Source of the DNA: Planctomycetota bacterium
Lineage (GTDB): Bacteria > Planctomycetota > UBA8108 > SXIK01
NCBI GenBank assembly: GCA_965223845.1
Contig: CBDCXR010000004.1
Coordinates: 5,792,001 to 5,856,000, forward strand
Length of the DNA: 64,000 bases
Direction: 5' to 3'
Positions 1 through 64,000 of the stretch are shown here, one piece after another. Positions within the stretch are counted from its first letter, which is position 1. Every line of letters starts with the position of its first letter. A program made the translations under genes and the position numbers. The notes beneath the pieces are model-generated. The model had not been told where the DNA came from. It made no database searches and saw only the letters and a program-made list of their open reading frames with translations.

Positions 1-890
1 CTCGCGGTGGCGCTGACGTACGCAGCCTTCATCGCGGCGGTCGGAAGGTCCATCCGGACAGCGAATCCCGATCGCAACCGCGAGCCGAGTGGACCCTCGA
101 ATCCCGTCAGCTCGAACGGAGAGCGGCGCGCCGAGATGAACGTCTGCGCCCCGCGCGCCTCGGCGTCGTTCAAGATATGGTAGAGACATCGCTGGCAGCC
201 GAGTTTCTCGGCGAGGTCATCCACGTCATCGACGATGAGAATGTGCGCCGCTCCGAAGGTATCGCGGAAGGAGTCGACCTGCCGGCGTTCTGCGCTCGCA
301 ATGTAGTGGTTCGCGAAGGCTTCGGCGGTGAGCGCGAGTACCGAGAGGGAAGATTGAGCGGAGATTCGGCTCTCCACGGCGCGGAGAAGTCGCGACTTTC
401 CCGTTCCGTGATCGCCGTGAAGGTAGAGGAGCCTCGCCGTGGAGCTTCTCTCGCGAGATCGAGCGGCGGAGTTGTCCGAGGCTCCATTCGCGATGTCGTC
501 CCACTCGTCGCAGGCGGAAACACAGGCCGCGTGGGCGTCACGATTCGCCTCACCGACTAGGATCGAGTCGAACTCGAAGCCGCTGAGCTCGCCGCGCGAA
601 CTCGAGCTCGCCGTCCCTTCGGTCGACTCGGCTGCGAACGCGCGCGCGACGCGCGGATGCACGCGAAACTCGAACCGCGGCTCCGTATCGAGAACGGTCT
701 TCCCCGAGCGGCGAAGATCGTCGAGGTAGTGTCGCTGAATCCACGTACCGTGAAACGTATTCGGGGTCGTCAGCACGAAGCGGTCCGGCTGTTCGAATAC
801 GCACGCGGTGTTCGCGAACCAATCGGCAAAATCGTTCGGACCGATCGAGCTCCGCAGCTGACGATAGAGTGTCTGGGGCGGGTCCTTCAT
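1..890 (-). CDS. dnaA: DnaA-family replication initiator (divergent), 3' end truncated by window edge
   Basis: Hand translation from ATG at 890 (absent from ORF track). Domain I-like FADWF...VLTTPNTFHGTWIQRHYL; FEFDSILVGEANRDAHAA; Walker A LYLHGDHGTGKSRLL; TAEAFANHY; Walker B ILIVDDVD; Arg-finger region LGSRLRSGFAVRMDLP. Frame stays open to position 1. Confidence 0.88.
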   Translation of the reverse strand, partial: MKDPPQTLYRQLRSSIGPNDFADWFANTACVFEQPDRFVLTTPNTFHGTWIQRHYLDDLRRSGKTVLDTEPRFEFRVHPRVARAFAAESTEGTASSSSRGELSGFEFDSILVGEANRDAHAACVSACDEWDDIANGASDNSAARSRERSSTARLLYLHGDHGTGKSRLLRAVESRISAQSSLSVLALTAEAFANHYIASAERRQVDSFRDTFGAAHILIVDDVDDLAEKLGCQRCLYHILNDAEARGAQTFISARRSPFELTGFEGPLGSRLRSGFAVRMDLPTAAMKAAYVSATA

Positions 891-1666
891 GATCGATCCT
901 CCCGATCCGACCGGCGAACGCGCGGCGCCTTGCCTAGACGCGGTTCGCGGAATCCGGGAGGGAAACGCTACGAATCAATGAGACGATGCGGACGCGCACG
1001 CGACACCAGCGCGCCGACGACTGGGACACCACTGGTGTTGGCCATCGCCGCGGCGGATCGTGTCTGCCGCAAGGAGACCCGAGTCGCGCTACCACCAAAA
1101 CCTGAACTCCACCTGTCGGTTGAGAGCTTCCGAACTTGCTTCGCAGCCGCGAGCTCTTTTCTGCGAAGTTTCCGCCGGACCCTCCGTCACGATCACCCAC
1201 TCTACGGGCAGAGAGAGACCTCGCACGACGCATCCGAAGAGTGGAAGCGAACGGAGAAACCCTCGGTACAAGGAGTGGAAAACCGCGACCGCGCCTCGAT
1301 CGGACTGCGAGCAGGATTCGAAAGATCGAGAGCCACAACTCACCGTTCGCGTTCGAGTTTGCGGTAGAGTAGCGCTCGATTCGAAACGCCCGAGCGGGCG
1401 AGTCACCGAAGTCGGCGGGGATCGTAGCATCCGGCTCGCAGGGAGGCAACACGACGCACTCGCATGTCGCGGAAGCCTTCGGTGACGTCGTCGTCGCATG
1501 GTTGACGCGCCGAGAGAGCGTCGGAAACTGGCCAAACGTTCGAGCGGGACGATAGGATTCGAGAGTCGGTGGATCGGCGATGCGAAGAGCGCGTCTCGAT
1601 GTCCATCCGTCTTCGAGCCGAGTGATGATCTCAGCGCGGTAGAGTCGGACGAGGAAACCGGACGAC

Positions 1667-2164
1667 GTGAACGTCCAGAGCGGTGATTTTTCCTTCGACG
1701 AATTCGTGCCCGTCGAGGTGATGCGGCTCGTCGTCCGCGAGGACGAAGGCGAACAGAGCCTCGTCTTTCTTCGCGAAAGCCACGGAGAGACATTCTTTCC
1801 GCTCGCGATTGGATTCTGCGAAGCCGCCGCTCTCGAGCGGCTTCTCGCCGAAGAGCGAGGTTCGGCGCCGACCGTTCGGCCGCTGACCCACGAGCTGCTC
1901 GTCCGTGCGATAGAGGGCTTGCGAGCTCACGTCGAACGGGGCATAATCACGCGGCTCCAACAGGAGACCTTCTTCGCACAACTCGTGCTCCGACCACCGG
2001 ATGCGTCGATCTCGGACTCGCCGAACAAAGCGCCCGGGGAGCGTTTAGAGGTCTACCTCGACGCGAGGCCCAGCGATGTGATCTGCGCCTCGCTCGTCGC
2101 CCGCTGTCCGCTCTACGTCCACCGCGCGCTCCTCGAGCGAATTTCCGGGGGCGATGAGACTTGA
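1667..2164 (+). CDS. Bifunctional nuclease family (DUF151/BFN) protein
   Basis: Motifs FPLAIGFCEAAAL, RPLTHELL, TFFAQL, LDARPSD; GAGGA upstream of the GTG start. Confidence 0.9.
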   Translation: MNVQSGDFSFDEFVPVEVMRLVVREDEGEQSLVFLRESHGETFFPLAIGFCEAAALERLLAEERGSAPTVRPLTHELLVRAIEGLRAHVERGIITRLQQETFFAQLVLRPPDASISDSPNKAPGERLEVYLDARPSDVICASLVARCPLYVHRALLERISGGDET

Positions 2165-2235
2165 TCGACGGCGGTCGAGACCGACTCTGGTCGCCACGGA
2201 CCCGAGAGCAGCGAAGTCGATCATGGAACTACGGC

Positions 2236-2329
2236 GGAGAGGTGGCTGAGCGGTCGAAAGCGGCGGATTGCTAATCCGTTGTACTGGTCAAGACCGGTAC
2301 CCCGGGTTCGAATCCCGGCCTCTCCGCCA
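2236..2329 (+). tRNA. tRNA-Ser(GCT)
   Basis: GGAGAGG...CCTCTCC acceptor stem followed by G-CCA; anticodon loop TTGCTAA; long variable arm; T-loop GTTCGAATC. Confidence 0.97.
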
Positions 2330-2446
2330 GCTTTTCTCGGCGGTCTCACGTCGAGAAATGCTGAGTGGCAGTGCTCGATTCGACGGGCTCGCTCGGTCCG
2401 CGTGGGGGCACGCGCATCCCACGGGGGGACCTCCTGCGGGCCGGTT

Positions 2447-2956
2447 TCAAGCGGAACGAGGGTTGTCCGGGGCGGCGGGAGCGGGCATGCGAACACCGAT
2501 GACCGTTCCTTCGTAGACGAGCCGCCCGTCGACAACACCCTGGGTCTCGAACTTCGACCCCCGCGCGGTCAAGACGAGTGGTCGAGCGGCGAGGAGGAGA
2601 TCGTCGCCCGGGCCGACCGCGCCGCGAAAGCGGACAGACTCGAGCCCGCCGAAGCCGAAGAAGCCGTCCGAGAAGCCCGCCTTCCCGGAGAAGAAGGAAC
2701 ACAGTTGCGCGGCGGCTTCGACGATGAGCACACCGGGAAAGAGCGGTTGGCCGGGTATGTGTCCGCGGCGCCAGAACTCATCGTCGCCGATTCGCCGCAG
2801 GCCGACGATCGTCTTCCCCTCGAGGTCGAGGTGGAGGATGCCGGTGAGTTGCTCGAATTCGAACCGCTGTGCGTTGTAACGGCGGATTTCGTCGATGGAG
2901 TAGACGAATCTGTCGGGGTCGAGTGACTCGAGATCGAAGAAGAGCTTTCGCGCCAT
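2447..2956 (-). CDS. fabZ: 3-hydroxyacyl-ACP dehydratase (FabZ type)
   Basis: GHIPGQPLFPGVLIVEAAAQ with catalytic His and Glu (Glu indicates FabZ rather than FabA); VRFRGAVGPGD. Confidence 0.88.
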   Translation of the reverse strand: MARKLFFDLESLDPDRFVYSIDEIRRYNAQRFEFEQLTGILHLDLEGKTIVGLRRIGDDEFWRRGHIPGQPLFPGVLIVEAAAQLCSFFSGKAGFSDGFFGFGGLESVRFRGAVGPGDDLLLAARPLVLTARGSKFETQGVVDGRLVYEGTVIGVRMPAPAAPDNPRSA

Positions 2957-3250
2957 CGCTGGACTCCGCCGGAACGAACACGAGCGGTCCCGACCGATCC
3001 GGCGGGCCGGAGCCGGGCGCCCGGGAGGAGGAATCCCGCACAGTTTCCTAGCCTCGGGCCAGGACTTCCAGCCGGATCGCCGCTCCTACCGCGGAGTTCA
3101 GTGCTGCGCCGGGGCCGCTCGGCACCTCGCGGACCGCCGCGAACCGCCGGGCGGAGTGGATCCCTCCGAGATCCGGGGGGTAGAATCGATAAGGCTCCGA
3201 CTCTCTCCAACGTTCCGCCGCACCCACCCCCTCTCCCGCCGAATCGAACT

Positions 3251-4570
3251 ATGCCGAAACTCGCACTCCAGATGCGGCCACCGTCCTCCGCCGCCGATGT
3301 CGCGACCGAAGTCTCGGAGCTCAGCTTGAGCGGATTCATCGACGCGCAGAACTACGCGAAGTTCGAGCGCGGCCTCGAGGACGCCTACGCGACCGGCGGT
3401 CGCTTTCTCGTTCTCGATTTTTCGGGCGTGCACTACATCAACAGCACCGGGATCAGCGCGCTCATCCGTTTCTTCGAGCTCTACCGCGAGCGCGAGGGAC
3501 TGCTCTGTCTCGCGAGCGTCGCGAAGTCGGTCGGGCTTTCGATGCATCTTCTCGGCGTGACGAGCTTGATCCCGTTCTTGAAGGATCTCGAGACGGCTCA
3601 CGCCCACATCCAGAATTTCATCGCGGCACCGGAAGGAACGGCACCCGTCGTTCCGAGCCCGCCTGAGAGCGCGGAAGCGCAAACCGGCGCCGAGGCCGAT
3701 CCGCCCGCGCGCCGCTTCGTACCGCTTCGCCAGCGGCGGATTCCGGGCCTTCAGCGCGCTCGCGTCGTCGTCATTACGCCGTCGAAGTCGCGCTTCACGC
3801 GCGTTCTTCGCCTGCGATTCAAAACTCTGAACGGCGATTACCATCTCTTCCACGACACGACGTCAGCTCTCGCCAAGTACCGGGAGATTTCCCCCGATCT
3901 CGTCGTCGTCGATCAGCGCTGCGACCCGCGCGGAGACTTTGTCAATCGCGTGAAGATCGAGGAGGAGAAGAGCCTCACTTCGATCATCAAGCTCTACACG
4001 AACTCCTCGGAGGTCGAGCGCGGACTCGACTTCAAGATTTGGGAGAATGACTACCTCGTCGAGCCCTTCGAGGTCCTCCAGCTCTTCAGCCTCACCGAAG
4101 CCGAGCTGGCCCGCCTCCCGAAGGATCGGCGCGTGCTCCTCCAGCAGATCCGATTCGAGTTCAAGACGCGCCCGGAGAACGTCGAGCGCGCGTACAAGCT
4201 GAGCGATCTCATCGTGCGCCAGGCGATCGTCGTCGACGAGGACGCGACCGCGATGTATGCGGCGGTGAAAGAGGGCATCGACAACGCGGTGACGCACGGC
4301 AACCGGTCGGACTCGGAGCTCTCGGTCGACGTCAATTTCCTCGTCGATCGAAACAAGCTCACCGTGATCATCGAGGATCGTGGTGAAGGCTTCGACTACG
4401 AGTACTACCTCTCGCAGATCAACACGGACGAGGCTTTCGAGAAGATCAAGCGGCGCATCGTCGAAGAGCGCGTGCGCGGCGGACTCGGAATCCTCCTCAT
4501 GTGCAAGTGCACCGATCGGATCGAGTACTCCGGCACGGGGAATGTGCTTCGGCTCGAGAAGAACATTTGA
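3251..4570 (+). CDS. STAS (anti-anti-sigma) - receiver-like - RsbW-type HATPase_c fusion protein
   Basis: STAS: LSGFIDA...VLDFSGVHYINSTGI. REC-like: PDLVVVD, NDYLVEPF. HATPase: EGIDNAVTHGN, IEDRGEGFD, GGLGILLM. Start placed at ATG 3251 inside ORF 3101..4570. Confidence 0.85.
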   Translation: MPKLALQMRPPSSAADVATEVSELSLSGFIDAQNYAKFERGLEDAYATGGRFLVLDFSGVHYINSTGISALIRFFELYREREGLLCLASVAKSVGLSMHLLGVTSLIPFLKDLETAHAHIQNFIAAPEGTAPVVPSPPESAEAQTGAEADPPARRFVPLRQRRIPGLQRARVVVITPSKSRFTRVLRLRFKTLNGDYHLFHDTTSALAKYREISPDLVVVDQRCDPRGDFVNRVKIEEEKSLTSIIKLYTNSSEVERGLDFKIWENDYLVEPFEVLQLFSLTEAELARLPKDRRVLLQQIRFEFKTRPENVERAYKLSDLIVRQAIVVDEDATAMYAAVKEGIDNAVTHGNRSDSELSVDVNFLVDRNKLTVIIEDRGEGFDYEYYLSQINTDEAFEKIKRRIVEERVRGGLGILLMCKCTDRIEYSGTGNVLRLEKNI

Positions 4571-4679
4571 TCCGGAGATCTCCGTCGCGGCGATCGCCGT
4601 TGCAATCGTCGCCTGTCGCCTCTACTCTTCTCCCCCGCGAACGAGCGGACGACGGAAAGAGAAGGACGGAGACGCTGAG

Positions 4680-5222
4680 ATGGACGACCGCGAACGACTG
4701 AAGGAGCTCCTCGACGCCTGCGTGCAGACCGGCGATCTCACGCTCAGCTCGGGACGGCGCACCGACTTTTACTTCGACGGACGTCTCGTCTCGCTCACGC
4801 CGGAAGGTTCGACGCTCATCGCCCGGCTCGTTCTGGATGAACTTCGCGAGCTCGGTGCGACGGCGGTGGGAGGCCTTACGTCCGGTGCAGATCCGATTAC
4901 TTCGAGTGTCGGGGTGATCGCGCACCAAGCCGGCGTGCCTCTCCAGCTCTTCTACGTGCGAAAGGAAGCAAAAGCGCACGGAACCCAGAAGCGCGTCGAG
5001 GGTCCGCCGCTTCGGCCGGACGCGGTCGCCGTGCTCGTCGACGACGTGCTGACGACCGGCGGTTCGCTCGTGCGCGCGCGCGATGCGCTGCGCGACGAGA
5101 CGAGGATCGATGCGCGCGCCGCGGTCGTCGTCATCGATCGTGAAGAGGGTGGATCGGATGCACTCGCAGACACTGGAATTACCGTGCGATCCTTGTTTCG
5201 GAAGGCCGATTTTCAGGCTTGA
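4680..5222 (+). CDS. pyrE: Orotate phosphoribosyltransferase
   Basis: LSSGRRTDFYFD, YVRKEAKAHGT, PRPP-binding VDDVLTTGGS, DREEGG; ATG at 4680. Confidence 0.95.
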   Translation: MDDRERLKELLDACVQTGDLTLSSGRRTDFYFDGRLVSLTPEGSTLIARLVLDELRELGATAVGGLTSGADPITSSVGVIAHQAGVPLQLFYVRKEAKAHGTQKRVEGPPLRPDAVAVLVDDVLTTGGSLVRARDALRDETRIDARAAVVVIDREEGGSDALADTGITVRSLFRKADFQA

Positions 5223-5247
5223 CGCGTTTTTGGGGCGCCCCGATAAT
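5219..5247 (+). promoter_or_regulatory. Sigma70-type promoter for tRNA-Gly
   Basis: TTGACG (5219-5224), 17-bp spacer, GATAAT (5242-5247), about 30 bp before the tRNA. Confidence 0.7.
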
Positions 5248-5278
5248 CGCCCCTCCCGCGGAGACGGCGGGAGCCACT

Positions 5279-5353
5279 GTGGGTGTAGCTCAGCGGTAGA
5301 GCATCGCGTTGCCAACGCGAATGTCGAGGGTTCAAATCCCTTCACCCACTCCA
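5279..5353 (+). tRNA. tRNA-Gly(GCC)
   Basis: GTGGGTG/CACCCAC acceptor stem, discriminator T, CCA; anticodon arm TCGCG-TTGCCAA-CGCGA; T-loop GTTCAAATC. Confidence 0.97.
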
Positions 5354-5360
5354 GAGTTCG

Positions 5361-5394
5361 AAGGAGAGGTCGCACCGGCGGTCTCTCCTTTTTT
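5361..5394 (+). terminator. Intrinsic terminator after tRNA-Gly
   Basis: AAGGAGAGG...TCTCTCCTT hairpin followed by a T run. Confidence 0.75.
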
Positions 5395-5541
5395 CGTGTT
5401 CGTCTCCCTTGCGGGCCGGCCGGTCGCACGTCTCCCCGCCGAGAAATGTTGCCAAGAATCAACCTCTGCGGAAGATGGAACATCCGTCTGCGCTTCGAAG
5501 AACGACCACTCGCTGTACGCGAATCACCTAGGAGGAGTTCG

Positions 5542-7260
5542 ATGTCGTCCCGTCGCCGCCCCAGCCGCGCCGCGCGGCTCTTCGCGATGTCGCTCGCCCT
5601 CCTCTCGGCGTTCGCATTCGGCCGAGACCGAGCCGATGCGGAACCGCAGCAAACGGGCGACGCCTCCTCGCGCCCGTCGCCGTCGCGGCTCACCGCGAAC
5701 GAAGATCCCGCTCCCGCGGACTCGCGGGCGGGCGAGCTCGTGATCCGTCTTCCGCGGAGGCCGGATTCGCTGAATCCCGTCACGATGAAACTCACGTACG
5801 CGCGGTGGATGTTCGAATACCTCTATTCGCCGCTCTACGCCTACGACAAGGTGGATGATCGGATCGTCCCCGAGCTCGCCGCCGCCCTCCCCGAGCAATC
5901 GAAAGACCGGCTCGTCTGGACCGTCCCGCTTCGTCGCGGCGCCAAGTTTCACGATGGCCGGCCGATCACTGCGCGCGACTTCGTCGCCACCTACGAGCTC
6001 CTTCAGAATCCGACGGTCGACTCGGAGCATCTCCGCACTCTCTTCTCGCGACTGCGCAAGGTCGAGGCGATCGATGAGTACACTCTTCGCTTCACCTTCA
6101 GCGAGCCGTGGGCATTCGCGATCACCTCGTTCGTAGATCTCGCTCCCGTTCCCGCCGGCGACATCGAGTCGCTCGCGAAACCGAGCGACTGGAACACCGT
6201 CGATCGAGCGGTCGGCTCGGGGCCGTATCGTCTCGAACGGTGGGAGAAAGGGGTTCAGATCGTATTCGTACGAAACGAGGAGTGGTTCGGGGACAAGCCC
6301 GGTCTCGAGCGAATCACGTGGAAGTACATCCACGAAGACCAGGCCGGCCTCACCGCGCTCCGCCGGGGCGAGCTCGACGCGACCTCCGTCCCGCCCGAGA
6401 TCTGGGAGCGAGAGATCAAGAACGACACGAAGATCCGCGCCAACTACCAGGTGCTCGAGTACTTTCGCCCGGTCTTTTTCTACGTCGGTTGGAACAATCG
6501 CCGTCCGCTCTTCTCCGACCGGAGAACACGGCGAGCGCTCACGATGCTGCTCGACATCCCGGCGATCAGCGAGGTCATGTTCTACGGCTCCTACGAGCAA
6601 GTGACGGGCCCCTTCTACTACCGCAGCGATCAGTACAATCACGAACTCGCGCCGCTCCCGCACGATCCGAGGCGGGCGGCTCGGCTCCTCCGCGAAGTGG
6701 GGTGGCGAGACACGGACGGCGACGGTGTTCTCGACAAAGACGGACAGCGCTTCGAGTTCGTGTTTCTGATCACGGCGGCGAATCCTCTCGTCGTCAAGCT
6801 GGGCACGGCGGTGAAGGAGTCGCTCAAGGTCGTCGGAATTCAAGTCGAGCTCCAGTCGATGGACGCCGGCGAGTACTTTCGCCAGGTACGCGAGCGGAAC
6901 TACGACTGCTGCGCGCTCGCGTGGTCGTGGTCGGGTGTCGACCACGACCCGTATCAGGTGTGGCACACGAGCGCGGGCGCCGTCGGCGGGCACAACCACT
7001 TCGGCTACTCGAACTCGGAGGCCGACCGACTCATGGAAAAGGCGCGTGGCGAGTTCGACGATGAGAAGAGAAACGCCCTCTATCGCGAGCTTCAGTCTGT
7101 GATCTACGCCGACCAGCCGTGTACCTTTCTCGTGACTCCTCGGCTTCGACTCCTCGTCGACAAGCGGTTTCGAAACGTCCGCGAGTACCGCGGTGGAATC
7201 GCTCCACGCATGGCCGACCGCTGGTGGGTGCCGAAGGGAAAGGAGACGCGCGGCCGGTGA
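5542..7260 (+). CDS. oppA: Oligopeptide/dipeptide ABC transporter substrate-binding protein (family 5)
   Basis: AGGAGG RBS before ATG 5542; signal-like N-terminus; IVPELA, KFHDGRPITARDF, GSGPYRLERW, GWNNRRPLFSDRRTRRAL, GWRDTDGDGVLDKDG. Confidence 0.92.
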   Translation: MSSRRRPSRAARLFAMSLALLSAFAFGRDRADAEPQQTGDASSRPSPSRLTANEDPAPADSRAGELVIRLPRRPDSLNPVTMKLTYARWMFEYLYSPLYAYDKVDDRIVPELAAALPEQSKDRLVWTVPLRRGAKFHDGRPITARDFVATYELLQNPTVDSEHLRTLFSRLRKVEAIDEYTLRFTFSEPWAFAITSFVDLAPVPAGDIESLAKPSDWNTVDRAVGSGPYRLERWEKGVQIVFVRNEEWFGDKPGLERITWKYIHEDQAGLTALRRGELDATSVPPEIWEREIKNDTKIRANYQVLEYFRPVFFYVGWNNRRPLFSDRRTRRALTMLLDIPAISEVMFYGSYEQVTGPFYYRSDQYNHELAPLPHDPRRAARLLREVGWRDTDGDGVLDKDGQRFEFVFLITAANPLVVKLGTAVKESLKVVGIQVELQSMDAGEYFRQVRERNYDCCALAWSWSGVDHDPYQVWHTSAGAVGGHNHFGYSNSEADRLMEKARGEFDDEKRNALYRELQSVIYADQPCTFLVTPRLRLLVDKRFRNVREYRGGIAPRMADRWWVPKGKETRGR

Positions 7261-7397
7261 CTTCGTCCGCCGCCGCGCGCCCGTCCGTGATCGCTCTCGG
7301 GTGACGGCCTGCTCGCCCGAGCTTCAACGAAGATCGAAGAGCTAGCTCGAGACGTCCCCTGAAGAAACTCGATCGGACACTCTCTCGGCTCACCGGC

Positions 7398-9803
7398 GTG
7401 TTCTTCGCACTGGCCGTGCTCGCGCTCGTCGCGCCTGCGTCTGCCGGCGCGGAAGAGGCGCGTTCGTTCTTCGCTCGGGTCGCGCTTGTCGCCGGGGCGG
7501 CCGGCTCGCTCGCAGGTATCGTGCTCGTCGCGCGCCGCCGGCGGGCTTTCCTTCGCTTTTTGCTCGGCCGCCTCGCGTGGATGTCCGTGACTCTCCTCGG
7601 CATCACGCTCGTGACCTTCGTCATCCTCCGGCTCGCTCCGGGCGATCCCGTTCTCACGGCATCGGCGATTCGAGCGTCGTCCGCCGAAGGGATCGACACG
7701 ACGGGACTCTCCCAGCACGTCGGTCGCGCGCAGAAGGAGCTCCTCGGAATCCTCCGCCGGCACCAGTACGAGCTGATCGCCGAGGATCCCGATGGCGACC
7801 CCCTCGAACTCGAGATCGATTGGGCGGACGGCACGCCGCTCGAGAAGATCGGTCGCGGTGGAGCGTTCGCCTCGGGCGAGCGTGTTCTCGTCGAGCACGC
7901 GTGGTCGGCGCCGGGCGACTACGCGGTGCGAGCTCGCGCCATCGACTCTCGCGGCGCTGTTTCTGCGTGGTCGGAGCCGCTTTTCGTTCGCGCGCGCGAG
8001 CCGGGTTCGCCGCTTCCGCCGCCCGTTTCGCGGGTCGCGGCCCCGGGTGAGCTCGCCCCGGGCGTCGCGGCGGAGTTTCGCATCGACGTCGACGGCGGAG
8101 GCGACGAGCTCGCCGTTGCGGTCGATAAGGGCGACGGCCTCGGAGCTCTCGTCGTTCCGCGGTCGACCGCCGGAGGCTGGCGTCGCGACCTCGCGTGGCG
8201 CGCACCCGGAGTCTTCGATCTGCGCGCGCGGACGATCGCTGCGGACGGCGCGGCGTCGCCCTGGTCGCAACCGACGACGATCGTCGTTCTCGCACCGAAC
8301 GCGAGCATCACTCCGCCGGCGATCGAGCTGCCGCGATCGGGCACGGTGGGAGCTCCGCTCGTCGTTCGCGCCCGGAGTGCCGCGCGGCCCGCGCTCGACG
8401 AAGCGGGGCTCGAGCTCCGTCTTCGCATCACTCGGCCGTCCGGTGCGGTGGAAGAGACCCCGCTGCGCTCCGCGCGTTCGGGAGAATGGCTTTCGTTCGA
8501 GACGACGTTCGAGGAGGCCGGTTCGCACCGAGTCGCGGTGGTCGCGACCCATCGCGCGGTTCCCGGTGAGAGCGAAGTCTCACCCGAAGCTTCGATCGAC
8601 ATCGATTCGAAGAACCGCGTTCCGGTCACGCCCCTTCGGCCGGTCGGCGAGAGCGAGGCGCGCGTCGAGACGACCACTCTCGAGCAATACGCGACGTGGC
8701 TGGGCCGGATCGTGCGCCTCGATTTCGGCGAATCGCTCCGGTTTCAGCGCGACGTCTGGAGTGTGATCTGGGAGGAGCGACTGCCGAAAACGCTCTCGCT
8801 CGGTTTCTTTTCCCTCCTTCTCACGTACCTTCTCGCCGTCCCGATCGGCATCTACGCGGCGACGCGCGCGCGGAGCTTTACGCAGAAAGGGGTGAGCGCG
8901 CTTCTCTTCGTTCTCTACTCGCTCCCGTCGTTTTGGGTCGCGACGATGCTCATCGTTCTCGTCGTCGGAATCCCTCAGATCGCGGTCCACCATCTTCATT
9001 GTGACGACCCGAGCGTGCACGAGGTCGGACCCGGGTTCCTCGTTCCCGCGTTCGCGCTCGCGACGGCAATCGGTCTCGCCTCGGCCACGACGCGGCTGAT
9101 CGGCGCCCGCAGCCTAGGTCGCGGGGGCTCCTCGCTCGTCTTCGCCGTCGTGGTCGCGAGCCTCGCGGCCGCGCTGATCGCTTGGACACCTCGATCGGCT
9201 GCCTCGGCGTGGGCGCTCGCCATTGCCGGCACCGGTGCAGCCGGGCTCGCGGCCGCGCTCGGCGCACTCGGCGACTCGGGAGACGGCCGCTGGGGCGCCG
9301 CATTCGCGCGCCGTGCGGTTCTGCTTGCGGGGGTCTTCGCGTTCATCGCCTGGTCTGTCGAACGCGACTACTTTTGGCACGCCCTCCTGCCCGTGACGTG
9401 CCTCACGTACGGCAATCTCGCTGCGCTCTCGCGCTACGCGCGCTCGGGGATGCTCGAAGTTCTCTCGCAGGACTACGTGCGAACAGCGCGCGCGAAAGGG
9501 CTCTCCGAGCGGGCGGTCGTTTACAGCCACGCGCTGCGAAACGGAGTGCTGCCGCTCGTGACGATCTTTGCGAACGTCTTCCCCAGTCTCATCACGGGAT
9601 CGGTCATCGTCGAGACGATCTTCACGATCGATGGCACGGGACAGCTTCTCGTCGAGTCGATTCTCAACCGCGACTACAACGTCATCATGGCGATGACGAC
9701 GCTCACCGCTGTCCTGACGCTCGCCGGCTACCTCGTCTCGGACATCCTCTACGTCATCCTCGATCCCCGCGTCAGTTTCGACGGAGGCGCGCGCGTGCGA
9801 TGA
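7398..9803 (+). CDS. oppB: Peptide ABC permease OppB/DppB with large PKD/Ig-like and membrane insertions
   Basis: N-terminal TLLGITLVTFVILRLAPGDP; QYATWLGRIVRLDFGES; EAA loop RSGMLEVLSQDYVRTARAKGL; HALRN; 801 aa because of inserts. Confidence 0.88.
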   Translation: MFFALAVLALVAPASAGAEEARSFFARVALVAGAAGSLAGIVLVARRRRAFLRFLLGRLAWMSVTLLGITLVTFVILRLAPGDPVLTASAIRASSAEGIDTTGLSQHVGRAQKELLGILRRHQYELIAEDPDGDPLELEIDWADGTPLEKIGRGGAFASGERVLVEHAWSAPGDYAVRARAIDSRGAVSAWSEPLFVRAREPGSPLPPPVSRVAAPGELAPGVAAEFRIDVDGGGDELAVAVDKGDGLGALVVPRSTAGGWRRDLAWRAPGVFDLRARTIAADGAASPWSQPTTIVVLAPNASITPPAIELPRSGTVGAPLVVRARSAARPALDEAGLELRLRITRPSGAVEETPLRSARSGEWLSFETTFEEAGSHRVAVVATHRAVPGESEVSPEASIDIDSKNRVPVTPLRPVGESEARVETTTLEQYATWLGRIVRLDFGESLRFQRDVWSVIWEERLPKTLSLGFFSLLLTYLLAVPIGIYAATRARSFTQKGVSALLFVLYSLPSFWVATMLIVLVVGIPQIAVHHLHCDDPSVHEVGPGFLVPAFALATAIGLASATTRLIGARSLGRGGSSLVFAVVVASLAAALIAWTPRSAASAWALAIAGTGAAGLAAALGALGDSGDGRWGAAFARRAVLLAGVFAFIAWSVERDYFWHALLPVTCLTYGNLAALSRYARSGMLEVLSQDYVRTARAKGLSERAVVYSHALRNGVLPLVTIFANVFPSLITGSVIVETIFTIDGTGQLLVESILNRDYNVIMAMTTLTAVLTLAGYLVSDILYVILDPRVSFDGGARVR

Positions 9804-11143
9804 ACGTGAAGACCGAGCGATCCGAGAATGAACGAGCCGCGAACGCGCCGGACGCTCTCCCCCAGGACTACTGGAGCGTCGTTCGCCGCCGCTTTCGCCG
9901 TCGGCGATTCGGGGTCGCCGGGCTCGCCGTTGTCGGAGCGCTCGCTGTCGTCGCGGTCCTCGCTCCGCTTGTCGCGAGCTCCGCTCCGCTCGCGATCCGC
10001 CTCTCGGCGCCCGTGCATGACCTCTTCGGTGAGCGGGTTCTCGTGCCGTCCGGCTGGAGCTTTCCTCTCTTCGCGAGCCTCACGCGCATCGATCTCGTGC
10101 TCCTCGCCGCGCTGGGCGCGGTCGCCATCGTGCTCTTGCCCCCGCTTTTCTCGCCCCGTCGCGCCCAGCGCGTCCGCCGCGTCGCTCGCCGACTCGCGTG
10201 CGGCGTGTTCGTCGCATCGCTCGTGTTGACCTTCGTCGTCTACGAATCGAAGCGGACCCTCCTCGCGCAGATCGACTTTCACGAAGTCGAGGCGTCCCTC
10301 AGCGACGGCGACTTCAGTTTTTGGCCACCCGTCCGCTTCGGACCGGAGTACCTCGATCGCCGCGTCGACAACTGGCAGCGACCGCTCTGGCTCGGGCTGA
10401 GCGAATTCGAAATCGGTCGGGCGGAGCGGATCGCGGGCGAGAATTGGCGCGATCGCTACGCGGCGCACGCGCTGGGGACGGATGACAGCTGCCGCGACAT
10501 CCTCTCTCTCCTCGTCCACGGGACTCGCGTGTCCCTTTCGGTCGGCCTCGTCGCCGTCGGCATCTACGTTCTCATCGGAACGATCCTCGGCGCACTCGCC
10601 GGGTATTTCGGCGGTTTCGTCGACGTCGTCGTCCTTCGCAGCATCGAGATCGTGAGCTGCTTTCCGAGTCTCGTGCTCGTTCTCGCCGTCGTTGCGGTTC
10701 TCCCGCCGAGTCTCTTCATCGTCATGGCGGTCATCGGGCTCGTCGGCTGGCCGACGGTGGCGCGGCTCGTCCGCGGGGAGTTTCTCCGGCTCCGCGAGCA
10801 GGACTTCGTCACGGCCGCCGCGGCGCTCGGTGTCCGGGAGACGCGCATCATCTTTCGCCACGTCCTACCGAACGCGATGGCGCCCGTCCTCGTCACCGCG
10901 ACGTTCGGCGTTGCGGGGGCGATCCTGCTCGAATCCGCGCTCTCGTTTCTTGGGATCGGCGTCCCGGTCGATCTCCCGACGTGGGGAAGCGTTCTCCGCG
11001 TGGGACGCGAGATGCCACAGACGGCTTGGTGGGTTTCACTCTTCCCCGGTCTCGCGATCCTCGTCACGATCCTCAGCTACAACCTCTTTGCCGAGGCGCT
11101 CCGCGACGCGCTCGATCCGCGCCTGAAGGGAGATGTGACGTGA
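9800..11143 (+). CDS. oppC: Peptide ABC permease OppC/DppC
   Basis: ATGA overlap with oppB; [58 protein letters not shown]. Confidence 0.92.
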
Positions 11144-12144
11144 CCGCGGCGCCGCCGGATCCCATCCTCGCGGTGCGAGATCTGCGAACACGCTTTCGAC
11201 TCGAGGGCGGCAGTCGGCGCGACCAGCGCTGGGCGAACGCGGTCGACGGGGTTTCGTTCTCCCTCGCGCCGGGACGCACGCTCGCCCTGGTCGGCGAAAG
11301 CGGCTGCGGTAAGTCCGTGACGGCGCTCTCGCTTCTCCGGCTCGTGGCTCCCCCGGGGGAGATCACCGGCGGTGAAGTTCGGTTCGCCGAACGAGACCTT
11401 CTCGCTCTCGACGAACGCGAGCTCCGGCGAGTGCGCGGGGGCGAGATCGCGATGGTATTCCAGGAGCCGATGACGTCGCTCAATCCAGTGCTGACGATCG
11501 GACGGCAGGTGGCCGAAGTCGTCGAGACTCACCGCGGCCGATCGGCGCGCGCGGCTCGGATCGAGGCGGCGGCGCTGCTCGCTCGCGTCGGGATTCCCGA
11601 TCCCGAGAGGCGTCTCGATGAATACCCTCATCGCCTGTCCGGCGGGATGCGCCAGCGCGTGATGATCGCGATGGCGCTCGCGGGAGAACCAAGGATCCTC
11701 ATCGCCGACGAGCCGACGACCGCGCTCGACGTCACGGTGCAGGCGCAGATCCTCGATCTCCTTCGCGCAGTCCAGCAGGAGACGGGGATGGCGATTCTCC
11801 TCATTACGCACGACCTCGGCGTCGTCGCGCAGATGGCCGACGATGTCGCGGTGATGTACGCGGCGCGGGTCGTCGAGGAAGCGAGCGCGCGCGATCTCTT
11901 CGCAAATCCGATGCACCCGTACACGCGCGGCCTCTTCGCGGCGCTTCCGCGTTTCGACTCCTCCGCTCTGCCGCGGCCGATTCCCGGATCGGTTCCCGAT
12001 CCCACCGCTCATCCGGCGGGCTGCGTGTTTCATCCGCGGTGCTCCGAGCGCGTCGACCGCTGCGCGCGCGTCGTTCCGGCGCTCGCCGCTTCGGGTCGCC
12101 ATCGCGTCGCATGCGACGTGGTTCGGGGAGAGACGGACTCGTGA
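11140..12144 (+). CDS. oppD: Peptide ABC transporter ATP-binding protein
   Basis: GTGA overlap; [27 protein letters not shown]-terminal GCVFHPRC. Confidence 0.93.
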
Positions 12145-13109
12145 GCGAGAACGGCGCACCGCTCGTCGAGCTGATCGACGTGGAGAAGGAGTTTCCGATC
12201 CGCCGCTCGGCGTTCGGTCGCGTCGAGTCGCGCCTACGCGCCGTCGACGGTGTTTCGCTCGCGATCGCGCCGGGAGAGACGCTCGGGCTCGTCGGCGAGA
12301 GCGGCTGCGGGAAGTCGACCCTCGGCCGACTCGCGCTCCGTCTTCTTCGCCCGACCCGCGGCCGCGTTCGCTTTGACGGTCGCGACCTCGACGCACTCGG
12401 TCGCGAGGAGCTCCGCCGACTCCGGAGCGAGATGCAGATCGTTTTTCAGGATCCGTACTCCTCGCTCAACCCTCGACTCAGCGTCGGGGCGAGCATCGAC
12501 GAAGGTCTCGCGGCACACGGATTCGAGGATCGACCGGCGCGCACCGCGCGGGCCCTCGAGGAAGTCGGCCTCGCCGCCGACGCCGCCCCACGGTTTCCGC
12601 ACGAGTTTTCGGGTGGTCAGCGCCAGCGGATCGGGATCGCGCGAGCGATCGCGCTCGAGCCGCGGTTCATCGTTTGCGACGAGCCGGTCTCCGCGCTCGA
12701 CGTGTCGATCCAGGCCCAGATCCTCGAACTCCTCGCTCGCCTGAAGTCGTCTCGCGGCATCGCGTACCTCTTCATCTCGCACGACCTTTCGGTCGTCCGC
12801 GCCATCAGCGATCGCGTTGCGGTGATGTACGCCGGACGCGTCGTCGAGCTCGCTCCTCGGGACGACCTCTACTCGAGCGCGCTTCACCCGTACACACGCG
12901 CGCTCCTCGCGGCGGTCCCGATTCCCGATCCCGCGGTCGAGCGGAAGCTCGAAGTCACCGGCGACGCGCCTTCGACGATCGAGCGGCCGGCAGGATGCGC
13001 GTTCCACCCGCGCTGTCCGATCGCGATCCCCGGGCGCTGCGACCGCGACGATCCTCCGCTCGTCGACAGCGGCGGGCGCTCCGTCGCCTGTCCGCCGGCG
13101 CTCGAGTAG
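12141..13109 (+). CDS. oppF: Peptide ABC transporter ATP-binding protein
   Basis: GTGA overlap; [45 protein letters not shown]. Confidence 0.93.
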
Positions 13110-13418
13110 GTCCCGTTCCCGTTCCCGACTGGGCGAATGGAAACGTCTCCGGGAGCTCGCCGGTCGGTTCTCTCCTCTCGCTCCCCGACGGAATCGGTGA
13201 CGCGGACTGCTTCTCCGGAACTTCGTTGGAAGTCCAAAGGATGGACACCCGGGCGAGCCGAAAAAGTGATCGGACCGACCGTCCGGTGCGACGGTCGGCG
13301 CGAAGGGCTCCGCCGGGGACCTTCGCACGGTCTGAACCTCTTCGTCGACTCTGCACACTCGTTTCCGCTGCGGACGCCCATCCTACGGACGGCCACAACG
13401 TCGATCTGGAGACTGCAC

Positions 13419-14723
13419 ATGCGCTCGCTCAACGTTCTCACCATGATCTTGGCCGGGGGAGTCGGCCAGAGGCTCTTCCCGCTCACGGCGAATCGCTGTA
13501 AGCCCGCGGTGCCGTTCGGAGGGAACTTTCGCATCGTCGACTTCACCCTGATGAACTGTGTGCTCTCCGGTTGCCGGCAGATCCACATCCTGACGCAGTA
13601 CCACGCTCAATCGCTCAATCGCCATCGCGTCGAGCGGTGGAACTGCCTCTCGAGCGAGCTCGGTGAGTACATCCACCTCGTCCCGCCGAAGCTGAACGGC
13701 GCCCACGGCGTCTACCGGAGTACGGCCGACGCCGTCTTTCGCAACCTAGACATTATCGAATCGTCGCGGCCGGACGTCGTCCTCATCCTTTCGGGCGATC
13801 ACGTCTACCGAGCCGACTACCGTAAGCTCATCGAAGCGCACCTCGACCGCGACGCTGACGTCACCGTCCTCACGGGCGAAGTCGACGTCAACGACGCGTC
13901 GGCGTTCGGCTGCGTGCAGCTCTCTCCCCAAGGCCGCATCACGAGCTTCGTCGAGAAGCCGAAGGATCCGAGTCCGTACGCGCTCGATGGAAAGTGCCTC
14001 ATCAACCTCGGCGTCTACTGTTTCCAAACCCGCTATCTCGCCAAGGCTCTCCGCGAAGACGCCCGCCTGCAGGATTCAACGCACGATTTCGGGAAGGACA
14101 TTCTTCCGCGTGCGCTCCGGCGCGGATTCGTGTCATCCTGCGGTCTCGAAGTCGTCACGCCGGACGGCAGCTCGTACTGGCGGGACGTCGGGAGCATCGA
14201 CAGTTACTTCCAGGCGAATATGGATCTCCTCGCGCGCACGCCGCTCTTCGATCTCCGCGACACGCGTTGGGCGTCGTGCTCGCGATTCCACGAATGGGTA
14301 CCGTCGCGCCACACGGTGACGGCGACGATCGGCGGCCGGAAGATGCAGGGATCCAATTTGATCGGAACCGGCGTTCACATCGACAACGCGCAGATCGTGA
14401 ACAGCGTGCTCTCCAATCGAGCGGAAGTCGGTACCGGATCCGAGCTCGAGCAGTGCATCCTCTTTCCCGGTGCGCGCGTCGGCCGCGGCGCCAAGCTGCG
14501 CCGAGTGATCGTCGAGCAAGGAGTCGAAATCCCGGACGAGACGGTCATCGGCTTCGACAAGACGGACATCGCGGGACACGTGATTTCGCCGAACGGCGTC
14601 GTCGTCGTCGCTCCGCCGGAGACGGTGGTGACCGAGAGCCCGATCGAAGCAAAGGCCGAGGATTTCGACGCGGTGGGAAACGGAGCCGAGCCGCGGCTGA
14701 ACGTCGCCGAGCTGACGAGCTGA
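13419..14723 (+). CDS. glgC: Glucose-1-phosphate adenylyltransferase (ADP-glucose pyrophosphorylase)
   Basis: ILAGGVGQRLFPLT..RCKPAVPFGG, LSGDHVY, FVEKP, HDFGKDILP, YWRDVGSIDSY, C-terminal left-handed beta-helix; GGAG RBS before ATG 13419. Confidence 0.92.
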   Translation: MRSLNVLTMILAGGVGQRLFPLTANRCKPAVPFGGNFRIVDFTLMNCVLSGCRQIHILTQYHAQSLNRHRVERWNCLSSELGEYIHLVPPKLNGAHGVYRSTADAVFRNLDIIESSRPDVVLILSGDHVYRADYRKLIEAHLDRDADVTVLTGEVDVNDASAFGCVQLSPQGRITSFVEKPKDPSPYALDGKCLINLGVYCFQTRYLAKALREDARLQDSTHDFGKDILPRALRRGFVSSCGLEVVTPDGSSYWRDVGSIDSYFQANMDLLARTPLFDLRDTRWASCSRFHEWVPSRHTVTATIGGRKMQGSNLIGTGVHIDNAQIVNSVLSNRAEVGTGSELEQCILFPGARVGRGAKLRRVIVEQGVEIPDETVIGFDKTDIAGHVISPNGVVVVAPPETVVTESPIEAKAEDFDAVGNGAEPRLNVAELTS

Positions 14724-14743
14724 CCGCGGCGCGAGGAAGACCG

Positions 14744-14794
14744 AGAAACGGTCGACGAGTCAGACCCCGGAGTCTGTGCTCCTCGACCGTTTCT
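14744..14794. terminator. Long hairpin between convergent genes (probable bidirectional terminator)
   Basis: AGAAACGGTCGA (14744-14755) is the perfect reverse complement of TCGACCGTTTCT (14783-14794); inner CAGAC/GTCTG stem. Confidence 0.6.
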
Positions 14795-14846
14795 TCATTG
14801 CTCGAAACACGCCGCATCGCGCGGGCTTCCCGCGCGGAATCCGCGT

Positions 14847-16685
14847 CTATTTCTTCATGAGCCGCTCGACCGCGCGGCGAAGGATCATTCGATCCATGTC
14901 TCGCGGATCGGCGACGTAGAAGGCGATCGCCCCTTGCCGATCGAGCACGATGCACGAAGCGCTCGGCCCGATCGTCGCGTGCACCTCTTTGAAAAAGGAT
15001 TGGCGCTCGCGATCGGGATCGATTCCCGCTGGAAGCCCGATTCCCTGCGCCTTCGCTTCGTCGCGTAGGTTGCGAAGCTTCTCCGCGTCGCGCCCGGGAT
15101 TCGGTTTTCCGACGACGTACGTGACCAGCGCTCCGGCGACCTTGTCGGGGTTCTCCGCAGCGAGGCGCCCCGCTTCCTGAGCGAACGTGAGCGAGCGGAG
15201 ATCACCGGGCGTGCGAAACATAAGAATCACGACCTTGCCGCGCGAGTTCGCGAGGCTGAGCTTCTCTTCGGTCGCCCAGTAGGAGCCGAAGTCGAGGTCG
15301 AGCGTGGGCACCTTGCCGTGGTAGTCGTCGAGGTGGAGAAGGAGATCGCGCGTGCGATAGTCGAGCGTGATCGCGACGACTTGGTCGAGCTTCTTCCCTT
15401 CGGCGTCGAGCTTCGCCTTGAGGCTCTCGACCTGCGCGACGTGCGCTTCGAAGGACTCGCGCGCGCCGTCGATGTCCCCGCGAGCGAAGCGGCAGTACCC
15501 GATCCAGAAGTGCGCGACGTTGTACCACTGCGCGTACTGGACGCGGAGGTAGTTCCGCCGGACACTCTCGGCTCGGAGGGGATACTCGACGAGGATGCCT
15601 TCCATGAGCTCCTCGATCTCTTCGAGACGAGCCGTCCCGAGCATCCCCTGGTAGAGGACGATGTTGTAGATCGCGAGCTCATCGTCTGCGTCGCGCTCCT
15701 TCGTGACGCGCTTCGCGAAGTCGTACGCTTCCTGATAGCGACCCTGGCTGATGAAGGAGCGCCCGTGCGAATAGATCACGTCGCCGAGAAGATCGAACTT
15801 CGGAAACTCCTTCTCGAGCATGGCGGCGTACTTCCGAAGCGAATCGAAGTCGCGCTGCCGCTCGGTGATCTGGACGAGAAGACGGAGCGCCTCGGCGCGG
15901 ACCTCGCGCTTGTCGAGCTTCGTCGCTGAGCTCTCCTCGGCGAACTTCTTCGCGCTGTTGAGATACTCTTCGCTCCATGCAGCGAGTCTTTCGCGATCGT
16001 TTTCGAACTCGCGCCGCTTCGCATGCTGCACGCGCGCGAAGCGCCCGAGCACCATGCGGGAGAGGATGCCCTTGATCTCCGTGTCGAGTTCCCCGCCGCC
16101 GCAGTCTTTGAGAAAGCGCTCGCAAACGGCGATGCAATCGATCATGTCTCGATCGATCTCATCCGGTTTCCGTTGCATATCACGAAAGAACCGCGGCACT
16201 CCGGAGGAGAGCGATCGAGCTGTGATGAAGGCCTCCCGACACTCGGCTGAAAGTGCGAGAACGAGCTCGTTCGTCTTTGGGTACGGCACCGCGCTCTCCG
16301 CGTTCGGTGTCGTTTCGCCGCTCGTAGCGGCCGGCGAAACGACCACCGTGGTCGCGGAAGAGTCGTCGGCGCTCGTCCCGTCGGCTTGGGCGGCAGGCGT
16401 CGCTTCAGCCGGCTTCGCCGCCGGTGCCGCTGGATCGTTCACTGTGTCGCCGGACGTCGCGCTCTTCGCAGGCGCCGGATCCGTCGCCGGCGCGATCGGG
16501 CTCGGTTCTCCGCGCTTGCAAGCCCCGACGCCGAATCCAACCGCGACCGCGAGTGCGGCGCAGCCGATGATCCGCGTCGAAGCGCGGCGCTCGCGCTGGT
16601 GTTCCTTGCGCCCCGTCCGAACGCGCGTTTCGACGCCAGCGAGGCGGGTGAGGAAACAACCGCTACGAGCGGTGGACGAATTCAT
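14847..16685 (-). CDS. Putative lipoprotein with TPR-like helical region and C-terminal thioredoxin-like domain lacking CxxC
   Basis: AAGGAG RBS before ATG 16685; hydrophobic stretch ending VGVGAC (lipobox-like); Ala/Pro linker; helical repeats; LSLANSRGKVVILMF and IVLDRQGAI resemble TlpA/ResA. Confidence 0.7.
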   Translation of the reverse strand: MNSSTARSGCFLTRLAGVETRVRTGRKEHQRERRASTRIIGCAALAVAVGFGVGACKRGEPSPIAPATDPAPAKSATSGDTVNDPAAPAAKPAEATPAAQADGTSADDSSATTVVVSPAATSGETTPNAESAVPYPKTNELVLALSAECREAFITARSLSSGVPRFFRDMQRKPDEIDRDMIDCIAVCERFLKDCGGGELDTEIKGILSRMVLGRFARVQHAKRREFENDRERLAAWSEEYLNSAKKFAEESSATKLDKREVRAEALRLLVQITERQRDFDSLRKYAAMLEKEFPKFDLLGDVIYSHGRSFISQGRYQEAYDFAKRVTKERDADDELAIYNIVLYQGMLGTARLEEIEELMEGILVEYPLRAESVRRNYLRVQYAQWYNVAHFWIGYCRFARGDIDGARESFEAHVAQVESLKAKLDAEGKKLDQVVAITLDYRTRDLLLHLDDYHGKVPTLDLDFGSYWATEEKLSLANSRGKVVILMFRTPGDLRSLTFAQEAGRLAAENPDKVAGALVTYVVGKPNPGRDAEKLRNLRDEAKAQGIGLPAGIDPDRERQSFFKEVHATIGPSASCIVLDRQGAIAFYVADPRDMDRMILRRAVERLMKK

Positions 16686-16858
16686 GGCCTTGGGCTCCTT
16701 TTGAGGCGGTGCGATCGGCCCGCGTCTCCGCGGGGAGAACCGATGGGAGAGGTACCGCGGGGCGGTCGATTCTCGGAGAAAAACGCTCGATGATAGGAGT
16801 TTTGCTGTCGCCGGCAAGAGCGAGAGTCGGGGAGTGCTCCCGCCGGCAACGGGATCGA

Positions 16859-19800
16859 TCAGTCCGCGGCGGCGGCCGCGGTTGCGAGTGCCTCGGCGAC
16901 GGCCGATGCGTCCCCGAAGAAGAGGGCTTCGATGTCCTGTGTGGCGAGGAGATCGGGACGCCACGGACCGCACCGCTCCGTGACCGCGATCCGGAGTTCC
17001 TCGAGGCGAGTTCCGTGCGCCTCGAGTGCGCGGAGGAGCACGGGGGCGGGCGCGTCTTCGACGAGCGACAGGTGGAGGAGAATGAGAAGCGTCTGCCCCT
17101 CACCCAAAGTGGGCAGGATCAAGATCCTTCGGCCGTCGGTTTGCCCGTAGCCGAGGTGGAGCGCGCGCCGTCGCACGACTCCCCACTTCGTTCCGCTGAG
17201 CTCGCCGCGGTCCTCCGACCGCGAGAGGATCCCGCGGGCGCAACCGCGTTTTTCCACGACTTCGATGGTCGTCGCATCCGTGGGTCGTCCCAGCGCGTCG
17301 AGTCCTCCCACCGAGTAGACGGTGGCGCCGTCGACCTTCAGAACGAGCGAATCGAAGGCCGCGACGAACGCGCGGGTCGATTCGGCGAGTTGCTCGACCG
17401 CGATTCCGGCCGCGCGAAGCTCGTCGCCGATCGCTCCCCTCGTCGCCTCGGAGCGAGAGATTCCGACGGTCACGGTCTTCGCTTGATGTTTGATCGCGTC
17501 GATCGGCCGCGCGAGCTCCTGAATAGCATCGGTGAGCGCGGCAAGAATGCGATCGACGGCCGAGCCGCCCAGCTCATCCGGGCTCTGCCGTCCGAGAAGA
17601 ACATCGATCGCGCGCGCGAGGCAAACCGTCGTACCCGACCCGAGGCCGCTGTCGAGCTGACCCGACTCGAGCTCCGCGTGAAACTCGAGTAGCTGTCGCG
17701 CCGATTCCGTGCCGACCCGAAGAACGGAGAGCGGGCTCGCGTCTTCGCTTCGATCCGTTGCGGCTCGCGTGAGCTCGGCGCGCACTCGCCGCAGGGTGTC
17801 GGCGCGAGCATCGAACGCGCGCGCGGCGTAGTAACCGAAGAGGTGGCCGACGACGGTCGGAAGGAGGTACGAAAGCTGTCCGGTGTAGCGAGGGACTCTC
17901 ACCTCGGCGGCCGCGTACGGAGCGAAGCGCTCTTCCCCTTCGTCGCAGATAACGATCGGCAGCGAGTCGTGCGCCTTGAAAATCGCGACCTCCTTCGCCA
18001 TGTCGGAAACGGTCGCCTCGCTCGCGCCGCTCGCGCAGACGAGAACGAGCGGCTCGGAGGAGAGATCGATGTGTTTCTTGTCCTCGATGAAGTCGGTGGC
18101 GATCGATTTGTAGCAGAGCTCGCTCAGCTTGATGCGAATCTCGTCGGCGGAGATCTTCGTCGCACCGCTTCCGACGATCGCCCAGTACATCCGGCCGAGC
18201 GCGCAGCGCGTCGCGATCGCTTCGACCTCGCCGCGCCGCTCGAGCGTTCGCGCCATCGCTTCGGGAAGCTCTTCGAGAGCGCGGAGGCGCGAGCGTGCCT
18301 CGTCGAGAGTCGTGACTCCGAGCTCGATCGCGAGCGCCTGCGCGAGCACCTCGCCCGCGACGTTTTGCGCGTAGAAGGCCTTCGTCGACGCGACCGACAT
18401 CTCGATATCGCGGCCGTCCGAGGTGTAGAGCACTCCGTGCGACTTGTAGACGAGGTCCGAGTTCCGTCGGTTGACGATTCCGAGCACCCAGGCGCCGCGC
18501 TCCCGCGCGAGGTCGACCGTGCGATTCGTGTCGGTCGTCGTTCCCGACTGCGAGATCGCGATGACGAGAGTGTCGGAGAGATCGCCCGAAAGGTGATGAG
18601 CGGACAGCTCCGTCGCCTTGGTGTCGATGATCGTGAACGGTCGCTCGCGTCCGTCGAGAGCTGAGCGCATGAGATAGGCGACGCCGCTCGCTGCGATCGC
18701 CGCCGTCCCCTGTCCGATGACGTAGATGCGGCGGACGGTTTCCGCGCGGAGTGCGTCGAGGAGCTCCCGCGGGAGGACGTCTTCTCCGAGGAGCGACTGG
18801 ACGTCGCCGTTCGCCCCGACGGCGAACTTTCCGCGGATGGTCTTTCGCACCGTGTCGACCGACTCGGAAATCTCCTTGGCGAGAAAGTGCGCGTGTTCGC
18901 CGCGGTTGATGTCGCGCGTCGTGATTTCTGCGATGCGAACGCGCTCCTCGGTCATCGGCTCCGGGCCCGACGCACCGACGACCTGCATTTCGACTCCGGC
19001 CCCGCGCGAGTCGAGGACGAAGAGCTCTCCTTCGGGAGAGTGCTCGCCCTCCGCTTTCACGTAGCGCCCGGTGGTCTCGACGAGACCGTACATCTCGGAC
19101 GCCGCGGCGACACCGTCGGGCGCGAGCCCGAAGTACAGGCCCTGGCCGCTTCCCTTCTGCCCGAAGAGCGTCACGCCGGGAAGATCGGCGGCGATGAGGC
19201 CGATGGCCATCGAGCCTTCGAACTCGGCGAACGCGCGCCGGAAGGCTTCGACGACGTCGCCGCAGCCTTCGAAGTGGTGCTGAACGACGACGGGGATGAT
19301 CTTGGCGTCGGTGGTGAGCTGCTCGTCGAGTCGACGATCGCGTCCGTCGATGTAGCGCGCGCGCAGGTCTTGGTAGTTGTCGATGTCGCCGTTCAGCGCG
19401 GCGACGAACTCGCCGCCGTGGATTCGCTGGCCATCCGCATCGAGGAGTGCGCTATCGACCGGATGGCAGTTCTCCTCGGAGATCACACCGTTCGACGCCC
19501 AGCGCGTGTGCGCGAGGATTTGGAGTTCGACGTCTTCGGTGGCCGCCGCGGCGAAGAGTTGGTCGTCGAGGATCGCACGCCGGAGCGCCGCGACGTTGTC
19601 GCCCATCTTCCCGATTTCGCTCGCGGTCTTGAATGCAAAGAGAAGCGTGTCGCGACGGCTCGCGGGCTGAACGACCGCGCCGCCCGTGAACGCGCCGGCC
19701 GAGCGCAGCGCGACTTCGTGTCGCCAGCCGGAGCTCTCGTCGGGGCCGTCGAGAAAGCTCTCGAGCTCCCCCGCGCCCGGAAACCGGACATAGACCGCAA

Positions 19801-20362
19801 TCCCCGCGGAGTCCCGTCCGCGCACCTCGAGGCGATTGAGGCTCGAGAGGAAGAGATGGAGCTGCCACGCGCGCTCCATCGCGCGATCGGTCGTGCGAGT
19901 CGCTAGCTCGGCGTCCAGTGCCGGTCCAGCGAGCTCGCGAACGGCGTCGAGCTCAGCGAGACAATCTTGCTCGATCTGCCAGACGACGTCGCGCGCCGCG
20001 ACGATCAGGCGGCGCGCGAATTCCCAATCGCGCTGTCGCGAGAGCTCGGCGCTTGCGAGTGCGGCGTCGAGCGACTCGGCCCACTCGCCGAGGTCCCGCG
20101 CGGCGCACTCGAGTCGCGCGGCGAGGTCGCCATCGCGAAGGACGCGAAGAAACCCGGATCGTTGGACCCACGCGTACGATCTCTCTCGCACGTTCGCCAT
20201 CGTGCCGTCGACCGAGTCGCGTTCGGCGTCCGACAGACCCGCCAGACGGTCGAGCCAGGCGCCTGGATCGAGCGCGCACAACTCGCGGACGCCCGCGAAG
20301 AAAGCGTCGTCCGCCAGGTCGAGTTCGGTTCCACCGCTCGCAAATCCAAAGATGCCACACAT
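16859..20362 (-). CDS. glmS: Long-form glutamine-fructose-6-phosphate aminotransferase-like protein (GATase II + 2 SIS + extensions)
   Basis: N-terminal MCGIFG, RGRDSAG, HTRWASNG, NGDIDN, SQSGTTTDT, VASTKAF, KLSELCY...KKH, AKTVTV; 1167 aa. Confidence 0.82.
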   Translation of the reverse strand: MCGIFGFASGGTELDLADDAFFAGVRELCALDPGAWLDRLAGLSDAERDSVDGTMANVRERSYAWVQRSGFLRVLRDGDLAARLECAARDLGEWAESLDAALASAELSRQRDWEFARRLIVAARDVVWQIEQDCLAELDAVRELAGPALDAELATRTTDRAMERAWQLHLFLSSLNRLEVRGRDSAGIAVYVRFPGAGELESFLDGPDESSGWRHEVALRSAGAFTGGAVVQPASRRDTLLFAFKTASEIGKMGDNVAALRRAILDDQLFAAAATEDVELQILAHTRWASNGVISEENCHPVDSALLDADGQRIHGGEFVAALNGDIDNYQDLRARYIDGRDRRLDEQLTTDAKIIPVVVQHHFEGCGDVVEAFRRAFAEFEGSMAIGLIAADLPGVTLFGQKGSGQGLYFGLAPDGVAAASEMYGLVETTGRYVKAEGEHSPEGELFVLDSRGAGVEMQVVGASGPEPMTEERVRIAEITTRDINRGEHAHFLAKEISESVDTVRKTIRGKFAVGANGDVQSLLGEDVLPRELLDALRAETVRRIYVIGQGTAAIAASGVAYLMRSALDGRERPFTIIDTKATELSAHHLSGDLSDTLVIAISQSGTTTDTNRTVDLARERGAWVLGIVNRRNSDLVYKSHGVLYTSDGRDIEMSVASTKAFYAQNVAGEVLAQALAIELGVTTLDEARSRLRALEELPEAMARTLERRGEVEAIATRCALGRMYWAIVGSGATKISADEIRIKLSELCYKSIATDFIEDKKHIDLSSEPLVLVCASGASEATVSDMAKEVAIFKAHDSLPIVICDEGEERFAPYAAAEVRVPRYTGQLSYLLPTVVGHLFGYYAARAFDARADTLRRVRAELTRAATDRSEDASPLSVLRVGTESARQLLEFHAELESGQLDSGLGSGTTVCLARAIDVLLGRQSPDELGGSAVDRILAALTDAIQELARPIDAIKHQAKTVTVGISRSEATRGAIGDELRAAGIAVEQLAESTRAFVAAFDSLVLKVDGATVYSVGGLDALGRPTDATTIEVVEKRGCARGILSRSEDRGELSGTKWGVVRRRALHLGYGQTDGRRILILPTLGEGQTLLILLHLSLVEDAPAPVLLRALEAHGTRLEELRIAVTERCGPWRPDLLATQDIEALFFGDASAVAEALATAAAAAD

Positions 20363-20558
20363 GAATCGAGGTCCTCGAACCGTACCGGGATCGTCGATGC
20401 ACCGGAGGCGTGCACTCGGGAGAGACGAGCGTTCCCCATTGCGTCTGGGGCGCTCCGTCGAGCCCGTTTTTTTCGGGAAGGCGACAAGCCGAAGAAGAAT
20501 ACCCCGGAGAACGCGGCGATCAACTTCCGAGTAGATCGATCGCGACCTTCTCGTCGAA

Positions 20559-22547
20559 TCAGCGCGGGTCTTTCTCTGGACGAGAGGCGACTTCGTTCGT
20601 AGCCGCCCATTCGACGCCGGCGCAGAGGAGGTGCGCGAATCCTGCCGTCTCTCTCGCCTTTCGATCGTGACCGAGCGCGATCACGACGACGCGGCCCTTC
20701 CCGGCGGTCGATGTCCAGGCGAGCGGCTCCTCTCGGCCGCTCCAGTCCGAGTGCGCACTCGCGAGAACATCGATCGGTCGATCGCCTTGGAGTCGCGCGT
20801 AGAGCTCGTCCTCGATCTCGAAATCCTTTAGCCCGCGGGTGATCGGATGCGGCTCCGTGCGAACTCGGACCTTGAAGCGTGCGGCCGGGCCGTGTCCGGA
20901 AACTTTTTTTCCGTCCTGACGCCGCACCCAGTACCGCCCGAGCATCGTCCGGTATTCCGGCCAGTCTTCCCACGCGTTGAGCGCGAAGTGGAGAGCGACG
21001 AGACCCTTTCCGCCCTCGACGAAGCTCTCGACGTTTCGTCGCGCCGCCTGCGAGAGAGTTTCGCTGAGACGATTGCGTAGGTTCACCACGATCGCGTCGT
21101 AGGAACCTAGCGTGCTCGCCTCGAGGACCGCAGGCTCTTCGCTCACGACGACCTCGAACCGACCCGACTTCTCGAGTCGCTCGCGCGTCACCGCCGTCGT
21201 CGTTCGCCAGTCGTGAGCGGGGACGTCGCGCCCGGTGACGATGAGAACGCGAAGCTTCGGCGATTCGCCGGCCGGAGCTCGGTCGGGCGGCTTCGCCGAA
21301 TCGGAAGCGGACGCTGCGAGGAGACGGAGCTCGCTCGGATCCACGTTCTCCGAACAGAGCATCCGCGCACGAGCATCGCCGCGAAGGTATCCTTCGAAAA
21401 ACGCGGTCGAATAGCCGTTGATGATGCGCTTCGCGACATCGATCGAGAGAAAGCCGTCGCCGATTCCATCGCCGAAATCGGGGTCGATTCGATCCATGTC
21501 GGAGAACGAGAAGTGCCCCGCGCGCTCCAGGTTGAGAAGATACCGCGGTCCCGTGCAGTCGTGGTAGTACGCCGAGCTCAGGCCGTTTCCCGCCGCCTTC
21601 ACGGTGTCGTCGAGGCCCGCGAGCATCACGAAGATCGGAGTCGCTCCCGGTGCGCTTCCGAGCGCGACGGTCATCGGAATCGCCGCTTTCACGCGCGGAT
21701 CGGTCTCCGCGACTCGACACGCGGTGAATCCGCCGAAGGAGTGTCCGAGGACGCCGATCGCGCTCGCATCGATCGCGTTCGCGAAGCGCTCGAGCGCGCT
21801 CTCGGTTTTTCCGAGAAAGCAATCGATCAGGTAGCTGACGTCGGCCGGTCGATCGATCGCCGAGCGGTTGCGCGCGGAGCCTCCGCGTTTGTAAGGGAGA
21901 ACGCGATCGGCGAAGACGGTCACGCCTGCGTTTCCGGTGTGGTCCGGGCTCGCGACGACGTAGCCGTGACTCGCTAGGTGCTCGACCTGAAAGACGCTTT
22001 GATGGCGGATGCCGCCGTTTCCGTGAGAAAAGACGAGCAGCGGAAAGCGGCCCGCTCTCTGAGCGGCGCCCCGCACGGCACGGCAGACGAATCGCCGATT
22101 CGTCTCTTCGAGAGTTCCGCCGAAGTGCTCGACGAACGACTTCGCCGCATCGTCGTGCCCGCGAAAAAACTCGACGAAGCTCGTCGCGGGCTTCGATCGC
22201 GCCGCCTCGACGGCCGGATACCAAACTTCCGTGACGAGGGTGCGTGGTCCGCCGGCGTAGACGTCGTCGCGGGACGCATCGACGACGACGAAGGTCTGCA
22301 CTCCGACCGGATACGGCCCCGGTTTCGCGTACGCCCCGAGCTGAGAGGCGCCTTGCGCGTTTGCGAGCTCGCGGCGCGCCGACGTCTCTCGTTCGTTCGC
22401 GGACGCGACCGCAAACACGAATAGAGAGAGAACGAAGGCTGAGCGAACGCCGAACGGTCGCCGTTGCGATGTCGAGTGACGAGAACGCATCGGAGATGCT
22501 CCTGCTGCAATCGGCGCGGGGCTCGATCGATGACGGATGCGGCTCAC
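20559..22547 (-). CDS. Secreted alpha/beta hydrolase fused to ThuA-like domain
   Basis: PGPYPVG, VWYPA, PLLVFSHGNGG, nucleophile GHSFGG, AGHFSFSD; C-terminal ThuA-like LVALH, HPITRGLKDFEIEDELY, EPLAW, GRVVVIALGH. Confidence 0.85.
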   Translation of the reverse strand: MSRIRHRSSPAPIAAGASPMRSRHSTSQRRPFGVRSAFVLSLFVFAVASANERETSARRELANAQGASQLGAYAKPGPYPVGVQTFVVVDASRDDVYAGGPRTLVTEVWYPAVEAARSKPATSFVEFFRGHDDAAKSFVEHFGGTLEETNRRFVCRAVRGAAQRAGRFPLLVFSHGNGGIRHQSVFQVEHLASHGYVVASPDHTGNAGVTVFADRVLPYKRGGSARNRSAIDRPADVSYLIDCFLGKTESALERFANAIDASAIGVLGHSFGGFTACRVAETDPRVKAAIPMTVALGSAPGATPIFVMLAGLDDTVKAAGNGLSSAYYHDCTGPRYLLNLERAGHFSFSDMDRIDPDFGDGIGDGFLSIDVAKRIINGYSTAFFEGYLRGDARARMLCSENVDPSELRLLAASASDSAKPPDRAPAGESPKLRVLIVTGRDVPAHDWRTTTAVTRERLEKSGRFEVVVSEEPAVLEASTLGSYDAIVVNLRNRLSETLSQAARRNVESFVEGGKGLVALHFALNAWEDWPEYRTMLGRYWVRRQDGKKVSGHGPAARFKVRVRTEPHPITRGLKDFEIEDELYARLQGDRPIDVLASAHSDWSGREEPLAWTSTAGKGRVVVIALGHDRKARETAGFAHLLCAGVEWAATNEVASRPEKDPR

Positions 22548-23887
22548 TCCGCGCGACTTCCGAGACGCAGCTCGAGCGTCACCGGCTTCCCGTCGCGGAC
22601 CACCTGCAGCTCGAGGAGGTCGCCGGGATGGTACGACTTGAGGAGCGCGGTGAGATCGACCGTCGACATGACCGACTTCATCGCCACCGTGCGGATCACG
22701 TCTTCGGGCTGAAGGCCCGCCACGGCCGCGGGTCCGTTCTTCACGATCTCATCGATCACGACCCCTTCGACGGGATCGACCACCGTGCGCGCCTGGAGTC
22801 CCAAGTACGGCTTCGCCCCTTCGTAGAGGGCTGCCTTCAGCTCCACTCCGTGATCGTCGCGGAGAACGCGCACCGTCACCCAGGAGCCCGCCGGGTAGGT
22901 TCCGATGATTCCGTGGAAGCGGTTCTCGGTCGTCGCGCGCAGGCCGTCGATCGACACCAGGCGGTCGCCTGCGCGGAATCCGTAGCGGTCGGCGGGCGAT
23001 TTCGCATCGACGCGGACGATCGGAAGACCTTCGCCCGAACCGACGCGCCGGCCGACGTGGAGGCCGTGAATCCGGCCGTGGCGGACCGCACCACCACCGG
23101 CGCGCTTGAGAGGTTCGAGAAAACGGCGGATCTGGTTGCTCGGGATCGCGTAGCCGACACCGGCGTTGATGCCGACGCCGAACGGATTCTCGATCTTGCC
23201 GTTGATTCCGACGACCTTTCCGTCGAGGGACAGAAGCGGTCCTCCGGAGTTGCCGGGGTTGACCGCCGCGTCGACCTGGATCGAGTCCGGGTAGGCGTGG
23301 GAGTAGCGGTGAACGGCGCTCACGATTCCGAAGGAAACGGCTGGCTCGTAGTCGGGCGGTGCGTCCTTCAAGAAGAGCTCCTGCGAACCGACGAGAAACG
23401 GATCGCCGACGGCGATCACCGGCTGTCCGATCTCGAGACGGTCCGAGTCGCCGAGCGTGAGGTGCGGCCGCCCGGGCGGCTCCCTGAGCTTCAAGAGCGC
23501 GAGATCACCGCCGGGATCGTGGCCGACGAGATCGGCCAAGAGATGTTTCCCGCGACGGAATTTGACGAGGAGCGCTTTCCGAACTCCGCCTCGTCCCATC
23601 ACGACGTGCTCGTTGGTGAGAACATAGCCGTCCTCGCTGACGAGAAATCCCGAGCCGCCCTGGATGAAGACGACGCTCTCCATAACTCGATCAACGGTTT
23701 CGACGAGCTTCGCCTCGAGCTGGCGAAGGCGTTCGAGGTCGCTGCTCGGGGGGAGGTCGAGGGAGCTCGTCGCCACGGGCGGAGCCTCGGCGGCGTTCGC
23801 TGCCTCACCGCCGATTTCGCTCGCGCGGAGTGCCGCCGCTCCGGCGAAGAGGAAAACCATCGCGAGGATCGAGCGGGACGCGATCAC
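22544..23887 (-). CDS. HtrA/DegP-like trypsin serine protease with two PDZ domains (intact triad)
   Basis: LTNEHVV, GDLALL, VNPGNSGGP; two PDZ segments (SPADRYG, GPAAVAGL); GTG 23887 overlaps upstream stop. Confidence 0.9.
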   Translation of the reverse strand: MIASRSILAMVFLFAGAAALRASEIGGEAANAAEAPPVATSSLDLPPSSDLERLRQLEAKLVETVDRVMESVVFIQGGSGFLVSEDGYVLTNEHVVMGRGGVRKALLVKFRRGKHLLADLVGHDPGGDLALLKLREPPGRPHLTLGDSDRLEIGQPVIAVGDPFLVGSQELFLKDAPPDYEPAVSFGIVSAVHRYSHAYPDSIQVDAAVNPGNSGGPLLSLDGKVVGINGKIENPFGVGINAGVGYAIPSNQIRRFLEPLKRAGGGAVRHGRIHGLHVGRRVGSGEGLPIVRVDAKSPADRYGFRAGDRLVSIDGLRATTENRFHGIIGTYPAGSWVTVRVLRDDHGVELKAALYEGAKPYLGLQARTVVDPVEGVVIDEIVKNGPAAVAGLQPEDVIRTVAMKSVMSTVDLTALLKSYHPGDLLELQVVRDGKPVTLELRLGSRAE

Positions 23888-25062
23888 GGGTTCCTCCTCG
23901 CTCCGAGCACGGCGTCGGTGGTGAGCGCGTCGCCGTCGCGGAGAAGTTCGATGTGGATGCTGTCTCCCGGCTTCTTGAAGAAGATCACTCGGCGAAGGTG
24001 GTCGAAGTTGTCGATCTCGATCCCATCGATCTTCAGAATGCGGTCGCCGCCTCGCAGGCCGGCCTTTGCCGCTCCGCTGTCCGGGAACACATCGCGTACG
24101 AGTGCGCCGGTCTCCCGAAAGTCGCTCTGATCCCAATAGATGCCGAGAAACGTCCGTGGTGGCGCGGAGATGGTCTCGCCGCGCTTGAGGCGCGGAAGGA
24201 TCTCGAGGAGGGTCGAGATGGTCGTTCCGAATCCCACCCCCGAGTTGATCCCCCACTGCGGCTGATGGTGGCCGACGAAGCTCGCGATCGCGACGACTTC
24301 GCCACTCAAATTGAGGAGCGGTCCGCCGACGTTTCCGTAGTTCAGCTCGGCGTCAGTTTGAAACGCTCGGCCACCGTTCCGGCCCATCGCGCTCACGATG
24401 CCCCGGGTCACGGTGAGGCGTCGGGGATCCGGCGATCGGCCGAGCGCGTAGACGAACTGCCCGGCTCGCGGCTTTCCTGCCGCCGCGAGTGGGAGCGCAG
24501 TGAGTCTCGGCATGGGTGCGGACTCGACCGTCACCGCCGCGTTCCGCTGCTCGGCGGGTGAGTTCGTCTCGCCTCGCTCCTCGTCGTCGTTCGACTCCGA
24601 CCGGATCGCGAGAAGCGCGACGTCGTCGAGCTCGCTCCGCCCGCGGATCTCCGCCGCGTGCTCGGTTCCGTCGGGGAGGATCACCGTGATCGACTTCAGC
24701 TTTCCCGCAACGTTGTAGAGACTCGTCAGGATGAGCCCGCTCGTATCGACGACGAAGCCGCTTACGACGTCTTTCGGGCGCTGGAAGTATGCCTTCGCCT
24801 CGTTGGGGCGGAGTCGCTGCGCCACGCGAGCCGCGGGGAGATCGCCGTCTTTCTCTCGCTCGACTCGCACTGCGACGGTAGCGGCCGCAGCGGCCTCGAG
24901 CAGATCGCCGAGCGACGAAGGACGGGCGGAAGTCGCTGCTCCCGTCTCCGTCTCCGCTGCGCGCGCGGAGTCGCCCATCGGCGGCGTTCCCGTTACGACG
25001 AGCGCGATCATCGCGGCGAGGAGAGGCGAGATCCATCCCGGCTGATTCGCGGTGCTCGTCAC
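23884..25062 (-). CDS. HtrA-like trypsin-PDZ protein, predicted catalytically inactive
   Basis: Trypsin fold motifs with ILTSLYNV (no His) and TDAELNYGNVGGP (Ser to Val); one PDZ domain. Confidence 0.85.
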   Translation of the reverse strand: MTSTANQPGWISPLLAAMIALVVTGTPPMGDSARAAETETGAATSARPSSLGDLLEAAAAATVAVRVEREKDGDLPAARVAQRLRPNEAKAYFQRPKDVVSGFVVDTSGLILTSLYNVAGKLKSITVILPDGTEHAAEIRGRSELDDVALLAIRSESNDDEERGETNSPAEQRNAAVTVESAPMPRLTALPLAAAGKPRAGQFVYALGRSPDPRRLTVTRGIVSAMGRNGGRAFQTDAELNYGNVGGPLLNLSGEVVAIASFVGHHQPQWGINSGVGFGTTISTLLEILPRLKRGETISAPPRTFLGIYWDQSDFRETGALVRDVFPDSGAAKAGLRGGDRILKIDGIEIDNFDHLRRVIFFKKPGDSIHIELLRDGDALTTDAVLGARRNP

Positions 25063-25063
25063 G

Positions 25064-26098
25064 CTAGAACTTCCCCCAGAGGAGAATCTTGACGACGCGC
25101 TCCTTTCCCTCGGCGCGCGTCTTCAGCTCGACCGACTCGCCGGGATGCTTCGCCTTGAGACGGCGGCGAAACTCCGCGGCTGAGGGCACCGGGGCGCCGT
25201 CGATTTCGAGCACGAAAGTCCCCGAGCGGAGCGCCGCTTCGGCCGCGGGGCTGTGGGGATCGACCGCGAGGATCCGCAGTGTTCTCGCGTCGGAGTCTTC
25301 GACGCGAAGCCCGAGGAAGGATCCCGTCGGCGCGATGCGTGCCTCCGGCACCGGTCGTCCCTCGGCCCGGGCGAGCTGCGTCCCGTCTCCGAGCACGTCC
25401 TCACCGACGTGCTCGCGCAAGAGATGTCGGATCGTATCGATCGGAATCGCCGTGCCGAGCCATCGACTCGTCGAGTAATTGAGGCTGAGAACTCCGATCA
25501 ACTGTCCGCGGCGACCGAGGAGCGGGCCCCCGTCCATGCCGTTGTTGACCGGCGCATCGGTCTCGATCACCGCGCCGGTGTGCGTCGCCTCCGATCTCGC
25601 TTCGGCCAGGCGAAAGAGCCCGCTGACGAGGCCGGACGCCATGACGACCTGATCGTCACGCTGGATGCTCTCGAACGCGTTCCCGAGCGTGTAGACGCTC
25701 TCTCCGAGTCGAACCGCCGCGGACCGGCCGATCGTCACGGCCGGGAAACGGGCGGTCTCATCGCTTTCGATGCGAAGGAGCGCGAACTCGAGTGACTTCT
25801 CGAGTCGAACCGGCTTTGCCGTGAGGACGCGCCCACCACGAAGGTAGATGCGGATTCTCGACGCCCCTTCGGGAACGACCGAGGTCGACGTGAGGACGAC
25901 GCCGCGCGAATCGACGATCGTCCCCGTGCCGAAGTAGCGACCGTTCGATGGTCCGCGGCACGTCACGCCGACGACAGCGGGTGACGCGCGGCGATAGACG
26001 GTCTGCGGATTCGGAATCGGTTCGCTCACCTCCGCGGCCCATCCCGCGGGAGCGGGCGCGCGTCCGAGACTGACGGCGACGAACGAGACCGCGAACAT
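25064..26098 (-). CDS. HtrA-like trypsin-PDZ protein, predicted catalytically inactive (start uncertain)
   Basis: GTGTIVD, VLTSTSVV (no His), LEFALL, TDAPVNNGMDGGP (Ser to Asp); one PDZ domain; signal-like MFAVSFVAVSLG. Confidence 0.8.
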   Translation of the reverse strand: MFAVSFVAVSLGRAPAPAGWAAEVSEPIPNPQTVYRRASPAVVGVTCRGPSNGRYFGTGTIVDSRGVVLTSTSVVPEGASRIRIYLRGGRVLTAKPVRLEKSLEFALLRIESDETARFPAVTIGRSAAVRLGESVYTLGNAFESIQRDDQVVMASGLVSGLFRLAEARSEATHTGAVIETDAPVNNGMDGGPLLGRRGQLIGVLSLNYSTSRWLGTAIPIDTIRHLLREHVGEDVLGDGTQLARAEGRPVPEARIAPTGSFLGLRVEDSDARTLRILAVDPHSPAAEAALRSGTFVLEIDGAPVPSAAEFRRRLKAKHPGESVELKTRAEGKERVVKILLWGKF

Positions 26099-26669
26099 CA
26101 CGCCTCGGAGAACGCCCCTCTCCCCCGGGCGCGGACTCGGGCTCCTCCGCGAACGAGTGCACCCGGCCGCGTTCCGTCGCTCTCCGACGGGCGGGGCCTC
26201 GGTTCGGGCTGGGCTCGACGTGGCTTCGAAGTCGTACAAAAAAAATCCGGGGATCGGGAGGCGGGTCGCGGAGGAAGGGTTCGTGACTTGAACGGGACTC
26301 CGGCGTCGAAATCGGGCCTTCGCACGGCGATTGCGCTCGCACAAAGACTTCCACATCCTGAGGTGTTTTGGGGGTTTCGTCAACAACGGCCCGGCGGGCG
26401 CTCGCGTCGGAACTCCGGCGCGCGTTTCCAGTTCGGGGACTCGACGGAGTCGGTTTGGCGGTCGCTCGGTAGGGGCTGGAACTCCACGACCGGATGAACT
26501 CGGTGGCGGCGACGGTAGAATTCGGTCGAAACGCAAGTAGGAGATCCTCAAGGAGCCGCGTCCGGCGAAACGCAGGATTCGTCCATCGTTTGAGTCTCGC
26601 ATGTCGTCGCCGCTACTCGGCTCGTCACTTTGCCGCTCGCCGATCCTCAGCTCACCGTGGAGCGAATCC

Positions 26670-29144
26670 ATGACCGATCGATCGTTGAACCCTTCGCGTG
26701 CTCTCGGGTTGCTCGTCTTTTGCTGCTTCGCGGCTACGGGGTTTGCCGAGGATCCCCCGGCCAAGAAGCCGAGCGAGGACGTCGTGAGTGCGGGCGGGTC
26801 GGGCGAGGACGAGAAGAAGAGCTCCGCGTCGCCGACCTCAACCGGGGCGGAGACGGACGCGGCGGACGCGGACGCGAGCGAGTCTCCGGCGGACCCCGCG
26901 GAAGACCCTCACTTTGCTGCGCTTCGCCGAGAGTTGCGCGCGCACGTCGAGAAGGTCGACGCGCTCGACTACCGCGCCCCCGATTTCCCCGCGGGGAAGG
27001 ACTGGATCAACTCGCCTCCGCTCAGCTTCGAGCGCGAGCTGAAGGGAAAGGTCGTCGTCCTCGACTTTTGGACGTACTGCTGCATCAACTGCATCCACAT
27101 CCTTCCCGATCTCGAAGCGCTCGAGGCGAAGTACGCCGGCTACCCCGTGGCGTTTGTCGGCGTTCATTCGGCGAAATTCGAAAACGAGAAGGTCTCCGAG
27201 AACATCCGCGCCGCCGTCGAGCGCTACGAAATCCATCACCCGGTGGTGAACGACGACGAGATGTTTCTCTGGCGGCGGCTCGGCGTGCGGAGCTGGCCGT
27301 CGCTCGTCGTCGTCGGACCGAAGGGGAATCTGCTTCTTATGGTCGCGGGCGAAGGGAATCGACTCGTGATCGATGCCGCGATTCAGGCCGCGCTCGAGTT
27401 CTATCCTCCCGAGGCGTTTCGCCACGAGCCGCTCCCCGCAGTGAAGAGCGCGCCGCTCGAGCGGGACGATTCCTCGCTCTTCTATCCGGGGAAGCTCGCC
27501 GTTGATGGCGCGAAGGGGCGGCTCTACATCAGCGACTCGAATCACCACCGCATCGTCGTGACTGATCTCGATGGTGAGTTCATCGCCGCGATCGGGAGTG
27601 GTCGGCGCGGCCTCCGCGACGGCACCTACGCAGAGGCGACGTTCTTTCGTCCGCAGGGCCTGGCGCTCGACGGCGAGCACCTCTACGTCGCCGATGCCGA
27701 GAACCATGCGCTCCGCCGCGTCGATCTCGACGCAGAGCGCGTCGAAACGGTGGTCGGCAACGGTACTCAAGGACGGGACTACTCCGGCGGAAAAACCGGC
27801 GCGGATCAGCCGATCAGCACACCGTGGGACGTCGTCGTGCACGAGCGCAGCGTCTACATCGCGATGGCAGGGACGCATCAGATCTGGATCTACGACATCC
27901 CCTCGGGAAGCTGCCGAAACTACAGCGGGACCGGTCGCGAGCAGAACTACAACCACTCTGATCGACTTGAAGCGGCCTGGGCGCAGCCCTCCGGACTCAC
28001 GATCGGCGACGGGTGGCTCTTCGTCGCGGACTCGGAGAGCAGCTCCGTGCGCGGCATCCAGCTCGCTTCCGGGAACACGCGAACGTTTGTCGGGGGCGAC
28101 GACAGCGAGCCGCGGAACCTCTTTGCGTTCGGGGACGAAGACGGCGAGGGCGACTCGGCGCGTCTTCAGCATTGTCTCGGTGTTCTCTGGCTCGAAGAGG
28201 AGCGGCGCGTTCTCGTCGCAGACACGTACAACCATCGCCTGAAGCTCGTTCGGCCGCTCGATCGCACGGTCCGAACGGTCGCCGGGAGCGGAAGCCGCGG
28301 AACGAAGGACGGGAGGGGGCTCGCCGCCGAGTTCTCCGAGCCCTCTGGGTTCGCGCTCCATCCCGATGGGAAGCGCGTCTATGTCGCCGATACGAACAAC
28401 CATCGCATCCGGCTCCTCGATCGAACGACGTTCGAGGTGACGACGCTCGAGCTGCGAAACGTCCCGCCCGCGAAGCCGGCGATCGATCGGGCGTCGGTGC
28501 GCCTCGCGAATCTTCCCGGCACGCCGACGGTGCGCGCGGAGACGCTCGAGCTCCGGCCGAAAGGGCGCGGCACGCTGCGCCTCGAGCTCGGACTTCCCCC
28601 CGAGCACCACTACACCGAGGGCGTTCAGAGCTCGTGGAAGGTGCTCGTCGACTCCGAGGCGGCGCCGGTGACGATTCCGAGCGACGCGATGCGCGGCGCG
28701 CTCGGCGCGACGTCGATCGCGATTCCGGTCGATGCGAAAGCGGAGAGCGGCGCGGGAACGATTCAGGTCGAGGCCGTCGCTTACTACTGCCGCGACGGGG
28801 GAGCGTGTCTCGTCGGCGCGGTGCTCTTCGAGGTGCCGGTCGTCGTCGATGAGCGGAGCGGCGAGCCGCTCGTCTTGCGCCATGTCTTCGGCGAGGGCGT
28901 GGGTACGAACATCCCGGCGCTCTTTCGCGGGAGCGGTGAGCCCGCGCCCGCGGTGGAGCCTTCGGAGCCGGAGACGTCGTCCGATTCGCGCGAGGAGTCG
29001 GATGCGCCGGCGAACGCGAACGGATCTCCGACTCCGAAGGTAGACGAAACCGAGAGAGATTCGCTGAACGAGACGGCGGGACCCGATGCGGAGACGGCGG
29101 GTAGCGATGAGACGAGCACACGGACGGGTAAGGGTTCCGAGTAA
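26670..29144 (+). CDS. Thioredoxin-like + NHL-repeat beta-propeller protein (NHLRC2/SOQ1-like)
   Basis: Signal-like N-terminus; LDFWTYCCINCIH, GVHSAKFENE; repeated YISDSNHHRI / YVADAENHALR / VADTYNHRLK / YVADTNNHRIR; C-terminal YYCRDGGAC. Confidence 0.92.
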   Translation: MTDRSLNPSRALGLLVFCCFAATGFAEDPPAKKPSEDVVSAGGSGEDEKKSSASPTSTGAETDAADADASESPADPAEDPHFAALRRELRAHVEKVDALDYRAPDFPAGKDWINSPPLSFERELKGKVVVLDFWTYCCINCIHILPDLEALEAKYAGYPVAFVGVHSAKFENEKVSENIRAAVERYEIHHPVVNDDEMFLWRRLGVRSWPSLVVVGPKGNLLLMVAGEGNRLVIDAAIQAALEFYPPEAFRHEPLPAVKSAPLERDDSSLFYPGKLAVDGAKGRLYISDSNHHRIVVTDLDGEFIAAIGSGRRGLRDGTYAEATFFRPQGLALDGEHLYVADAENHALRRVDLDAERVETVVGNGTQGRDYSGGKTGADQPISTPWDVVVHERSVYIAMAGTHQIWIYDIPSGSCRNYSGTGREQNYNHSDRLEAAWAQPSGLTIGDGWLFVADSESSSVRGIQLASGNTRTFVGGDDSEPRNLFAFGDEDGEGDSARLQHCLGVLWLEEERRVLVADTYNHRLKLVRPLDRTVRTVAGSGSRGTKDGRGLAAEFSEPSGFALHPDGKRVYVADTNNHRIRLLDRTTFEVTTLELRNVPPAKPAIDRASVRLANLPGTPTVRAETLELRPKGRGTLRLELGLPPEHHYTEGVQSSWKVLVDSEAAPVTIPSDAMRGALGATSIAIPVDAKAESGAGTIQVEAVAYYCRDGGACLVGAVLFEVPVVVDERSGEPLVLRHVFGEGVGTNIPALFRGSGEPAPAVEPSEPETSSDSREESDAPANANGSPTPKVDETERDSLNETAGPDAETAGSDETSTRTGKGSE

Positions 29145-29217
29145 ACCCGGGAGTTCGAGGAGTCCAGTTTGGGGGCTGTGAACACGCCGCTTTCCCAACG
29201 CGGCGGCCTCGTGCGAA

Positions 29218-30102
29218 TCAACGCGCACCTGGACGCGGCGGAAGACGTTGCGGAAGGAAGCGGATGTGAATCTTCCACTCGCGCAGATGTTCTTCTGATT
29301 CGAACCCAGCGTGGAACCGGGCAAATCCATCCGAGTAACTAGGCACCGACGGGGAGACCGCTTGATACACGTATTGCGCGTGGCTGGGAAGTAAAGGGTC
29401 ACGATCGAGACGTCGTCCCTCCAGCTTTTGCTCGAGAACCGGCCACCGATCTCGCGGAACCGAATTCCAGGGGAGTTCCTCAGGTTCTCGTCCCGGAAGG
29501 TAGACGTGTAGATCCACCAGCTCTTTCTTGGACGCGATAAACAGACCACGCCTCGGTGATAGGTACAACACAGGCGTCGACTCGAACCAGCGACTCGCTT
29601 CAAGTTCGAAGGCTAAAGCACGTGCGAGATCCCTCACATTACTCCGGCCGTCCAAGCCAAAACCACCTTGATCAATGAGTTCGGAGTGAACGACGCCCGA
29701 TTCGTCCCGCATGCTCGAGCCCCAAGAGAGGCTGTACTGAACGAAGTACGTGTCCGGACTCTTGACGTCCTCGTCGATGTCGACCTTCAGCAGAGCATTA
29801 CTCTGCGAGTTGCGAGATAAGTCCAAAGACTTCGCGACCGTGGCGTCTTGACAGAGTCTATAGTCTACAAGAGCTTCAGAGATTGCATTCGCGATCCGCG
29901 TCTCCAGCCACGGCGTTAAGAGCGGGGGCGGTGATCTCGTCGAGTCAGATCGGCGTTGAAGGACAACCACGGCGATTGCGAACGGGGGCGGCCGAAACGC
30001 TTGGACACGATCTAGTTCTGTAGCAGTAAAAACGGCGGGTCCGGAGCATCCGAGCGCTACGGACGATATGAGCCAGAGGCACGTTCTTCCAGGTATTCTC
30101 AT
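29218..30102 (-). CDS. Hypothetical lipoprotein, third gene of TIR-AAA operon
   Basis: MRIPGRTCLWLISSVALGC lipobox-like; ATGA overlap with upstream AAA gene; lower GC. Confidence 0.65.
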   Translation of the reverse strand: MRIPGRTCLWLISSVALGCSGPAVFTATELDRVQAFRPPPFAIAVVVLQRRSDSTRSPPPLLTPWLETRIANAISEALVDYRLCQDATVAKSLDLSRNSQSNALLKVDIDEDVKSPDTYFVQYSLSWGSSMRDESGVVHSELIDQGGFGLDGRSNVRDLARALAFELEASRWFESTPVLYLSPRRGLFIASKKELVDLHVYLPGREPEELPWNSVPRDRWPVLEQKLEGRRLDRDPLLPSHAQYVYQAVSPSVPSYSDGFARFHAGFESEEHLREWKIHIRFLPQRLPPRPGAR

Positions 30103-33100
30103 CGATTGCGCTCTCGTTGGACAAGCTCCTCCAGTCCCGGGCTCGGTTTCCGCTCGCCGCGTGACTCGACGTACGCGACCAAACGAAAACCGACGCGGTC
30201 TCGGGCGTGGTTGCTCCGATAGACGGAACGTCGCTGGACGCAGTCGCTGAAGACGGTACTCCAGCGGCCTCCGAGGTAAACGTAATCCTCGTCACGTGCC
30301 GCCACTTGCACAAGTTCGTCGACGTTCCCAAGTAGGTGCTGCAATCCTTGGAAAACTTCCGACTCGACTTTGGTGGGCTGACGCGGGTAGACACTCACCG
30401 GTCCTTCTCGCGACTCGAGCCCGTCGCGCAGACAAACTGTCTCGTTCCGAACTCGAATGAATTGCGTCTGGTCGACCTCGACGACCGTGCCGGCGGCGAT
30501 CCAGGGGTACGTGGGTATGTCTTGCCACTCTCCGAGTGTTGGAAGGTAAAGCATGGCGTCGGGCAACTCGTCGAATTTGGGCGCGACGTCCTCCGGGGAC
30601 ACGTTTGTCTGAGGAAGCCACTCGTCCGAGTCTTCCTCTGGAGGCTCGCTACCGGGATTCGCCCAGAACCACCGGGGGATCTCGGTCTGCGTGATATAGA
30701 ATCCTTCCTTCGGTGTCCCGATGAAAACCCAAGTGAGGCCCAGCCAGTTGAGGGTGGGTGGAGGCCGTCGCGGAGCGCACCGGGGTTCGATTACACACTC
30801 GCTGGTGGAAGGCTGAAGGTCACCGCGATCGGACGCCGTGATTGTGATCTTTTCATGCCGATTTCGGGGGATTGACGTGATGCGTAGGTCCACCTCCAAT
30901 GCAATCTGAAGATCGCCAACCTGGGTTCTCTTCCAGGTCGCTGACCAATTTGTCCCGGCGAGGCCATCGCGTTTCTCTCTCACTGCCGCTCCTACTACGA
31001 CCGCGACCTTTTCCTCGTCACCGCGGATAAGTTCGATGGACTCCACCCCGCTAGGGTCCGTTACGACAACGCTCATCTCGCACGCGTCGGCCTCGAGAGT
31101 CACCGGGCCGCTAGAACACTCCACCGGAAAACTCGAGTCTATAGACGGTGGGTCGCCGAGTATGGAAAGCGATGCTGCGGGCAAAGCTTGAATTCGGCCC
31201 CACTCATCGCTCCACGCGACCTCGAGGGCGTAGACACCTTCCGCGAGCTCCAGCTCGAAGCCGCCGTCCGCCGCGAAGTTGGATCGCACTACCCCCGAGG
31301 CGGACCTCGCGGTGATCGATCCGCGCGCGAACACCACGCCATCGGCAGGAGTCAACCGAAACTGCGTGAGTCCGGGCCGCGCGACTTTATCGGGAACGCT
31401 GGAGAGAATTCCCTCGGCTAGGGCGAACAGATCCCATCCAGGGACAATCTGAATCGGGAGTTCGATCGATCGATTCCAGTGAGTTTCGACATGAACATTG
31501 ATTGCGAGTGAATCGAGCTCGGTATCGTTCGGCGTCACCGGCTGTCGCCAACCGCTGCCCGTCAGGGAACCCGTCCAACTCACACGCGCTGGGTCGATTC
31601 CGTATTCGTGTTCTTCGCCGTCCCACTCGACGGTGAGGGCCGTAAACGGGTCGCGGTCGTCGCGGCGCCAAAAGAACACTCCGTTACGCAAGAGGAGGGC
31701 GCGTCGACCTAGGGAATACTCCGCAAAGACCTGAAAGTGCTCGAGTCGAGGAGACTTCTCCGGGTAGATCGGACCCTGTGCAACGATCGCGGACTCGGCG
31801 AACGCCGCCTCGTCTTTCGCGAGGAGCGTGAGTTCACCCATCTCCGTTTCAGGAAGCGAACGAAAACTCGCGGGCAGCTCTATGTTCCCGTCGGCTTCGA
31901 GCCTGACGTTACCGGTCGATTCCCCGTCCCCCCATGTTAGCCGCCAGGAAAAAGAGAGTTGCTCGCTCGACGCCGCTCTCAATCCATCGATAGCCACTCG
32001 TCCACCGGGGAGCCGCCGAGGATTCCACTGTGTCGCCGGAAAATCCGGCCCGCTGTCGAGTAGCAGATCGAGGCGCTCGACGATTGGCTCTCCGACCTTG
32101 GGCCTGGCCTCGATCTCGACTCGCAACGGCGCGCCGGTGGCCGTCGCAGGCGGAAGCGAGATGCCGTGTTCGTTGAGGCTGACCACGAAGCTGCCCGATT
32201 CCGATCGTTCGTCGAGCGAAACGCGCGCACTTCGTCCGCCCGCAGCGCTCACGAAGAGCCCGACCGAGCCCGATTCCTCCGAACTAGCTGGGACGCGAAG
32301 CGTCTCCGGCATGCCGGCCCCGTCGACAGTGAATTCCAGTACGATATCTCGGTCTTCGTCGACCTCGGCCATGGAGACTCTCACGGCACTCTCCGCGTCG
32401 CGGAGGTCGAAGGAGGGAGAATCGTCTTTCCCGCGCCTTTTGAGCCGCAGAAGCTGTAGTTGGGATGGCGAGGCGGGTGCGACAGCGATCTCGAAAAACT
32501 GTATGAACTCCCGCGCGTTGCTTCCGAGGCGCCCGCGCAAGGCTAGAGCTCTCCGGACCACCGAGCGAGGATTCTCTCCGACTTCCTCACGGATCGCTTG
32601 CAACATTACAGGGATGTTGAGCCGGATACGGTCGGGCTCGACCCGGATCCAACCTCGGTTGTCGGGCAAGACCGATTTCTCCTCAACCTGCGTCCGCTCA
32701 GCGTTTATGCCCAAGATCAATAATTCGACGTCCGCAACGCCTTCCGGAATCTCGCGCGAGTCTCGTGTCTCGTTCGTTCTGAATCTCCACGGCTCGAACC
32801 AGAGCACGCGCCGATCGTATTGGCGCTCCTGGAAGGTCCAAGATTCTTTTTCGACTTCCTCGTATCGGCCCTCGGGCGTCCCTTCCCAGAAGCTAGCAAT
32901 TGGTTGTGGGGGCTGATTTCCGAACAGCACGAGCCACGCCACCACCAGCATGGCGATCGACAACAACCCGAGGAGTGTGGGCACGACTGCATCGCGCGGC
33001 GTGACCGTTCTCAACCACGCCGCATCGAACACCCGTCGGTAGATTTCGTTTCGTACGACTAATCGACTCCGTTCGTCGCGTCTCAGCAAGCCAGAGAGTC

Positions 33101-34091
33101 TTGCCAACGTGTGGAGCTTCGAAGCGCTATCGCGCATCGGCTTCCCCCGCAAAGCGGAACGATACAGCTTGAGTAGCTCGGCTGGTCGATCCGAGCGCTC
33201 AGACACGAAACTCGCGATCCGCTGGAAATGGGTGTCGTGCTCGGGCATCGAATCGAGGCTGACAAATCGCGTAGAAACGAGCTCGTCGAGCGCGTCAGTC
33301 TCGCGCAGTTCTTGCTCGACGACGTATCCGGCGAGACGTTGCGTCAGGTAGGGCTGGCCGGAAGTCCAACGCAGAATCGCATTAAGCATCGAGTCTGCGT
33401 CGGGAACTTCGCGAGCGAGGGCATCTCGAATCGGAGACAAGTCATCCTTCGCAGAATCGAAGTCCCGCAGGCTCACATTCTCGCCGACATTGAACGGCGT
33501 CGCCCGCTTGCTCTTAATGAGCTCGTCCGGAGCAGCGACTCCCACCAACGCAAAGGTCACGCGCTCGAAGTCGGGATGCCCGGCACGGTCGTTGTAGAGG
33601 CCTCGGATAGCGAAGAAGAAGTCGTCTGTATAGTCGAGCTCAAGAGTCGAGTCGATCTCGTCGATGATCGCGATCCATCGCTCGTCGTTTCCACCGACCA
33701 ACTGCTCGAAGAACGCGATCAGCCTCTGATTCGGCGTACCGTCCTGCTTCCGCCACCAGGCTGAGAGTCCGCCTTCAAGTTGAACCTCCCAGTCTCGAAC
33801 CAGCTTTCTCAGGAGCCCTCGGTACCACTCCGCGACTCCCTCCGGTCGGCCGAGTTCCGAGGCGAGATCGATCTTCGCGACTCGGCACCCGTTCTTTTCG
33901 AGTCGGTCACCGATTCGATTCATTAGGCTCGTCTTGCCGACCTGGCGCGCCGAGACGACGTTTGTGTACTCACTCCGCAAGAGCAGGTCAAAGACTCGAT
34001 TCTCGACATCACTGCGCACGACGTAGACGTGTCGCTTGAAGTCGAGCGCTCCGCCCGCACGAAGCATTCGGGGACGGTTTGATCCGTTCAA
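30099..34091 (-). CDS. AAA-like (AAA_35-type) ATPase - TM helix - large extracytoplasmic region - FGE/sulfatase-modifying-fold domain
   Basis: YVVR, Walker A SARQVGKTSL, Walker B IIDEID, TPFNVG, WTSGQPYLTQRL, RNEIYRRVF; TM LLGLLSIAMLVVAWLVLF; C-terminal FYITQTEI, LPTLGEW, GLQHLLGNVDE, GGRW, VGFRLV. Confidence 0.85.
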   Translation of the reverse strand: MNGSNRPRMLRAGGALDFKRHVYVVRSDVENRVFDLLLRSEYTNVVSARQVGKTSLMNRIGDRLEKNGCRVAKIDLASELGRPEGVAEWYRGLLRKLVRDWEVQLEGGLSAWWRKQDGTPNQRLIAFFEQLVGGNDERWIAIIDEIDSTLELDYTDDFFFAIRGLYNDRAGHPDFERVTFALVGVAAPDELIKSKRATPFNVGENVSLRDFDSAKDDLSPIRDALAREVPDADSMLNAILRWTSGQPYLTQRLAGYVVEQELRETDALDELVSTRFVSLDSMPEHDTHFQRIASFVSERSDRPAELLKLYRSALRGKPMRDSASKLHTLARLSGLLRRDERSRLVVRNEIYRRVFDAAWLRTVTPRDAVVPTLLGLLSIAMLVVAWLVLFGNQPPQPIASFWEGTPEGRYEEVEKESWTFQERQYDRRVLWFEPWRFRTNETRDSREIPEGVADVELLILGINAERTQVEEKSVLPDNRGWIRVEPDRIRLNIPVMLQAIREEVGENPRSVVRRALALRGRLGSNAREFIQFFEIAVAPASPSQLQLLRLKRRGKDDSPSFDLRDAESAVRVSMAEVDEDRDIVLEFTVDGAGMPETLRVPASSEESGSVGLFVSAAGGRSARVSLDERSESGSFVVSLNEHGISLPPATATGAPLRVEIEARPKVGEPIVERLDLLLDSGPDFPATQWNPRRLPGGRVAIDGLRAASSEQLSFSWRLTWGDGESTGNVRLEADGNIELPASFRSLPETEMGELTLLAKDEAAFAESAIVAQGPIYPEKSPRLEHFQVFAEYSLGRRALLLRNGVFFWRRDDRDPFTALTVEWDGEEHEYGIDPARVSWTGSLTGSGWRQPVTPNDTELDSLAINVHVETHWNRSIELPIQIVPGWDLFALAEGILSSVPDKVARPGLTQFRLTPADGVVFARGSITARSASGVVRSNFAADGGFELELAEGVYALEVAWSDEWGRIQALPAASLSILGDPPSIDSSFPVECSSGPVTLEADACEMSVVVTDPSGVESIELIRGDEEKVAVVVGAAVREKRDGLAGTNWSATWKRTQVGDLQIALEVDLRITSIPRNRHEKITITASDRGDLQPSTSECVIEPRCAPRRPPPTLNWLGLTWVFIGTPKEGFYITQTEIPRWFWANPGSEPPEEDSDEWLPQTNVSPEDVAPKFDELPDAMLYLPTLGEWQDIPTYPWIAAGTVVEVDQTQFIRVRNETVCLRDGLESREGPVSVYPRQPTKVESEVFQGLQHLLGNVDELVQVAARDEDYVYLGGRWSTVFSDCVQRRSVYRSNHARDRVGFRLVAYVESRGERKPSPGLEELVQRERNR

Positions 34092-34122
34092 TTCCGAACC
34101 TCGCTAATCGAATCTCGGAGCG

Positions 34123-36171
34123 TCAAACGTTTTTGAAGTATCGTGCATAGAGCAGATTGGCGGGGACGACCTTCTTGCCGTCGCGTCTTACGAGTCCCGC
34201 GGCTTCGAGGCGATGGACCATGTCTCGAGCCGGCGTCCTCCGAGTTCTCATGAACTTTCGCAGCGGATCGAGTAGCTGGCCATCTGTGAGCAGGCCAAGC
34301 AAAGCTCGCAAGTGATCTCCGAACGGTCCCCGATCGTGATCCGCCATTTCGTCGAGATCGTCGAAGCTCATTCCTTCCTCGCGCATTCGGTAAAGAGATA
34401 GCCGGGTAAGATACGGATGGCCGCCTAGCAAATCGTGAATTCGAGGGATGTTTTGCTCTGCCAATACGCCGTGGTGAGATCGATTCAACTCGGCGCAGCC
34501 ATCTTCACCGAACGGACTGAGCCGAAGCGGGTCGGTAACGTTGAATGGAGAGCGATACGGGCTAGTGATCAGGAGAGATGGATCCGTGGAAATCGAGAGA
34601 GCCAGGCTGAACGCGTGGAACGGCCGCTCGATTCGCTCGTGCCAGCCGCGCAGCATCGTGTAAAAGTCTTCGGCGTATTTTCGTCCATACAAGCGATCGA
34701 CGTCGTCCAGCGCAAGGACGACAGGAGAGTTTTGATCCGCGCGCAATCTCTCCTCCACGAACTCGTTCATGTCGATCTGGTTTCGAATGGTGACGTTCTC
34801 ACGAGTTCCCTCTGACCGAAGGAGTGCACGCGCGAGTCCGGTCAGAAACGAGCCGTAGGATTCGAGATCATCGTGAGTAAAGTACAACGCCAAATTGACG
34901 AACCAGATTTTTCGTTCTCGTCTTTTGCAATCGAGCAGGTATCTAAGCAACAAGCTGCTCTTCCCGAATTGTCGAGGTGCCTTGAGCACCAGTGTCTCCT
35001 TGTCGTTCGCGGCTCGTCGTTCGACGATCGAATCCTCCCGACGCATGACATAGTGAGGATCGTGTTCGGGAATCTTGGCGTCGAAGAAGAGCACCCGCGG
35101 GTCCGCTTCGGAGAGAGGCCGGGGCGACTCTCGAGTGTCGGCCGGAACCGGGTCTTTACTCTGTGAGCCTTTTCGCGGCGTGCCGGCGGCATAAGGAGTG
35201 ATTTCGGTTGAAGAGATGTTCGACGACGGGTCCGCAATTGCCACGCACAGTTCGTCGAGAATCGCCTGGGAATCTTCGCGCGAAGAAAAGAACAGATGGT
35301 GCAGGTGGTCGACGAAGTGGCCGATCACCCAATCGAGGTCGTCGAGGTAGTTGACGCGAACCGGAAAGATTCGGAGCTTGCCTTCGCGAGCCCGACTGCC
35401 CGCGCGCTTGACTTCACCCATCACCGCCTCGCTGCTCGCTGAATGTTCTGAGAGAAGCAAAACGAAGCAGTCACACCAATCGACGCGTCTCGCGATGGTC
35501 AGCCACCAATCTTCACCCGCTTTGAGCCCGAGGTCCGCAAACACTTCGTGACTGGCACGGTTAAATCCATCAACGAGGAAGCGCGCTAGATTCTCTTCTG
35601 ACGGATTGCGGTGCGTATACGAAACAAACACCTTTCGCCGCGACTCGGACGAAATCTTGAGCGAAGAGGGGACTGCGTCGAGTTCGAGCGGGACCGGAGA
35701 GCCCAGGGGCTCCGGCACGACCTCCGGCTCTTCGCGTATCCTGCGGACCAGATTGCTGTAGCCTTCGTCGTCCGACACGTCGAAGAAAGTGTGTCCGCGA
35801 AGAGGCCGGGGAATGAGTTCCGATGAGCCAACGTCGAAGAGAACGGGGATGTACCGCCCCGGATCCTTTCGTTCGTACAGCTCGTTGTAGATTTGCCGGG
35901 CCTCCCAGATAACTCCGTTGCCGGTCTCGTCCTTCCCGGTCAGGCGACGGAAGTACTGGGCCGTGCAGACAAGGAGGATGAAGTCGGCGCTGCCGATGCG
36001 CTCCTCCATCCATCGCGGCCAGCCCTGTTCCGGCCAAGGTTCGAACCGATCGACCCACGCGTCGATGCCGTCTGTCCGAAGCCGCTGCGTCAGTCCGAGC
36101 ACGCGCTCTCGATGCTCGGGAGAGTCGTGACTGTAGCTCACGAAAACTTCGGGAGGATTTTCGGGCGACAT
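34123..36171 (-). CDS. SEFIR/TIR - TIR - AAA-like (AAA_35-type) ATPase
   Basis: VFVSYSHDS...WPRWME...ADFILLVCT...GVIWE; second VFVSYTH...CFVLLLSEHSASSEAVMGEV; Walker A APRQFGKSSL, Walker B LALDDVD, SPFNV, GGHPYL. Confidence 0.9.
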   Translation of the reverse strand: MSPENPPEVFVSYSHDSPEHRERVLGLTQRLRTDGIDAWVDRFEPWPEQGWPRWMEERIGSADFILLVCTAQYFRRLTGKDETGNGVIWEARQIYNELYERKDPGRYIPVLFDVGSSELIPRPLRGHTFFDVSDDEGYSNLVRRIREEPEVVPEPLGSPVPLELDAVPSSLKISSESRRKVFVSYTHRNPSEENLARFLVDGFNRASHEVFADLGLKAGEDWWLTIARRVDWCDCFVLLLSEHSASSEAVMGEVKRAGSRAREGKLRIFPVRVNYLDDLDWVIGHFVDHLHHLFFSSREDSQAILDELCVAIADPSSNISSTEITPYAAGTPRKGSQSKDPVPADTRESPRPLSEADPRVLFFDAKIPEHDPHYVMRREDSIVERRAANDKETLVLKAPRQFGKSSLLLRYLLDCKRRERKIWFVNLALYFTHDDLESYGSFLTGLARALLRSEGTRENVTIRNQIDMNEFVEERLRADQNSPVVLALDDVDRLYGRKYAEDFYTMLRGWHERIERPFHAFSLALSISTDPSLLITSPYRSPFNVTDPLRLSPFGEDGCAELNRSHHGVLAEQNIPRIHDLLGGHPYLTRLSLYRMREEGMSFDDLDEMADHDRGPFGDHLRALLGLLTDGQLLDPLRKFMRTRRTPARDMVHRLEAAGLVRRDGKKVVPANLLYARYFKNV

Positions 36172-36792
36172 GGTGGGAACCGACCCCGGCGCTGCGCATC
36201 GAATGAACTCCCGCGCTGCCGGGTTCGTGTTTTGGGATTCCTATGCGTTGACGAATTTTCTCGAAGCGCCGAGATCAGTAGGCAAGTCTTCAGACGACGA
36301 GCCCGGCCGGTCACGTGTCGATACTCGCTGCGAAGGCTCATACTAATAAACGGGAACGAATGGTTGGAACCGCGAATCGTGAGAAAACCCGAGGTAAATC
36401 GGTTTCGTGTCGAGATCGAATTGGATCGATTCAACAGATTTTCTCTGAGCGTCCGTTCCGATTCTCTTCAACCATCGGTTCCGTCGAGGGAATAAACGAA
36501 ACGACACACTGGTAGGCAACTTCGGGGGTATGAAGGCGCGACGAGGTCGGGTTTGGATTTGGCCGAGCTAGCGCGTTGTCGCCCGCCGTTCGGCGGTTAC
36601 TCCGAGCTTTCGCAGCGAGAATCGACAGTTTCGCGCATATCGTGTAGCTCCGAACGCCTTCGTTGGCCTCACGTCCGGAAGGTAGGCCGACGGTCGCTTC
36701 GTCACGCTTCGTTAGCGCTCGCGGGGAAGCCTTCGATCGCCGGCTCTAGTCTGCCTCGCGGTTGAAGAGACGCGCCGAGTTCGAGCGAGAAC

Positions 36793-37572
36793 TCACTTCT
36801 GCGTCGCCAGCCGAACGAACTTGGGAGCGTCACTCCAGCCCTTCTCTAGGGCCACGCGCTCGAACATTCCGGGGAGCGGGGCACGAATCGTTCGCTCGCC
36901 GCCGAGGATGTCGGCCGGCAGCACGACCTCGGTGCAGTGAAGCAGAAAGTGCGGCACGCCGAATCGCTCGAGGAATTGCTCGGCGGGTCGAGGCTTTCCG
37001 TAGCGCCGGTCGCCGCCGAGGGGGTGCCCTTGCTGTGCGAAGAGCGCGCGCACGAGATGTCGGCCTCCGTCCCGAACGTTCGCTTCGACGAGGCTCAGGC
37101 GCTCGTCGCTCGCGATCGTGTGGTAGGAGAGCGCAGCGTCTCGACGTTCGTACCGGTGCCCGACGCGCGTCCGCAGCTTGCCCCGAATCTCCCCTTCGGC
37201 CGCGAGCGGGCCGGCGACGACGGCAACGTATCGCCTCTCGATCTCGCCCGCGCTGAACGCGGCCTGAAGGCGACGCGCCATCGCCCGGCGAGTCGCGAGG
37301 AGAAGAACACCCGTCGTCTCGAGATCGTGATGCTGAACCGGGAGCGGGCGCTTCCCCACCTTGAGGTCGAGGACGCCCGGATGGCACCGCCCCCACTCGG
37401 CGACGATGTCCGCGATTCCTCGATCGTGGCCCGTGCCTTCGTCGACGGGGATTCCGGCAGGCTTGTCGATCGCGAGGAGGCCGCCGCCCTGAAAGAGAAC
37501 GCGGTCGGGACCGAACTCGTCCGGTTCTTCGCGTTCCGCGCTGTCGCTCGGAGGTCGTTCGCCCGTCGCCAT
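36793..37572 (-). CDS. RluA-family RNA pseudouridine synthase
   Basis: IDKPAGI, QHHDLETTGVLL (HRLD-equivalent), RYVAVV, GGRHLVR, GHPLGGDRRYG, LLHC. Confidence 0.82.
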   Translation of the reverse strand: MATGERPPSDSAEREEPDEFGPDRVLFQGGGLLAIDKPAGIPVDEGTGHDRGIADIVAEWGRCHPGVLDLKVGKRPLPVQHHDLETTGVLLLATRRAMARRLQAAFSAGEIERRYVAVVAGPLAAEGEIRGKLRTRVGHRYERRDAALSYHTIASDERLSLVEANVRDGGRHLVRALFAQQGHPLGGDRRYGKPRPAEQFLERFGVPHFLLHCTEVVLPADILGGERTIRAPLPGMFERVALEKGWSDAPKFVRLATQK

Positions 37573-37582
37573 CGCTCTCAGC

Positions 37583-38350
37583 TTACTGGCCGTAGTAGAT
37601 CCCGCCGTTGACGTGGATCACTTCCCCGCTGATGTACGCCGCCGCCGGCGAGGCGAGGAAGGCGACCGCACCGGCGACATCTTCATTCGTACCGGCTCGC
37701 TTCATCGGGACGTGCGAGAGGAGCTGCTCGAACATCGCGGGGTCGGTGTGCACTTCGTGAAATGCGTTGTCGATCACTCCCGGGGCGACCGAATTGATGG
37801 TGATCCCCTTCCCGGCGTAATCCTTCGTGAGCGTGCGCGCGAGATTCGACACCGCCGCTTTCGCCGGTCCGTAGTGGGGAGTCGTCGCCGCTCCGCCGTT
37901 GTGTCCGGCGACCGACGAGATGTTGATCACGCGACCGTCGCCGGTGCGGACCATATGCGGGATGACGGCTTTCGTTACCAGAACCACGCTCGAGAAGTTG
38001 AGGCGCAGGACCTCGTCGAGCAGCTCGGGGGTCAACTCCTCGAGATGCGCTCGCTTCACCATGCCCCCGGCGTTGTTGACGAGGATATCGATCCTTCCGG
38101 ATCCCAACGATAGCGCCTCTTCGACGACGCGGTTGATCTCCCCTTCTCGCGTCGCGTCGCCCTGGATGGCGACCGCGCGACGACCCAAATCTTCGATCGC
38201 GCCCGTAGTCGCGCGGGCTGCGTCCGCACTCTGGTGGTAGTTGATCGCGACGTCGGCGCCGAGGCTCGCGAGCTCGAGCGCGACGGCTCTTCCAATATCG
38301 CGCGCACCTCCGGTGATGAGGGCGGTCTTTCCGCTCAAATCAAACAGCAT
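37583..38350 (-). CDS. SDR-family oxidoreductase
   Basis: TGGARDIG, LVNNAG, NISS, YGPAK, VAPG, ISGEVIHVNGG. Confidence 0.93.
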   Translation of the reverse strand: MLFDLSGKTALITGGARDIGRAVALELASLGADVAINYHQSADAARATTGAIEDLGRRAVAIQGDATREGEINRVVEEALSLGSGRIDILVNNAGGMVKRAHLEELTPELLDEVLRLNFSSVVLVTKAVIPHMVRTGDGRVINISSVAGHNGGAATTPHYGPAKAAVSNLARTLTKDYAGKGITINSVAPGVIDNAFHEVHTDPAMFEQLLSHVPMKRAGTNEDVAGAVAFLASPAAAYISGEVIHVNGGIYYGQ

Positions 38351-38589
38351 GGCTCGTTCTCCGCGCCGGACAGCTCATCTCTACCGAGCCGGCCACCGTA
38401 CTCCCATGGTCCGGAAAAGCAAGCCTCGCCGCCATGCGCGGCAAAGCGGAGGTTCGATTGCACCCTTCAGCGCAAAAGGGTGAAGCGTGAACTCGCCCCC
38501 GGTCGATGCCTACCAAGTACGCCCAGGTCCTTCCGTCCCGATCGGATCTCCGGCGCTCCCACCGAACTCCGCCCCTCAACGACGCCTCG

Positions 38590-41500
38590 ATGAACCAAGC
38601 GACGCAATCCGGCGCCGTGCGCCCGAATCCTACCGCGGTTGTGGCGGCGAGCGTGGGATTTGGGATGACGCTCCTTGTCTGGACCGCAGTCGTCCACGCA
38701 TCGGGAGAATCGCTCTCGCTCAGTACGCTGGCGTCCGCGCACGCGGAGTTCCCGGCGCTGTTTCTCGTCGATCTCCTGCCGGTTGCCTTCGGCGTCTGCG
38801 CTTACCTGATAGCGAGCGGAATCACGAGTGCGAGCGGCACCGAGCGGTTCATGGCGAACGTCATCGATGCCTCGGGCCACGGACTCATCGTCTGTCGCAC
38901 CGACGGTACGATCGAGCGCGCGAGTCGCGCTGCGACCGAGATTTGCGCGGACGGGAAAGGACCGCTCGTCGGCCGCACGATCGGTTCCGTGCTCGACCGC
39001 GTCTGTATTGAACCGACTCGCGCGAGCCTCGTACTCGATCGCTCGCTCAGCGTTCCGTTCCTAGCCTCCGACGGGAGCTCGGTTTTTCTCGAGGTCCGTC
39101 TTTCTTCGTGCGAGTACCGCGGCGAGCCCCGCATTCTCTGTTCCGTCCGCGATCATACCGAGCGTCGTCGCGCCGCGGCCCAGCTCGATCGCGCGCGCCG
39201 TCGCTTGCAGTATCTGCTCGCATCGAGCCCGACGCTTCTCTACAGCACGAAGCCCGACGACAACTACGCCTGCACGTTCGTGAGCGAGAACATCCGCGAG
39301 GTCACGGGACATGAGCCTCACGAGATGCTCGAGGATCCGAACTTTTGGTACAACCACCTCCATCCCGACGACGCGGCCGGCGTGATGGAGGCGATGATGG
39401 TCCAGATCGAGCGCGGTGGAGGTACTCTCGAGTATCGTTTTCGCCGAAAGGACGACGACTATCGCTGGATTCAAGACGCGTACAAGGTCATCAGCGATCG
39501 ATCCGGACGGCTCGTCGAGATCGTCGGCACGTGGACAGACATCACGGAGGCCAAAGTCGCGCAAGCAGAGCGCGATCGCGTTTTCTCCCTGTCGATCGAC
39601 ATGATCGGGATCATGGACGATGCCGGCGTGCTTCGACGAGTGAATCCGGCGTTCGAGAAGACCCTCGGGTACTCGGAGGCGGAGCTCGTCGCAGGACCGA
39701 TTCACGAGCTCGTTCACCCGGCGGACCGCGATCACATGATGGAGACATGGCGCAGCCTGGAGGATCAGGACGCCGGCAGCCATTTTGAGCTGCGCTTTCT
39801 CTGCAAGGACGGTGCGTACAAGTGGCTGTCGTGGTCCGCGGCGCGCGAGAAGCGGGAAGGGCTCGTCTACGTCGTAGCGCGAGATGTGACCGCCTGGAAA
39901 GAGAACGAGGCCAGCCTCATCGCCGCGCGCGAATCGGCGCTCGAAGCCGTTCGCTCGAAGTCGGCCTTTCTCGCGACGATGAGCCACGAGATCCGCACGC
40001 CGATGAACGGGCTCCTCGGAATGCTCGGACTCCTCCTTCGCGGCGAGATCACCTCCGAGCAGCGAGAGATGATCGACACCGCGCGGAGCTCGGGCGAATC
40101 GCTACTCACACTGATCAACGACATACTCGATTTTTCAAAGATCGAGGCGGGTCGCCTCGAACTCGAAACGGTCGACTTCGATGTCGAAGATCTGCTCGAC
40201 GATTGCACCGCGCTCTTCGCGGAAGCGGCCGAAGCGCGGGAGATCGAGCTTTCCAGCCGGATCGCCTCCGGTGTTCCGTCGATGGTGAGAGGAGATCCGA
40301 CCCGACTCCGTCAGGTCCTCAGCAACCTCCTATCGAACGCGCTCAAGTTCACCGAGAGAGGATCGGTCGCGATCGACGTGCGTGCGCTCGACGCACCGGC
40401 GGGAGAAGCGAACGTCGAGTTCTCGATTCGCGACACGGGCGTCGGTATCGACGCGAACGCCAAGGACAAGCTCTTCCAAGCCTTTTCGCAGGCCGATGCC
40501 TCGACGACGCGTCGCTTCGGAGGCACAGGACTCGGTCTCGCGATCTGCAAACAGCTCGTGGAGCTCATGGGAGGCGAGATCAGCGTCGACAGCGCCCCTT
40601 CGGTCGGGACGACGTTCCGATTCAGCGTTCGCTTCACCGCGAGCGAAGCGAAAGCGGCCGGATTACCGGCAGTCGAAGAATGGCGCGGTCGTCGCGTTGT
40701 CGTCTTGGCCGGAAGTGAGAGAACTTGCGACGTCGTCGTCGACTATCTGACGCGGTGCGAAGCTCGAGTGCGACCGGTGTTCGGACTCGACGAAGCCGCG
40801 GCAGTGCTCGGACAATCGGTTGAGCCGGCCGTGGTGGTGATCGGGACGGCCCAGTACGGCGCCGCTCTTCAGCAAGCCATCGCGACGCTTCGCGAGGCGA
40901 CTCGCGGCGCGGTTCGCGTCGTAGCGATCGCCCCGGTGGGAACGGCGCGCAACTCCATCGAGTCGAACGGAGCGGACGCACTCATCTATCGCCCCGTGCG
41001 GCGGCGTCAACTCGTCGCGGCGATCTCTACTCGCGTCGACGAAGCGAGGGATCCGGACACGACACAGTCGTCCGACTCGATGTCGAATCTCCGACTCCTG
41101 CTCGCGGAAGACAACATCGTGAATCAGATGGTCGCCCGAAAGACCATCGGACCCTGGGTGAAGGAGCTCGACATCGTCGCCGACGGCAAGGCGGCGCTCG
41201 AAGCGATCTCGACCGGGAAGTACGATCTCGTACTGATGGATTGCCAGATGCCCGTGATGGACGGGTATCAGGCAACGATCGAAATCCGGCGCTGGGAGCG
41301 CGAAACCGAAAGCAAGCGGACTCCGATCGTCGCTTTGACCGCGAACGCGATGCAGGGCGATCGCGAACTGTGCCTCGAGCACGGGATGGACGACTATCTC
41401 ACAAAACCGATCAACGAGACGATCATCCGTCGGACGATCGAAAAGTGGGTCGAAGGAGCGAGCAGCGCCTGCTCGTCCTCGTCTCGTCCCGCGGGCGCGA

Positions 41501-41841
41501 TCGTCTCGCGTACGCTCGACGAGTTTCGACGAGTGATGGCGGACGAGTTCGAAGCGATCGTCGACGTGTTCCTCAGCGACGCCCCGGCTCAACTGGACGT
41601 GGCGGAACGCGCCATCGAGTTCGACGACCTCGCGACCGCTCAGCGCTCGATTCACTCCCTCAAGTCGACGAGCGCGAACTTCGGTGCGACGTGCCTCAAT
41701 CAGCTCGCCATCGCGGCGGAGCGCGCCGCGAGCGAGGGAGATCGACCCGAGTTTCTGCGCCTCTTCGCCGCGCTTCGGGCAGAGCTCGACAGCGTGATGC
41801 GCGAACTGCGCGAGATCGTCGATCGGGAGCCCGCGCACTGA
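38590..41841 (+). CDS. Hybrid sensor histidine kinase (TM-PAS x3-HisKA-HATPase-REC-like-REC-Hpt)
   Basis: PAS LHPDD/VHPADR; FLATMSHEIRTPMNG; NLLSNALKFT, DTGVGI, GGTGLGLAI; LMDCQMPVMDG; Hpt HSLKSTSANFGA. Start 38590 or 38506. Confidence 0.93.
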   Translation: MNQATQSGAVRPNPTAVVAASVGFGMTLLVWTAVVHASGESLSLSTLASAHAEFPALFLVDLLPVAFGVCAYLIASGITSASGTERFMANVIDASGHGLIVCRTDGTIERASRAATEICADGKGPLVGRTIGSVLDRVCIEPTRASLVLDRSLSVPFLASDGSSVFLEVRLSSCEYRGEPRILCSVRDHTERRRAAAQLDRARRRLQYLLASSPTLLYSTKPDDNYACTFVSENIREVTGHEPHEMLEDPNFWYNHLHPDDAAGVMEAMMVQIERGGGTLEYRFRRKDDDYRWIQDAYKVISDRSGRLVEIVGTWTDITEAKVAQAERDRVFSLSIDMIGIMDDAGVLRRVNPAFEKTLGYSEAELVAGPIHELVHPADRDHMMETWRSLEDQDAGSHFELRFLCKDGAYKWLSWSAAREKREGLVYVVARDVTAWKENEASLIAARESALEAVRSKSAFLATMSHEIRTPMNGLLGMLGLLLRGEITSEQREMIDTARSSGESLLTLINDILDFSKIEAGRLELETVDFDVEDLLDDCTALFAEAAEAREIELSSRIASGVPSMVRGDPTRLRQVLSNLLSNALKFTERGSVAIDVRALDAPAGEANVEFSIRDTGVGIDANAKDKLFQAFSQADASTTRRFGGTGLGLAICKQLVELMGGEISVDSAPSVGTTFRFSVRFTASEAKAAGLPAVEEWRGRRVVVLAGSERTCDVVVDYLTRCEARVRPVFGLDEAAAVLGQSVEPAVVVIGTAQYGAALQQAIATLREATRGAVRVVAIAPVGTARNSIESNGADALIYRPVRRRQLVAAISTRVDEARDPDTTQSSDSMSNLRLLLAEDNIVNQMVARKTIGPWVKELDIVADGKAALEAISTGKYDLVLMDCQMPVMDGYQATIEIRRWERETESKRTPIVALTANAMQGDRELCLEHGMDDYLTKPINETIIRRTIEKWVEGASSACSSSSRPAGAIVSRTLDEFRRVMADEFEAIVDVFLSDAPAQLDVAERAIEFDDLATAQRSIHSLKSTSANFGATCLNQLAIAAERAASEGDRPEFLRLFAALRAELDSVMRELREIVDREPAH

Positions 41842-41914
41842 CTTCGCGCCCGGAACGAAATCGGTTCCGTTTCGCGCTCGAGTTCACCGCTAGATCCGGA
41901 TGTGAACCCTCTCG

Positions 41915-42289
41915 ATGGCTCGCCGTCGACAATCTCCGCGGTTTCCGCTTCCCCTCGTCGTCAGCTGGACCCTCGCACTCGCGTCCGTAGCGGGTACGGG
42001 GGCACTCGTCGTGCTGCTCGACTGGCCCGCCTGGGCGGCCTACCTCGCTCCGCTCACCGCCGCGACGTTTCTCCTCTACGGCTTCGACAAGGCCGCAGCG
42101 CGACTCGATGGGCGCCGTGTTCCCGAGGCGACACTCCACCTGTTCATGATCGCCGGAGGCACCGCGGGCGCGTTGCTCGGACAAGCCGTGTTTCGTCACA
42201 AGACGGTAAAGTCCGCGTTCCGTCGGAAGTTCTGGGTTCTCTGTGTCGTGCAGATCGCGCTCATCGCAGCGTGGATCTGGTGGCGCTAG
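41915..42289 (+). CDS. DUF1294 family membrane protein
   Basis: YGFDKAAA...RVPEATL...GG..GALLGQ..FRHKT.K. Confidence 0.9.
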   Translation: MARRRQSPRFPLPLVVSWTLALASVAGTGALVVLLDWPAWAAYLAPLTAATFLLYGFDKAAARLDGRRVPEATLHLFMIAGGTAGALLGQAVFRHKTVKSAFRRKFWVLCVVQIALIAAWIWWR

Positions 42290-42468
42290 GTCGCCCCGGC
42301 GGCGAGCCCCGCAATGGGCGGGGCGGGCGGCCTCCCCACTCGCGCGCGAGACCCGCTCGGCAGACTGGAAAATCGCCGGCAGCGCGGTAAGGTGCGAGCG
42401 TGTCGAGTCGCCCCTCGCGCGCCGCACGCGCTTCGTTCGCTCGAGTCTTCTCCGCCCTCCGCTGATCG

Positions 42469-43938
42469 ATGGACCGCCCACGCTATCCGCGAATCGGATC
42501 GATGTCTCCGGACGTCTTCCGCGCGCACCTGAGAGAGGTCGCCGGGGGCGTCCCGTGCGATCCCGAGATTCTTCCGGCGCCGGACTCGCCACTCGCGACC
42601 CCGTTCGTCCATCGCGATCGAACGATCGGAAACCGCTGGTGCATTCATCCGATGGAGGGCTGGGACGGAGGCGAGGACGGGACGCCGACCGAGTGGACGC
42701 GCCGGCGCTGGCGCCATTTCGGCGAGAGCGGGGCGAAGCTGATCTGGGGCGGCGAGGCGGTAGCCGTCACGTTCGATGGCCGCGCGAACCCGAATCAGCT
42801 CGTCGCCGACGAGTCTACGCTCGGCGGACTCGCCGAGTTGCGGCAGATACTTCTCGAAGCTCACGGCGAACGATTCGGATCGACCGACGATCTCCTCCTC
42901 GGGCTTCAACTCACGCACTCCGGACGCTTCGCGCGCCCGCGTACGTCCGGCCGGCCCGAGCCGCGCGTCGCCTACCGCCATCCGATTCTCGATCGACGCT
43001 TCGGCGTCGAACGCGACGAGCAAGTTCTCACGGACGGTGAGCTCGAAGGGCTCATAGAGCGCTTCGTCGCCGGCGCTCGCTTCGCCGCAGAACTCGGCTA
43101 CGACTTCGTCGACGTTAAGAACTGTCACGGCTATCTCCTCCACGAAATCCTTGGGGGCTGCACGCGTGAAGGACCGTACGGGGGGGCGCTTTCGGGAAGA
43201 ACGCGTTTCTTGCGCGAAGTGATCGAGGGCATCCGGCGAGACGCACCCGCGCTCGAGATCGGCGTTCGTCTGAGCGCATTTGATCTCGTCCCCTATCGAC
43301 CGGATCCCGCGACGTCGAGCCCCGGCGCGCTCGGAATCGGAGTTCCCGAGGAGTACGACGAAGCGGCAGGTTATCCCTACGGCTTCGGGGTCGATCGCCG
43401 GGATCCGACGAAGATCGATCTCACCGAAGCGAAGGAACTGCTCGGACTTCTCGAGAAGCTCGACGTTCGGCTCGTCAACATCTCCGGCGGAAGCCCCTAC
43501 TACAATCCCCACGCGCAGCGTCCCGCGCTCTATCCGCCGTCGGACGGGTATCTGCCGCCGGAAGATCCGCTCGCCGGTGTCGCGCGGCATCTCGCCGTTA
43601 CGCGCGAGCTGAAGCGGGCCGCACCCGGACTGGTGCTCGTCGGATCGGGCCTCTCGTATCTCCAGGATTATCTCGTCCACGTAGCGCAGGCGCTCGTTCG
43701 CGAGGAGTGGATGGACTTTGTCGGCATCGGCCGCATGGTTCTTTCGTACTGGGATCTTCCGGCCGATTCGCTCGCGCACGGCGAGTTCGATCGACGGCGC
43801 ATCTGCCGCACGTTCAGCGACTGTACGACCGCGCCGCGACACGGTCTCCGGAGCGGTTGCTATCCGCTCGACAAGGACTACTCGCGTCTTCCGGATGCGG
43901 CCGAGTTGCGGCGAGTGAAGCGGGCGGGCGGCTCCTAG
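42469..43938 (+). CDS. NADH:flavin oxidoreductase (old yellow enzyme family)
   Basis: NRWCIHPMEGWD, LQLTHSGR, GYDFVDVKNCHGYLLHE, YGG..R.RF, C-terminal CRTFSDC. Confidence 0.9.
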   Translation: MDRPRYPRIGSMSPDVFRAHLREVAGGVPCDPEILPAPDSPLATPFVHRDRTIGNRWCIHPMEGWDGGEDGTPTEWTRRRWRHFGESGAKLIWGGEAVAVTFDGRANPNQLVADESTLGGLAELRQILLEAHGERFGSTDDLLLGLQLTHSGRFARPRTSGRPEPRVAYRHPILDRRFGVERDEQVLTDGELEGLIERFVAGARFAAELGYDFVDVKNCHGYLLHEILGGCTREGPYGGALSGRTRFLREVIEGIRRDAPALEIGVRLSAFDLVPYRPDPATSSPGALGIGVPEEYDEAAGYPYGFGVDRRDPTKIDLTEAKELLGLLEKLDVRLVNISGGSPYYNPHAQRPALYPPSDGYLPPEDPLAGVARHLAVTRELKRAAPGLVLVGSGLSYLQDYLVHVAQALVREEWMDFVGIGRMVLSYWDLPADSLAHGEFDRRRICRTFSDCTTAPRHGLRSGCYPLDKDYSRLPDAAELRRVKRAGGS

Positions 43939-43963
43939 TCCCTTGTGAGAAGATTCACGCGAG

Positions 43964-44926
43964 CTAACCTCGTGTCTTTCTTCGTCCCTCGCTCAACTCC
44001 GGAGGATTTGTGGGTTTCTTCGCTTCGGAAGACTCCGGTCGCATCGACGCGATGAGCTTTGAGGAGTAGCGCGTCGCGACGAAGCACGCGACGACGATCG
44101 CGACCGCCCCGGCGACTCCGCGGACGGTAGGATCCTCGTTCCACAGCAGAGCACCGAGAACGAACGAGAGCGCGACGCCCGAATAGTTGTAGATGATGAG
44201 GTTCCCCGCCGGCGCCTGCGCGAGTGCGTACGTGAGAAGCACTTGCCCGAGTACGGCGAAAACGCTGGTGAGGACGAGAGGGACCCACGCCGCCGCGATC
44301 GAGCCCGCGTCCGCGTAGAGGAGTGCCGGACTCGAACTGACGAGACACCAGATCGCGAACGCGACGACGATCGTCAGCGGGTGCTCCGAGTCCGTGAGCC
44401 GCTTGATGCAGACGACCGCCGCGGCGGCGAAGAGTCCCGTTCCTGTCGCAGCGATGAGTCCGAGGTCGAACTCGGTGGCCGAGGGCGAGCTCCCCGTGCC
44501 GGCCGATCCCGTCGTGATCGCCAGAACGCCGGCGAACCCCACGGCGAGTAGAACCCAGAGGAGCCCACGCGGCCTCTCGTCGAGAACGAAGATTCCGAGG
44601 ATCGGAACGAAGAGCGGCGCGGTGTTCGCGAGAACGACGACCTCGGCGAGATCCGAGCGCGAGAGCGCGTAGTAGTAGAGCTGAAGCGCGAGCGTTCCGA
44701 AGAGACACCGGAGCTGCATCAAGCCGGGCCGGCGAGCTCGGAAGGGAATCCCTCGCGCGCGCATGAAACCGCCGACGAGGACGATGATCACGACGCTCCG
44801 GGCGAATACGACGAGCGGACTGCTGACGAGCTCGCTCGCGGCTTTCGCACTCGCGGCCATGAGAGCGAAGCTGACGGACGACGCGGTCATCGCCGCTGCG
44901 CCTCGCAGTGGATGCGCTTCGCTCAC
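43964..44926 (-). CDS. DMT/EamA-family transporter
   Basis: About 10 hydrophobic segments; VVFARS, NTAPLF, LDER, GFAGVLAI. Confidence 0.88.
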   Translation of the reverse strand: MSEAHPLRGAAAMTASSVSFALMAASAKAASELVSSPLVVFARSVVIIVLVGGFMRARGIPFRARRPGLMQLRCLFGTLALQLYYYALSRSDLAEVVVLANTAPLFVPILGIFVLDERPRGLLWVLLAVGFAGVLAITTGSAGTGSSPSATEFDLGLIAATGTGLFAAAAVVCIKRLTDSEHPLTIVVAFAIWCLVSSSPALLYADAGSIAAAWVPLVLTSVFAVLGQVLLTYALAQAPAGNLIIYNYSGVALSFVLGALLWNEDPTVRGVAGAVAIVVACFVATRYSSKLIASMRPESSEAKKPTNPPELSEGRRKTRG

Positions 44927-44996
44927 GATTCGAGATCGTCGAGCGACGAAGTGTCGACACGCGATCCTTCGGCGACGTTCGAACGACGCCCCGCGC

Positions 44997-47015
44997 TCAC
45001 GGTCTGCTGATCCAGACGGGCGACGACCACGCCATCACGGGAAGTCCGCGCACTAGGTTCTTCTGGCGCACGCGGACGTAGTAGATCGTCTGTCCGCTCG
45101 CTCGCCGATCGCGATGCTCACCGCGAAACTCTGCGGCGTGCGGCGTCCAGCGATGCGCGACCGCGAACGCGTCGTCGCCGGCCCGGTAGCGGAGGATCTC
45201 GACCAGGACGATCTCGTCGGTCCCCACGACTGCGACTCGAATCGAGTGGTCGTCCGCTTCTTCCTCGCTCGCCGGGACGATCGATCCCATCGGGTGTCCA
45301 TCGACCGTGACCTCGAGAATGATCTTTGCCCCGGTCGTTGCGTAGGTTCTTCGCTCGTAGAGTGCGTCGAAGATGCTCTCTCGTGTCAGCTCTCTCGCGA
45401 AGGCTGCGACGAGACCGTGGTGCGCCTGACCCGGGCGCGCGCGGTGGTCATCGGTCGACGCGATCGCCGAGAGCGCGAGGCCCTCTCGGAGCGCGTCTTG
45501 GAAGTAACTCGGGTAATCGAGACTCGTCGATGGCGCGGTGAAATCGCTCTTCTCGAACGCGAGCGGGTGGTCGGGAGCGAACGTCTCGCTGAGACCGTGA
45601 CCGGAGTAGATCTCGAAGTTCCGGCGGTGCTCGGAGTTCTGCGGATAGAACGTGATGCCGCTCGGGAACTTTCCCGTGTGGTGCGGAATCGTAAGGGCTT
45701 CGCCCGCCCGGAGCGCGTGCCAGATTTCCGGGAGGCTGGTACGCCCCGGGAAGAAGAGCGGGCCCGGCCCACCGCGAAAATAGATGTTGTGGTGTCCCCA
45801 CGGTCGGCCGAGGGAGCATTCGTACGCGTGGAGCGTGACGAATTCGCCTGGCGCGTGGTGGGCGTCTGTGAGGGCGGTGTACTCGTCGTAGTTTCGGTGT
45901 GAGAGACCGGAAGACGCACCGTCCCGTCCACCGTTCATCGCGTGATCGGTCATCGCGTAGAAGTCGAGCGCCGCGACATCGCGCGCGTACTCGAACGAAC
46001 GATCGCCGACGCCGTCCCAACTGAAGTGGGTGTGCGAGTGGAGATCGCCCCAGTAAATGCGTCGTTCGGGCGTCGCCTCTCCTACGCGGGCGGGATTGCT
46101 CGTCGCGGTGAGATCGAGACCGACCGCTTCGGCGTCGATGCGGACGATTCCCGCCGCGCGGGGGAGCAGCTCGAAGCGCGCGTGACCGCCGGCGAGCGTG
46201 ATCGTCTCCCGCACGGAGATCTGACCCGATCGCCGCGCGAGACGAACGACCGCCGGCGTGGAGACGGGATTGCTCTCCTTGTCGAGAAGTGAGACGCGTC
46301 CGGAGAGCGGTTTTCCGGCGACTCCATCGGAGGAGAGATGCACGAAGAGCTCGACCGGCTTTCCCGCACGCGCGGTGAGAGTCGCACGTCGACTCGTGTG
46401 GAGGCGAAAGCGACTCGTTGCCGTCGAATCGACCGCGACGAGGATCGGCTCCGGACCCGTGCTGATCGCCGCGGCGCGATAACCGCGACTTCCGCTCGAA
46501 CGGTCGCCGTAGACGACGCGGATTTCGTCGCCTTCCTGGAGGTCGCCATCGGCAACGTGGATGCGAACGACGAATACGTAGCGTTCACTCCGGCCGTCGA
46601 GCGAGCGCTTTCGGTGCTTGACGAGCCGGTGCGCGACTTCGCGTTCGACAACGGTGACGAGGCGGACGCTCTCCCGCGACGCGCTCGCGCTCACGTAGTG
46701 ATCGTCCTTTGGGTCGGTCGCTTGGAGACGGTTCGCCGAGTTGCGCGGGCCTGCGTGCCAAGCGTCGGAAAGCTGGAGGCGGATCCCACCGCCCTGCGGG
46801 ATGCCTGGCGCACCGATAACGTACCGCACGGTCCACGTGCCGAACTCGCCGCTCACGCCGTGATCCGGATCGACGTGGAGCGAGCCCGCGCTCGTCGGCT
46901 CGGGATCGATGAGCGGCGGCGGAAGGCGCGGGCGGTCGTCGGCGCGGGCGATCGTGCCGATCAGGACGACCGCCAGCCGCGAAGCAAAGAGGAGAAGAGT
47001 CGAGGGAGTTCGCAC
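44997..47015 (-). CDS. Secreted DUF3604/PHP-like metallohydrolase
   Basis: YWGDLHSHTHFSWDG, AMTDH, AYE, GHHNIYF, IPHH, EIYSGHG, ASTDDH, RRTYATTG, YYVRVRQ, AWSSPVW; signal-like start at GTG 47015. Confidence 0.85.
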   Translation of the reverse strand: MRTPSTLLLFASRLAVVLIGTIARADDRPRLPPPLIDPEPTSAGSLHVDPDHGVSGEFGTWTVRYVIGAPGIPQGGGIRLQLSDAWHAGPRNSANRLQATDPKDDHYVSASASRESVRLVTVVEREVAHRLVKHRKRSLDGRSERYVFVVRIHVADGDLQEGDEIRVVYGDRSSGSRGYRAAAISTGPEPILVAVDSTATSRFRLHTSRRATLTARAGKPVELFVHLSSDGVAGKPLSGRVSLLDKESNPVSTPAVVRLARRSGQISVRETITLAGGHARFELLPRAAGIVRIDAEAVGLDLTATSNPARVGEATPERRIYWGDLHSHTHFSWDGVGDRSFEYARDVAALDFYAMTDHAMNGGRDGASSGLSHRNYDEYTALTDAHHAPGEFVTLHAYECSLGRPWGHHNIYFRGGPGPLFFPGRTSLPEIWHALRAGEALTIPHHTGKFPSGITFYPQNSEHRRNFEIYSGHGLSETFAPDHPLAFEKSDFTAPSTSLDYPSYFQDALREGLALSAIASTDDHRARPGQAHHGLVAAFARELTRESIFDALYERRTYATTGAKIILEVTVDGHPMGSIVPASEEEADDHSIRVAVVGTDEIVLVEILRYRAGDDAFAVAHRWTPHAAEFRGEHRDRRASGQTIYYVRVRQKNLVRGLPVMAWSSPVWISRP

Positions 47016-47640
47016 GGGAGGTCGTCTTCCGGGTGGGGAGATTCGGCGGAAAGCTCGGATTGTACTACGTGAGTCGTCGTTCGACCCGCGGAGGCCGGAT
47101 CGTCTCCGCGCGTGCGATCCGGATGGATCTCGCTTCGAGGTCGACCTGCAACGACCCGTACTCCTGCAAACAAAACTCAAACTGGGCCAGCCGCGTCCGT
47201 GAGCTGCCAGTGCCGCCCCGATGGATCCGACCGCCGGCGCGAACGCGACGTATCCCGAAACGCGCGACCGAAACCACGGATGATGTCGACCGGGCCCTCG
47301 CGAATCCCTCATCGAAAGACGTGAGTCGATCTACGGGCCGGCTTCGCGTGCTTGGTCGCGCGGCGAACAACCGGTTCATCATCGCCGTTCGCAAAGACGT
47401 CGACGATGACGCCGCAGTTCCCGTGACCGCCGACGAAGTTCCTCGAGCCGTGCTTCTACGGGTACCGATGGCGAGGACGAACCTCACCCAATGCCACCGT
47501 CCGATCGGCGACGAGCGCGGCCGAGACGCGGGCGGGGTGAGTCGTCCGGCGGCCGAGACTCGTTCTCGACGGACTCCGGCGCGCTCCGATGCAGCTCGGC
47601 TGCCGTCGTTTACCGCCGAGGCGTCCGGTACGATGCTCTC

Positions 47641-48435
47641 ATGCCCCGAACGCTGTCCCCCACTCTCCCGGAGTGGCTCTACGAGTCCCCGATCGACGGT
47701 TCGCTCCTCGTGCTCGTTCCGGCCGGCGAGTTCGTCGCGGGGGGAAGCGAGCGTCACGAAGGCCGAAGCGGCCGCTTCCCGGTCCAACTGCCGGCGTTCT
47801 ATATCGCGCTTCACGCGGTGACGAACGCGCAGTACCGGCGTTTCCTTCGTGCGGCGGATTATCCTCCGCCGCGTCACGGGGACTTCGGTGATCACGTCTG
47901 GCGCGCGGGCGAACCCGCCGACGACGACTTCGAGGGAAAAGCGCACCACCCGGTCGTCCACGTGACTTGGCACGACGCCGCCTCGTACGCGCACTGGGCC
48001 GGGCTCCGTCTTCCGACCGAGCTCGAGTGGGAGAAGGCCGCGCGCGGGAGCGACGGCCGGCGCTTTCCGTGGGGTGAAGACTGGGATCCCGAGCGATGCC
48101 GAAACGACGAGAGTCGAAGGCGCGAGACGACGAGTGATGTGTGGAGCCATCCCAGGTCGTGCAGTCACTGGGGCTGCTACCAGATGAGCGGGAACGTTTG
48201 GGAATGGTGCGCGGACTGGTTCGCCGAGGACGCCTATCGCCGCTATGCGCGTGGTGAGCGCGCGCCGCCCGAGCGCGGCGAGGAGCGCGTTGTTCGCGGG
48301 GGATCGTGGTTCAACGCCGCGGCGGAGAGCTTCCAGGCTTGCTCGCGCTTCGGGCTCGCGCCGCTCAAGTGCGGGGATCACTACGGGTTCCGGCTCGCGC
48401 TCGATGCTGTGCGCGCTGGCCGAAGAGATGGATGA
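47641..48435 (+). CDS. FGE/sulfatase-modifying-factor-fold protein (non-catalytic type)
   Basis: VTNAQY, HPVVHVTWHDA, RLPTELEWEKAARG, MSGNVWEW, RVVRGGSW, YGFRLA; lacks the FGE active-site Cys pair after RGGS. Confidence 0.9.
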   Translation: MPRTLSPTLPEWLYESPIDGSLLVLVPAGEFVAGGSERHEGRSGRFPVQLPAFYIALHAVTNAQYRRFLRAADYPPPRHGDFGDHVWRAGEPADDDFEGKAHHPVVHVTWHDAASYAHWAGLRLPTELEWEKAARGSDGRRFPWGEDWDPERCRNDESRRRETTSDVWSHPRSCSHWGCYQMSGNVWEWCADWFAEDAYRRYARGERAPPERGEERVVRGGSWFNAAAESFQACSRFGLAPLKCGDHYGFRLALDAVRAGRRDG

Positions 48436-49702
48436 GAACGGGCGTGTGAAACTCTTCAAAGAACCCGAGCTCGACCGGTGGCGCCGCGCTTTTCTCGGTG
48501 AGGGATGGCTCGGCACGTTCGGGCATTGGCTCGCCGCACGCCGGCTGCGCACTCGACTCGACCGGGCGGACGTCGTGTCCGTGCTCGTCGAGGGAACGGC
48601 GAGCTCGCGTTCGCGCGTCCGTGATCGCGCGTCCGAATTGCTGCGCGCACTTCGTGCTCCCGCCGCGATCGAAGCCGCGTGCGAGGCCGCGACCGCAGCA
48701 CCGCGGTCCCCCGTCGCGACGATTTGCATCGAGGAGCGCTTCGAGCCGCGGGACGATGAGCGCGCGAGTCTCTTTCTCTTCGTCACCGGCCAGCTCGATC
48801 GGTACTTCGAGCTCGACGAGGACTTCCGCTTTCTCCGCCCGGCGTTTGACCGCGCGAATGCGACCCTCCGGCGCGATCTCCTCCGCGTCCTTCGGAGCGG
48901 TGATCGGCGGTGTCTCGATTTCTTCACGGCGCGTAAGGCGCTCGCGGAGTGTTCCGGAGTCGAGGTCGAATCTGCGCTCCGGTCGTACTGGAAGCACAAG
49001 GACGGCGCGCGGCTCTTTCGCGCGTGCCTCGAGGTACCGCTTCGCTACGGGCTGCCGTATCTGCAGCGGCTCGCACGCGCGAACTGGGAACCGGACGAGC
49101 CGGAGGCGCGGAGCGCGTTCGCGAAGATCGCGCGCGATCTCGAAGGGCTCATTGCGCCGAGCCCGCGCGCGGAGTCCGCGGCGAGCGCGACCTTTTCGGC
49201 TTGGATCGCAGAGGGTCGAGAACGCTCGAGGTCCGCAGCGACGTCGATCGAAGAACTTCTCGCAGCGCTCGGGGATGCCGCCGAGCCCCGAACGCGCGTT
49301 GCGATCGTGGCCGAAATCGCGGAACGGGCCGAGCTCGGGAGCTTGGCGGCGAAGCGCGTCGCTGAACATCCCGACTGGATGGTTCGCCTTGCCGGGGAGA
49401 CGACTGGACTGACGCTCCGCGCAGACGTCGACGAGTCGCCCGACGAAATCTATTGGGTCCGCCGACTCGCACCGGAGTATCCGGTTCTTCAGATCGCGCC
49501 TGCGAAGGCGACGCCCGCGCTTCTCGACTCGCTCGAAGAGACGCGCCCCGAACTGTGGACGGGGCCACTCGGCGTCGCACGGCGAGTCCTTCAGACGCTC
49601 ATGGCCTACCGAGTGACGACGGGGAGCTTCGACGAGGTCGCTGTCGATGTCGGCGCGTACGACGGTGAGTTCGAGCCGATCGAGGACGGGAGCGAGAGAT
49701 GA
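48428..49702 (+). CDS. Hypothetical alpha-helical (HEAT-like) protein
   Basis: Overlaps both neighbours; Leu/Ala/Arg-rich helical composition; LFLFVTGQLDRYFELD segment; acidic C-terminus. Confidence 0.7.
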   Translation: MDENGRVKLFKEPELDRWRRAFLGEGWLGTFGHWLAARRLRTRLDRADVVSVLVEGTASSRSRVRDRASELLRALRAPAAIEAACEAATAAPRSPVATICIEERFEPRDDERASLFLFVTGQLDRYFELDEDFRFLRPAFDRANATLRRDLLRVLRSGDRRCLDFFTARKALAECSGVEVESALRSYWKHKDGARLFRACLEVPLRYGLPYLQRLARANWEPDEPEARSAFAKIARDLEGLIAPSPRAESAASATFSAWIAEGRERSRSAATSIEELLAALGDAAEPRTRVAIVAEIAERAELGSLAAKRVAEHPDWMVRLAGETTGLTLRADVDESPDEIYWVRRLAPEYPVLQIAPAKATPALLDSLEETRPELWTGPLGVARRVLQTLMAYRVTTGSFDEVAVDVGAYDGEFEPIEDGSER

Positions 49703-51324
49703 CGACCTCGATCGCCGTCGACTTCGGGACGAGCAGCACCGCAATCGCGCGGCGCGCCGGCGACGCGGCCCCGCGGACGATCGAGATCCCGGGGATCACG
49801 CGCGCCGTGCGGTTTCGTCGCCGGCGTGACGAGGACCCGGAGACGGCGCATCTCATCCCGTCCGTCATCCACTACGCCGATGGGAAGACGCTGATCGGTG
49901 AGCAGGTCTTCGCGGCGGGCCTCATCGATGACCGAAACACCTGGCGCTGGATGAAGCGGAGCATCGCACTCGGCGCGAACAAGCGAAAGCGCACGCCGCA
50001 AGGTGAGAAGGGCGCGGCCGACGCGGGCGAGGATTTTCTTCGGCTCGTCCTTCGGTACATCTCCGCAGACGTCGCTCTCGATAGCGAACAATTCGTGTTT
50101 ACGGCGCCCGTTGAAGCGTTCGAGGATTTTCAAGATTGGCTTCGCCGGGTCGCCGAGCGCGCCGGGATCGGGCGCGTCCGCATGCTCGACGAGCCGACGG
50201 CGAGCATCCTCGGTTACGAGGGCGCCGTGCGCGAAGAGGATCGCTTCCTCGTTTTCGACTTCGGCGGCGGAACGCTCGACGTCTCTGCCGTGCGGATCGA
50301 TCTCGACGCGAACGACGGCAAGACCGCCGTCCAGCTCGGCCAGGCGGGAAGCGAGCTCGGCGGGATGGACATCGACGGCTGGATCGCGGACGACCTCCTC
50401 GCGCGAGAGGACTTGACGGCGAGCGAGCGAAAGGACGTGCGCCCGGCGGTCCTCTCGGCGGCCGAACGAACGAAGATCGAGCTCTCCGCTCCCGGGAGCG
50501 AGACCGCGGAGCTGTCGTGTTCCGTCGCCGGGCGTGACTTTCGCATGATCTATCGGCGCTCGTGCGAGCGCTGCGCGAGCGGCGATCGTCCGGAGCCGAG
50601 TGAACGCGCTGCGCGCGAAGCCTGTCTCGGCTGTCTCTTATCCTCATCGGACTTTTCCCGGCGCGTACGCGACACCATCGACCGGGCTCTCGAGAACGCG
50701 GCGATACACTCGGGACTTCGCCGGGGCGACCTGAGCGCGGTCGTGCTCACCGGCGGAACGAGTCTCGTCCCGGCGGTGAGGCGTGTTCTCCTCGATGCCT
50801 TCGCCGACAAGGTGAGGCTCGACAGTCCGTACGACGCGGTCGTCCGCGGCGCGCTCGCGGGCTGGGTCGCGCCGCGACTCCAGCACGACTACGCGATCGA
50901 GAGCTTTAGCCGCGAGCGCGGGGAGTTCGAGTTCCGGCCGTTGTTTCGCACGGGAACACCGTACCCTTCGCCCCCGAACGCCGCGCAGTTTTGGGCGAAG
51001 GGAAGCTACGACGGCATGACGCGAATCGGCATCCTTGTCTTCGAGGTCTCGGAGATGACGGAGCGCGTGTTCGACGTCGCCCTCGTCGATGAAACGGGCG
51101 CGCTCCGCGATACGAGTCGCGTGCGAACGGACCGGCGGTACATCTGTCTAAATCGCGACAACCCGACCTTTATCGTCGCGGATCCACCGATCGATCTCGC
51201 GCGCGACGCCGAGCGGTTTCGGTGCAGCTTCGCGGTCGACGGACACCGGCGGCTTCTCGTCACAGTACGGGATGAGATGACGGGAGCGGTGCTCTTCGAG
51301 GGGCACCCGGTGGTTCGGTTGTAG
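49699..51324 (+). CDS. Atypical Hsp70-family protein
   Basis: VDFGTSST, EPTASILGY, VFDFGGGTLDVS, LGGMDID, AERTKIELS, LTGGTSLVPAV, AVVRGA; short beta-rich C-terminus, no DnaK lid. Confidence 0.9.
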   Translation: MTTSIAVDFGTSSTAIARRAGDAAPRTIEIPGITRAVRFRRRRDEDPETAHLIPSVIHYADGKTLIGEQVFAAGLIDDRNTWRWMKRSIALGANKRKRTPQGEKGAADAGEDFLRLVLRYISADVALDSEQFVFTAPVEAFEDFQDWLRRVAERAGIGRVRMLDEPTASILGYEGAVREEDRFLVFDFGGGTLDVSAVRIDLDANDGKTAVQLGQAGSELGGMDIDGWIADDLLAREDLTASERKDVRPAVLSAAERTKIELSAPGSETAELSCSVAGRDFRMIYRRSCERCASGDRPEPSERAAREACLGCLLSSSDFSRRVRDTIDRALENAAIHSGLRRGDLSAVVLTGGTSLVPAVRRVLLDAFADKVRLDSPYDAVVRGALAGWVAPRLQHDYAIESFSRERGEFEFRPLFRTGTPYPSPPNAAQFWAKGSYDGMTRIGILVFEVSEMTERVFDVALVDETGALRDTSRVRTDRRYICLNRDNPTFIVADPPIDLARDAERFRCSFAVDGHRRLLVTVRDEMTGAVLFEGHPVVRL

Positions 51325-51454
51325 GGCGAAGAGAATCGCGTACGGCGGAAGAGGCTCGGTGAAGGACGAATGGACTCCCGATGGCTCGAGTTATCGGACG
51401 CGATTCGCCTTCGAGCAGTCCAGTCCGCAAACCGGCGCCCGCTCCCGACCGACG

Positions 51455-52063
51455 ATGAGAGAAACCCCCTCGCCCCTCGCCGCGATCGGAGACCGACCCG
51501 CCATGCCCCCGCTTCCTCGTTCCGCCCGCATCTTGCGCTCGGCCGTGCTCGCCGGCGGCCTCGCGTTCCTCGTTGCTCTCGCCACGCCCGGCTGCGGCGG
51601 CTCCGCTGCCTCGGCCCCGCCGCCGTGGCTTCTCTCCGCCGAGGTCGACGGCGCGCCCAACATCGCGCCGCTTCACGTTTGGAACGTGTACCTCTACGAC
51701 AACTCGGCGGTTCCCGAAGACTTCGAGTTTCTCGGCGAAGGCATCGCGCTCGTCGGCCGGATCCCGAAGGATCTCAGCGTCGGCTACGCGGAGAACTGGG
51801 AGAAGCTCCTCGGAAAATCGCTTCCGATCTCGCGCTCGGGCGGCGATCCGCGCGCGCGGAAGGAGTCGTACATCGAGTTCACGGGTCACCGCCGCTGGGA
51901 AGTGCGCGGCGGTGAGATCCTCCCCGAGAAACTGAGCGGGTCGAAGGCGGGAAGCGAAGGTGATCGAACGCTTTCGGGTCGGCTGCGCGTACGCGTCCTC
52001 ACGCCGCTCGGGGAAAAGACGATCGAAGGAACGTTCGCGATCCAGGTTGTGAGTTGGGGCTAA
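51455..52063 (+). CDS. Hypothetical lipoprotein (start uncertain)
   Basis: Hydrophobic AVLAGGLAFLVALATPGC then beta-rich domain; typical codon usage. Confidence 0.65.
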   Translation: MRETPSPLAAIGDRPAMPPLPRSARILRSAVLAGGLAFLVALATPGCGGSAASAPPPWLLSAEVDGAPNIAPLHVWNVYLYDNSAVPEDFEFLGEGIALVGRIPKDLSVGYAENWEKLLGKSLPISRSGGDPRARKESYIEFTGHRRWEVRGGEILPEKLSGSKAGSEGDRTLSGRLRVRVLTPLGEKTIEGTFAIQVVSWG

Positions 52064-52214
52064 CGAGAAAACCTCGGGGCGTCCGCGAACCCTGAGCTCG
52101 TCTCGGTACCCGTTCCCGAAACGGACGAGCTAGCGGGCTAAGTTAGCGGACCCACTCCGCGCCTCCGAGATCCACCGCCGAACCGGTTGTCGTCTCCCGC
52201 CCCCATCCCCGAGA

Positions 52215-53753
52215 ATGAGGGCGTCTCCCCAACCGACCGGGCTCGCACACGTGGATCTCCAACAAGAACTCGCCGCACTTCTCGGCGCGGGCATCCCCCT
52301 CGTCCATCTCGTCACCTACGAAGAGGAGCGCGTCGTTCGCCTCCTCGAAGGGATCGAACGCGCCGAAGGGCTCGGTCTCGCGACCTGGGACGCGGCGGAC
52401 GGCTTCTCGGTCATTCGCGAAGGCCGGGAGCCGTTCCCCGTGAAGGACTGCACGTCCGACACCGTGCTCCCTCACCTAGCCGAGAAGATGCCGCCTGGCG
52501 GGATCGTCGTCCTGCGTGACTTTCATCACGCGTGGTCACAAAAGCGCGGCTACGTCACACGAAAGCTCCGGAACATGGCGCCGGAGCTCCGCGCGAAGTC
52601 GCAGTTTCTCTTTTTCACGTCGCCCGTCGCCGAGGTTCCCGTCGAGCTGAAGGACGATCTCGTCGTCGTCCACGTTCCGCTTCCGACGACGGACGAGCTC
52701 GATCTCCTCTTCGAGACGGTGACGGCGCGGCTTCCGCGGGACGTCCTCCCGGCGCCGCCCGTCCGCGCGAAGCTCATCGCTTCGGCACTCGGCCTCACGA
52801 CGAACCAAGCGCGTCTTGCGTTCTCGCGCGTTATGGCACGCTATGAGCGATTCGACGAGCGCGGGATCGAGGTCGTCACCTGGGCGAAGCGAGAAATCAT
52901 CCGCGAGAGCGGCGCGCTCGAGTTCTGGCCGATCAGCGATGCGGACACCCAAGTCGGCGGCCTCGACGTCCTCCGCGAGTGGCTGAAGAAGCGCGCGCTC
53001 GCGTACACCCCCGAGGCGCGCCGCGCGAAGGTGCCGTTTCCGCGAGGAGTTGTGCTCATAGGGATTCCCGGCACGGGAAAGAGCCTCACCGCAAAGCTCC
53101 TCTCTCAGCTTTGGCGCATGCCGCTCCTTCGCCTCGACGTCGGCGCGGTCTTCGGTGCGCTCGTCGGTGAATCGGAGAAGAACATGCGCCGGGCGATCGA
53201 GCTCGCCGAGACGGTGAGTCCGTGCATCCTCTGGATCGATGAGATGGAGAAGGCGTTCGCGGGATCGTCGACGGCGTCGGCGCACCTCTCGAGCGGCGTC
53301 GGAACGCGCGTCTTCGGGACGTTCCTCACCTGGATGCAGGAGCATCGCTCGCCCGTCTTCGTGCTCGCGACGGCAAACGAGATCGCGGGGCTGCCGCCCG
53401 AGCTCATCGGGCGGTTCGATCGGACGTTCTTCCTCGACTTGCCCACCGAGAGCGAGCGGCGGCAGGTGTTCGCCATTCATCTCAAGAAAGCGGGCGAAGC
53501 CTTCCCCGAGCGGCGATTCGACTTGGGCGCGCTCGCCCATCGAGCGGAGGGATTCGTCGGGCGCGAAATCGAGCGGGTCGTGCGCGAAGCGCAATTCACG
53601 GCACTCGCCGGCGGCAACCGGGAGATCGAGGAAGACGACCTCACGCAGGCGCTCGAGGAAGTGGTTCCGCTCAGTCGTTCTCACCGCGAGGTGATCGACG
53701 GACTCCGGCGCTGGGTGCGGGAAGGCCGGGCTTTCCCGGCTTCGGGGGCTTGA
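52215..53753 (+). CDS. Ycf46-like AAA+ ATPase
   Basis: Degenerate N-terminal AAA-like region (TYEEER, LRDFH); VGGLDVLREWL, Walker A GIPGTGKS, RLDVG, Walker B WIDEMEKAF, TWMQE, ATAN, GRFD. Confidence 0.92.
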   Translation: MRASPQPTGLAHVDLQQELAALLGAGIPLVHLVTYEEERVVRLLEGIERAEGLGLATWDAADGFSVIREGREPFPVKDCTSDTVLPHLAEKMPPGGIVVLRDFHHAWSQKRGYVTRKLRNMAPELRAKSQFLFFTSPVAEVPVELKDDLVVVHVPLPTTDELDLLFETVTARLPRDVLPAPPVRAKLIASALGLTTNQARLAFSRVMARYERFDERGIEVVTWAKREIIRESGALEFWPISDADTQVGGLDVLREWLKKRALAYTPEARRAKVPFPRGVVLIGIPGTGKSLTAKLLSQLWRMPLLRLDVGAVFGALVGESEKNMRRAIELAETVSPCILWIDEMEKAFAGSSTASAHLSSGVGTRVFGTFLTWMQEHRSPVFVLATANEIAGLPPELIGRFDRTFFLDLPTESERRQVFAIHLKKAGEAFPERRFDLGALAHRAEGFVGREIERVVREAQFTALAGGNREIEEDDLTQALEEVVPLSRSHREVIDGLRRWVREGRAFPASGA

Positions 53754-53762
53754 GTCTTTTCT

Positions 53763-54100
53763 TGAGGTGAAGATTTCACACGAAGAACGCGAAGTTTCGC
53801 GAAGGAAGACGAAGGAGGAGATATGAAGTTGGTGGGAGAATAAGTGGGGAGAGCGAGAATACATCCATCATCGGGATGGATCCGGGAGTACCGCAGAATA
53901 GTTGTCACGCGATCCCGTTCCCCCTCTCGGCGAAGAGAAAGCCAAGGACGAGGAGACTCGATTGCCGGGGAGAAAAAACGCGTTGCGTGCGAGTCGCGCA
54001 CGACCGACCCTCTTCTCCAATTTGCGTTTTTTCTCTTTCTCTCTTTCCCTTCGTCTTTCTTCGCGTCCCCTTCGCGCCCTTCGTGTGAACCGCTTCCTCA
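53763..54100. repeat. Long imperfect inverted repeat (CACGAAG/CGCGAAG units) bracketing the AAA-DUF1257 intergenic region
   Basis: Left arm 53775-53815 TTCACACGAAGAACGCGAAGTTTCGCGAAGGAAGACGAAGG. Reverse complement of right arm 54048-54089 is TTCACACGAAGGGCGCGAAGGGGACGCGAAGAAAGACGAAGG. Outer TGAGG/CCTCA also pair. Confidence 0.85.
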
Positions 54101-54102
54101 GA

Positions 54103-54492
54103 ATGTCCCACTTCGTCAGAATCCGCACCCAGCTGAAAGAACGAGCCCCTCTCCTCACCGCGCTTCGAGACCTCGGATTCACGACGCGCGAAGGGGAGGC
54201 GATCGAGCTCCGCACTGACGGCCGGGAGGAAGCGGCCGCCGAGATCGTCGCCGCCACCGGCTGCGAGTACGAAATCGGCTTTCGGAAGGTCGGCGATACC
54301 TACGAAATGATCGCCGACTGGTACAACGTCGAGCGCCACACTCCGCATCGTCGGCAAGTGTTCATCGACGCGCTCCGGCAACGCTACGCCTATGCGATCG
54401 TTCGCGAGCAAGCGCGTGCGCAGAATCTCATCGTCGAAGAGGAGACGGATGCGAACGGCGACATCGTCATCGTTCTCTCCGAGCGCGGATAA
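54103..54492 (+). CDS. DUF1257 (Ycf35-like) protein
   Basis: MSHFVRIRTQL...LLTALRDLGF...YEIGF...YEMIADW...QRYAY...GDIVIVL. Confidence 0.92.
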   Translation: MSHFVRIRTQLKERAPLLTALRDLGFTTREGEAIELRTDGREEAAAEIVAATGCEYEIGFRKVGDTYEMIADWYNVERHTPHRRQVFIDALRQRYAYAIVREQARAQNLIVEEETDANGDIVIVLSERG

Positions 54493-54495
54493 GCG

Positions 54496-54693
54496 ATGAA
54501 GAAGATCCGAATCGTCCTCCGAAAGGATGGCTCGCAGTCGCTCGAGGTGATCGGCGCCGAAGGGGATGAGTGCATCGAGCTCACCGCTGAGCTTGAGCGT
54601 CGCCTCGGCTCGATCGATGGTGTGCGCGAGCTGAAGCCGGAGTTCGACGCGGAGACGACCGGTACCGACGAGTCCGAGGTCGAGCACGAATGA
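54496..54693 (+). CDS. DUF2997 small protein
   Basis: IRIVLRKDG...EVIGAEGDECIELTAELERRLG...RELKPEF. Confidence 0.9.
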   Translation: MKKIRIVLRKDGSQSLEVIGAEGDECIELTAELERRLGSIDGVRELKPEFDAETTGTDESEVEHE

Positions 54694-55283
54694 TGCACGG
54701 CGGGGCTCGATCCACCGGCGATGCGGGCGTAAACGTGCGCGTTCACGCGGTCGAGCCGCGGAGTCGCGCGAACGGTCCGGGCATTCGCACCGCGATTTGG
54801 CTTCAGGGCTGCAGTCTCGGGTGCCCGGGCTGCTTCAACCCGGAGACGCACGAACCCCCGGGCGGGACGAGCTGGACGACCGCTCGGCTCAGCGAGTGGA
54901 TCATCGCTCAGAAGAATGCCGTGGAAGGCGTGACCTTTTCGGGTGGCGAGCCTCTCGAGCAGTCCGCCGCTCTCCTCGACATTCTCGAGCGCATCGACGG
55001 ACTCGGCCTCTCCGTCGTGCTCTTCAGCGGCTTTCGTCTGGCGGAGATCGTCGCTCTCCCGTTCGGCGCGCGGGTGCTCGAGCGGGTCGACGTGCTCGTC
55101 GCCGGACGCTACGACGTCCGCCGGCGTACGGCGCGCGGGCTCCTCGGCTCCGCGAACCAGACCGCGTATTTCCTCACGGACCGCTACTCACCGGCTGACC
55201 TCGAGCGCGTCCCCCGCCGCGAGTTGATCATCCGGCGTGACGGCACCGTGACGGCGAGCGGGATCGATCCGGTTCGTCTCTAG
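54690..55283 (+). CDS. NrdG-like radical SAM (4Fe-4S single cluster) protein
   Basis: ANGPGIRTAIWLQGCSLGCPGCFNP (CxxxCxxC), GVTFSGGEP, VDVLVAGRY, GSANQ. Confidence 0.9.
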   Translation: MMHGGARSTGDAGVNVRVHAVEPRSRANGPGIRTAIWLQGCSLGCPGCFNPETHEPPGGTSWTTARLSEWIIAQKNAVEGVTFSGGEPLEQSAALLDILERIDGLGLSVVLFSGFRLAEIVALPFGARVLERVDVLVAGRYDVRRRTARGLLGSANQTAYFLTDRYSPADLERVPRRELIIRRDGTVTASGIDPVRL

Positions 55284-55398
55284 ATCGTCCCGGTTCGCCG
55301 CGCCGAACGGACCCATCGCAGCGGCACCGACCGCGCCGACTCGAATCCCGGCTCGAAGTTGCGCGAGCACCTAGGCGGTGGCCGGAGTTTGAAGAACG

Positions 55399-57216
55399 CT
55401 ACTCGCTCTTCCGGATCAGCTCGATTTCGACTTCGTATTCGCCTCGAGGCAAGTTCGGAGAGAGTTCCGCCGTCTCGAAACCCTTCGCACTCACTTGCAG
55501 CCGGTGTTCCCCGGGCCCGAGGTGTGAGAAACGAAACTCTCCGCGCGCGTTCGTGACCGTTCGCCGGCGCGAGGAGGACGAGACCACCTCGTCGGTGTAC
55601 GTCCAGAGGAGTAAGACGTTTCCTCCTGCGAGCGGTTGACCGCTTTCGGTGACGGCCGTGCCGAAGAGCGTGCGTTCGCCGCGATCGACCACGAGAAAGA
55701 CTTCGCGGACTTGCTCCGCATCGAGATCGATGCCGCTGATCACCGTTGGTGGCGAAGGCGATTCGAACACGATCGAACCCGCGGGGACGCCGTCGACTTC
55801 GAAGCTGCCGTCCGTGCGCGCGACGAACGCTCTTCCCTGCTCGGCGGCCGCGTCACTGGTCGCGGTGAGCTTCACTTGGGGGACGGGATTCCCTTCGACA
55901 TCGATCACCCGGCCGACGAGGCGTCCGTAGCCGACCTCCTCGAGCGCGATCGGGAGCTCGACGTGGGGGGACGCGATCACGAAGTCGCGAGTAGTGAAGT
56001 CGCGAAACATTCGCCGGGGCTGCACCCAGACGTGGTAGTCCTCGGCGTACGGCACGGCCCGAAACTCGAACTCGCCGCGCACACCGGCGACCGCGCGCGC
56101 TTGGAAGCGTCGCGAGGATGATGCGATGCGAATCTGCTGACCGAACGCAGGCGCGCCCGTGGGCGTGACGATCGTGCCCGAAAGCGTGGCGGAGTTCCGC
56201 AGGACACGCAGCTCGGCGTGGAGAAAGAACCCCTGACTCACGGCTTCTGCGTCGAACGCGACGACGTGACTCTTCGGCTCGTACCCCTCGTGCTCGAAGC
56301 GGAGAGTCCGCTGTCGCGGGGCGTTCGCTGCAAACGCGAGCTCGAGCGAGTATCGGCCGGAGTCGTCGGTCTTCGAGGACTGCTTCGGTGATCCGAGTGC
56401 GCTGATCTCGACCCCCGCGAGCGGGAATCCGTCTTCGTCCTTCACGACGCCTTCGACGTGAATCCATTCGTTCTTTGCGACGACGATCGCGACACCTGAA
56501 TCACCCCCGCTCGTCAGGACGGAAGCGCTCGGATAAGACTTCGTCTCCACCGTACGGAGCTCGTACGGGCCATCGGCTAGGTTCGCGAATCTGAACGCGC
56601 CGCTCGAGTCGGTGACGACGGAAGGATCGTCGAGTTCGCGGAGTTCGTGCTCGAGCCCGAGGATCTGTCGTGCGGCGACGACGACCATGCGCTCGACCGG
56701 TTCGCCGGCGGGATCGAGGACCTGTCCGGTGATGGCGCGATCGAAAAGGGGCGCCGTGATCTCGAGGCGGCGGTACTCTCCGTCTTCGAGCTCGATCCGA
56801 ATCGCCGACGTGAGTCGCGGCCGGTCGGAAGCGTCGACCGTGAGCGCGTAGCTCCCCGCGGGGATGGGCGCCCAGTCGACGCGTCCGAGGCCGTCCGTGC
56901 GGGCGGGACGATTTCGCCGCCCGTCCATGAGCGTGACGCGCGCCCCCGCCACGGCGGTTCCGTCCGGGGAGGTGAGAATGACTTCGATCGCGCCGCCCGT
57001 GCCGATCCCGGCGGACGCGACGGGGTCGCCGTCGCTATCCCCGTCGCGCGTGCGCGAACCGATCGCGGGGAGTGCTCTCCCGGAGCGGTGGCGTCCTCCT
57101 CCGACGGACGGACGATCGCGGTCGCTGTGCGCGTCGCCGGTCTTCTCTCCACCGAGCCAAATCGCCCCGACGACGGCGATGACGGCGACCGGCACAATCC
57201 AGTAAAACGGTCTCAA
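55399..57216 (-). CDS. Membrane-anchored carboxypeptidase-regulatory-like (Cna-B/Ig) repeat protein
   Basis: N-terminal TM; about 6 repeats of G.V.D..G.P....V / TD..G.F.F..L..G.Y. Confidence 0.85.
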   Translation of the reverse strand: MRPFYWIVPVAVIAVVGAIWLGGEKTGDAHSDRDRPSVGGGRHRSGRALPAIGSRTRDGDSDGDPVASAGIGTGGAIEVILTSPDGTAVAGARVTLMDGRRNRPARTDGLGRVDWAPIPAGSYALTVDASDRPRLTSAIRIELEDGEYRRLEITAPLFDRAITGQVLDPAGEPVERMVVVAARQILGLEHELRELDDPSVVTDSSGAFRFANLADGPYELRTVETKSYPSASVLTSGGDSGVAIVVAKNEWIHVEGVVKDEDGFPLAGVEISALGSPKQSSKTDDSGRYSLELAFAANAPRQRTLRFEHEGYEPKSHVVAFDAEAVSQGFFLHAELRVLRNSATLSGTIVTPTGAPAFGQQIRIASSSRRFQARAVAGVRGEFEFRAVPYAEDYHVWVQPRRMFRDFTTRDFVIASPHVELPIALEEVGYGRLVGRVIDVEGNPVPQVKLTATSDAAAEQGRAFVARTDGSFEVDGVPAGSIVFESPSPPTVISGIDLDAEQVREVFLVVDRGERTLFGTAVTESGQPLAGGNVLLLWTYTDEVVSSSSRRRTVTNARGEFRFSHLGPGEHRLQVSAKGFETAELSPNLPRGEYEVEIELIRKSE

Positions 57217-57384
57217 GTTTCTCTCCGGATCTTCCGTTCATCGATCACCGGTCCTGCGGAGCGGATTCGCTCGGCTCCGGTCTCTTTCTCTATCGGCGTT
57301 CGGGTGGGACTAGAACGACTCTCGCGGTGGTCGAGACCCATTCGCCGCTCCCCGCCCGACCCCGAGTACTTTGGAGGTGCGATA

Positions 57385-57708
57385 ATGTTGCGCTTAGTTC
57401 TTTCGCTCGTTCTATTCGCGGCCATGGGGACCGCATCCGGTTGCGCGCTCCCGCAGCTTTCGCCCGTCTACGGTGGTCTCATCACGAACGAGGTGAAAGG
57501 CCCCGTCGGTGGAGTCGACAACAGCGTGAAGCCCGAGAAGACCGGTGTTGCGCAGGCTAAGTCCATCGTCTTCTTCGCCGACGGCGATGCGTCGATCACC
57601 GCGGCGATGGCGAACGGTGGGATCACGAAGGTGCATCACGTCGACAGCGAGGTGTTCAGCATTCTCGGGATCTACGCCGTTCATAAGACGATCGTCTACG
57701 GCGAGTGA
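57385..57708 (+). CDS. TRL-like family lipoprotein
   Basis: GGAGG RBS; lipobox-like ASGC; KTG.A...GDASITAAMANGGITKVHHVD...ILGIY...TIVYGE. Confidence 0.88.
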   Translation: MLRLVLSLVLFAAMGTASGCALPQLSPVYGGLITNEVKGPVGGVDNSVKPEKTGVAQAKSIVFFADGDASITAAMANGGITKVHHVDSEVFSILGIYAVHKTIVYGE

Positions 57709-57740
57709 GGAAGGCTGGGAAGGGACGACGCACTGAAGCG

Positions 57741-58238
57741 ATGAGCAGCGACCGAGTCAGCGTCCTCTTCGTGTGTATGGGGAACATCTGCCGCTCCCCG
57801 ATGGGGGAGGCGGCGATGCTGCGTGTCGTCGACGATGCCAAGCTCTCGGATCGCATCCTCGTGGACTCGGCCGGGACGATCAGCTTCCACGTCGGGAAGC
57901 CGCCCGACGCGCGCATGCGTCGCGCGGGCGCGAAGCGCGGCTATGAGTTTCGGAGCCGCGCGCGGCAGATCCACCGGCGCGACCTGCGGCGCTTCGATCT
58001 CATCGTTCCGATGGATCGGTCGAACCTCGAGGACATCCTCCTTCTCGATCCGTCGGCGAAGACGGGTCACATTCGTCTCTTGAGCAGCTTTCTCGGGGAC
58101 GGGTGGGATGTCGACGTGCCCGATCCCTACTACGGGGGCGATGCGGGGTTCGAGTACGTGATCGAGATGGTCGAGGCGGCTTGTCCGGCGATCCTCGCGG
58201 AGCTGCGGGTGAGGCTTGGCGGGGGTGGCACTTCCTAG
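57741..58238 (+). CDS. Low-molecular-weight protein tyrosine phosphatase
   Basis: VCMGNICRSP, DSAGT, DVPDPYYG. Confidence 0.95.
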   Translation: MSSDRVSVLFVCMGNICRSPMGEAAMLRVVDDAKLSDRILVDSAGTISFHVGKPPDARMRRAGAKRGYEFRSRARQIHRRDLRRFDLIVPMDRSNLEDILLLDPSAKTGHIRLLSSFLGDGWDVDVPDPYYGGDAGFEYVIEMVEAACPAILAELRVRLGGGGTS

Positions 58239-58265
58239 CGCCGGCGTGTGGCCGGAAGAAAGAGA

Positions 58266-58290
58266 TCACCACGAAGGGCACGAAGGAAGA
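58266..58290 (+). repeat. Single copy of the CACGAAG-type motif (TCACCACGAAGGGCACGAAGGAAGA)
   Basis: Shares CACGAAGGGC.CGAAG with the arms of the 53.8-54.1 kb inverted repeat; purine-rich intergenic tract. Confidence 0.6.
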
Positions 58291-58320
58291 GCAAGATATT
58301 GAGGGAGAGAGGGAGAGGAT

Positions 58321-59232
58321 TTGGACGCGGCGCTTCGTGCTTCGATCGAAGCTTTGATTGCTGACGAGACCGGTTCTCGAGCGTCGATTGCTGGTGATCG
58401 CGCGGTGAGCGGAGGATGCATCAACGACGCGCGGGTTCTCGCGTTCGACGACGGGCGAAGGTTTTTCGTCAAGTCGAACCCGGCGCCGCTCGACGGCCTA
58501 TTCGAGCGAGAGGCGGAGGGGCTCGCCGCGCTTCGAGACGTAGGGGCGATTCGCGTGCCCGAGCCGATCGGAACGGGAGGCGAGCCGGGAACGGAGGTGC
58601 CGCCCTTCATCGTGATCGAGGCGGTCGAACCCGGGACCGCGAAGCCGAGTTTCCACGCATCGTTCGGTCGCGCCTTTGCCGAGCTTCACCGAAAGTCGGC
58701 CGAAGGCGCCGCTAGCGGCGGTCGCTTCGGCTTCGACCGCGACAACTACATCGGCGCGACGCCGCAGCCGAACTCGTGGTCACGAAATTGGTGCGAGTTT
58801 TGGCGAGACCATCGCCTCGGTTTCCAGCTCGAGCTCGCGCGAAAACTCGGCCGGAGCGACGCGACCCTCGCGCGCCTCGGCGATCGCCTTCTCGGTCGAC
58901 TCGACGCCTACCTCGCCGAGCCCGACGAACCGCCGACTTTGCTCCACGGCGATCTCTGGAGCGGGAACTATATGGTCGACGAGACCGGCGCTCCGGTTCT
59001 CATCGATCCCGCCGTCTACTACGGGCGTCGTGAAGCCGACATCGCGATGACGCGCCTCTTCGGCGGCTTCGGCACGGGGTTCTACGCCGCGTACGAGGAG
59101 GCCTGGCCCTTCGCCGATGGCGCGGGCGTGCGGATCGATCTGTACATGCTCTACCATGTGCTCAATCACCTGAACCTTTTCGGGTCGAGCTACTACGGCC
59201 AGTGCGTGGAGATCCTGCGGCGTTACGTGTGA
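58321..59232 (+). CDS. Fructosamine-3-kinase family protein
   Basis: VSGGCIN, FFVKSN, EAEGL, FGFDRDNYIGATPQPN, LLHGDLWSGN, IDPAVYYG.READ, LFGGF, YHVLNHLNLFG. Confidence 0.93.
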   Translation: MDAALRASIEALIADETGSRASIAGDRAVSGGCINDARVLAFDDGRRFFVKSNPAPLDGLFEREAEGLAALRDVGAIRVPEPIGTGGEPGTEVPPFIVIEAVEPGTAKPSFHASFGRAFAELHRKSAEGAASGGRFGFDRDNYIGATPQPNSWSRNWCEFWRDHRLGFQLELARKLGRSDATLARLGDRLLGRLDAYLAEPDEPPTLLHGDLWSGNYMVDETGAPVLIDPAVYYGRREADIAMTRLFGGFGTGFYAAYEEAWPFADGAGVRIDLYMLYHVLNHLNLFGSSYYGQCVEILRRYV

Positions 59233-59432
59233 GGGACGAGTCCTATAGATGGTCACTTCGCCCCCAAAGAGTGTGACCGTCCGTCTCCTCCTCGCGTTGA
59301 ATCGCTGCGGGGACCGTTCCGCCCGCGGTGTGGAACGCGCACAATGAGAGAGAGTCCGGGGCCGGTGGCTCGGACCGACCGAACCATACCTTCTCCTGGC
59401 AACGAATCGCATCCCTCATGAGAGTGCCATCC

Positions 59433-62108
59433 ATGATTAGTCGAAGACACGCTGCGCTGGGCCTAGCTTCATGGTGTGCATTCGTGTTGATCTCCTCGCC
59501 CGTCCGCGCGGAATCCGTGTCGGTCTTCGCTCGCGAGCCCGCCTCGACGCACGGCTACCGCATTCCCGCGTTCGTGGTCACACGGAAGGGAACTCTGCTC
59601 GCTTTCTGCGAACGCCGAATCGGTCTTCACGATCACGCCGAGAACGACATCGTCCTCCGCCGGAGCACGGATGGCGGTAAGTCGTGGCATCCCATCCAAA
59701 TCATCGCTGACGATGGCGGTGATTCGCTGAACGATCCCTGCGCCGTGGTCCTCCAAACGGGGCGCGTTCTGCTTCGCTACAAGCGCTATCCGAAGGGAGT
59801 TCATCAGCGGAAGAGCGGCCACACCGTGATGGCCGAGCCCGGCTACGGTGGTCCGAAGAACGTCCGCGTTTACCTGACTCATTCAGACGACGACGGCGTG
59901 ACCTGGTCGCCGCGTCGAGAAGTGACTCGCGTCATGCGGCGAGAGTCGTCGATCTCCGTCGGAAGTCCCGGGAACGCGATCCAGCTTACGCGCGGACCGC
60001 ACCGCGACCGAATCGTGTTCGCGAACTACGAAGGGGTGCGACTCTCCGAAACCGAGCGGACGTTTCGAAACTCAGTGTCCTACAGCGACGATGGCGGCAC
60101 GACCTGGAAGCTGAGTGAACCCATCGACGACAGCCCGATCGCGCCGCGAACCGGAAACGAGGCGCAGGTCGTCGAGCTCGCCGACGGATCGATGCTGCTC
60201 AGCGCGCGCGTCACCGCCTCGGTCGGGCGGAAGCTCGTACGCAGCGCCGACGGGGGTGCGACCTGGAAGAACCTGCGGATCGATCTCTCGCTCGAGACGC
60301 CCGCGTGCATGTCGAGCGTTCTTCGCTACTCGTGGCCGGAGGGGGACCGGCCGGGGCTCTTGCTTCATTCTCTCCCCAACACGAAACGGAGTCGCTCGAA
60401 CGGGACGCTGTTCGCGAGTCGCGACGACGGGAAGAACTGGAAAAAGCTCCTTACGATCGAGCCCGACGGGTTCGCATACAGCTGTCTCGCGCGCCTGCCG
60501 AACGGGGACGTCGGCTGTCTTTACGAGACGGGAAGCGGAGCGGGATTTCGCATCGTCTTCAAGCGGATCGCTGCCGCTTCGGTCGGCGGGTCAGCGAGTT
60601 CCTCCAGTACGTCTTCCCCTCCAGAAGAAGAGGCTCGGCGAGATGCTCGATCGCGACGACCCAACATCCTCCTCATCACATCGGAGGATCACAGTCCGGA
60701 CATCGGTTGCTACGGCGACAAAGTCATCGCAACTCCACGTCTCGATCGACTCGCCGCCGAGGGCGTTCGGTTCTCCCGCGCCTACGTTCCCTACTCGGTT
60801 TGTAGCCCATCCCGAGCATCCCTGCTGACGGGACTCTACCCTCATCAAAACGGCCAGATCGGACTCGCGACCCACAAGATGGCGATGTTCCGAGCGTGGC
60901 CGAACATGGTGAGCCTTCTCCGAGGCGCGGGGTATCGAACGGGGATGATCGGAAAGCTGCACGTCAACCCGGCGTCGGCATTCCCTCTCGATTTCCATGA
61001 GTATGCGGGAAGCAATTTTCGCGATCGGCCGGTCCGGCGCTTTGCCGACCGCGCGGAAGCGTTCATGCGGGACGCGGCGGAGACTCCGTTCTTCCTGATG
61101 GTGAACTATCCCGACGCGCACATCCCGCTCTTGGATCGCCAGCACGGACTACCGGAGCGCCCGCTCCGCGCTGCCGAGGTCACGACACCCGCCTACATCG
61201 GAGTCGATACTCCTCGACTTCGAGTGGCCGTCGCGAAGTACTACAACTGCCTCCTCCGTCTGGACGCGGGCATCGGAATGCTGCTCGACGCACTCGCGCG
61301 AACGGGAAAGGAGAAACAAACCCTCGTCATCTGGCTTTCGGATCACGGTACGCCGTTCGCTCGCGGAAAGACGACGGTCTACGAGGCGGGCCTCCGCGTT
61401 CCGCTGATCGTGCGCTGGCCCGGTGTAGCGCGGCGAGGAGCGGTCGAAGATCGGTTTGCCTCTTCGCTCGACCTTCTTCCGACGATCATCGCTGCCGCCG
61501 GAATCGCTGCGCCTGCGTACGCGCTGCCGGGGAGGTCCCTTCTCCCCCTCCTTCGCGGTGATTCCGTCAGCGACTGGCGTCGCTACGTCGTCGGCGTCCA
61601 CGAGGGCTCGTGGTCGCAGACGTATTTGCCGCAGCGCTCGATACGCGACGAACAGTACAAGCTCATCGTGAATCTACTCCCGGATAGGGAGAACCAGCTG
61701 TGCACCTGGTACTACATGAAGGAACACCGCACCCGCTGCCCCACGCCGGAGGAGCTCGCGTCCGCCTCCGAAAACGTGCGGGACGGCTACGCGACCTGGG
61801 CCGAGCATCCCCCGTTCGAGCTGTACGATCTCGAGAAGGATCCACACGAGTTCACGAATCTGGCGAATCGTGAACCGTTCGCCGGCGTGAAAGCGCGGCT
61901 GATGGACGCCTACCGGGAATGGCAGAAGCGAACCGGGGATCCGTTCTCCGACCCGGAGCTTCTCGCGCGGCTCACGCGAGAATTCGACGATCTCGTCGAT
62001 CAGTACGGCGGCACTACGTCCTACCGAAAGGACCCGGCGTTTCGGTGGGATTACCTCGACTACCTCGCGCCGTCGCCGGAGAACTGGCGGAGCGAACGCG
62101 GCCGGTGA
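59433..62108 (+). CDS. Secreted sialidase (GH33-like) - sulfatase fusion
   Basis: YRIP motif, five Asp-boxes (STDGGKSW, SDDDGVTW, SDDGGTTW, SADGGATW, SRDDGKNW), AYSCL; then PNILLI, CSPSRASLLTG, GKLH, SDHG, ELYDLEKDPHE. Confidence 0.92.
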   Translation: MISRRHAALGLASWCAFVLISSPVRAESVSVFAREPASTHGYRIPAFVVTRKGTLLAFCERRIGLHDHAENDIVLRRSTDGGKSWHPIQIIADDGGDSLNDPCAVVLQTGRVLLRYKRYPKGVHQRKSGHTVMAEPGYGGPKNVRVYLTHSDDDGVTWSPRREVTRVMRRESSISVGSPGNAIQLTRGPHRDRIVFANYEGVRLSETERTFRNSVSYSDDGGTTWKLSEPIDDSPIAPRTGNEAQVVELADGSMLLSARVTASVGRKLVRSADGGATWKNLRIDLSLETPACMSSVLRYSWPEGDRPGLLLHSLPNTKRSRSNGTLFASRDDGKNWKKLLTIEPDGFAYSCLARLPNGDVGCLYETGSGAGFRIVFKRIAAASVGGSASSSSTSSPPEEEARRDARSRRPNILLITSEDHSPDIGCYGDKVIATPRLDRLAAEGVRFSRAYVPYSVCSPSRASLLTGLYPHQNGQIGLATHKMAMFRAWPNMVSLLRGAGYRTGMIGKLHVNPASAFPLDFHEYAGSNFRDRPVRRFADRAEAFMRDAAETPFFLMVNYPDAHIPLLDRQHGLPERPLRAAEVTTPAYIGVDTPRLRVAVAKYYNCLLRLDAGIGMLLDALARTGKEKQTLVIWLSDHGTPFARGKTTVYEAGLRVPLIVRWPGVARRGAVEDRFASSLDLLPTIIAAAGIAAPAYALPGRSLLPLLRGDSVSDWRRYVVGVHEGSWSQTYLPQRSIRDEQYKLIVNLLPDRENQLCTWYYMKEHRTRCPTPEELASASENVRDGYATWAEHPPFELYDLEKDPHEFTNLANREPFAGVKARLMDAYREWQKRTGDPFSDPELLARLTREFDDLVDQYGGTTSYRKDPAFRWDYLDYLAPSPENWRSERGR

Positions 62109-62124
62109 GCCTCCCCTCGAAGCA

Positions 62125-63363
62125 TCAGTTCTCCCCCGAGATCCTCCACAGATGCTCGTCGCTCCGCACGAACATCGCGTCTCCCGCGATCGCCGGTGTG
62201 CAGAGAATCGTTTCACCGAAGTCGCTCGTCGCGACGATCTCGCCGCTCTCGCCTCCGAGGGCGACCACCTGCGCGAGTCCCTTCTCGTTGATCGCATAGA
62301 GATGGTTCCCGGCGATGACCGGCGTCGCGCTGAACGGGCCCTCGAGGCGGAGACGCCACTCGATGTCACCCGATTCGAGCGAGGCTGAATGGAGGATCGA
62401 GCCCGCGAGCGCGTAGACGCTGCCGCCTCGCACCGCTGCGCTCGCCGTGCCGAGTCGGAGTCGCCTCTCCTGCCAAAGGACTTCGGGCTCGAGGGTCGCT
62501 TGATCGAGACGGATCGCAGTGATGCCGTTCGAAGGGAGGAGGATCGTCTCGCCGGCGCGCGTCGCGGACGGGATGGCTCCCGCGCCGCCCGGAAACTCCC
62601 ACAATGTGTCACCGGTGAGCGGATCGTGTCCCGTCGTGATCGGAATCGATTGAAGAAGAACCATCGACGCCGCGTTCACTCGAGGAATGACGATCGGCGA
62701 CGTCCAGTTCACTCGCGCGGGGCGATCGATCTTCCATCGGTTCACTCCCGTTTTGATGTCGATTCCGGCGGCGAAGGACTCGCTGTCGTTCTCGACCTGA
62801 ACGATGACCGTTCCCGCGACGATGATCGGCGACGACGACATACCGACCGAGTTGCTAGCCGCGGGATAGTCGTGCGTGAGGCCGCGGACCCATTCGACGT
62901 TGCCGTCGAGGTCGAGACAAACGAGATCGTTCGACGAGTAGAACGCGACGACGCGCTCGCCGTCGCTCGCCGGCGTGGGAGTCGCCATGCACATCTTCGG
63001 ATGGCACTGCGTGAGTCCGGTCGCCCAGAATCGTCGCTCCCAGTGCTTCGTTCCGCTCACCCGATCGAAGGAGAGGACGTGAAGGTTGTTGTCTTCCGCG
63101 CCGCTGCTCGCCGTCAAGATCACGCGATCGCCGACGATGATCGGTGAGGAGAGGCCGCGTCCCGGCAGACCGACCGACCACGCGATCTTCTCGCGCCGCT
63201 CGACGTCCCACGAGGTCGGAATCGATGCCGTCGCCGCGACCGCGCTCGAGTCGCTGCCGCGAAACTGACGCCAGTCTTCGCCGGCGCTGAGGAAACCGCA
63301 GACGAAAAGCGCGATGGGACCGGCGCAGCGGCCGAGCGAGCGTCGGTTTTTCGGGCGCATCAT
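62125..63363 (-). CDS. PQQ-like beta-propeller repeat protein
   Basis: Signal peptide, DWRQFRG, GLSSPII, ATPTPASDG, SSPII, WTSP, ATPVIAG, TPAIAG. Confidence 0.92.
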   Translation of the reverse strand: MMRPKNRRSLGRCAGPIALFVCGFLSAGEDWRQFRGSDSSAVAATASIPTSWDVERREKIAWSVGLPGRGLSSPIIVGDRVILTASSGAEDNNLHVLSFDRVSGTKHWERRFWATGLTQCHPKMCMATPTPASDGERVVAFYSSNDLVCLDLDGNVEWVRGLTHDYPAASNSVGMSSSPIIVAGTVIVQVENDSESFAAGIDIKTGVNRWKIDRPARVNWTSPIVIPRVNAASMVLLQSIPITTGHDPLTGDTLWEFPGGAGAIPSATRAGETILLPSNGITAIRLDQATLEPEVLWQERRLRLGTASAAVRGGSVYALAGSILHSASLESGDIEWRLRLEGPFSATPVIAGNHLYAINEKGLAQVVALGGESGEIVATSDFGETILCTPAIAGDAMFVRSDEHLWRISGEN

Positions 63364-64000
63364 TCTTTCTTCTCCTTGGCTTCGTTGCGCGGCCGCTCGG
63401 GACGCGTCGCCGAGAGGATCGCCGATCCCTTGGCGTCACACACGCGCAGTTGAAACTGCCACGGATCCGCCCAGTCTTCGGTCTGCTCGTTCTGACAAGA
63501 TTTGATCAGGATCGTGTTACCGCCCGCTCGCAATCGTCCCTTGCCGCGGTAGTGGTCGATACGCGTTCCGTGGTGATATTCGTCGCGCGCGAAGATCAGC
63601 TCTCCGTTCAGCCACAGCTTGAACGCGTTCTCCGTTCCGATGCGGATCTCGGCTTCGCGCGCCCGCGCGCTCGTAAACTCGGTCGCAGCGTAGGCGGCGA
63701 CGCCTTTTTCGTGCGCGATCTCGCGATTGAGGTCGACGATGCCGTACTCGTCCGTCGTGACGTGCTTCTTCCATTGGACCGGACCGTGTTTCCCATCGTA
63801 CTTCGACTCGAAGTGGACGGGGCGCAGCGGAACGATCGTCTCGGGCGCGTATTCCGCGGCGTATCCGCGCTGGACGCCCGCCTCGTTCTTCGTGCTGTCG
63901 AACGGCCCGACGAGATGCCAATCGAGGATGAAGCCGAAGTGCCGGGCGACATCGACCTCGCGCCCGAGCTTTCGGAGTCGCTTCGTGATCTCCCGTACCT
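63360..64000 (-). CDS. Hypothetical protein, C-terminal beta-sandwich part (5' end outside window)
   Basis: Hand translation: ...RHFGFILDWHLVGPFD...YDGKHGPVQW...YGIVDLN...AYA...FKLWLNG...GNTILIKSCQNEQTEDWA..WQFQLRVCD; TGA at 63360-63362 overlaps the next ATG. Confidence 0.85.
   Translation of the reverse strand, partial: VREITKRLRKLGREVDVARHFGFILDWHLVGPFDSTKNEAGVQRGYAAEYAPETIVPLRPVHFESKYDGKHGPVQWKKHVTTDEYGIVDLNREIAHEKGVAAYAATEFTSARAREAEIRIGTENAFKLWLNGELIFARDEYHHGTRIDHYRGKGRLRAGGNTILIKSCQNEQTEDWADPWQFQLRVCDAKGSAILSATRPERPRNEAKEKKE

What the first reader, a model, noticed from the sequence alone, without database searches (positions are those of the whole stretch)
29218..36171. Candidate membrane-spanning TIR/paired-ATPase immune or conflict system (three-gene operon)
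Seen: co-oriented genes with 31-bp and -4-bp junctions. (A) Two tandem TIR-superfamily domains, each with a Glu at the putative catalytic position (GVIWE; SEAVMGEV), plus an AAA-like ATPase. (B) A paralogous ATPase, a single TM helix, ~730 aa of beta-rich extracytoplasmic sequence, and a C-terminal non-catalytic FGE-fold domain. (C) A lipoprotein. Both ATPases share R-Q-x-G-K-[ST]-S, PFNV and G[HQ]PYL motifs. Established: bacterial TIR domains are oligomerisation-activated NADases or signal synthases in anti-phage defence (Thoeris, CBASS and Avs effectors), and the FGE fold is a C-type-lectin-like ligand-binding scaffold. Inference: B and C sense a ligand outside the cytoplasm, B's ATPase co-oligomerises with A's, and the clustered TIRs fire. 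This would be a Toll/NLR-like receptor split over two genes. I do not know of a characterised system with this layout.
Basis: partly seen in the sequence, partly recalled or inferred. Interest (0 to 1): 0.85.

Follow-up and report, generated by a model that had tools for sequence, protein, structure and literature searches.

The report
Split membrane-spanning TIR/ATPase receptor pair
Two neighbouring genes encode sister ATPases, one carrying TIR-type immune domains inside the cell and the other a large sensor outside the membrane; the pairing is widespread in bacteria, I found no description of it, and it looks like an immune receptor split into two proteins.

Summary
On the minus strand:
- A (34123-36171) is SEFIR + TIR + AAA_35 ATPase.
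- B (30099-34091) is a paralogous AAA_35 ATPase, one TM helix, a ~710-aa orphan ectodomain and a divergent FGE-sulfatase-like end (hhalign 94-95%; no Pfam hit, AF2 model too poor to judge).
- C (29218-30102) is an orphan ORF with a lipobox.

The main result is comparative. The A/B pair is a conserved two-gene module.
- 78 of 80 genome loci found with A carry a B-type gene next to the A-type gene.
- 66 of 70 informative loci found with B carry an A-type gene upstream.
- The two ATPases co-diverge (r 0.92).

A-type proteins are output + ATPase. Outputs are TIR, often with CHAT, kinase, trypsin or SEFIR; some are OmpR-type DNA-binding domains instead. B-type proteins are ATPase + TM + variable ectodomain (WD40, FGE, GH25).

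In two relatives a diversity-generating retroelement mutates the FGE ectodomain, which marks it as a ligand binder. The ATPase fold is STAND/ORC-like.

C is not conserved and its role is unsupported. Heteromer formation, NADase activity and the ligand are untested.

I found no paper or PADLOC model for the pair. I rate it a new variant of NLR/STAND-like conflict systems, and this locus an unusual member of it.

The parts
34123..36171 (-). Gene A: SEFIR - TIR - AAA_35 (A-type, output-bearing ATPase), 682 aa
   Evidence: ORF; translation; Pfam; PADLOC bSEFIR model matches the SEFIR part only.
35689..36159 (-). SEFIR/TIR_2 domain (aa 5-161). Glu90 codon at 35902-35904.
   Evidence: Pfam TIR_2 5.3e-34 and SEFIR 4.9e-16. 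PADLOC bSEFIR 2.6e-49. PDB 5y8e SEFIR 1.7e-17. E90 is nearly invariant in alignment A1.
35272..35643 (-). Second TIR domain (aa ~177-300). Glu253 codon at 35413-35415.
   Evidence: Pfam TIR 1.2e-05. PADLOC Aga_TIR 1.2e-10. E253 is invariant in 79 of 79 sequences. Among 22 SEFIR-AAA_35 relatives only A has this insertion.
34132..35079 (-). A-type AAA_35 ATPase plus winged helix (aa 365-680). Walker A is PRQFGKSS, Walker B is LALDDVD.
   Evidence: Pfam 2.5e-48. Motifs are conserved in 81 sequences. AF2 pLDDT 89.4. Foldseek places it nearest archaeal 2qen/2fna, then Avs3, Cdc6/Orc1, Apaf-1 and MalT.
30099..34091 (-). Gene B: AAA_35 - TM - ectodomain - FGE-like (B-type, sensor-bearing ATPase), 1330 aa from TTG. 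The database call starts at the ATG at 34067.
33027..34049 (-). B-type AAA_35 ATPase (aa 15-355). Walker A is ARQVGKTS, Walker B is AIIDEID.
   Evidence: Pfam 5.2e-18. 26% identical to A's ATPase, E 1e-12. Motifs are conserved in 70 sequences.
32910..32996 (-). Single transmembrane helix (aa 366-394). Arg residues lie on the N-side and acidic residues on the C-side.
   Evidence: Kyte-Doolittle 19-aa window up to 2.61. Flanking sequence. The same position is hydrophobic in 64 of 78 B-type genes and in 39 of 59 database homologues.
30783..32909 (-). Extracytoplasmic region with no family assignment (aa 395-1103). The last ~200 aa are modelled as beta-sandwiches.
   Evidence: No Pfam hit. Only 7 relatives among 1.84 billion representatives. 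It is colinear with the post-TM parts of Ser/Thr-kinase and TIR proteins. AF2.
30162..30782 (-). Divergent FGE-sulfatase (FGS / C-type-lectin-like) domain (aa ~1104-1310).
   Evidence: hhalign 93.9-94.8%, E 1.5e-7 to 1.1e-8. Controls <= 0.5%. Atlas nearest clusters are all FGE-sulfatase at 0.85-0.87, a lead only. Not found by Pfam. The AF2 model of this part has pLDDT below 50.
29218..30102 (-). Gene C: orphan ORF with a lipoprotein signal (lipobox Cys19; signal at 30046-30102). Membership in the system is doubtful.
   Evidence: 4-bp overlap with B. Lipobox pattern. 0 homologues. 0 of 40 related genomes. GC1/2/3 0.64/0.48/0.59, like A and B. Atlas nearest clusters are DUF4823/lipoprotein at 0.89, a lead only.

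Best explanation
A and B are the two halves of a conserved, heteromeric, STAND-like (AAA_35) outside-in signalling module.

B is the receptor. Its ATPase sits in the cytoplasm, one helix crosses the membrane, and ~940 aa lie outside. That outside part ends in a non-enzymatic FGE/C-type-lectin-like domain that binds a ligand.

A is the output subunit. It has no sensor of its own and carries two TIR-superfamily domains (SEFIR and TIR) on a paralogous ATPase.

Proposed sequence of events:
1. Ligand binding outside changes the nucleotide state or conformation of B's ATPase.
2. B's ATPase nucleates co-assembly with A's ATPase.
3. Assembly clusters A's TIR domains.
4. The clustered TIRs become active and hydrolyse NAD+ (or make a nucleotide signal).
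5. Growth arrest or death of the threatened cell follows.

The locus is therefore most likely a conflict/immunity system acquired by horizontal transfer.

Shown here: domain content; the obligate pairing and co-divergence of the two ATPases; the complementary architectures; topology by hydropathy; hypervariable and (in relatives) DGR-mutated ectodomains; the STAND/ORC-like fold.

Inferred: physical A-B assembly, the direction of signalling, NADase chemistry, the immune role and the ligand.

C is probably a locus-specific accessory or unrelated gene.
For: Pairing from the A side.
- Of 80 genome loci (295 confirmed; the best 80 kept), 72 have a B-type gene directly downstream on the same strand.
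- 4 have it divergent and 2 have it upstream.
- 2 are uninformative: L060 (contig ends 150 bp after A) and L050 (A at the locus start, none in 10 kb downstream). All.

Pairing from the B side.
- Of 81 loci found with the B-type ATPase (80 metagenome, 1 viral), 64 have an A-type gene directly upstream.
- 2 have it further upstream, 4 have none and 11 have too little upstream sequence.

Co-divergence. Pairwise distances of the two ATPases correlate at r = 0.92 over 68 pairs. 0 of 999 permutations reached this value. The same six loci are nearest to both A and B.

Complementary architecture. In the locus table the A-type ATPase match runs to within a few residues of the C-terminus, so A-types have no sensor. 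The B-type ATPase match starts near the N-terminus, so B-types have no effector.

Outputs on A-type proteins.
- TIR_2 in 79 of 79, with CHAT in 27, Pkinase in 4, Trypsin_2 in 2, SEFIR in 2 and EAD7 in 1.
- 10 A-types with no match to A's second TIR domain: CHAT 2, Pkinase 1, TIR_2 1, Trans_reg_C with or without BTAD 5, weak HTH 1.

Sensors on B-type proteins.
- A TM helix follows the ATPase in 64 of 78.
- Tails: WD40 in 38 of 61, canonical FGE-sulfatase in 12 of 61, GH25 muramidase + TPR in L016.
- DGRs target the FGE tail in L003 and L029. Each has an RVT_1 gene next to B and 122- and 112-nt repeats. 17 of 17 and 18 of 18 mismatches fall on template adenines.

B's ectodomain as a cassette. 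It recurs on Ser/Thr-kinase-TM and TIR-TM proteins. That is the pattern expected of a sensor cassette.

Catalytic competence. The Walker A Lys, Walker B acidic pair, SPFN and GHPYL are conserved in both ATPase types. The TIR Glu is invariant.

Fold. The AF2 model has pLDDT 89.4. Its nearest folds are 2qen (E 2.5e-9, TM 0.65), 2fna, Avs3, Cdc6/Orc1, Apaf-1, MalT, CED-4 and Roq1.

Horizontal transfer. GC3 is 0.59-0.69 against 0.76-0.81 in the neighbours. In the window's own phylum AAA_35 was found in 8 of 201 genomes sampled, and only G000 and G135 have a pair.

Background. Bacterial TIR and SEFIR proteins act in phage defence; I read passages of Millman 2022 on SEFIR. NADase chemistry of TIR is recalled from the literature.
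Against: - No direct evidence of A-B contact. Adjacency and co-divergence follow from linkage alone.
- The locus is not in a defence island. Its neighbours are HtrA-like proteases, an NHL/thioredoxin protein, a pseudouridine synthase, an SDR and a hybrid histidine kinase. No integrase or tRNA lies adjacent.
- Sister pairs with DNA-binding outputs show the chassis also serves ordinary gene regulation. An immune role is not a property of the family as a whole.
- SEFIR in Millman 2022 was discussed as an interaction domain (a D40A mutant), not as a proven NADase, in the passages I read.
- No downstream effector for a TIR-made signal lies nearby, and none is excluded elsewhere in the genome.
- B's FGE assignment rests on profile-profile comparison alone. 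Pfam and the AF2 model do not show it.
- This locus has no DGR: no repeat and no RT found in the genome with the L029 query (the genome is 91.7% complete).
- Topology comes from hydropathy and charge only.
Confidence: 0.55

Rival explanations
1. Guard/antitoxin model. B does not activate A. Instead it holds A inactive at the membrane. Damage to or removal of B (envelope injury, phage-induced membrane changes, proteolysis of the ectodomain) releases A. A's ATPase then self-assembles and fires the TIR domains.
For: The same pairing and co-divergence data fit this model. A-type proteins carry a complete, apparently active ATPase of their own and could oligomerise alone. L028 has two A-type genes in front of one B.
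Against: Hypervariable and DGR-diversified ectodomains point to specific ligand recognition more than to a passive tether. B keeps its own conserved Walker A/B motifs, which a mere anchor would not need.
Confidence: 0.15
2. Non-immune signalling. The pair is a transmembrane signal-transduction device for self or environmental cues, such as envelope stress, cell-cell contact, kin recognition or developmental cell death in filamentous or social bacteria. The TIR version makes a second messenger or executes programmed cell death unrelated to phage.
For: Five of 10 non-TIR A-types carry OmpR-type Trans_reg_C with or without BTAD DNA-binding outputs. By my reading of the record titles, most loci are from filamentous or social lineages: 38 cyanobacterial, 12 Chloroflexota and 4 myxobacterial/deltaproteobacterial of 80. 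The window locus sits among housekeeping genes. Only 1 of the loci found was on a viral contig.
Against: The outputs that dominate (TIR, CHAT, trypsin, EAD7) are those catalogued for conflict systems in Kaur 2020 (passages read). DGR diversification of a sensor is typical of antigen recognition (Dore 2024, passages read). Patchy distribution and atypical GC3 fit a mobile accessory trait.
Confidence: 0.2
3. Independent genes. A is a self-contained bSEFIR/TIR-STAND-type defence protein. B is an unrelated membrane protein that is merely syntenic with it.
For: The PADLOC bSEFIR profile hits A at 2.6e-49. Single-chain cytosolic TIR-AAA_35-repeat proteins exist among B's homologues (P0017, P0025, P0027, P0031).
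Against: A-type proteins have no sensor region at all. Adjacency is 78 of 80 and 66 of 70, across at least nine phylum-level groups by my reading of the record titles. The bSEFIR match covers only the SEFIR domain, profile positions 37-195 of 412.
Confidence: 0.05

Closest known systems
Bacterial STAND/NLR-like antiphage proteins with TIR effectors (Avs, bNACHT; names recalled; Avs3 structure 8dgc matched)
   Same: An effector (TIR and others) is linked to an oligomerising P-loop NTPase with a winged helix and to a variable ligand sensor. The fold of A's ATPase resembles Avs3, Apaf-1, MalT and Roq1.
   Different: - The NTPase is AAA_35, not NACHT or NB-ARC. Its nearest fold is the archaeal 2qen/2fna type.
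- The effector and the sensor are on two paralogous NTPases, not on one chain.
- The sensor lies outside the cytoplasmic membrane.
- No PADLOC model matches either ATPase.
NTP-dependent conflict systems of multicellular prokaryotes (Kaur, Burroughs, Iyer, Aravind 2020, PMC7159879; passages read)
   Same: The same effector vocabulary (TIR, CHAT/caspase-like, trypsin, EAD). FGS/FGE domains serve as variable modules. There are links to DGRs, some membrane-proximal versions, and enrichment in cyanobacteria and other filamentous bacteria.
   Different: Those systems are built on MoxR-vWA plus VMAP or iSTAND, or on GAP1-N/EACC. The terms AAA_35 and 'paired' do not occur in the main text. Their source data were not visible to me, because supplements are closed.
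DGR-diversified STAND-CLec 'antigen sensors' (Dore et al. 2024, PMC10907252; passages read)
   Same: STAND NTPase plus a C-terminal FGE/CLec domain mutated by a DGR. Some are predicted to be periplasmic. TIR or peptidase effectors are nearby. L003 and L029 here are of this kind.
   Different: The paper describes nSTAND1, NACHT and KAP NTPases. The two-ATPase AAA_35 pair is not mentioned in the passages I read. The window locus itself has no DGR.
bSEFIR single-gene defence system (Millman et al. 2022, bioRxiv 10.1101/2022.05.11.491447; passages read)
   Same: An N-terminal SEFIR domain. The PADLOC bSEFIR profile scores 2.6e-49 and PDB 5y8e scores 1.7e-17.
   Different: Only the SEFIR domain matches (profile positions 37-195 of 412). 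A adds a second TIR and an AAA_35 ATPase, and it is paired with B.
Toll-like receptors and plant paired (sensor/helper) NLRs (analogy, recalled)
   Same: The logic of an extracellular ligand-binding domain, a single TM helix and cytoplasmic TIR clustering. Also the logic of two paralogous NTPases encoded side by side with the tasks divided between them.
   Different: There is no homology of the ectodomain or of the overall architecture. TLRs have no NTPase. Plant pairs are cytosolic.
Thoeris (ThsB TIR + ThsA-type effector)
   Same: A TIR domain with a conserved catalytic-position Glu. Weak ThsB/ThcB4 profile hits.
   Different: No ThsA-type or other signal-binding effector gene is in the locus. 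NCBIfam ThcB4 scores 25.7 bits against a cut-off of 220.

Membership tests
AAA_35 (PF14516) | Match to the Pfam model above the gathering score, over its full length | tested here: met
   A scores 165 bits over model positions 4-330 of 331. B scores 65.4 bits over 5-329 of 331. The cut-off is 27.
STAND-type NTPase (NLR-like) | P-loop NTPase with intact Walker A and Walker B | tested here: met
   GK[ST] and the hhhhD[DE] motif are conserved in 81 A-type and 70 B-type sequences.
STAND-type NTPase (NLR-like) | NBD followed by a helical domain and a winged helix; fold similarity to solved STAND proteins | tested here: inconclusive
   Foldseek probability is 1.0 to Avs3, Apaf-1, MalT, CED-4 and Roq1. 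The scores to ORC/Cdc6 are equally good and the best hit is archaeal 2qen/2fna. The fold therefore does not separate STAND from ORC-like AAA+.
STAND-type NTPase (NLR-like) | Effector, NTPase and sensor on one polypeptide (tripartite architecture) | tested here: not met
   The effector is on A and the sensor is on B. Fused cytosolic forms exist among homologues (P0017, P0025, P0027, P0031).
STAND-type NTPase (NLR-like) | Ligand-induced oligomerisation | not testable with these tools
   Needs biochemistry or cryo-EM.
bSEFIR defence system | N-terminal SEFIR domain | tested here: met
   Pfam SEFIR 4.9e-16 on residues 8-131. PADLOC bSEFIR 2.6e-49.
bSEFIR defence system | SEFIR hit stronger than TIR hit (the authors' selection rule) and full-length match to the family profile | tested here: not met
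   Pfam TIR_2 (117.8 bits) outscores SEFIR (59.8 bits) on the same stretch. The PADLOC match covers profile positions 37-195 of 412 only. The authors used HHsearch, which I did not reproduce.
Thoeris | ThsB-type TIR together with a signal-activated effector gene (ThsA and others) | tested here: not met
   Only weak ThsB hits, E 0.0065-0.013. ThcB4 scores 25.7 bits against a cut-off of 220. B and C have no PADLOC hit.
FGE-sulfatase / FGS (C-type-lectin-like) domain | Match to the family profile | tested here: inconclusive
   No Pfam hit at E <= 1. hhalign to 12 canonical FGE tails gives 93.9-94.8%, E 1.5e-7 to 1.1e-8, with the LPT-EW, GNV-E-V, GG-W and GFR motifs aligned. Controls were <= 0.5%. 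The relative P0184 hits Pfam FGE-sulfatase at 1.8e-4, 21.7 bits, against a cut-off of 23.3.
FGE-sulfatase / FGS (C-type-lectin-like) domain | The fold itself | tested here: inconclusive
   The AF2 model of residues ~1115-1330 has pLDDT 24-55, so no fold comparison is possible.
Catalytic formylglycine-generating enzyme | Paired active-site cysteines after the GGS[WF] motif (recalled) | tested here: not met
   The stretch GGRWSTVFSDCVQRRS has a single Cys. The canonical FGE tails of B-type relatives, such as L003, have none in the aligned stretch. The position of the catalytic pair is recalled, not computed.
DGR variable protein | Nearby RT and a TR/VR repeat differing at template adenines | tested here: not met
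   The window has no such repeat in 28000-38000, and no RT was found in the genome with the L029 RT as query. The feature is met in relatives L003 and L029.
Bacterial lipoprotein (gene C) | Signal peptide with a lipobox and an invariant Cys | tested here: met
   A PROSITE-style pattern matches residues 1-19, with 2 Arg in the first 7. No dedicated predictor was available.

The most novel reading that the evidence does not exclude
The AAA_35 pair is a widespread and so far undescribed class of bacterial outside-in immune receptor.

A membrane-spanning sensor NTPase carries a periplasmic domain that is hypervariable, and in some lineages is rewritten by a diversity-generating retroelement. That domain recognises a threat before it enters the cell, for example an adsorbing phage, a predator or non-kin cells. 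The sensor NTPase then activates a cytosolic paralogue by hetero-oligomerisation. The paralogue carries TIR, caspase-like, kinase or transcription-factor outputs.

This would be a prokaryotic counterpart of the Toll-like-receptor plus paired-NLR logic. The window's locus would be a SEFIR+TIR, FGE-lectin version of it.
Probability: 0.35. Interest if true: 0.85.

Novelty: new variant of a known kind. Interest (0 to 1): 0.72.

Why it matters
Known bacterial NLR-like defence proteins are single cytosolic chains that sense phage proteins after entry. Here the effector and the sensor sit on two paralogous NTPases, and the sensor is outside the membrane. Detection at the cell surface would then be coupled to a TIR (or caspase-like, kinase or transcription) response inside the cell.

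The pair is common. The genome scan confirmed 295 stretches among 185,579 species genomes using three peptide patterns.

The pair spans many phyla. In some lineages its ectodomain is hypermutated by DGRs, which links it to the open question of what DGR-diversified 'antigen sensors' recognise.

It also offers a tractable two-protein system for asking how paired NLRs divide sensing from execution. The mix of transcriptional and cell-death outputs shows how a signalling chassis is recruited into immunity.

Tried and rejected
Complex prediction. The A ATPase (alignment A4) and the B ATPase (alignment A5) were submitted together. The verdict was 'no answer' with scores 0.26 and 0.13 against a mark of 0.32, and no controls were run. 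I do not use this for or against binding.

AF2 model of B 900-1330 (8-row alignment). Mean pLDDT was 56.7 and the FGE-like part was below 50, so I made no fold search on it.

Other searches on B's C-terminal part. A PDB sequence search with the last 250 aa found only a chance hit, E 0.62. An HMM built from 12 FGE tails scored B at E 0.068 in a database of 8 sequences, which is weak.

Gene C.
- No homologue among 5.8 billion clusters by word search.
- 0 of 40 related genomes.
- No hit in any fetched locus.
- The atlas gave only sub-threshold leads.

RNA evidence. No RNA holder was listed: 4 DNA runs from one study hold the stretch.

Promoter/terminator scan. 0 promoter-like sites, and terminator-like sites at or below the shuffle expectation.

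Mobile-element signatures. I looked for flanking att-like repeats and tRNAs as signs of an island and found none convincing.

Literature.
- 'AAA_35' returned 317 papers; all 20 listed were unrelated.
- 'PF14516' returned 0 papers.
- Three further term sets found no description of the pair.
- Term look-ups inside five papers found none either.
- The library lacks most subscription journals. Supplements are closed, including Kaur 2020 source data and Millman 2022 Tables S5/S6, which may list these proteins.

Rejected readings.
- Thoeris: no effector gene is present.
- A DGR target in this genome: no RT or TR was found.
- A catalytic FGE.

Full report
**What is at the coordinates**

Three co-oriented minus-strand ORFs fill 29218-36171.

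Gene A (34123-36171, 682 aa) matches four Pfam models:
- TIR_2 (5.3e-34) and SEFIR (4.9e-16) on residues 5-161.
- TIR (1.2e-05) on residues 182-292.
- AAA_35 (2.5e-48) on residues 365-680.

Gene B (30099-34091, 1330 aa from a TTG preceded by GAGG) has these features:
- AAA_35 (5.2e-18) on residues 15-355, and no other Pfam, PADLOC or NCBIfam family.
- A single hydrophobic segment at 366-394.
- Arg residues before that segment and acidic residues after it, which fits N-in/C-out.
- The public copy (P0004, 1322 aa) starts 8 codons later, so the A-B gap is either 31 or 55 bp.

Gene C (29218-30102, 294 aa) overlaps B by 4 bp and begins with a lipobox-type signal.

The two ATPases are paralogues: 26% identity over 318 residues, E 1e-12. 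The genome (7.9 Mb, 4 contigs) has no other AAA_35 gene.

The three genes have GC3 of 0.67, 0.69 and 0.59, against 0.76-0.81 for five neighbours. The neighbours are housekeeping or ordinary regulatory genes, with no integrase, tRNA or recognisable defence gene adjacent.

**The pair is a conserved module**

A scan of one genome per species used an alignment of A and 22 relatives. It confirmed 295 stretches and returned the best 80.

In those 80 loci (81 A-type genes), a B-type AAA_35 gene is placed as follows:
- Directly downstream on the same strand in 72 loci.
- Divergent in 4.
- Upstream on the same strand in 2.
- Not seen in 2: L060, where the contig ends 150 bp after A, and L050, where A is at the locus start.

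I then ran the reverse test. Of these 81 loci:
- 64 have an A-type gene directly upstream.
- 2 have one 1.5-2.9 kb upstream.
- 4 have none in the sequence available.
- 11 have under 1.2 kb upstream, so they cannot be judged.

Pairwise distances of the two ATPases across 68 pairs correlate at r = 0.92, and 0 of 999 permutations reached that value. The six nearest loci are the same for A and for B. This shows inheritance as a unit. It does not show contact.

By my reading of the record titles, the 80 loci divide as follows:

| Group | Loci |
|---|---|
| Cyanobacteria | 38 |
| Acidobacteriota | 14 |
| Chloroflexota | 12 |
| Myxobacterial/deltaproteobacterial | 4 |
| Rhodothermales | 3 |
| Proteobacteria | 3 |
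| Heliobacteria-labelled | 2 |
| Verrucomicrobiota | 2 |
| Pirellulaceae | 1 |
| Unlabelled | 1 |

In a sample of 201 genomes of the window's own phylum, AAA_35 was found in 8 (6 over the cut-off). Only the window's genome and G135 have an adjacent pair.

**Division of labour**

In the locus table, the A-type ATPase match runs to within a few residues of the C-terminus. The B-type ATPase match begins near the N-terminus. A-types therefore have an output but no sensor, and B-types have a sensor but no output.

*Outputs.* I scanned 79 A-type N-termini: ours plus the 78 of 81 that have at least 100 residues before the ATPase. Results:
- TIR_2 in 79 of 79.
- In front of it, CHAT in 27, Pkinase in 4, Trypsin_2 in 2, SEFIR in 2 (ours and L027) and EAD7 in 1.
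- The catalytic-position Glu of that TIR (A Glu253) is invariant.

Among the loci found with B, 11 A-types not cut by a contig end had no match to A's second TIR domain. I scanned 10 of them and left L140 out:
- CHAT in 2.
- Pkinase in 1.
- TIR_2 in 1.
- Trans_reg_C + BTAD in 2.
- Trans_reg_C alone in 3.
- A weak HTH in 1.

So the chassis also drives transcription factors.

*Sensors.* A hydrophobic helix follows the ATPase in 64 of 78 B-type genes. Of the 14 misses:
- 3 ORFs end within 12 residues of the ATPase match.
- 5 have a hydrophobic segment elsewhere, because the ATPase match was cut short.
- 6 have none at the threshold used.

The same is seen in 39 of 59 database homologues of B.

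Of the 61 complete tails:
- 38 have WD40 repeats.
- 12 have a canonical FGE-sulfatase domain (L003's own scores E 1.4e-60).
- L016 has a GH25 muramidase plus TPR.
- L026 and L019 have no family.
- L032 lacks a TM helix and has a sigma-70 region 4.

Database homologues add LRR, LRR+FGE, TPR, CHASE2, GAF and PD40 tails.

**Diversity-generating retroelements in relatives**

In L003 and L029 an RVT_1 reverse transcriptase gene lies just after an FGE-tailed B-type gene. The last 122 nt (L003) or 112 nt (L029) of the B gene is repeated 1.6-1.7 kb downstream, at 86% and 84% identity.

All 17 of 17 and 18 of 18 mismatches fall on adenines of the downstream copy. This is the DGR signature. L011 has a fragment of the same RT.

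This is the strongest indication that the extracytoplasmic FGE domain is a ligand-binding surface under diversifying pressure. The window locus has no such repeat, and no RT was found in its genome with that query (completeness 91.7%).

**B's own ectodomain**

A full HMMER search with residues 400-1330 against 1.84 billion representatives found only 7 relatives. They are:
- Three Ser/Thr-kinase proteins of ~1430-1450 aa.
- One TIR_2 protein of 1171 aa.
- Three short proteins of 410-424 aa.

The long ones have a TM helix after the cytoplasmic head. They are colinear with B across the ectodomain:
- A shared FFEI-V-P motif and the invariant W-L-W, YLPT-EW, H-GNV-E-V, GG and GFRL columns.
- Mid-region matches at E 4.7e-7 and 1.2e-6, in a four-sequence search.

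So one ~930-aa sensor cassette is mounted on kinase, TIR or AAA_35 heads.

Its last ~200 residues align to the canonical FGE tails at 93.9-94.8% hhalign probability. Three unrelated alignments and the reversed FGE alignment gave at most 0.5%. Pfam does not detect the domain and the AF2 model there is unusable. Residues 900-1110 are modelled as beta-sandwiches with pLDDT 70-87.

There is only one Cys in the stretch after GGRW. That argues against a catalytic FGE, though the position of the catalytic pair is recalled rather than computed.

**The ATPase**

Both types keep the Walker A Lys, the Walker B acidic pair, SPFN/TPFN and GHPYL.

The AF2 model of A's ATPase is confident (pLDDT 89.4, pTM 0.86). 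Foldseek places it as follows:
- Nearest the archaeal Walker-type ATPases 2qen (E 2.5e-9, TM 0.65) and 2fna.
- Then Avs3, Cdc6/Orc1, Apaf-1, MalT, CED-4 and Roq1.

This is an AAA+ core with a helical domain and a winged helix, of the oligomerising STAND/ORC kind. No solved structure matches AAA_35 by sequence.

**Gene C**

C has no homologue. It was not found in 40 related genomes or in any fetched locus.

I also checked 74 plus-strand B-type genes for a third gene:
- 15 have no room downstream.
- 34 have no co-oriented ORF of 100 aa or more within 200 bp.
- 25 have one, of which 1 has a lipobox and 2 have a hydrophobic N-terminus.

C's codon-position GC resembles that of A and B, and the 4-bp overlap suggests co-translation. 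It may be a real, locus-specific accessory. It is not part of the conserved system.

**Mechanism and rivals**

The best reading has four parts:
- B senses a ligand outside the cell.
- B's ATPase recruits or activates A's ATPase.
- A's clustered SEFIR and TIR domains fire.
- The cell stops growing or dies.

I put this at about 0.55. The rivals are:
- A guard model, in which B restrains A (0.15).
- Non-immune signalling or developmental death (0.20).
- Independent genes (0.05).

The transcription-factor outputs and the housekeeping neighbourhood count against a purely immune reading. The effector vocabulary, the DGRs, the patchy distribution and the atypical composition count for it.

**Comparison with known systems and novelty**

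The logic is that of STAND/NLR-like conflict systems (Kaur 2020 and Dore 2024; passages read) and of TIR/SEFIR defence (Millman 2022; passages read). Three features differ:
- The NTPase family is different.
- The system is split into an output NTPase and a sensor NTPase.
- The sensor lies outside the membrane.

PADLOC (2023) matches only A's SEFIR and TIR domains and nothing in B or C. 'PF14516' occurs in no paper of the library. Four other searches and five in-paper look-ups found no description of the pair (30, 53, 54, 62, 92). Subscription journals and supplements were not visible.

I therefore call it a new variant of a known kind. The window's member is unusual for two reasons:
- Its SEFIR+TIR tandem is unique among the 22 SEFIR-AAA_35 relatives and the 79 A-types examined.
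- Its ectodomain is nearly an orphan.

Noticed in passing
L003:13349-15218 and L029:5128-6917: There are complete DGR signatures next to FGE-tailed B-type genes. Each locus has an RVT_1 gene plus a 122- or 112-nt template/variable repeat. All mismatches (17 of 17 and 18 of 18) fall on template adenines.
   Followed up: yes
L112, L119, L129, L155, L163 (A-type genes upstream of the B-type match): These A-type AAA_35 proteins have an OmpR-type Trans_reg_C domain, with or without BTAD, as the output instead of TIR. They are still paired with a B-type gene. This is a transcription-factor version of the module.
   Followed up: partly
L016:12540-14846: This B-type partner has a tail after the TM helix made of a GH25 muramidase domain and TPR repeats. 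A peptidoglycan-directed domain appears where others have WD40 or FGE.
   Followed up: no
L028:8780-16135: Two A-type genes (913 and 554 aa) lie in tandem in front of a single B-type gene.
   Followed up: no
L164 (IMG/VR contig, 12.9 kb): This is the only pair found on a contig filed as viral, out of 2.9 million viral contigs scanned with two peptide patterns. It could be a prophage cargo or a misfiled contig.
   Followed up: no
window 47491-48435 (+): A stand-alone canonical FGE-sulfatase gene (314 aa, Pfam 7e-54) lies 11 kb from the locus. It is unrelated in sequence to B's divergent FGE-like end.
   Followed up: no
window 36316-36346 / 36597-36627: A 31-nt inverted repeat (84% complementary, 250 nt between the arms) sits in the 620-bp non-coding stretch upstream of gene A. 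Its function is unknown.
   Followed up: no
window 23884-25062 and 25064-26764 (-): Two adjacent HtrA-like genes (Trypsin_2 + PDZ) lie just beyond the convergent NHL/thioredoxin gene that abuts gene C.
   Followed up: no
proteins P0183, P0187, P0188 (kinase) and P0185 (TIR): B's rare ~930-aa ectodomain cassette is also mounted, behind a TM helix, on Ser/Thr kinases and on a TIR protein. These are single-chain receptor versions of the same sensor.
   Followed up: partly

Follow-up and report, generated by a model that had tools for sequence, protein, structure and literature searches.

A planctomycetotal gene cluster joining a lectin-fold protein, an Hsp70-like ATPase and an AAA+-DUF1257-DUF2997-radical SAM core, with hints of a protein-recognising surveillance machine

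Organization of the Locus

The window, i.e., the whole 64-kb stretch of DNA that was analysed, contains eight frames on the + strand that its ORF list confirmed as one co-oriented block (Table 1); the first-pass annotation had described them in this way, with the first three genes overlapping and the last three coupled, and both points were borne out. The block is bounded by two minus-strand genes, one ending at position 47312 and the other starting at 55399, and the flanks of the window carry genes of housekeeping type, not a defence island. Gaps of 151–349 nt part its blocks, that between the AAA and DUF1257 genes being the 349-nt one. As for the small DUF proteins, both DUF1257 and DUF2997 scored above their Pfam cut-offs.

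Table 1. Genes and features of the cluster (positions within the window)
Feature	Position	Strand	Properties
FGE-fold gene	47641-48435	+	264 aa; Pfam FGE-sulfatase 4e-54
Helical-protein gene	48428-49702	+	424 aa; 8-nt overlap with FGE gene
Hsp70-like gene	49699-51324	+	541 aa; Pfam HSP70 2e-20; 4-nt overlap with helical gene
Orphan ORF	51503-52063	+	186 aa; no Pfam match
AAA gene (AAA1)	52215-53753	+	512 aa; Pfam AAA 5e-26 and AAA_lid_3
Structured intergenic region	53754-54102	+	349 nt; directly 5' of DUF1257
DUF1257 (Ycf35-type) gene	54103-54492	+	129 aa; Pfam DUF1257 3e-17
DUF2997 gene	54496-54693	+	65 aa; Pfam DUF2997 6e-10; 3-nt gap after DUF1257
Radical SAM gene	54690-55283	+	197 aa; Fer4_12 4e-28 and Radical_SAM; 4-nt overlap with DUF2997

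The FGE-Fold Protein and Its Retroelement-Linked Relatives

Related loci carry up to eight FGE-fold genes and the window only one, whose product is 47–55% identical to those of the FGE genes adjoining the helical gene elsewhere (loci L009, L017 and others). When this protein was aligned with the solved FGE structures 6muj, 5nxl and 6s07, their ...LCH.SYC... segment faced a gap and an alanine; both catalytic, copper-binding cysteines are missing, and therefore the protein cannot be a formylglycine-generating enzyme. It also matched TvpA of Treponema (2y3c; 1.3e-12), and its C-terminus aligned with the variable regions of the orthologues from L013, L011 and L024, so that it has the C-type-lectin/FGE-type fold, and a C-terminal tip at the place of the variable one, expected of the target of a diversity-generating retroelement (DGR).

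Such retroelements are present in part of the relatives: a reverse transcriptase was found in 6 of 17 related loci and Avd-type genes in 5, and the Avd protein of L013 passed the NCBIfam model DivGenRetAVD (108.8 against a cut-off of 80). Across L011, L013 and L024, the template repeat matched seven FGE gene ends, with mismatches falling at template adenines in 13/14 to 22/23 of the cases for six pairs and in 22/25 for the seventh; one of these template/variable pairs involves the FGE gene that separates Hsp70 from AAA1. Because the mismatches are almost restricted to adenines, the FGE-fold proteins qualify as DGR variable ligand binders; in the fuller relatives, the DGR rewrites the tips of the lectin-fold genes, including the copies placed between ATPase genes.

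Regarding the genome from which the window derives (92% complete; controls matched), RVT_1 was not found in it, the reverse transcriptase of L013 used as query gave no match, and the 3' end of the FGE gene was detected in a single copy; likewise, the 64-kb window has no template/variable repeat pair. Since the reverse transcriptase is missing, the cluster represents a minimal version with fixed specificity, and its FGE-fold protein is predicted to be a non-catalytic, ligand-binding sensor with a fixed C-terminal tip. The recognition role proposed earlier is thus well supported for the FGE-fold part, given the loss of the catalytic cysteines and the DGR variable proteins found among its orthologues.

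The Chaperone Block: Solenoid Protein, Hsp70 and GrpE

The helical protein had a sub-threshold HEAT_2 hit as its only Pfam match; its model (pLDDT 79.9) contained about 26 helices and gave weak structural matches to armadillo and alphaRep proteins, suggesting an all-alpha ARM/HEAT-like solenoid. The family counts 143 representatives at E ≤ 1e-30, and its gene lies upstream of that of Hsp70 in all 16 assessable loci; the solenoid constantly accompanies Hsp70 and is predicted to serve as an adaptor or co-chaperone. In the outgroup locus L025, the solenoid protein is instead fused to a WD40 propeller.

The Hsp70-like ATPase is divergent: it comprises a nucleotide-binding domain followed by a short, conserved, beta-rich C-terminal domain, apparently without a lid. 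Its profile matched the nucleotide-binding domain of DnaK over positions 50–388, extending to about position 450 of 541 with some chains, and nothing in the protein aligned to the DnaK lid when the profile was compared with full-length DnaK chains. In 17 sequences the motif columns are invariant, including D8, G10, T14, D187-F188-G189, G191 and G352-G353, which we take to be the phosphate-binding and adenosine motifs; the window protein falls in a clade with an aLRT support of 100. GrpE is encoded in 13 of 16 assessable relatives; neither GrpE nor DnaJ was matched among the eight proteins of the window, and a J-domain was not matched in any cluster protein scanned.

The AAA+ ATPases

AAA1 is a classic-clade AAA+ ATPase whose N-terminal domain spans some 260 aa, and it matched PF00004, AAA_lid_3 and CDC48/FtsH-type models. 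Its identity is 56–67% with the AAA protein encoded directly 3' of Hsp70, an arrangement present in 14 of the 15 loci that could be assessed, and 37–41% with the paralogues AAA2 and AAA3; AAA1 is the shared hinge that joins the Hsp70 block to the DUF block. Most relatives encode, besides GrpE, these two further AAA paralogues, and in 8 of the 17 loci one of them (AAA3) carries a fused Ser/Thr kinase; the window has neither AAA2 nor the kinase-AAA3 protein.

Regions corresponding to Walker A, Walker B and the Arg finger can be made out in AAA1 and, as judged from their motifs, both this protein and the Hsp70-like one look active. The canonical AAA pore-loop motif is aromatic-hydrophobic-Gly; the corresponding position of AAA1 reads L-V-G, which makes substrate threading uncertain. 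As for its designation as a Ycf46-type protein, close homologues are named "SpoVK/Ycf46/Vps4 family", "AAA family ATPase" or "MoxR-like ATPase", names that apply at the level of the family; the sole support for the designation is at this level.

The DUF1257-DUF2997-Radical SAM Core

Retained ever since plastids arose from their cyanobacterial ancestor, DUF1257, DUF2997 and Ycf46-like AAA+ proteins have no known function. In a 17-sequence alignment, DUF1257 has a conserved MSHF start and a conserved LSERG motif at the C-terminus; its model (pLDDT 88.2, pTM 0.79) gave middling fold matches only, and the profile used found its matches in Synechococcus elongatus, taken as control. DUF2997 has an acidic tail, and the pattern KDG..EV.G..G..C...T...E.RLG is conserved in 13 sequences.

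The radical SAM protein has the C-x3-C-x2-C motif (QGC...C.GC) and an NGPG.R motif, both conserved in 11 sequences. Its assignment to the NrdG type in the first-pass annotation holds in part: the Fer4_12 domain and the cysteine motif are present and NrdG is the best NCBIfam match, but the score for this equivalog (TIGR02491) is 97.9, below the cut-off of 126.1, and the other activase models scored further under their own cut-offs. No glycyl-radical enzyme is encoded in the cluster, and the genome of the window, at the same completeness of 92% and with matching controls, gave no match to Gly_radical (PF01228) or NRDD (PF13597); from these profiles, the protein appears to be a small NrdG/PflA-like enzyme without a glycyl-radical partner in its genome.

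Conservation of the Cluster

The comparison set consisted of 17 loci from at least four phyla, with Hsp70 proteins 47–55% identical to that of the window; the bacteria that carry them have large genomes and belong to the Planctomycetota, Myxococcota, Acidobacteriota and Hydrogenedentota. Of the 15 loci assessable for each of these genes, 14 have AAA1 after Hsp70, 13 have DUF1257 and 11 have DUF2997; a radical SAM gene occurs in 10 of all 17. Seven of the eight genes thus recur together elsewhere, which identifies the Hsp70 block and the AAA-DUF block as one system; the gene-neighbourhood comparison called for at the outset confirmed that the two co-occur, with their order kept, in most related loci of at least four phyla. 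The flanking genes vary by locus: in G128, methionine-salvage genes lie upstream and an M61 peptidase gene downstream, and only 4 nt separate the Hsp70 stop from the AAA start.

The two outgroup loci (34–37% identity) join Hsp70 and GrpE to DUF1257 and a radical SAM gene, L025 having DUF2997 in addition, and neither of them has an FGE gene. Parts of the system can be uncoupled: the genome of L017 keeps only the FGE, helical, Hsp70 and AAA genes and yielded neither DUF1257 nor the radical SAM gene at any location, and L010 has Hsp70 and no AAA gene within 9.7 kb downstream. The AAA-DUF core is mostly found without this Hsp70, which adjoins it in only 1 of 29 other DUF1257-bearing genomes of a phylum sample.

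Comparison with Known Systems

Two earlier studies propose DGR-diversified C-lectin sensors in NTPase-based conflict systems (Kaur et al. 2020, PMC7159879; Dore et al. 2024, PMC10907252). The present family resembles the DGR-linked MoxR-vWA "ternary" and STAND systems in that its relatives combine a DGR, comprising reverse transcriptase, Avd and template repeat, with targets of the FGE-type C-lectin fold and with NTP-driven, chaperone-like proteins; in both cases the lectin domain is non-catalytic and the carriers belong to large-genome, developmentally complex phyla. In contrast with those systems, this family lacks MoxR, vWA (no match among the cluster proteins), VMAP and STAND, and its NTPases are the Hsp70-like protein, accompanied by GrpE and the ARM/HEAT solenoid, and as many as three AAA+ ATPases of the classic clade; its lectin-fold proteins, about 250 aa long, come from separate genes present in up to eight copies instead of forming the C-terminal domain of an NTPase partner. 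Finally, this family has the DUF1257-DUF2997-radical SAM core, and the window has no DGR.

With the ycf46/ycf35/DUF2997 set of cyanobacteria and red-lineage plastids, the window shares DUF1257 and DUF2997; the latter and ycf35 are described as neighbours in cyanobacteria (PMC4284462). Unlike that set, the window belongs to a non-photosynthetic genome of Planctomycetota type and adds Hsp70, the solenoid, the lectin-fold protein and the radical SAM enzyme, and its AAA protein is likened to Ycf46 by family name only.

The Hsp70 part recalls both DnaK-GrpE-DnaJ and the Hsp70 with GrpE that, according to PMC7159879, occurs in GTPase-centred (GAP1-N2) conflict systems: the motif columns of its nucleotide-binding domain are intact and most relatives have a dedicated GrpE. 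It differs from DnaK-GrpE-DnaJ in that the clusters examined have no J-domain protein, the C-terminal domain is short and apparently lid-less and the constant partner is the ARM/HEAT solenoid; the window copy has lost GrpE. Regarding NrdG-NrdD and PflA-PflB, the likeness lies in the small Fer4_12/Radical_SAM enzyme, its C-x3-C-x2-C motif and its best NCBIfam match, and the difference in the sub-cut-off score and in the glycyl-radical enzyme, which was found neither in the cluster nor in the genome.

Proposed Function and Alternatives

The reading we favor, with somewhat better than even confidence, is that the cluster belongs, as a minimal form devoid of the retroelement, to a conserved family made of FGE-type C-lectin binders, of a solenoid plus Hsp70 and usually GrpE, and of an AAA+-DUF1257-DUF2997-radical SAM core, in which a lectin-fold sensor and the chaperone/unfoldase would act ahead of the DUF-radical SAM part; the linkage seen in other bacteria suggests a protein-recognising surveillance machine. 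The order would run from the sensor to the chaperone and unfoldase and then to the core: the cytoplasmic lectin-fold protein would bind a particular macromolecule, for which a foreign or non-self protein is the likeliest candidate, and the solenoid would couple it to Hsp70; Hsp70 and the AAA+ ATPase might hold, unfold or relay the bound target. The conserved core would come into play after them, in an executive or regulatory capacity, and its radical SAM enzyme would act on one of the system's own proteins, for which the first-pass annotation had proposed the small DUF proteins. Specificity in the window would be hard-wired and not hypermutable. Counted against a sensor in this particular locus are its single FGE gene and the lack of a reverse transcriptase, template repeat, GrpE, AAA2 and kinase-AAA3. 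PADLOC recognised no described defence system among the window proteins, with generic AAA and radical SAM similarity only: the AAA domain matched IetA and TRIP13, the radical SAM protein matched pVip (7e-5) and Hsp70 matched PDC-M61B (1e-3); for the relatives, it returned generic kinase and reverse transcriptase models only.

That two unrelated modules, FGE-helical-Hsp70 and AAA-DUF1257-DUF2997-radical SAM, adjoin by chance is very improbable, being contradicted by the constant order in 14 of 15 assessable loci with differing flanks and by the 4 nt of G128, even though in the window the blocks are parted by gaps with the orphan ORF between them, a terminator-like hairpin lies 3' of the AAA gene (such sites being no commoner than in shuffles, with 7 found against 6.3 expected), and the DUF core usually occurs without this Hsp70. 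Hardly to be expected, either, is an enzymatic pathway in which the FGE-fold and radical SAM proteins would be the catalysts, for instance in sulfatase maturation or thiol-histidine chemistry, assisted by the ATPases: the fold is common to FGE, EgtB, OvoA and SenA, all as sub-threshold matches, and a sulfatase gene adjoins the outgroup locus L025, but every equivalog score is far under its cut-off, the radical SAM protein is of the 197-aa NrdG type with no SPASM type among the matches listed, the FGE-fold orthologues are retroelement targets, and the window protein lacks both FGE cysteines.

The lectin-fold proteins might instead be clients of the ATPases, so that a private Hsp70/solenoid/GrpE set and the AAA+ proteins would fold, buffer, assemble or recycle proteins destabilised by hypermutation, and the window would be a relic set with one fixed lectin-fold protein; we consider this unlikely. 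In its favor, each ATPase gene of the fuller loci tends to precede its own FGE paralogue, the number of FGE paralogues scales with that of the ATPases, and an N-terminal tag of the [VILT]L..[DN][FY] type occurs in 13 of 43 FGE paralogues, 10 of these 13 lying directly 3' of Hsp70, AAA2, kinase-AAA3 or DUF1257; in addition, DnaK is reported to be a source of mutational robustness (PMC5630943). The core is, on the other hand, widespread without a lectin-fold gene or retroelement, the outgroup loci have no FGE gene, and the window and two relatives retain the ATPases though the lectin-fold tip is no longer hypermutated. Moreover, in other DGR systems the C-lectin fold bears massive variation and is not known to need dedicated chaperones. 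Less probable still is that a self, kin or environmental ligand is sensed to steer physiology or development, with the kinase-AAA fusion as output in the fuller relatives: such a role would suit this fusion and the large-genome phyla of the carriers, kin recognition is raised as an alternative for DGR-diversified sensors in PMC10907252, and the ferredoxin gene fed7 adjoins DUF2997 and ycf35 in cyanobacteria (PMC4284462); the window version has no kinase, though, and the conserved genes of the cluster include neither a transcription factor nor a second-messenger enzyme.

A stronger form of the surveillance reading is doubtful in our judgment: several phyla would share a diversifiable, protein-level immune system in which hypermutated cytoplasmic lectin-fold receptors capture foreign proteins and pass them to private Hsp70/GrpE/solenoid and AAA+ unfoldases, DUF1257-DUF2997-radical SAM, equated with the plastid and cyanobacterial Ycf46/Ycf35 trio, executing or licensing the response and the window being a germline-fixed version. 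Were it true, the long-unexplained ycf46/ycf35 would be a housekeeping remnant of this machinery. No published description was found of an Hsp70 and DGR front end on an AAA-DUF1257-DUF2997-radical SAM core; the DGR-linked conflict systems, in the published accounts used here, have MoxR-vWA, STAND or GTPase cores, to which this cluster adds an Hsp70-plus-unfoldase architecture. The position of the core directly behind a sensor layer, DGR-hypermutated in relatives, and a dedicated Hsp70 gives it a testable context, in which it would act either directly on proteins that have been specifically bound or at a step after them; the natural minimal sets, i.e., the window with seven conserved genes and no hypermutation and one relative with four, could serve for reconstitution.

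Orphan ORF and Intergenic Region

The remaining gene, the orphan ORF, was initially labelled a lipoprotein, a label based solely on its signal-like N-terminus ending in ...TPGC. It has no Pfam, NCBIfam or PADLOC family, matched only itself among 5.8 billion clusters, and is absent from 80 of 80 related loci; with a GC3 of 0.79 it is coding-like, and it is probably lineage-specific and not a conserved part of the system.

As for the intergenic region upstream of DUF1257, it has no Rfam match and is not conserved in the other related loci. Its predicted fold has an MFE of −148.4 kcal/mol (z −5.84), with 0 of 100 shuffles folding as well, and long-range arms pair 53775-53828 with 54035-54089; the region may be a leader or a regulatory RNA peculiar to this locus.

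Organization of the cluster

The eight genes, from the FGE-fold gene to that of the radical SAM enzyme, are co-oriented on the forward strand, as the first-pass annotation had it and as the ORF lists bear out; minus-strand genes flank them at 44997-47312 and 55399-57216. Six families scored above the Pfam cut-offs among the eight proteins; the helical protein had a HEAT match below the Pfam threshold, the orphan ORF between the Hsp70-like and AAA genes, previously listed as a lipoprotein, had no Pfam match, and the NCBIfam equivalog matches of the cluster proteins were all sub-threshold. The GC content is uniform along the cluster region (0.63-0.69), and the flanks of the cluster in the window hold housekeeping-type genes. 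Regarding other signals, no promoter-like site was found in the scan of the window's region, terminator-like sites occurred at chance level in the scan, Rfam gave no match at E ≤ 1 between 47000 and 55600, and PADLOC matched no described defence system to the proteins of the window or of its relatives. Self-comparison of the window also returned two pairs of direct repeats elsewhere in it.

Coordinates of the cluster genes and of further features in the window and in related loci (L numbers; VR, variable repeat, with mismatches at template adenines)
Sequence	Feature	Position	Strand	Remark
Window	FGE	47641-48435	+	first gene
Window	helical	48428-49702	+	overlaps FGE by 8 nt
Window	Hsp70-like	49699-51324	+	overlaps helical by 4 nt
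Window	orphan ORF	51503-52063	+	178 nt after Hsp70-like
Window	AAA (AAA1)	52215-53753	+	151 nt after orphan ORF
Window	DUF1257	54103-54492	+	349 nt after AAA
Window	DUF2997	54496-54693	+	3 nt after DUF1257
Window	radical SAM	54690-55283	+	overlaps DUF2997 by 4 nt
Window	direct repeats	11649-11949, 12620-12920		68%
Window	direct repeats	11238-11315, 12239-12316		82%
L013	template repeat	3749-3877		VRs 3018-3143 (14/15), 4809-4935 (13/14), 10922-11051 (15/16)
L011	template repeat	876-1004		VRs 109-240 (18/19), 4933-5056 (22/25)
L024	template repeat	2125-2258		VRs 3180-3308 (17/18), 1410-1546 (22/23)
L016	tagged FGE-fold paralogues	7504-8304, 12308-13099, 15544-16377		examples
L020	tagged FGE-fold paralogues	9867-10688, 14984-15724		examples
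L015	intergenic repeats	3935-4077, 8872-9195, 9778-9900, 11680-11937, 15002-15191		
L013	intergenic repeats	9921-10223, 13214-13534		
L011	intergenic repeats	3583-3649, 7299-7406		

Conservation of the gene order

Synteny supports the cluster as a single system. Within the phylum of the window, few genomes encode the Hsp70-like protein (3 of the 300 others sampled, at E ≤ 1e-20), and its only close match there is in G128, which belongs to the same taxonomic order and has the FGE, helical, Hsp70, AAA, DUF1257 and DUF2997 genes in the same arrangement with 40-62% identity; this locus has flanks unlike those of the cluster in the window and lacks both the orphan ORF and a radical SAM gene, the orthologue of the latter (46% identical) being on a separate contig. 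The dependency between the Hsp70 block and the DUF core runs in one direction: 29 of the 300 other genomes of the phylum have DUF1257, and Hsp70 of this type adjoins it only in G128.

An Hsp70 alignment scanned against 185,579 species genomes gave 80 loci, 17 of them close (L008-L024, Hsp70 47-55% identical to that of the window) and assigned by record title to Planctomycetota (8), Hydrogenedentota (3), Acidobacteriota (3), Myxococcota/'Deltaproteobacteria' (2) and an unclassified organism (1). Their genes were placed by tblastn with the window proteins and the extra genes of the loci, and contig ends were checked: the helical gene lies upstream of Hsp70 in all 16 assessable loci, and AAA1 (56-67% identical) downstream of it in 14/15, the exception being L010; DUF1257 is present in 13/15 (absent in L010 and L017), DUF2997 in 11/15, and the radical SAM gene in 10/17, several loci ending too early. 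The Hsp70 block and the AAA-DUF block, which the first-pass annotation had joined in one machine, are linked across most of these close loci, so that the lack of co-occurrence by which this annotation would have been refuted is not seen. In the two outgroup loci, L025 and L026 (Hsp70 34-37% identical), Hsp70 and GrpE are linked to DUF1257 and a radical SAM gene, and L025 additionally has DUF2997.

The other 61 loci (L027-L087, e.g. L065:10001-18579; Hsp70 25-31% identity) form a separate, widespread clade, with no match to the helical, DUF1257, DUF2997 or radical SAM proteins of the window; in 33 of the 61, between one and five HEAT-repeat paralogues lie in tandem after Hsp70. These loci belong to Myxococcota, Acidobacteriota, Spirochaetota, Planctomycetota and cyanobacteria and have no AAA-DUF block. 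Among viral contigs, the Hsp70 query did not find the close clade, the best match having 27% identity.

Fuller relatives and their retroelement

All ORFs of the 19 closest loci were clustered comparatively and then searched with Pfam and NCBIfam. GrpE is encoded between the helical gene and Hsp70 in 13/16 loci; a second AAA paralogue (AAA2) occurs in 11/17, a Ser/Thr kinase fused to a third one (kinase-AAA3) in 8/17, and a 74-aa gene upstream of the first FGE gene in 9/17. As for the retroelement genes, a reverse transcriptase (RVT_1, 2e-24) is found in 6/17 loci and Avd-type four-helix-bundle genes in 5/17, the L013 copy scoring above the equivalog cut-off for the Avd of diversity-generating retroelements (DGR; 108.8 vs 80). 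FGE-fold genes are present in 16/17 loci, with one to eight copies each, and paralogues within a locus are 64-88% DNA-identical.

Locus self-comparison found template repeats with adenine-specific mismatches in L013, L011 and L024, and therefore the FGE-fold proteins of the cluster's family are DGR variable proteins. AAC codons are abundant in the L013 template. One L013 variable repeat is inside an FGE gene flanked by Hsp70 and AAA1, which places genes of the ATPase block among those that the retroelement services. Several related operons also contain intergenic repeat families of 70-300 nt, without the adenine-mismatch signature.

The minimal form in the window

In the FGE-fold protein of the window, a gap and an alanine align opposite the two catalytic cysteines of solved FGEs; the protein matches the Treponema variable protein TvpA, and at its C-terminus, which can be aligned to the variable regions in the relatives, it is similar to the fixed tips found in L009 and L017. 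The recognition role first suggested for this protein is well supported, both by the missing cysteines and by the DGR variable proteins of the relatives.

The architecture is a new variant among DGR-linked, NTPase-based systems, and the window contains its minimal, retroelement-free form. Self-comparison found no template repeat in the window; in its own genome (92% complete, four contigs) RVT_1 was not found, while controls were detected, the L013 reverse transcriptase had no match, and the FGE 3' end had no second copy. The genome has 28 FGE-domain matches in total. The cluster lacks GrpE, AAA2, kinase-AAA3, Avd and the small upstream gene, and when its intergenic segments and the orphan ORF were searched for remnants of FGE, Avd, GrpE and reverse transcriptase genes, noise alone was returned (all E ≥ 0.03). 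In a quick-search Hsp70 tree of 27 rows, with three partial rows left out, the window, L009 and L017 branch off basally in the clade (aLRT 100) and do not fall in the group of 12 members (aLRT 96) that contains the fuller loci; GrpE was lost in the lineage of the window, judging from the outgroups, which carry it. L017 shares an upstream DUF3604 gene with the window and its locus ends after AAA; its genome (9.2 Mb) had no DUF1257 or radical SAM match.

Solenoid, ATPases and proposed mechanism

The helical protein was modelled as an all-alpha solenoid (pLDDT 79.9, pTM 0.44), for which Foldseek returned weak armadillo/alphaRep matches only (best E 7.5e-3, TM 0.12-0.14); a threshold of E ≤ 1e-30 gives 143 representatives of its family, many of them longer and some matching the N-terminal half only. 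The Hsp70-like profile covers the nucleotide-binding domain of DnaK, reaching the beginning of the substrate-binding domain at most, and its motif columns are invariant. AAA1 has abundant metagenomic homologues, 60-74% identical and named at family level only, and L-V-G at the pore-loop position.

In the mechanism proposed, the lectin-fold protein would bind a specific macromolecule, the solenoid protein would link it to Hsp70, Hsp70 and AAA1 would process or relay the bound target, and the DUF1257-DUF2997-radical SAM core would act downstream. This scheme follows two papers (PMC7159879, PMC10907252) that interpret C-lectin domains diversified by DGR as the sensors of NTPase conflict systems. 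Their searched text does not mention the architecture of this cluster, and Hsp70, chaperone and radical SAM are absent from that of PMC10907252; these three terms and DUF1257 are also absent from the searched text of a DGR survey preprint (10.1101/2020.04.01.020958). No literature description was found of the architecture, and 20 of 21 matching papers on DGR contained none that also names DUF1257, DUF2997, Ycf46 or Ycf35; the supplementary tables of the DGR surveys could list such loci.

The main rival explanation makes the lectin-fold proteins clients of the ATPases, and it is favored by a conserved (P)VL(S/T)P.DF-type peptide at the N-terminus of 13 of 43 FGE-fold paralogues, 10 of these 13 being directly 3' of Hsp70, AAA2, kinase-AAA3 or DUF1257. 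The peptide, a possible tag for docking or recognition, is absent from all six copies located after the small upstream gene and from the copy of the window. As for the lectin-fold protein as a sensor, L025 encodes a solenoid protein fused to a WD40 propeller (6785-8554) and a HEPN-domain gene 3' of Hsp70 (11670-12185), an arrangement consistent with an exchangeable sensor domain and with a setting of conflict.

Orphan ORF, spacer and the DUF1257-radical SAM core

No homologue of the orphan ORF was found. Just after its signal-like segment, a 12-residue stretch (51620-51655, PPWLLSAEVDGA) resembles the FGE N-terminal 'P.WL.E..DG', a resemblance that is not significant (E 0.2-3). The 349-nt spacer between AAA and DUF1257 (53754-54102) matched nothing in Rfam and has no relative by sequence among the other loci; it is predicted to form a closed long-range fold, in which arms 53775-53828 and 54035-54089 pair, with a z-score of -5.84, and 0/100 shuffles folded as well as it does.

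In NCBIfam, the best match of the radical SAM enzyme is NrdG, with 97.9 bits vs a cut-off of 126.1, and the enzyme keeps the activase-type motifs; it is without a glycyl-radical partner in its own genome, where Gly_radical and NRDD had no match and controls were detected.

The DUF1257 model is confident (pLDDT 88.2, pTM 0.79) and has a common two-layer alpha/beta arrangement; the best matches were BamC in Foldseek (5.5e-3) and an AMPK/KA1-type domain in VIA-align (Z 6.8, rmsd 3.1 over 77 residues), with no glycyl-radical domain among the fold matches listed. These middling matches to a predicted model assign no function. The DUF1257 sequences start with MSHF and end with LSERG (54478-54492 in the window) in 15 of 17 cases, and the clade has an invariant G-F in 'DIGFRR'; recognition or modification might take place at the LSERG end or at the G-F, whereas a glycyl-radical site at the G-F is a conceivable but unsupported idea. 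Finally, the DUF1257 gene of L015 (13754-14143) has one in-frame stop at codon 112, which could mark a pseudogene, a sequencing error or read-through.
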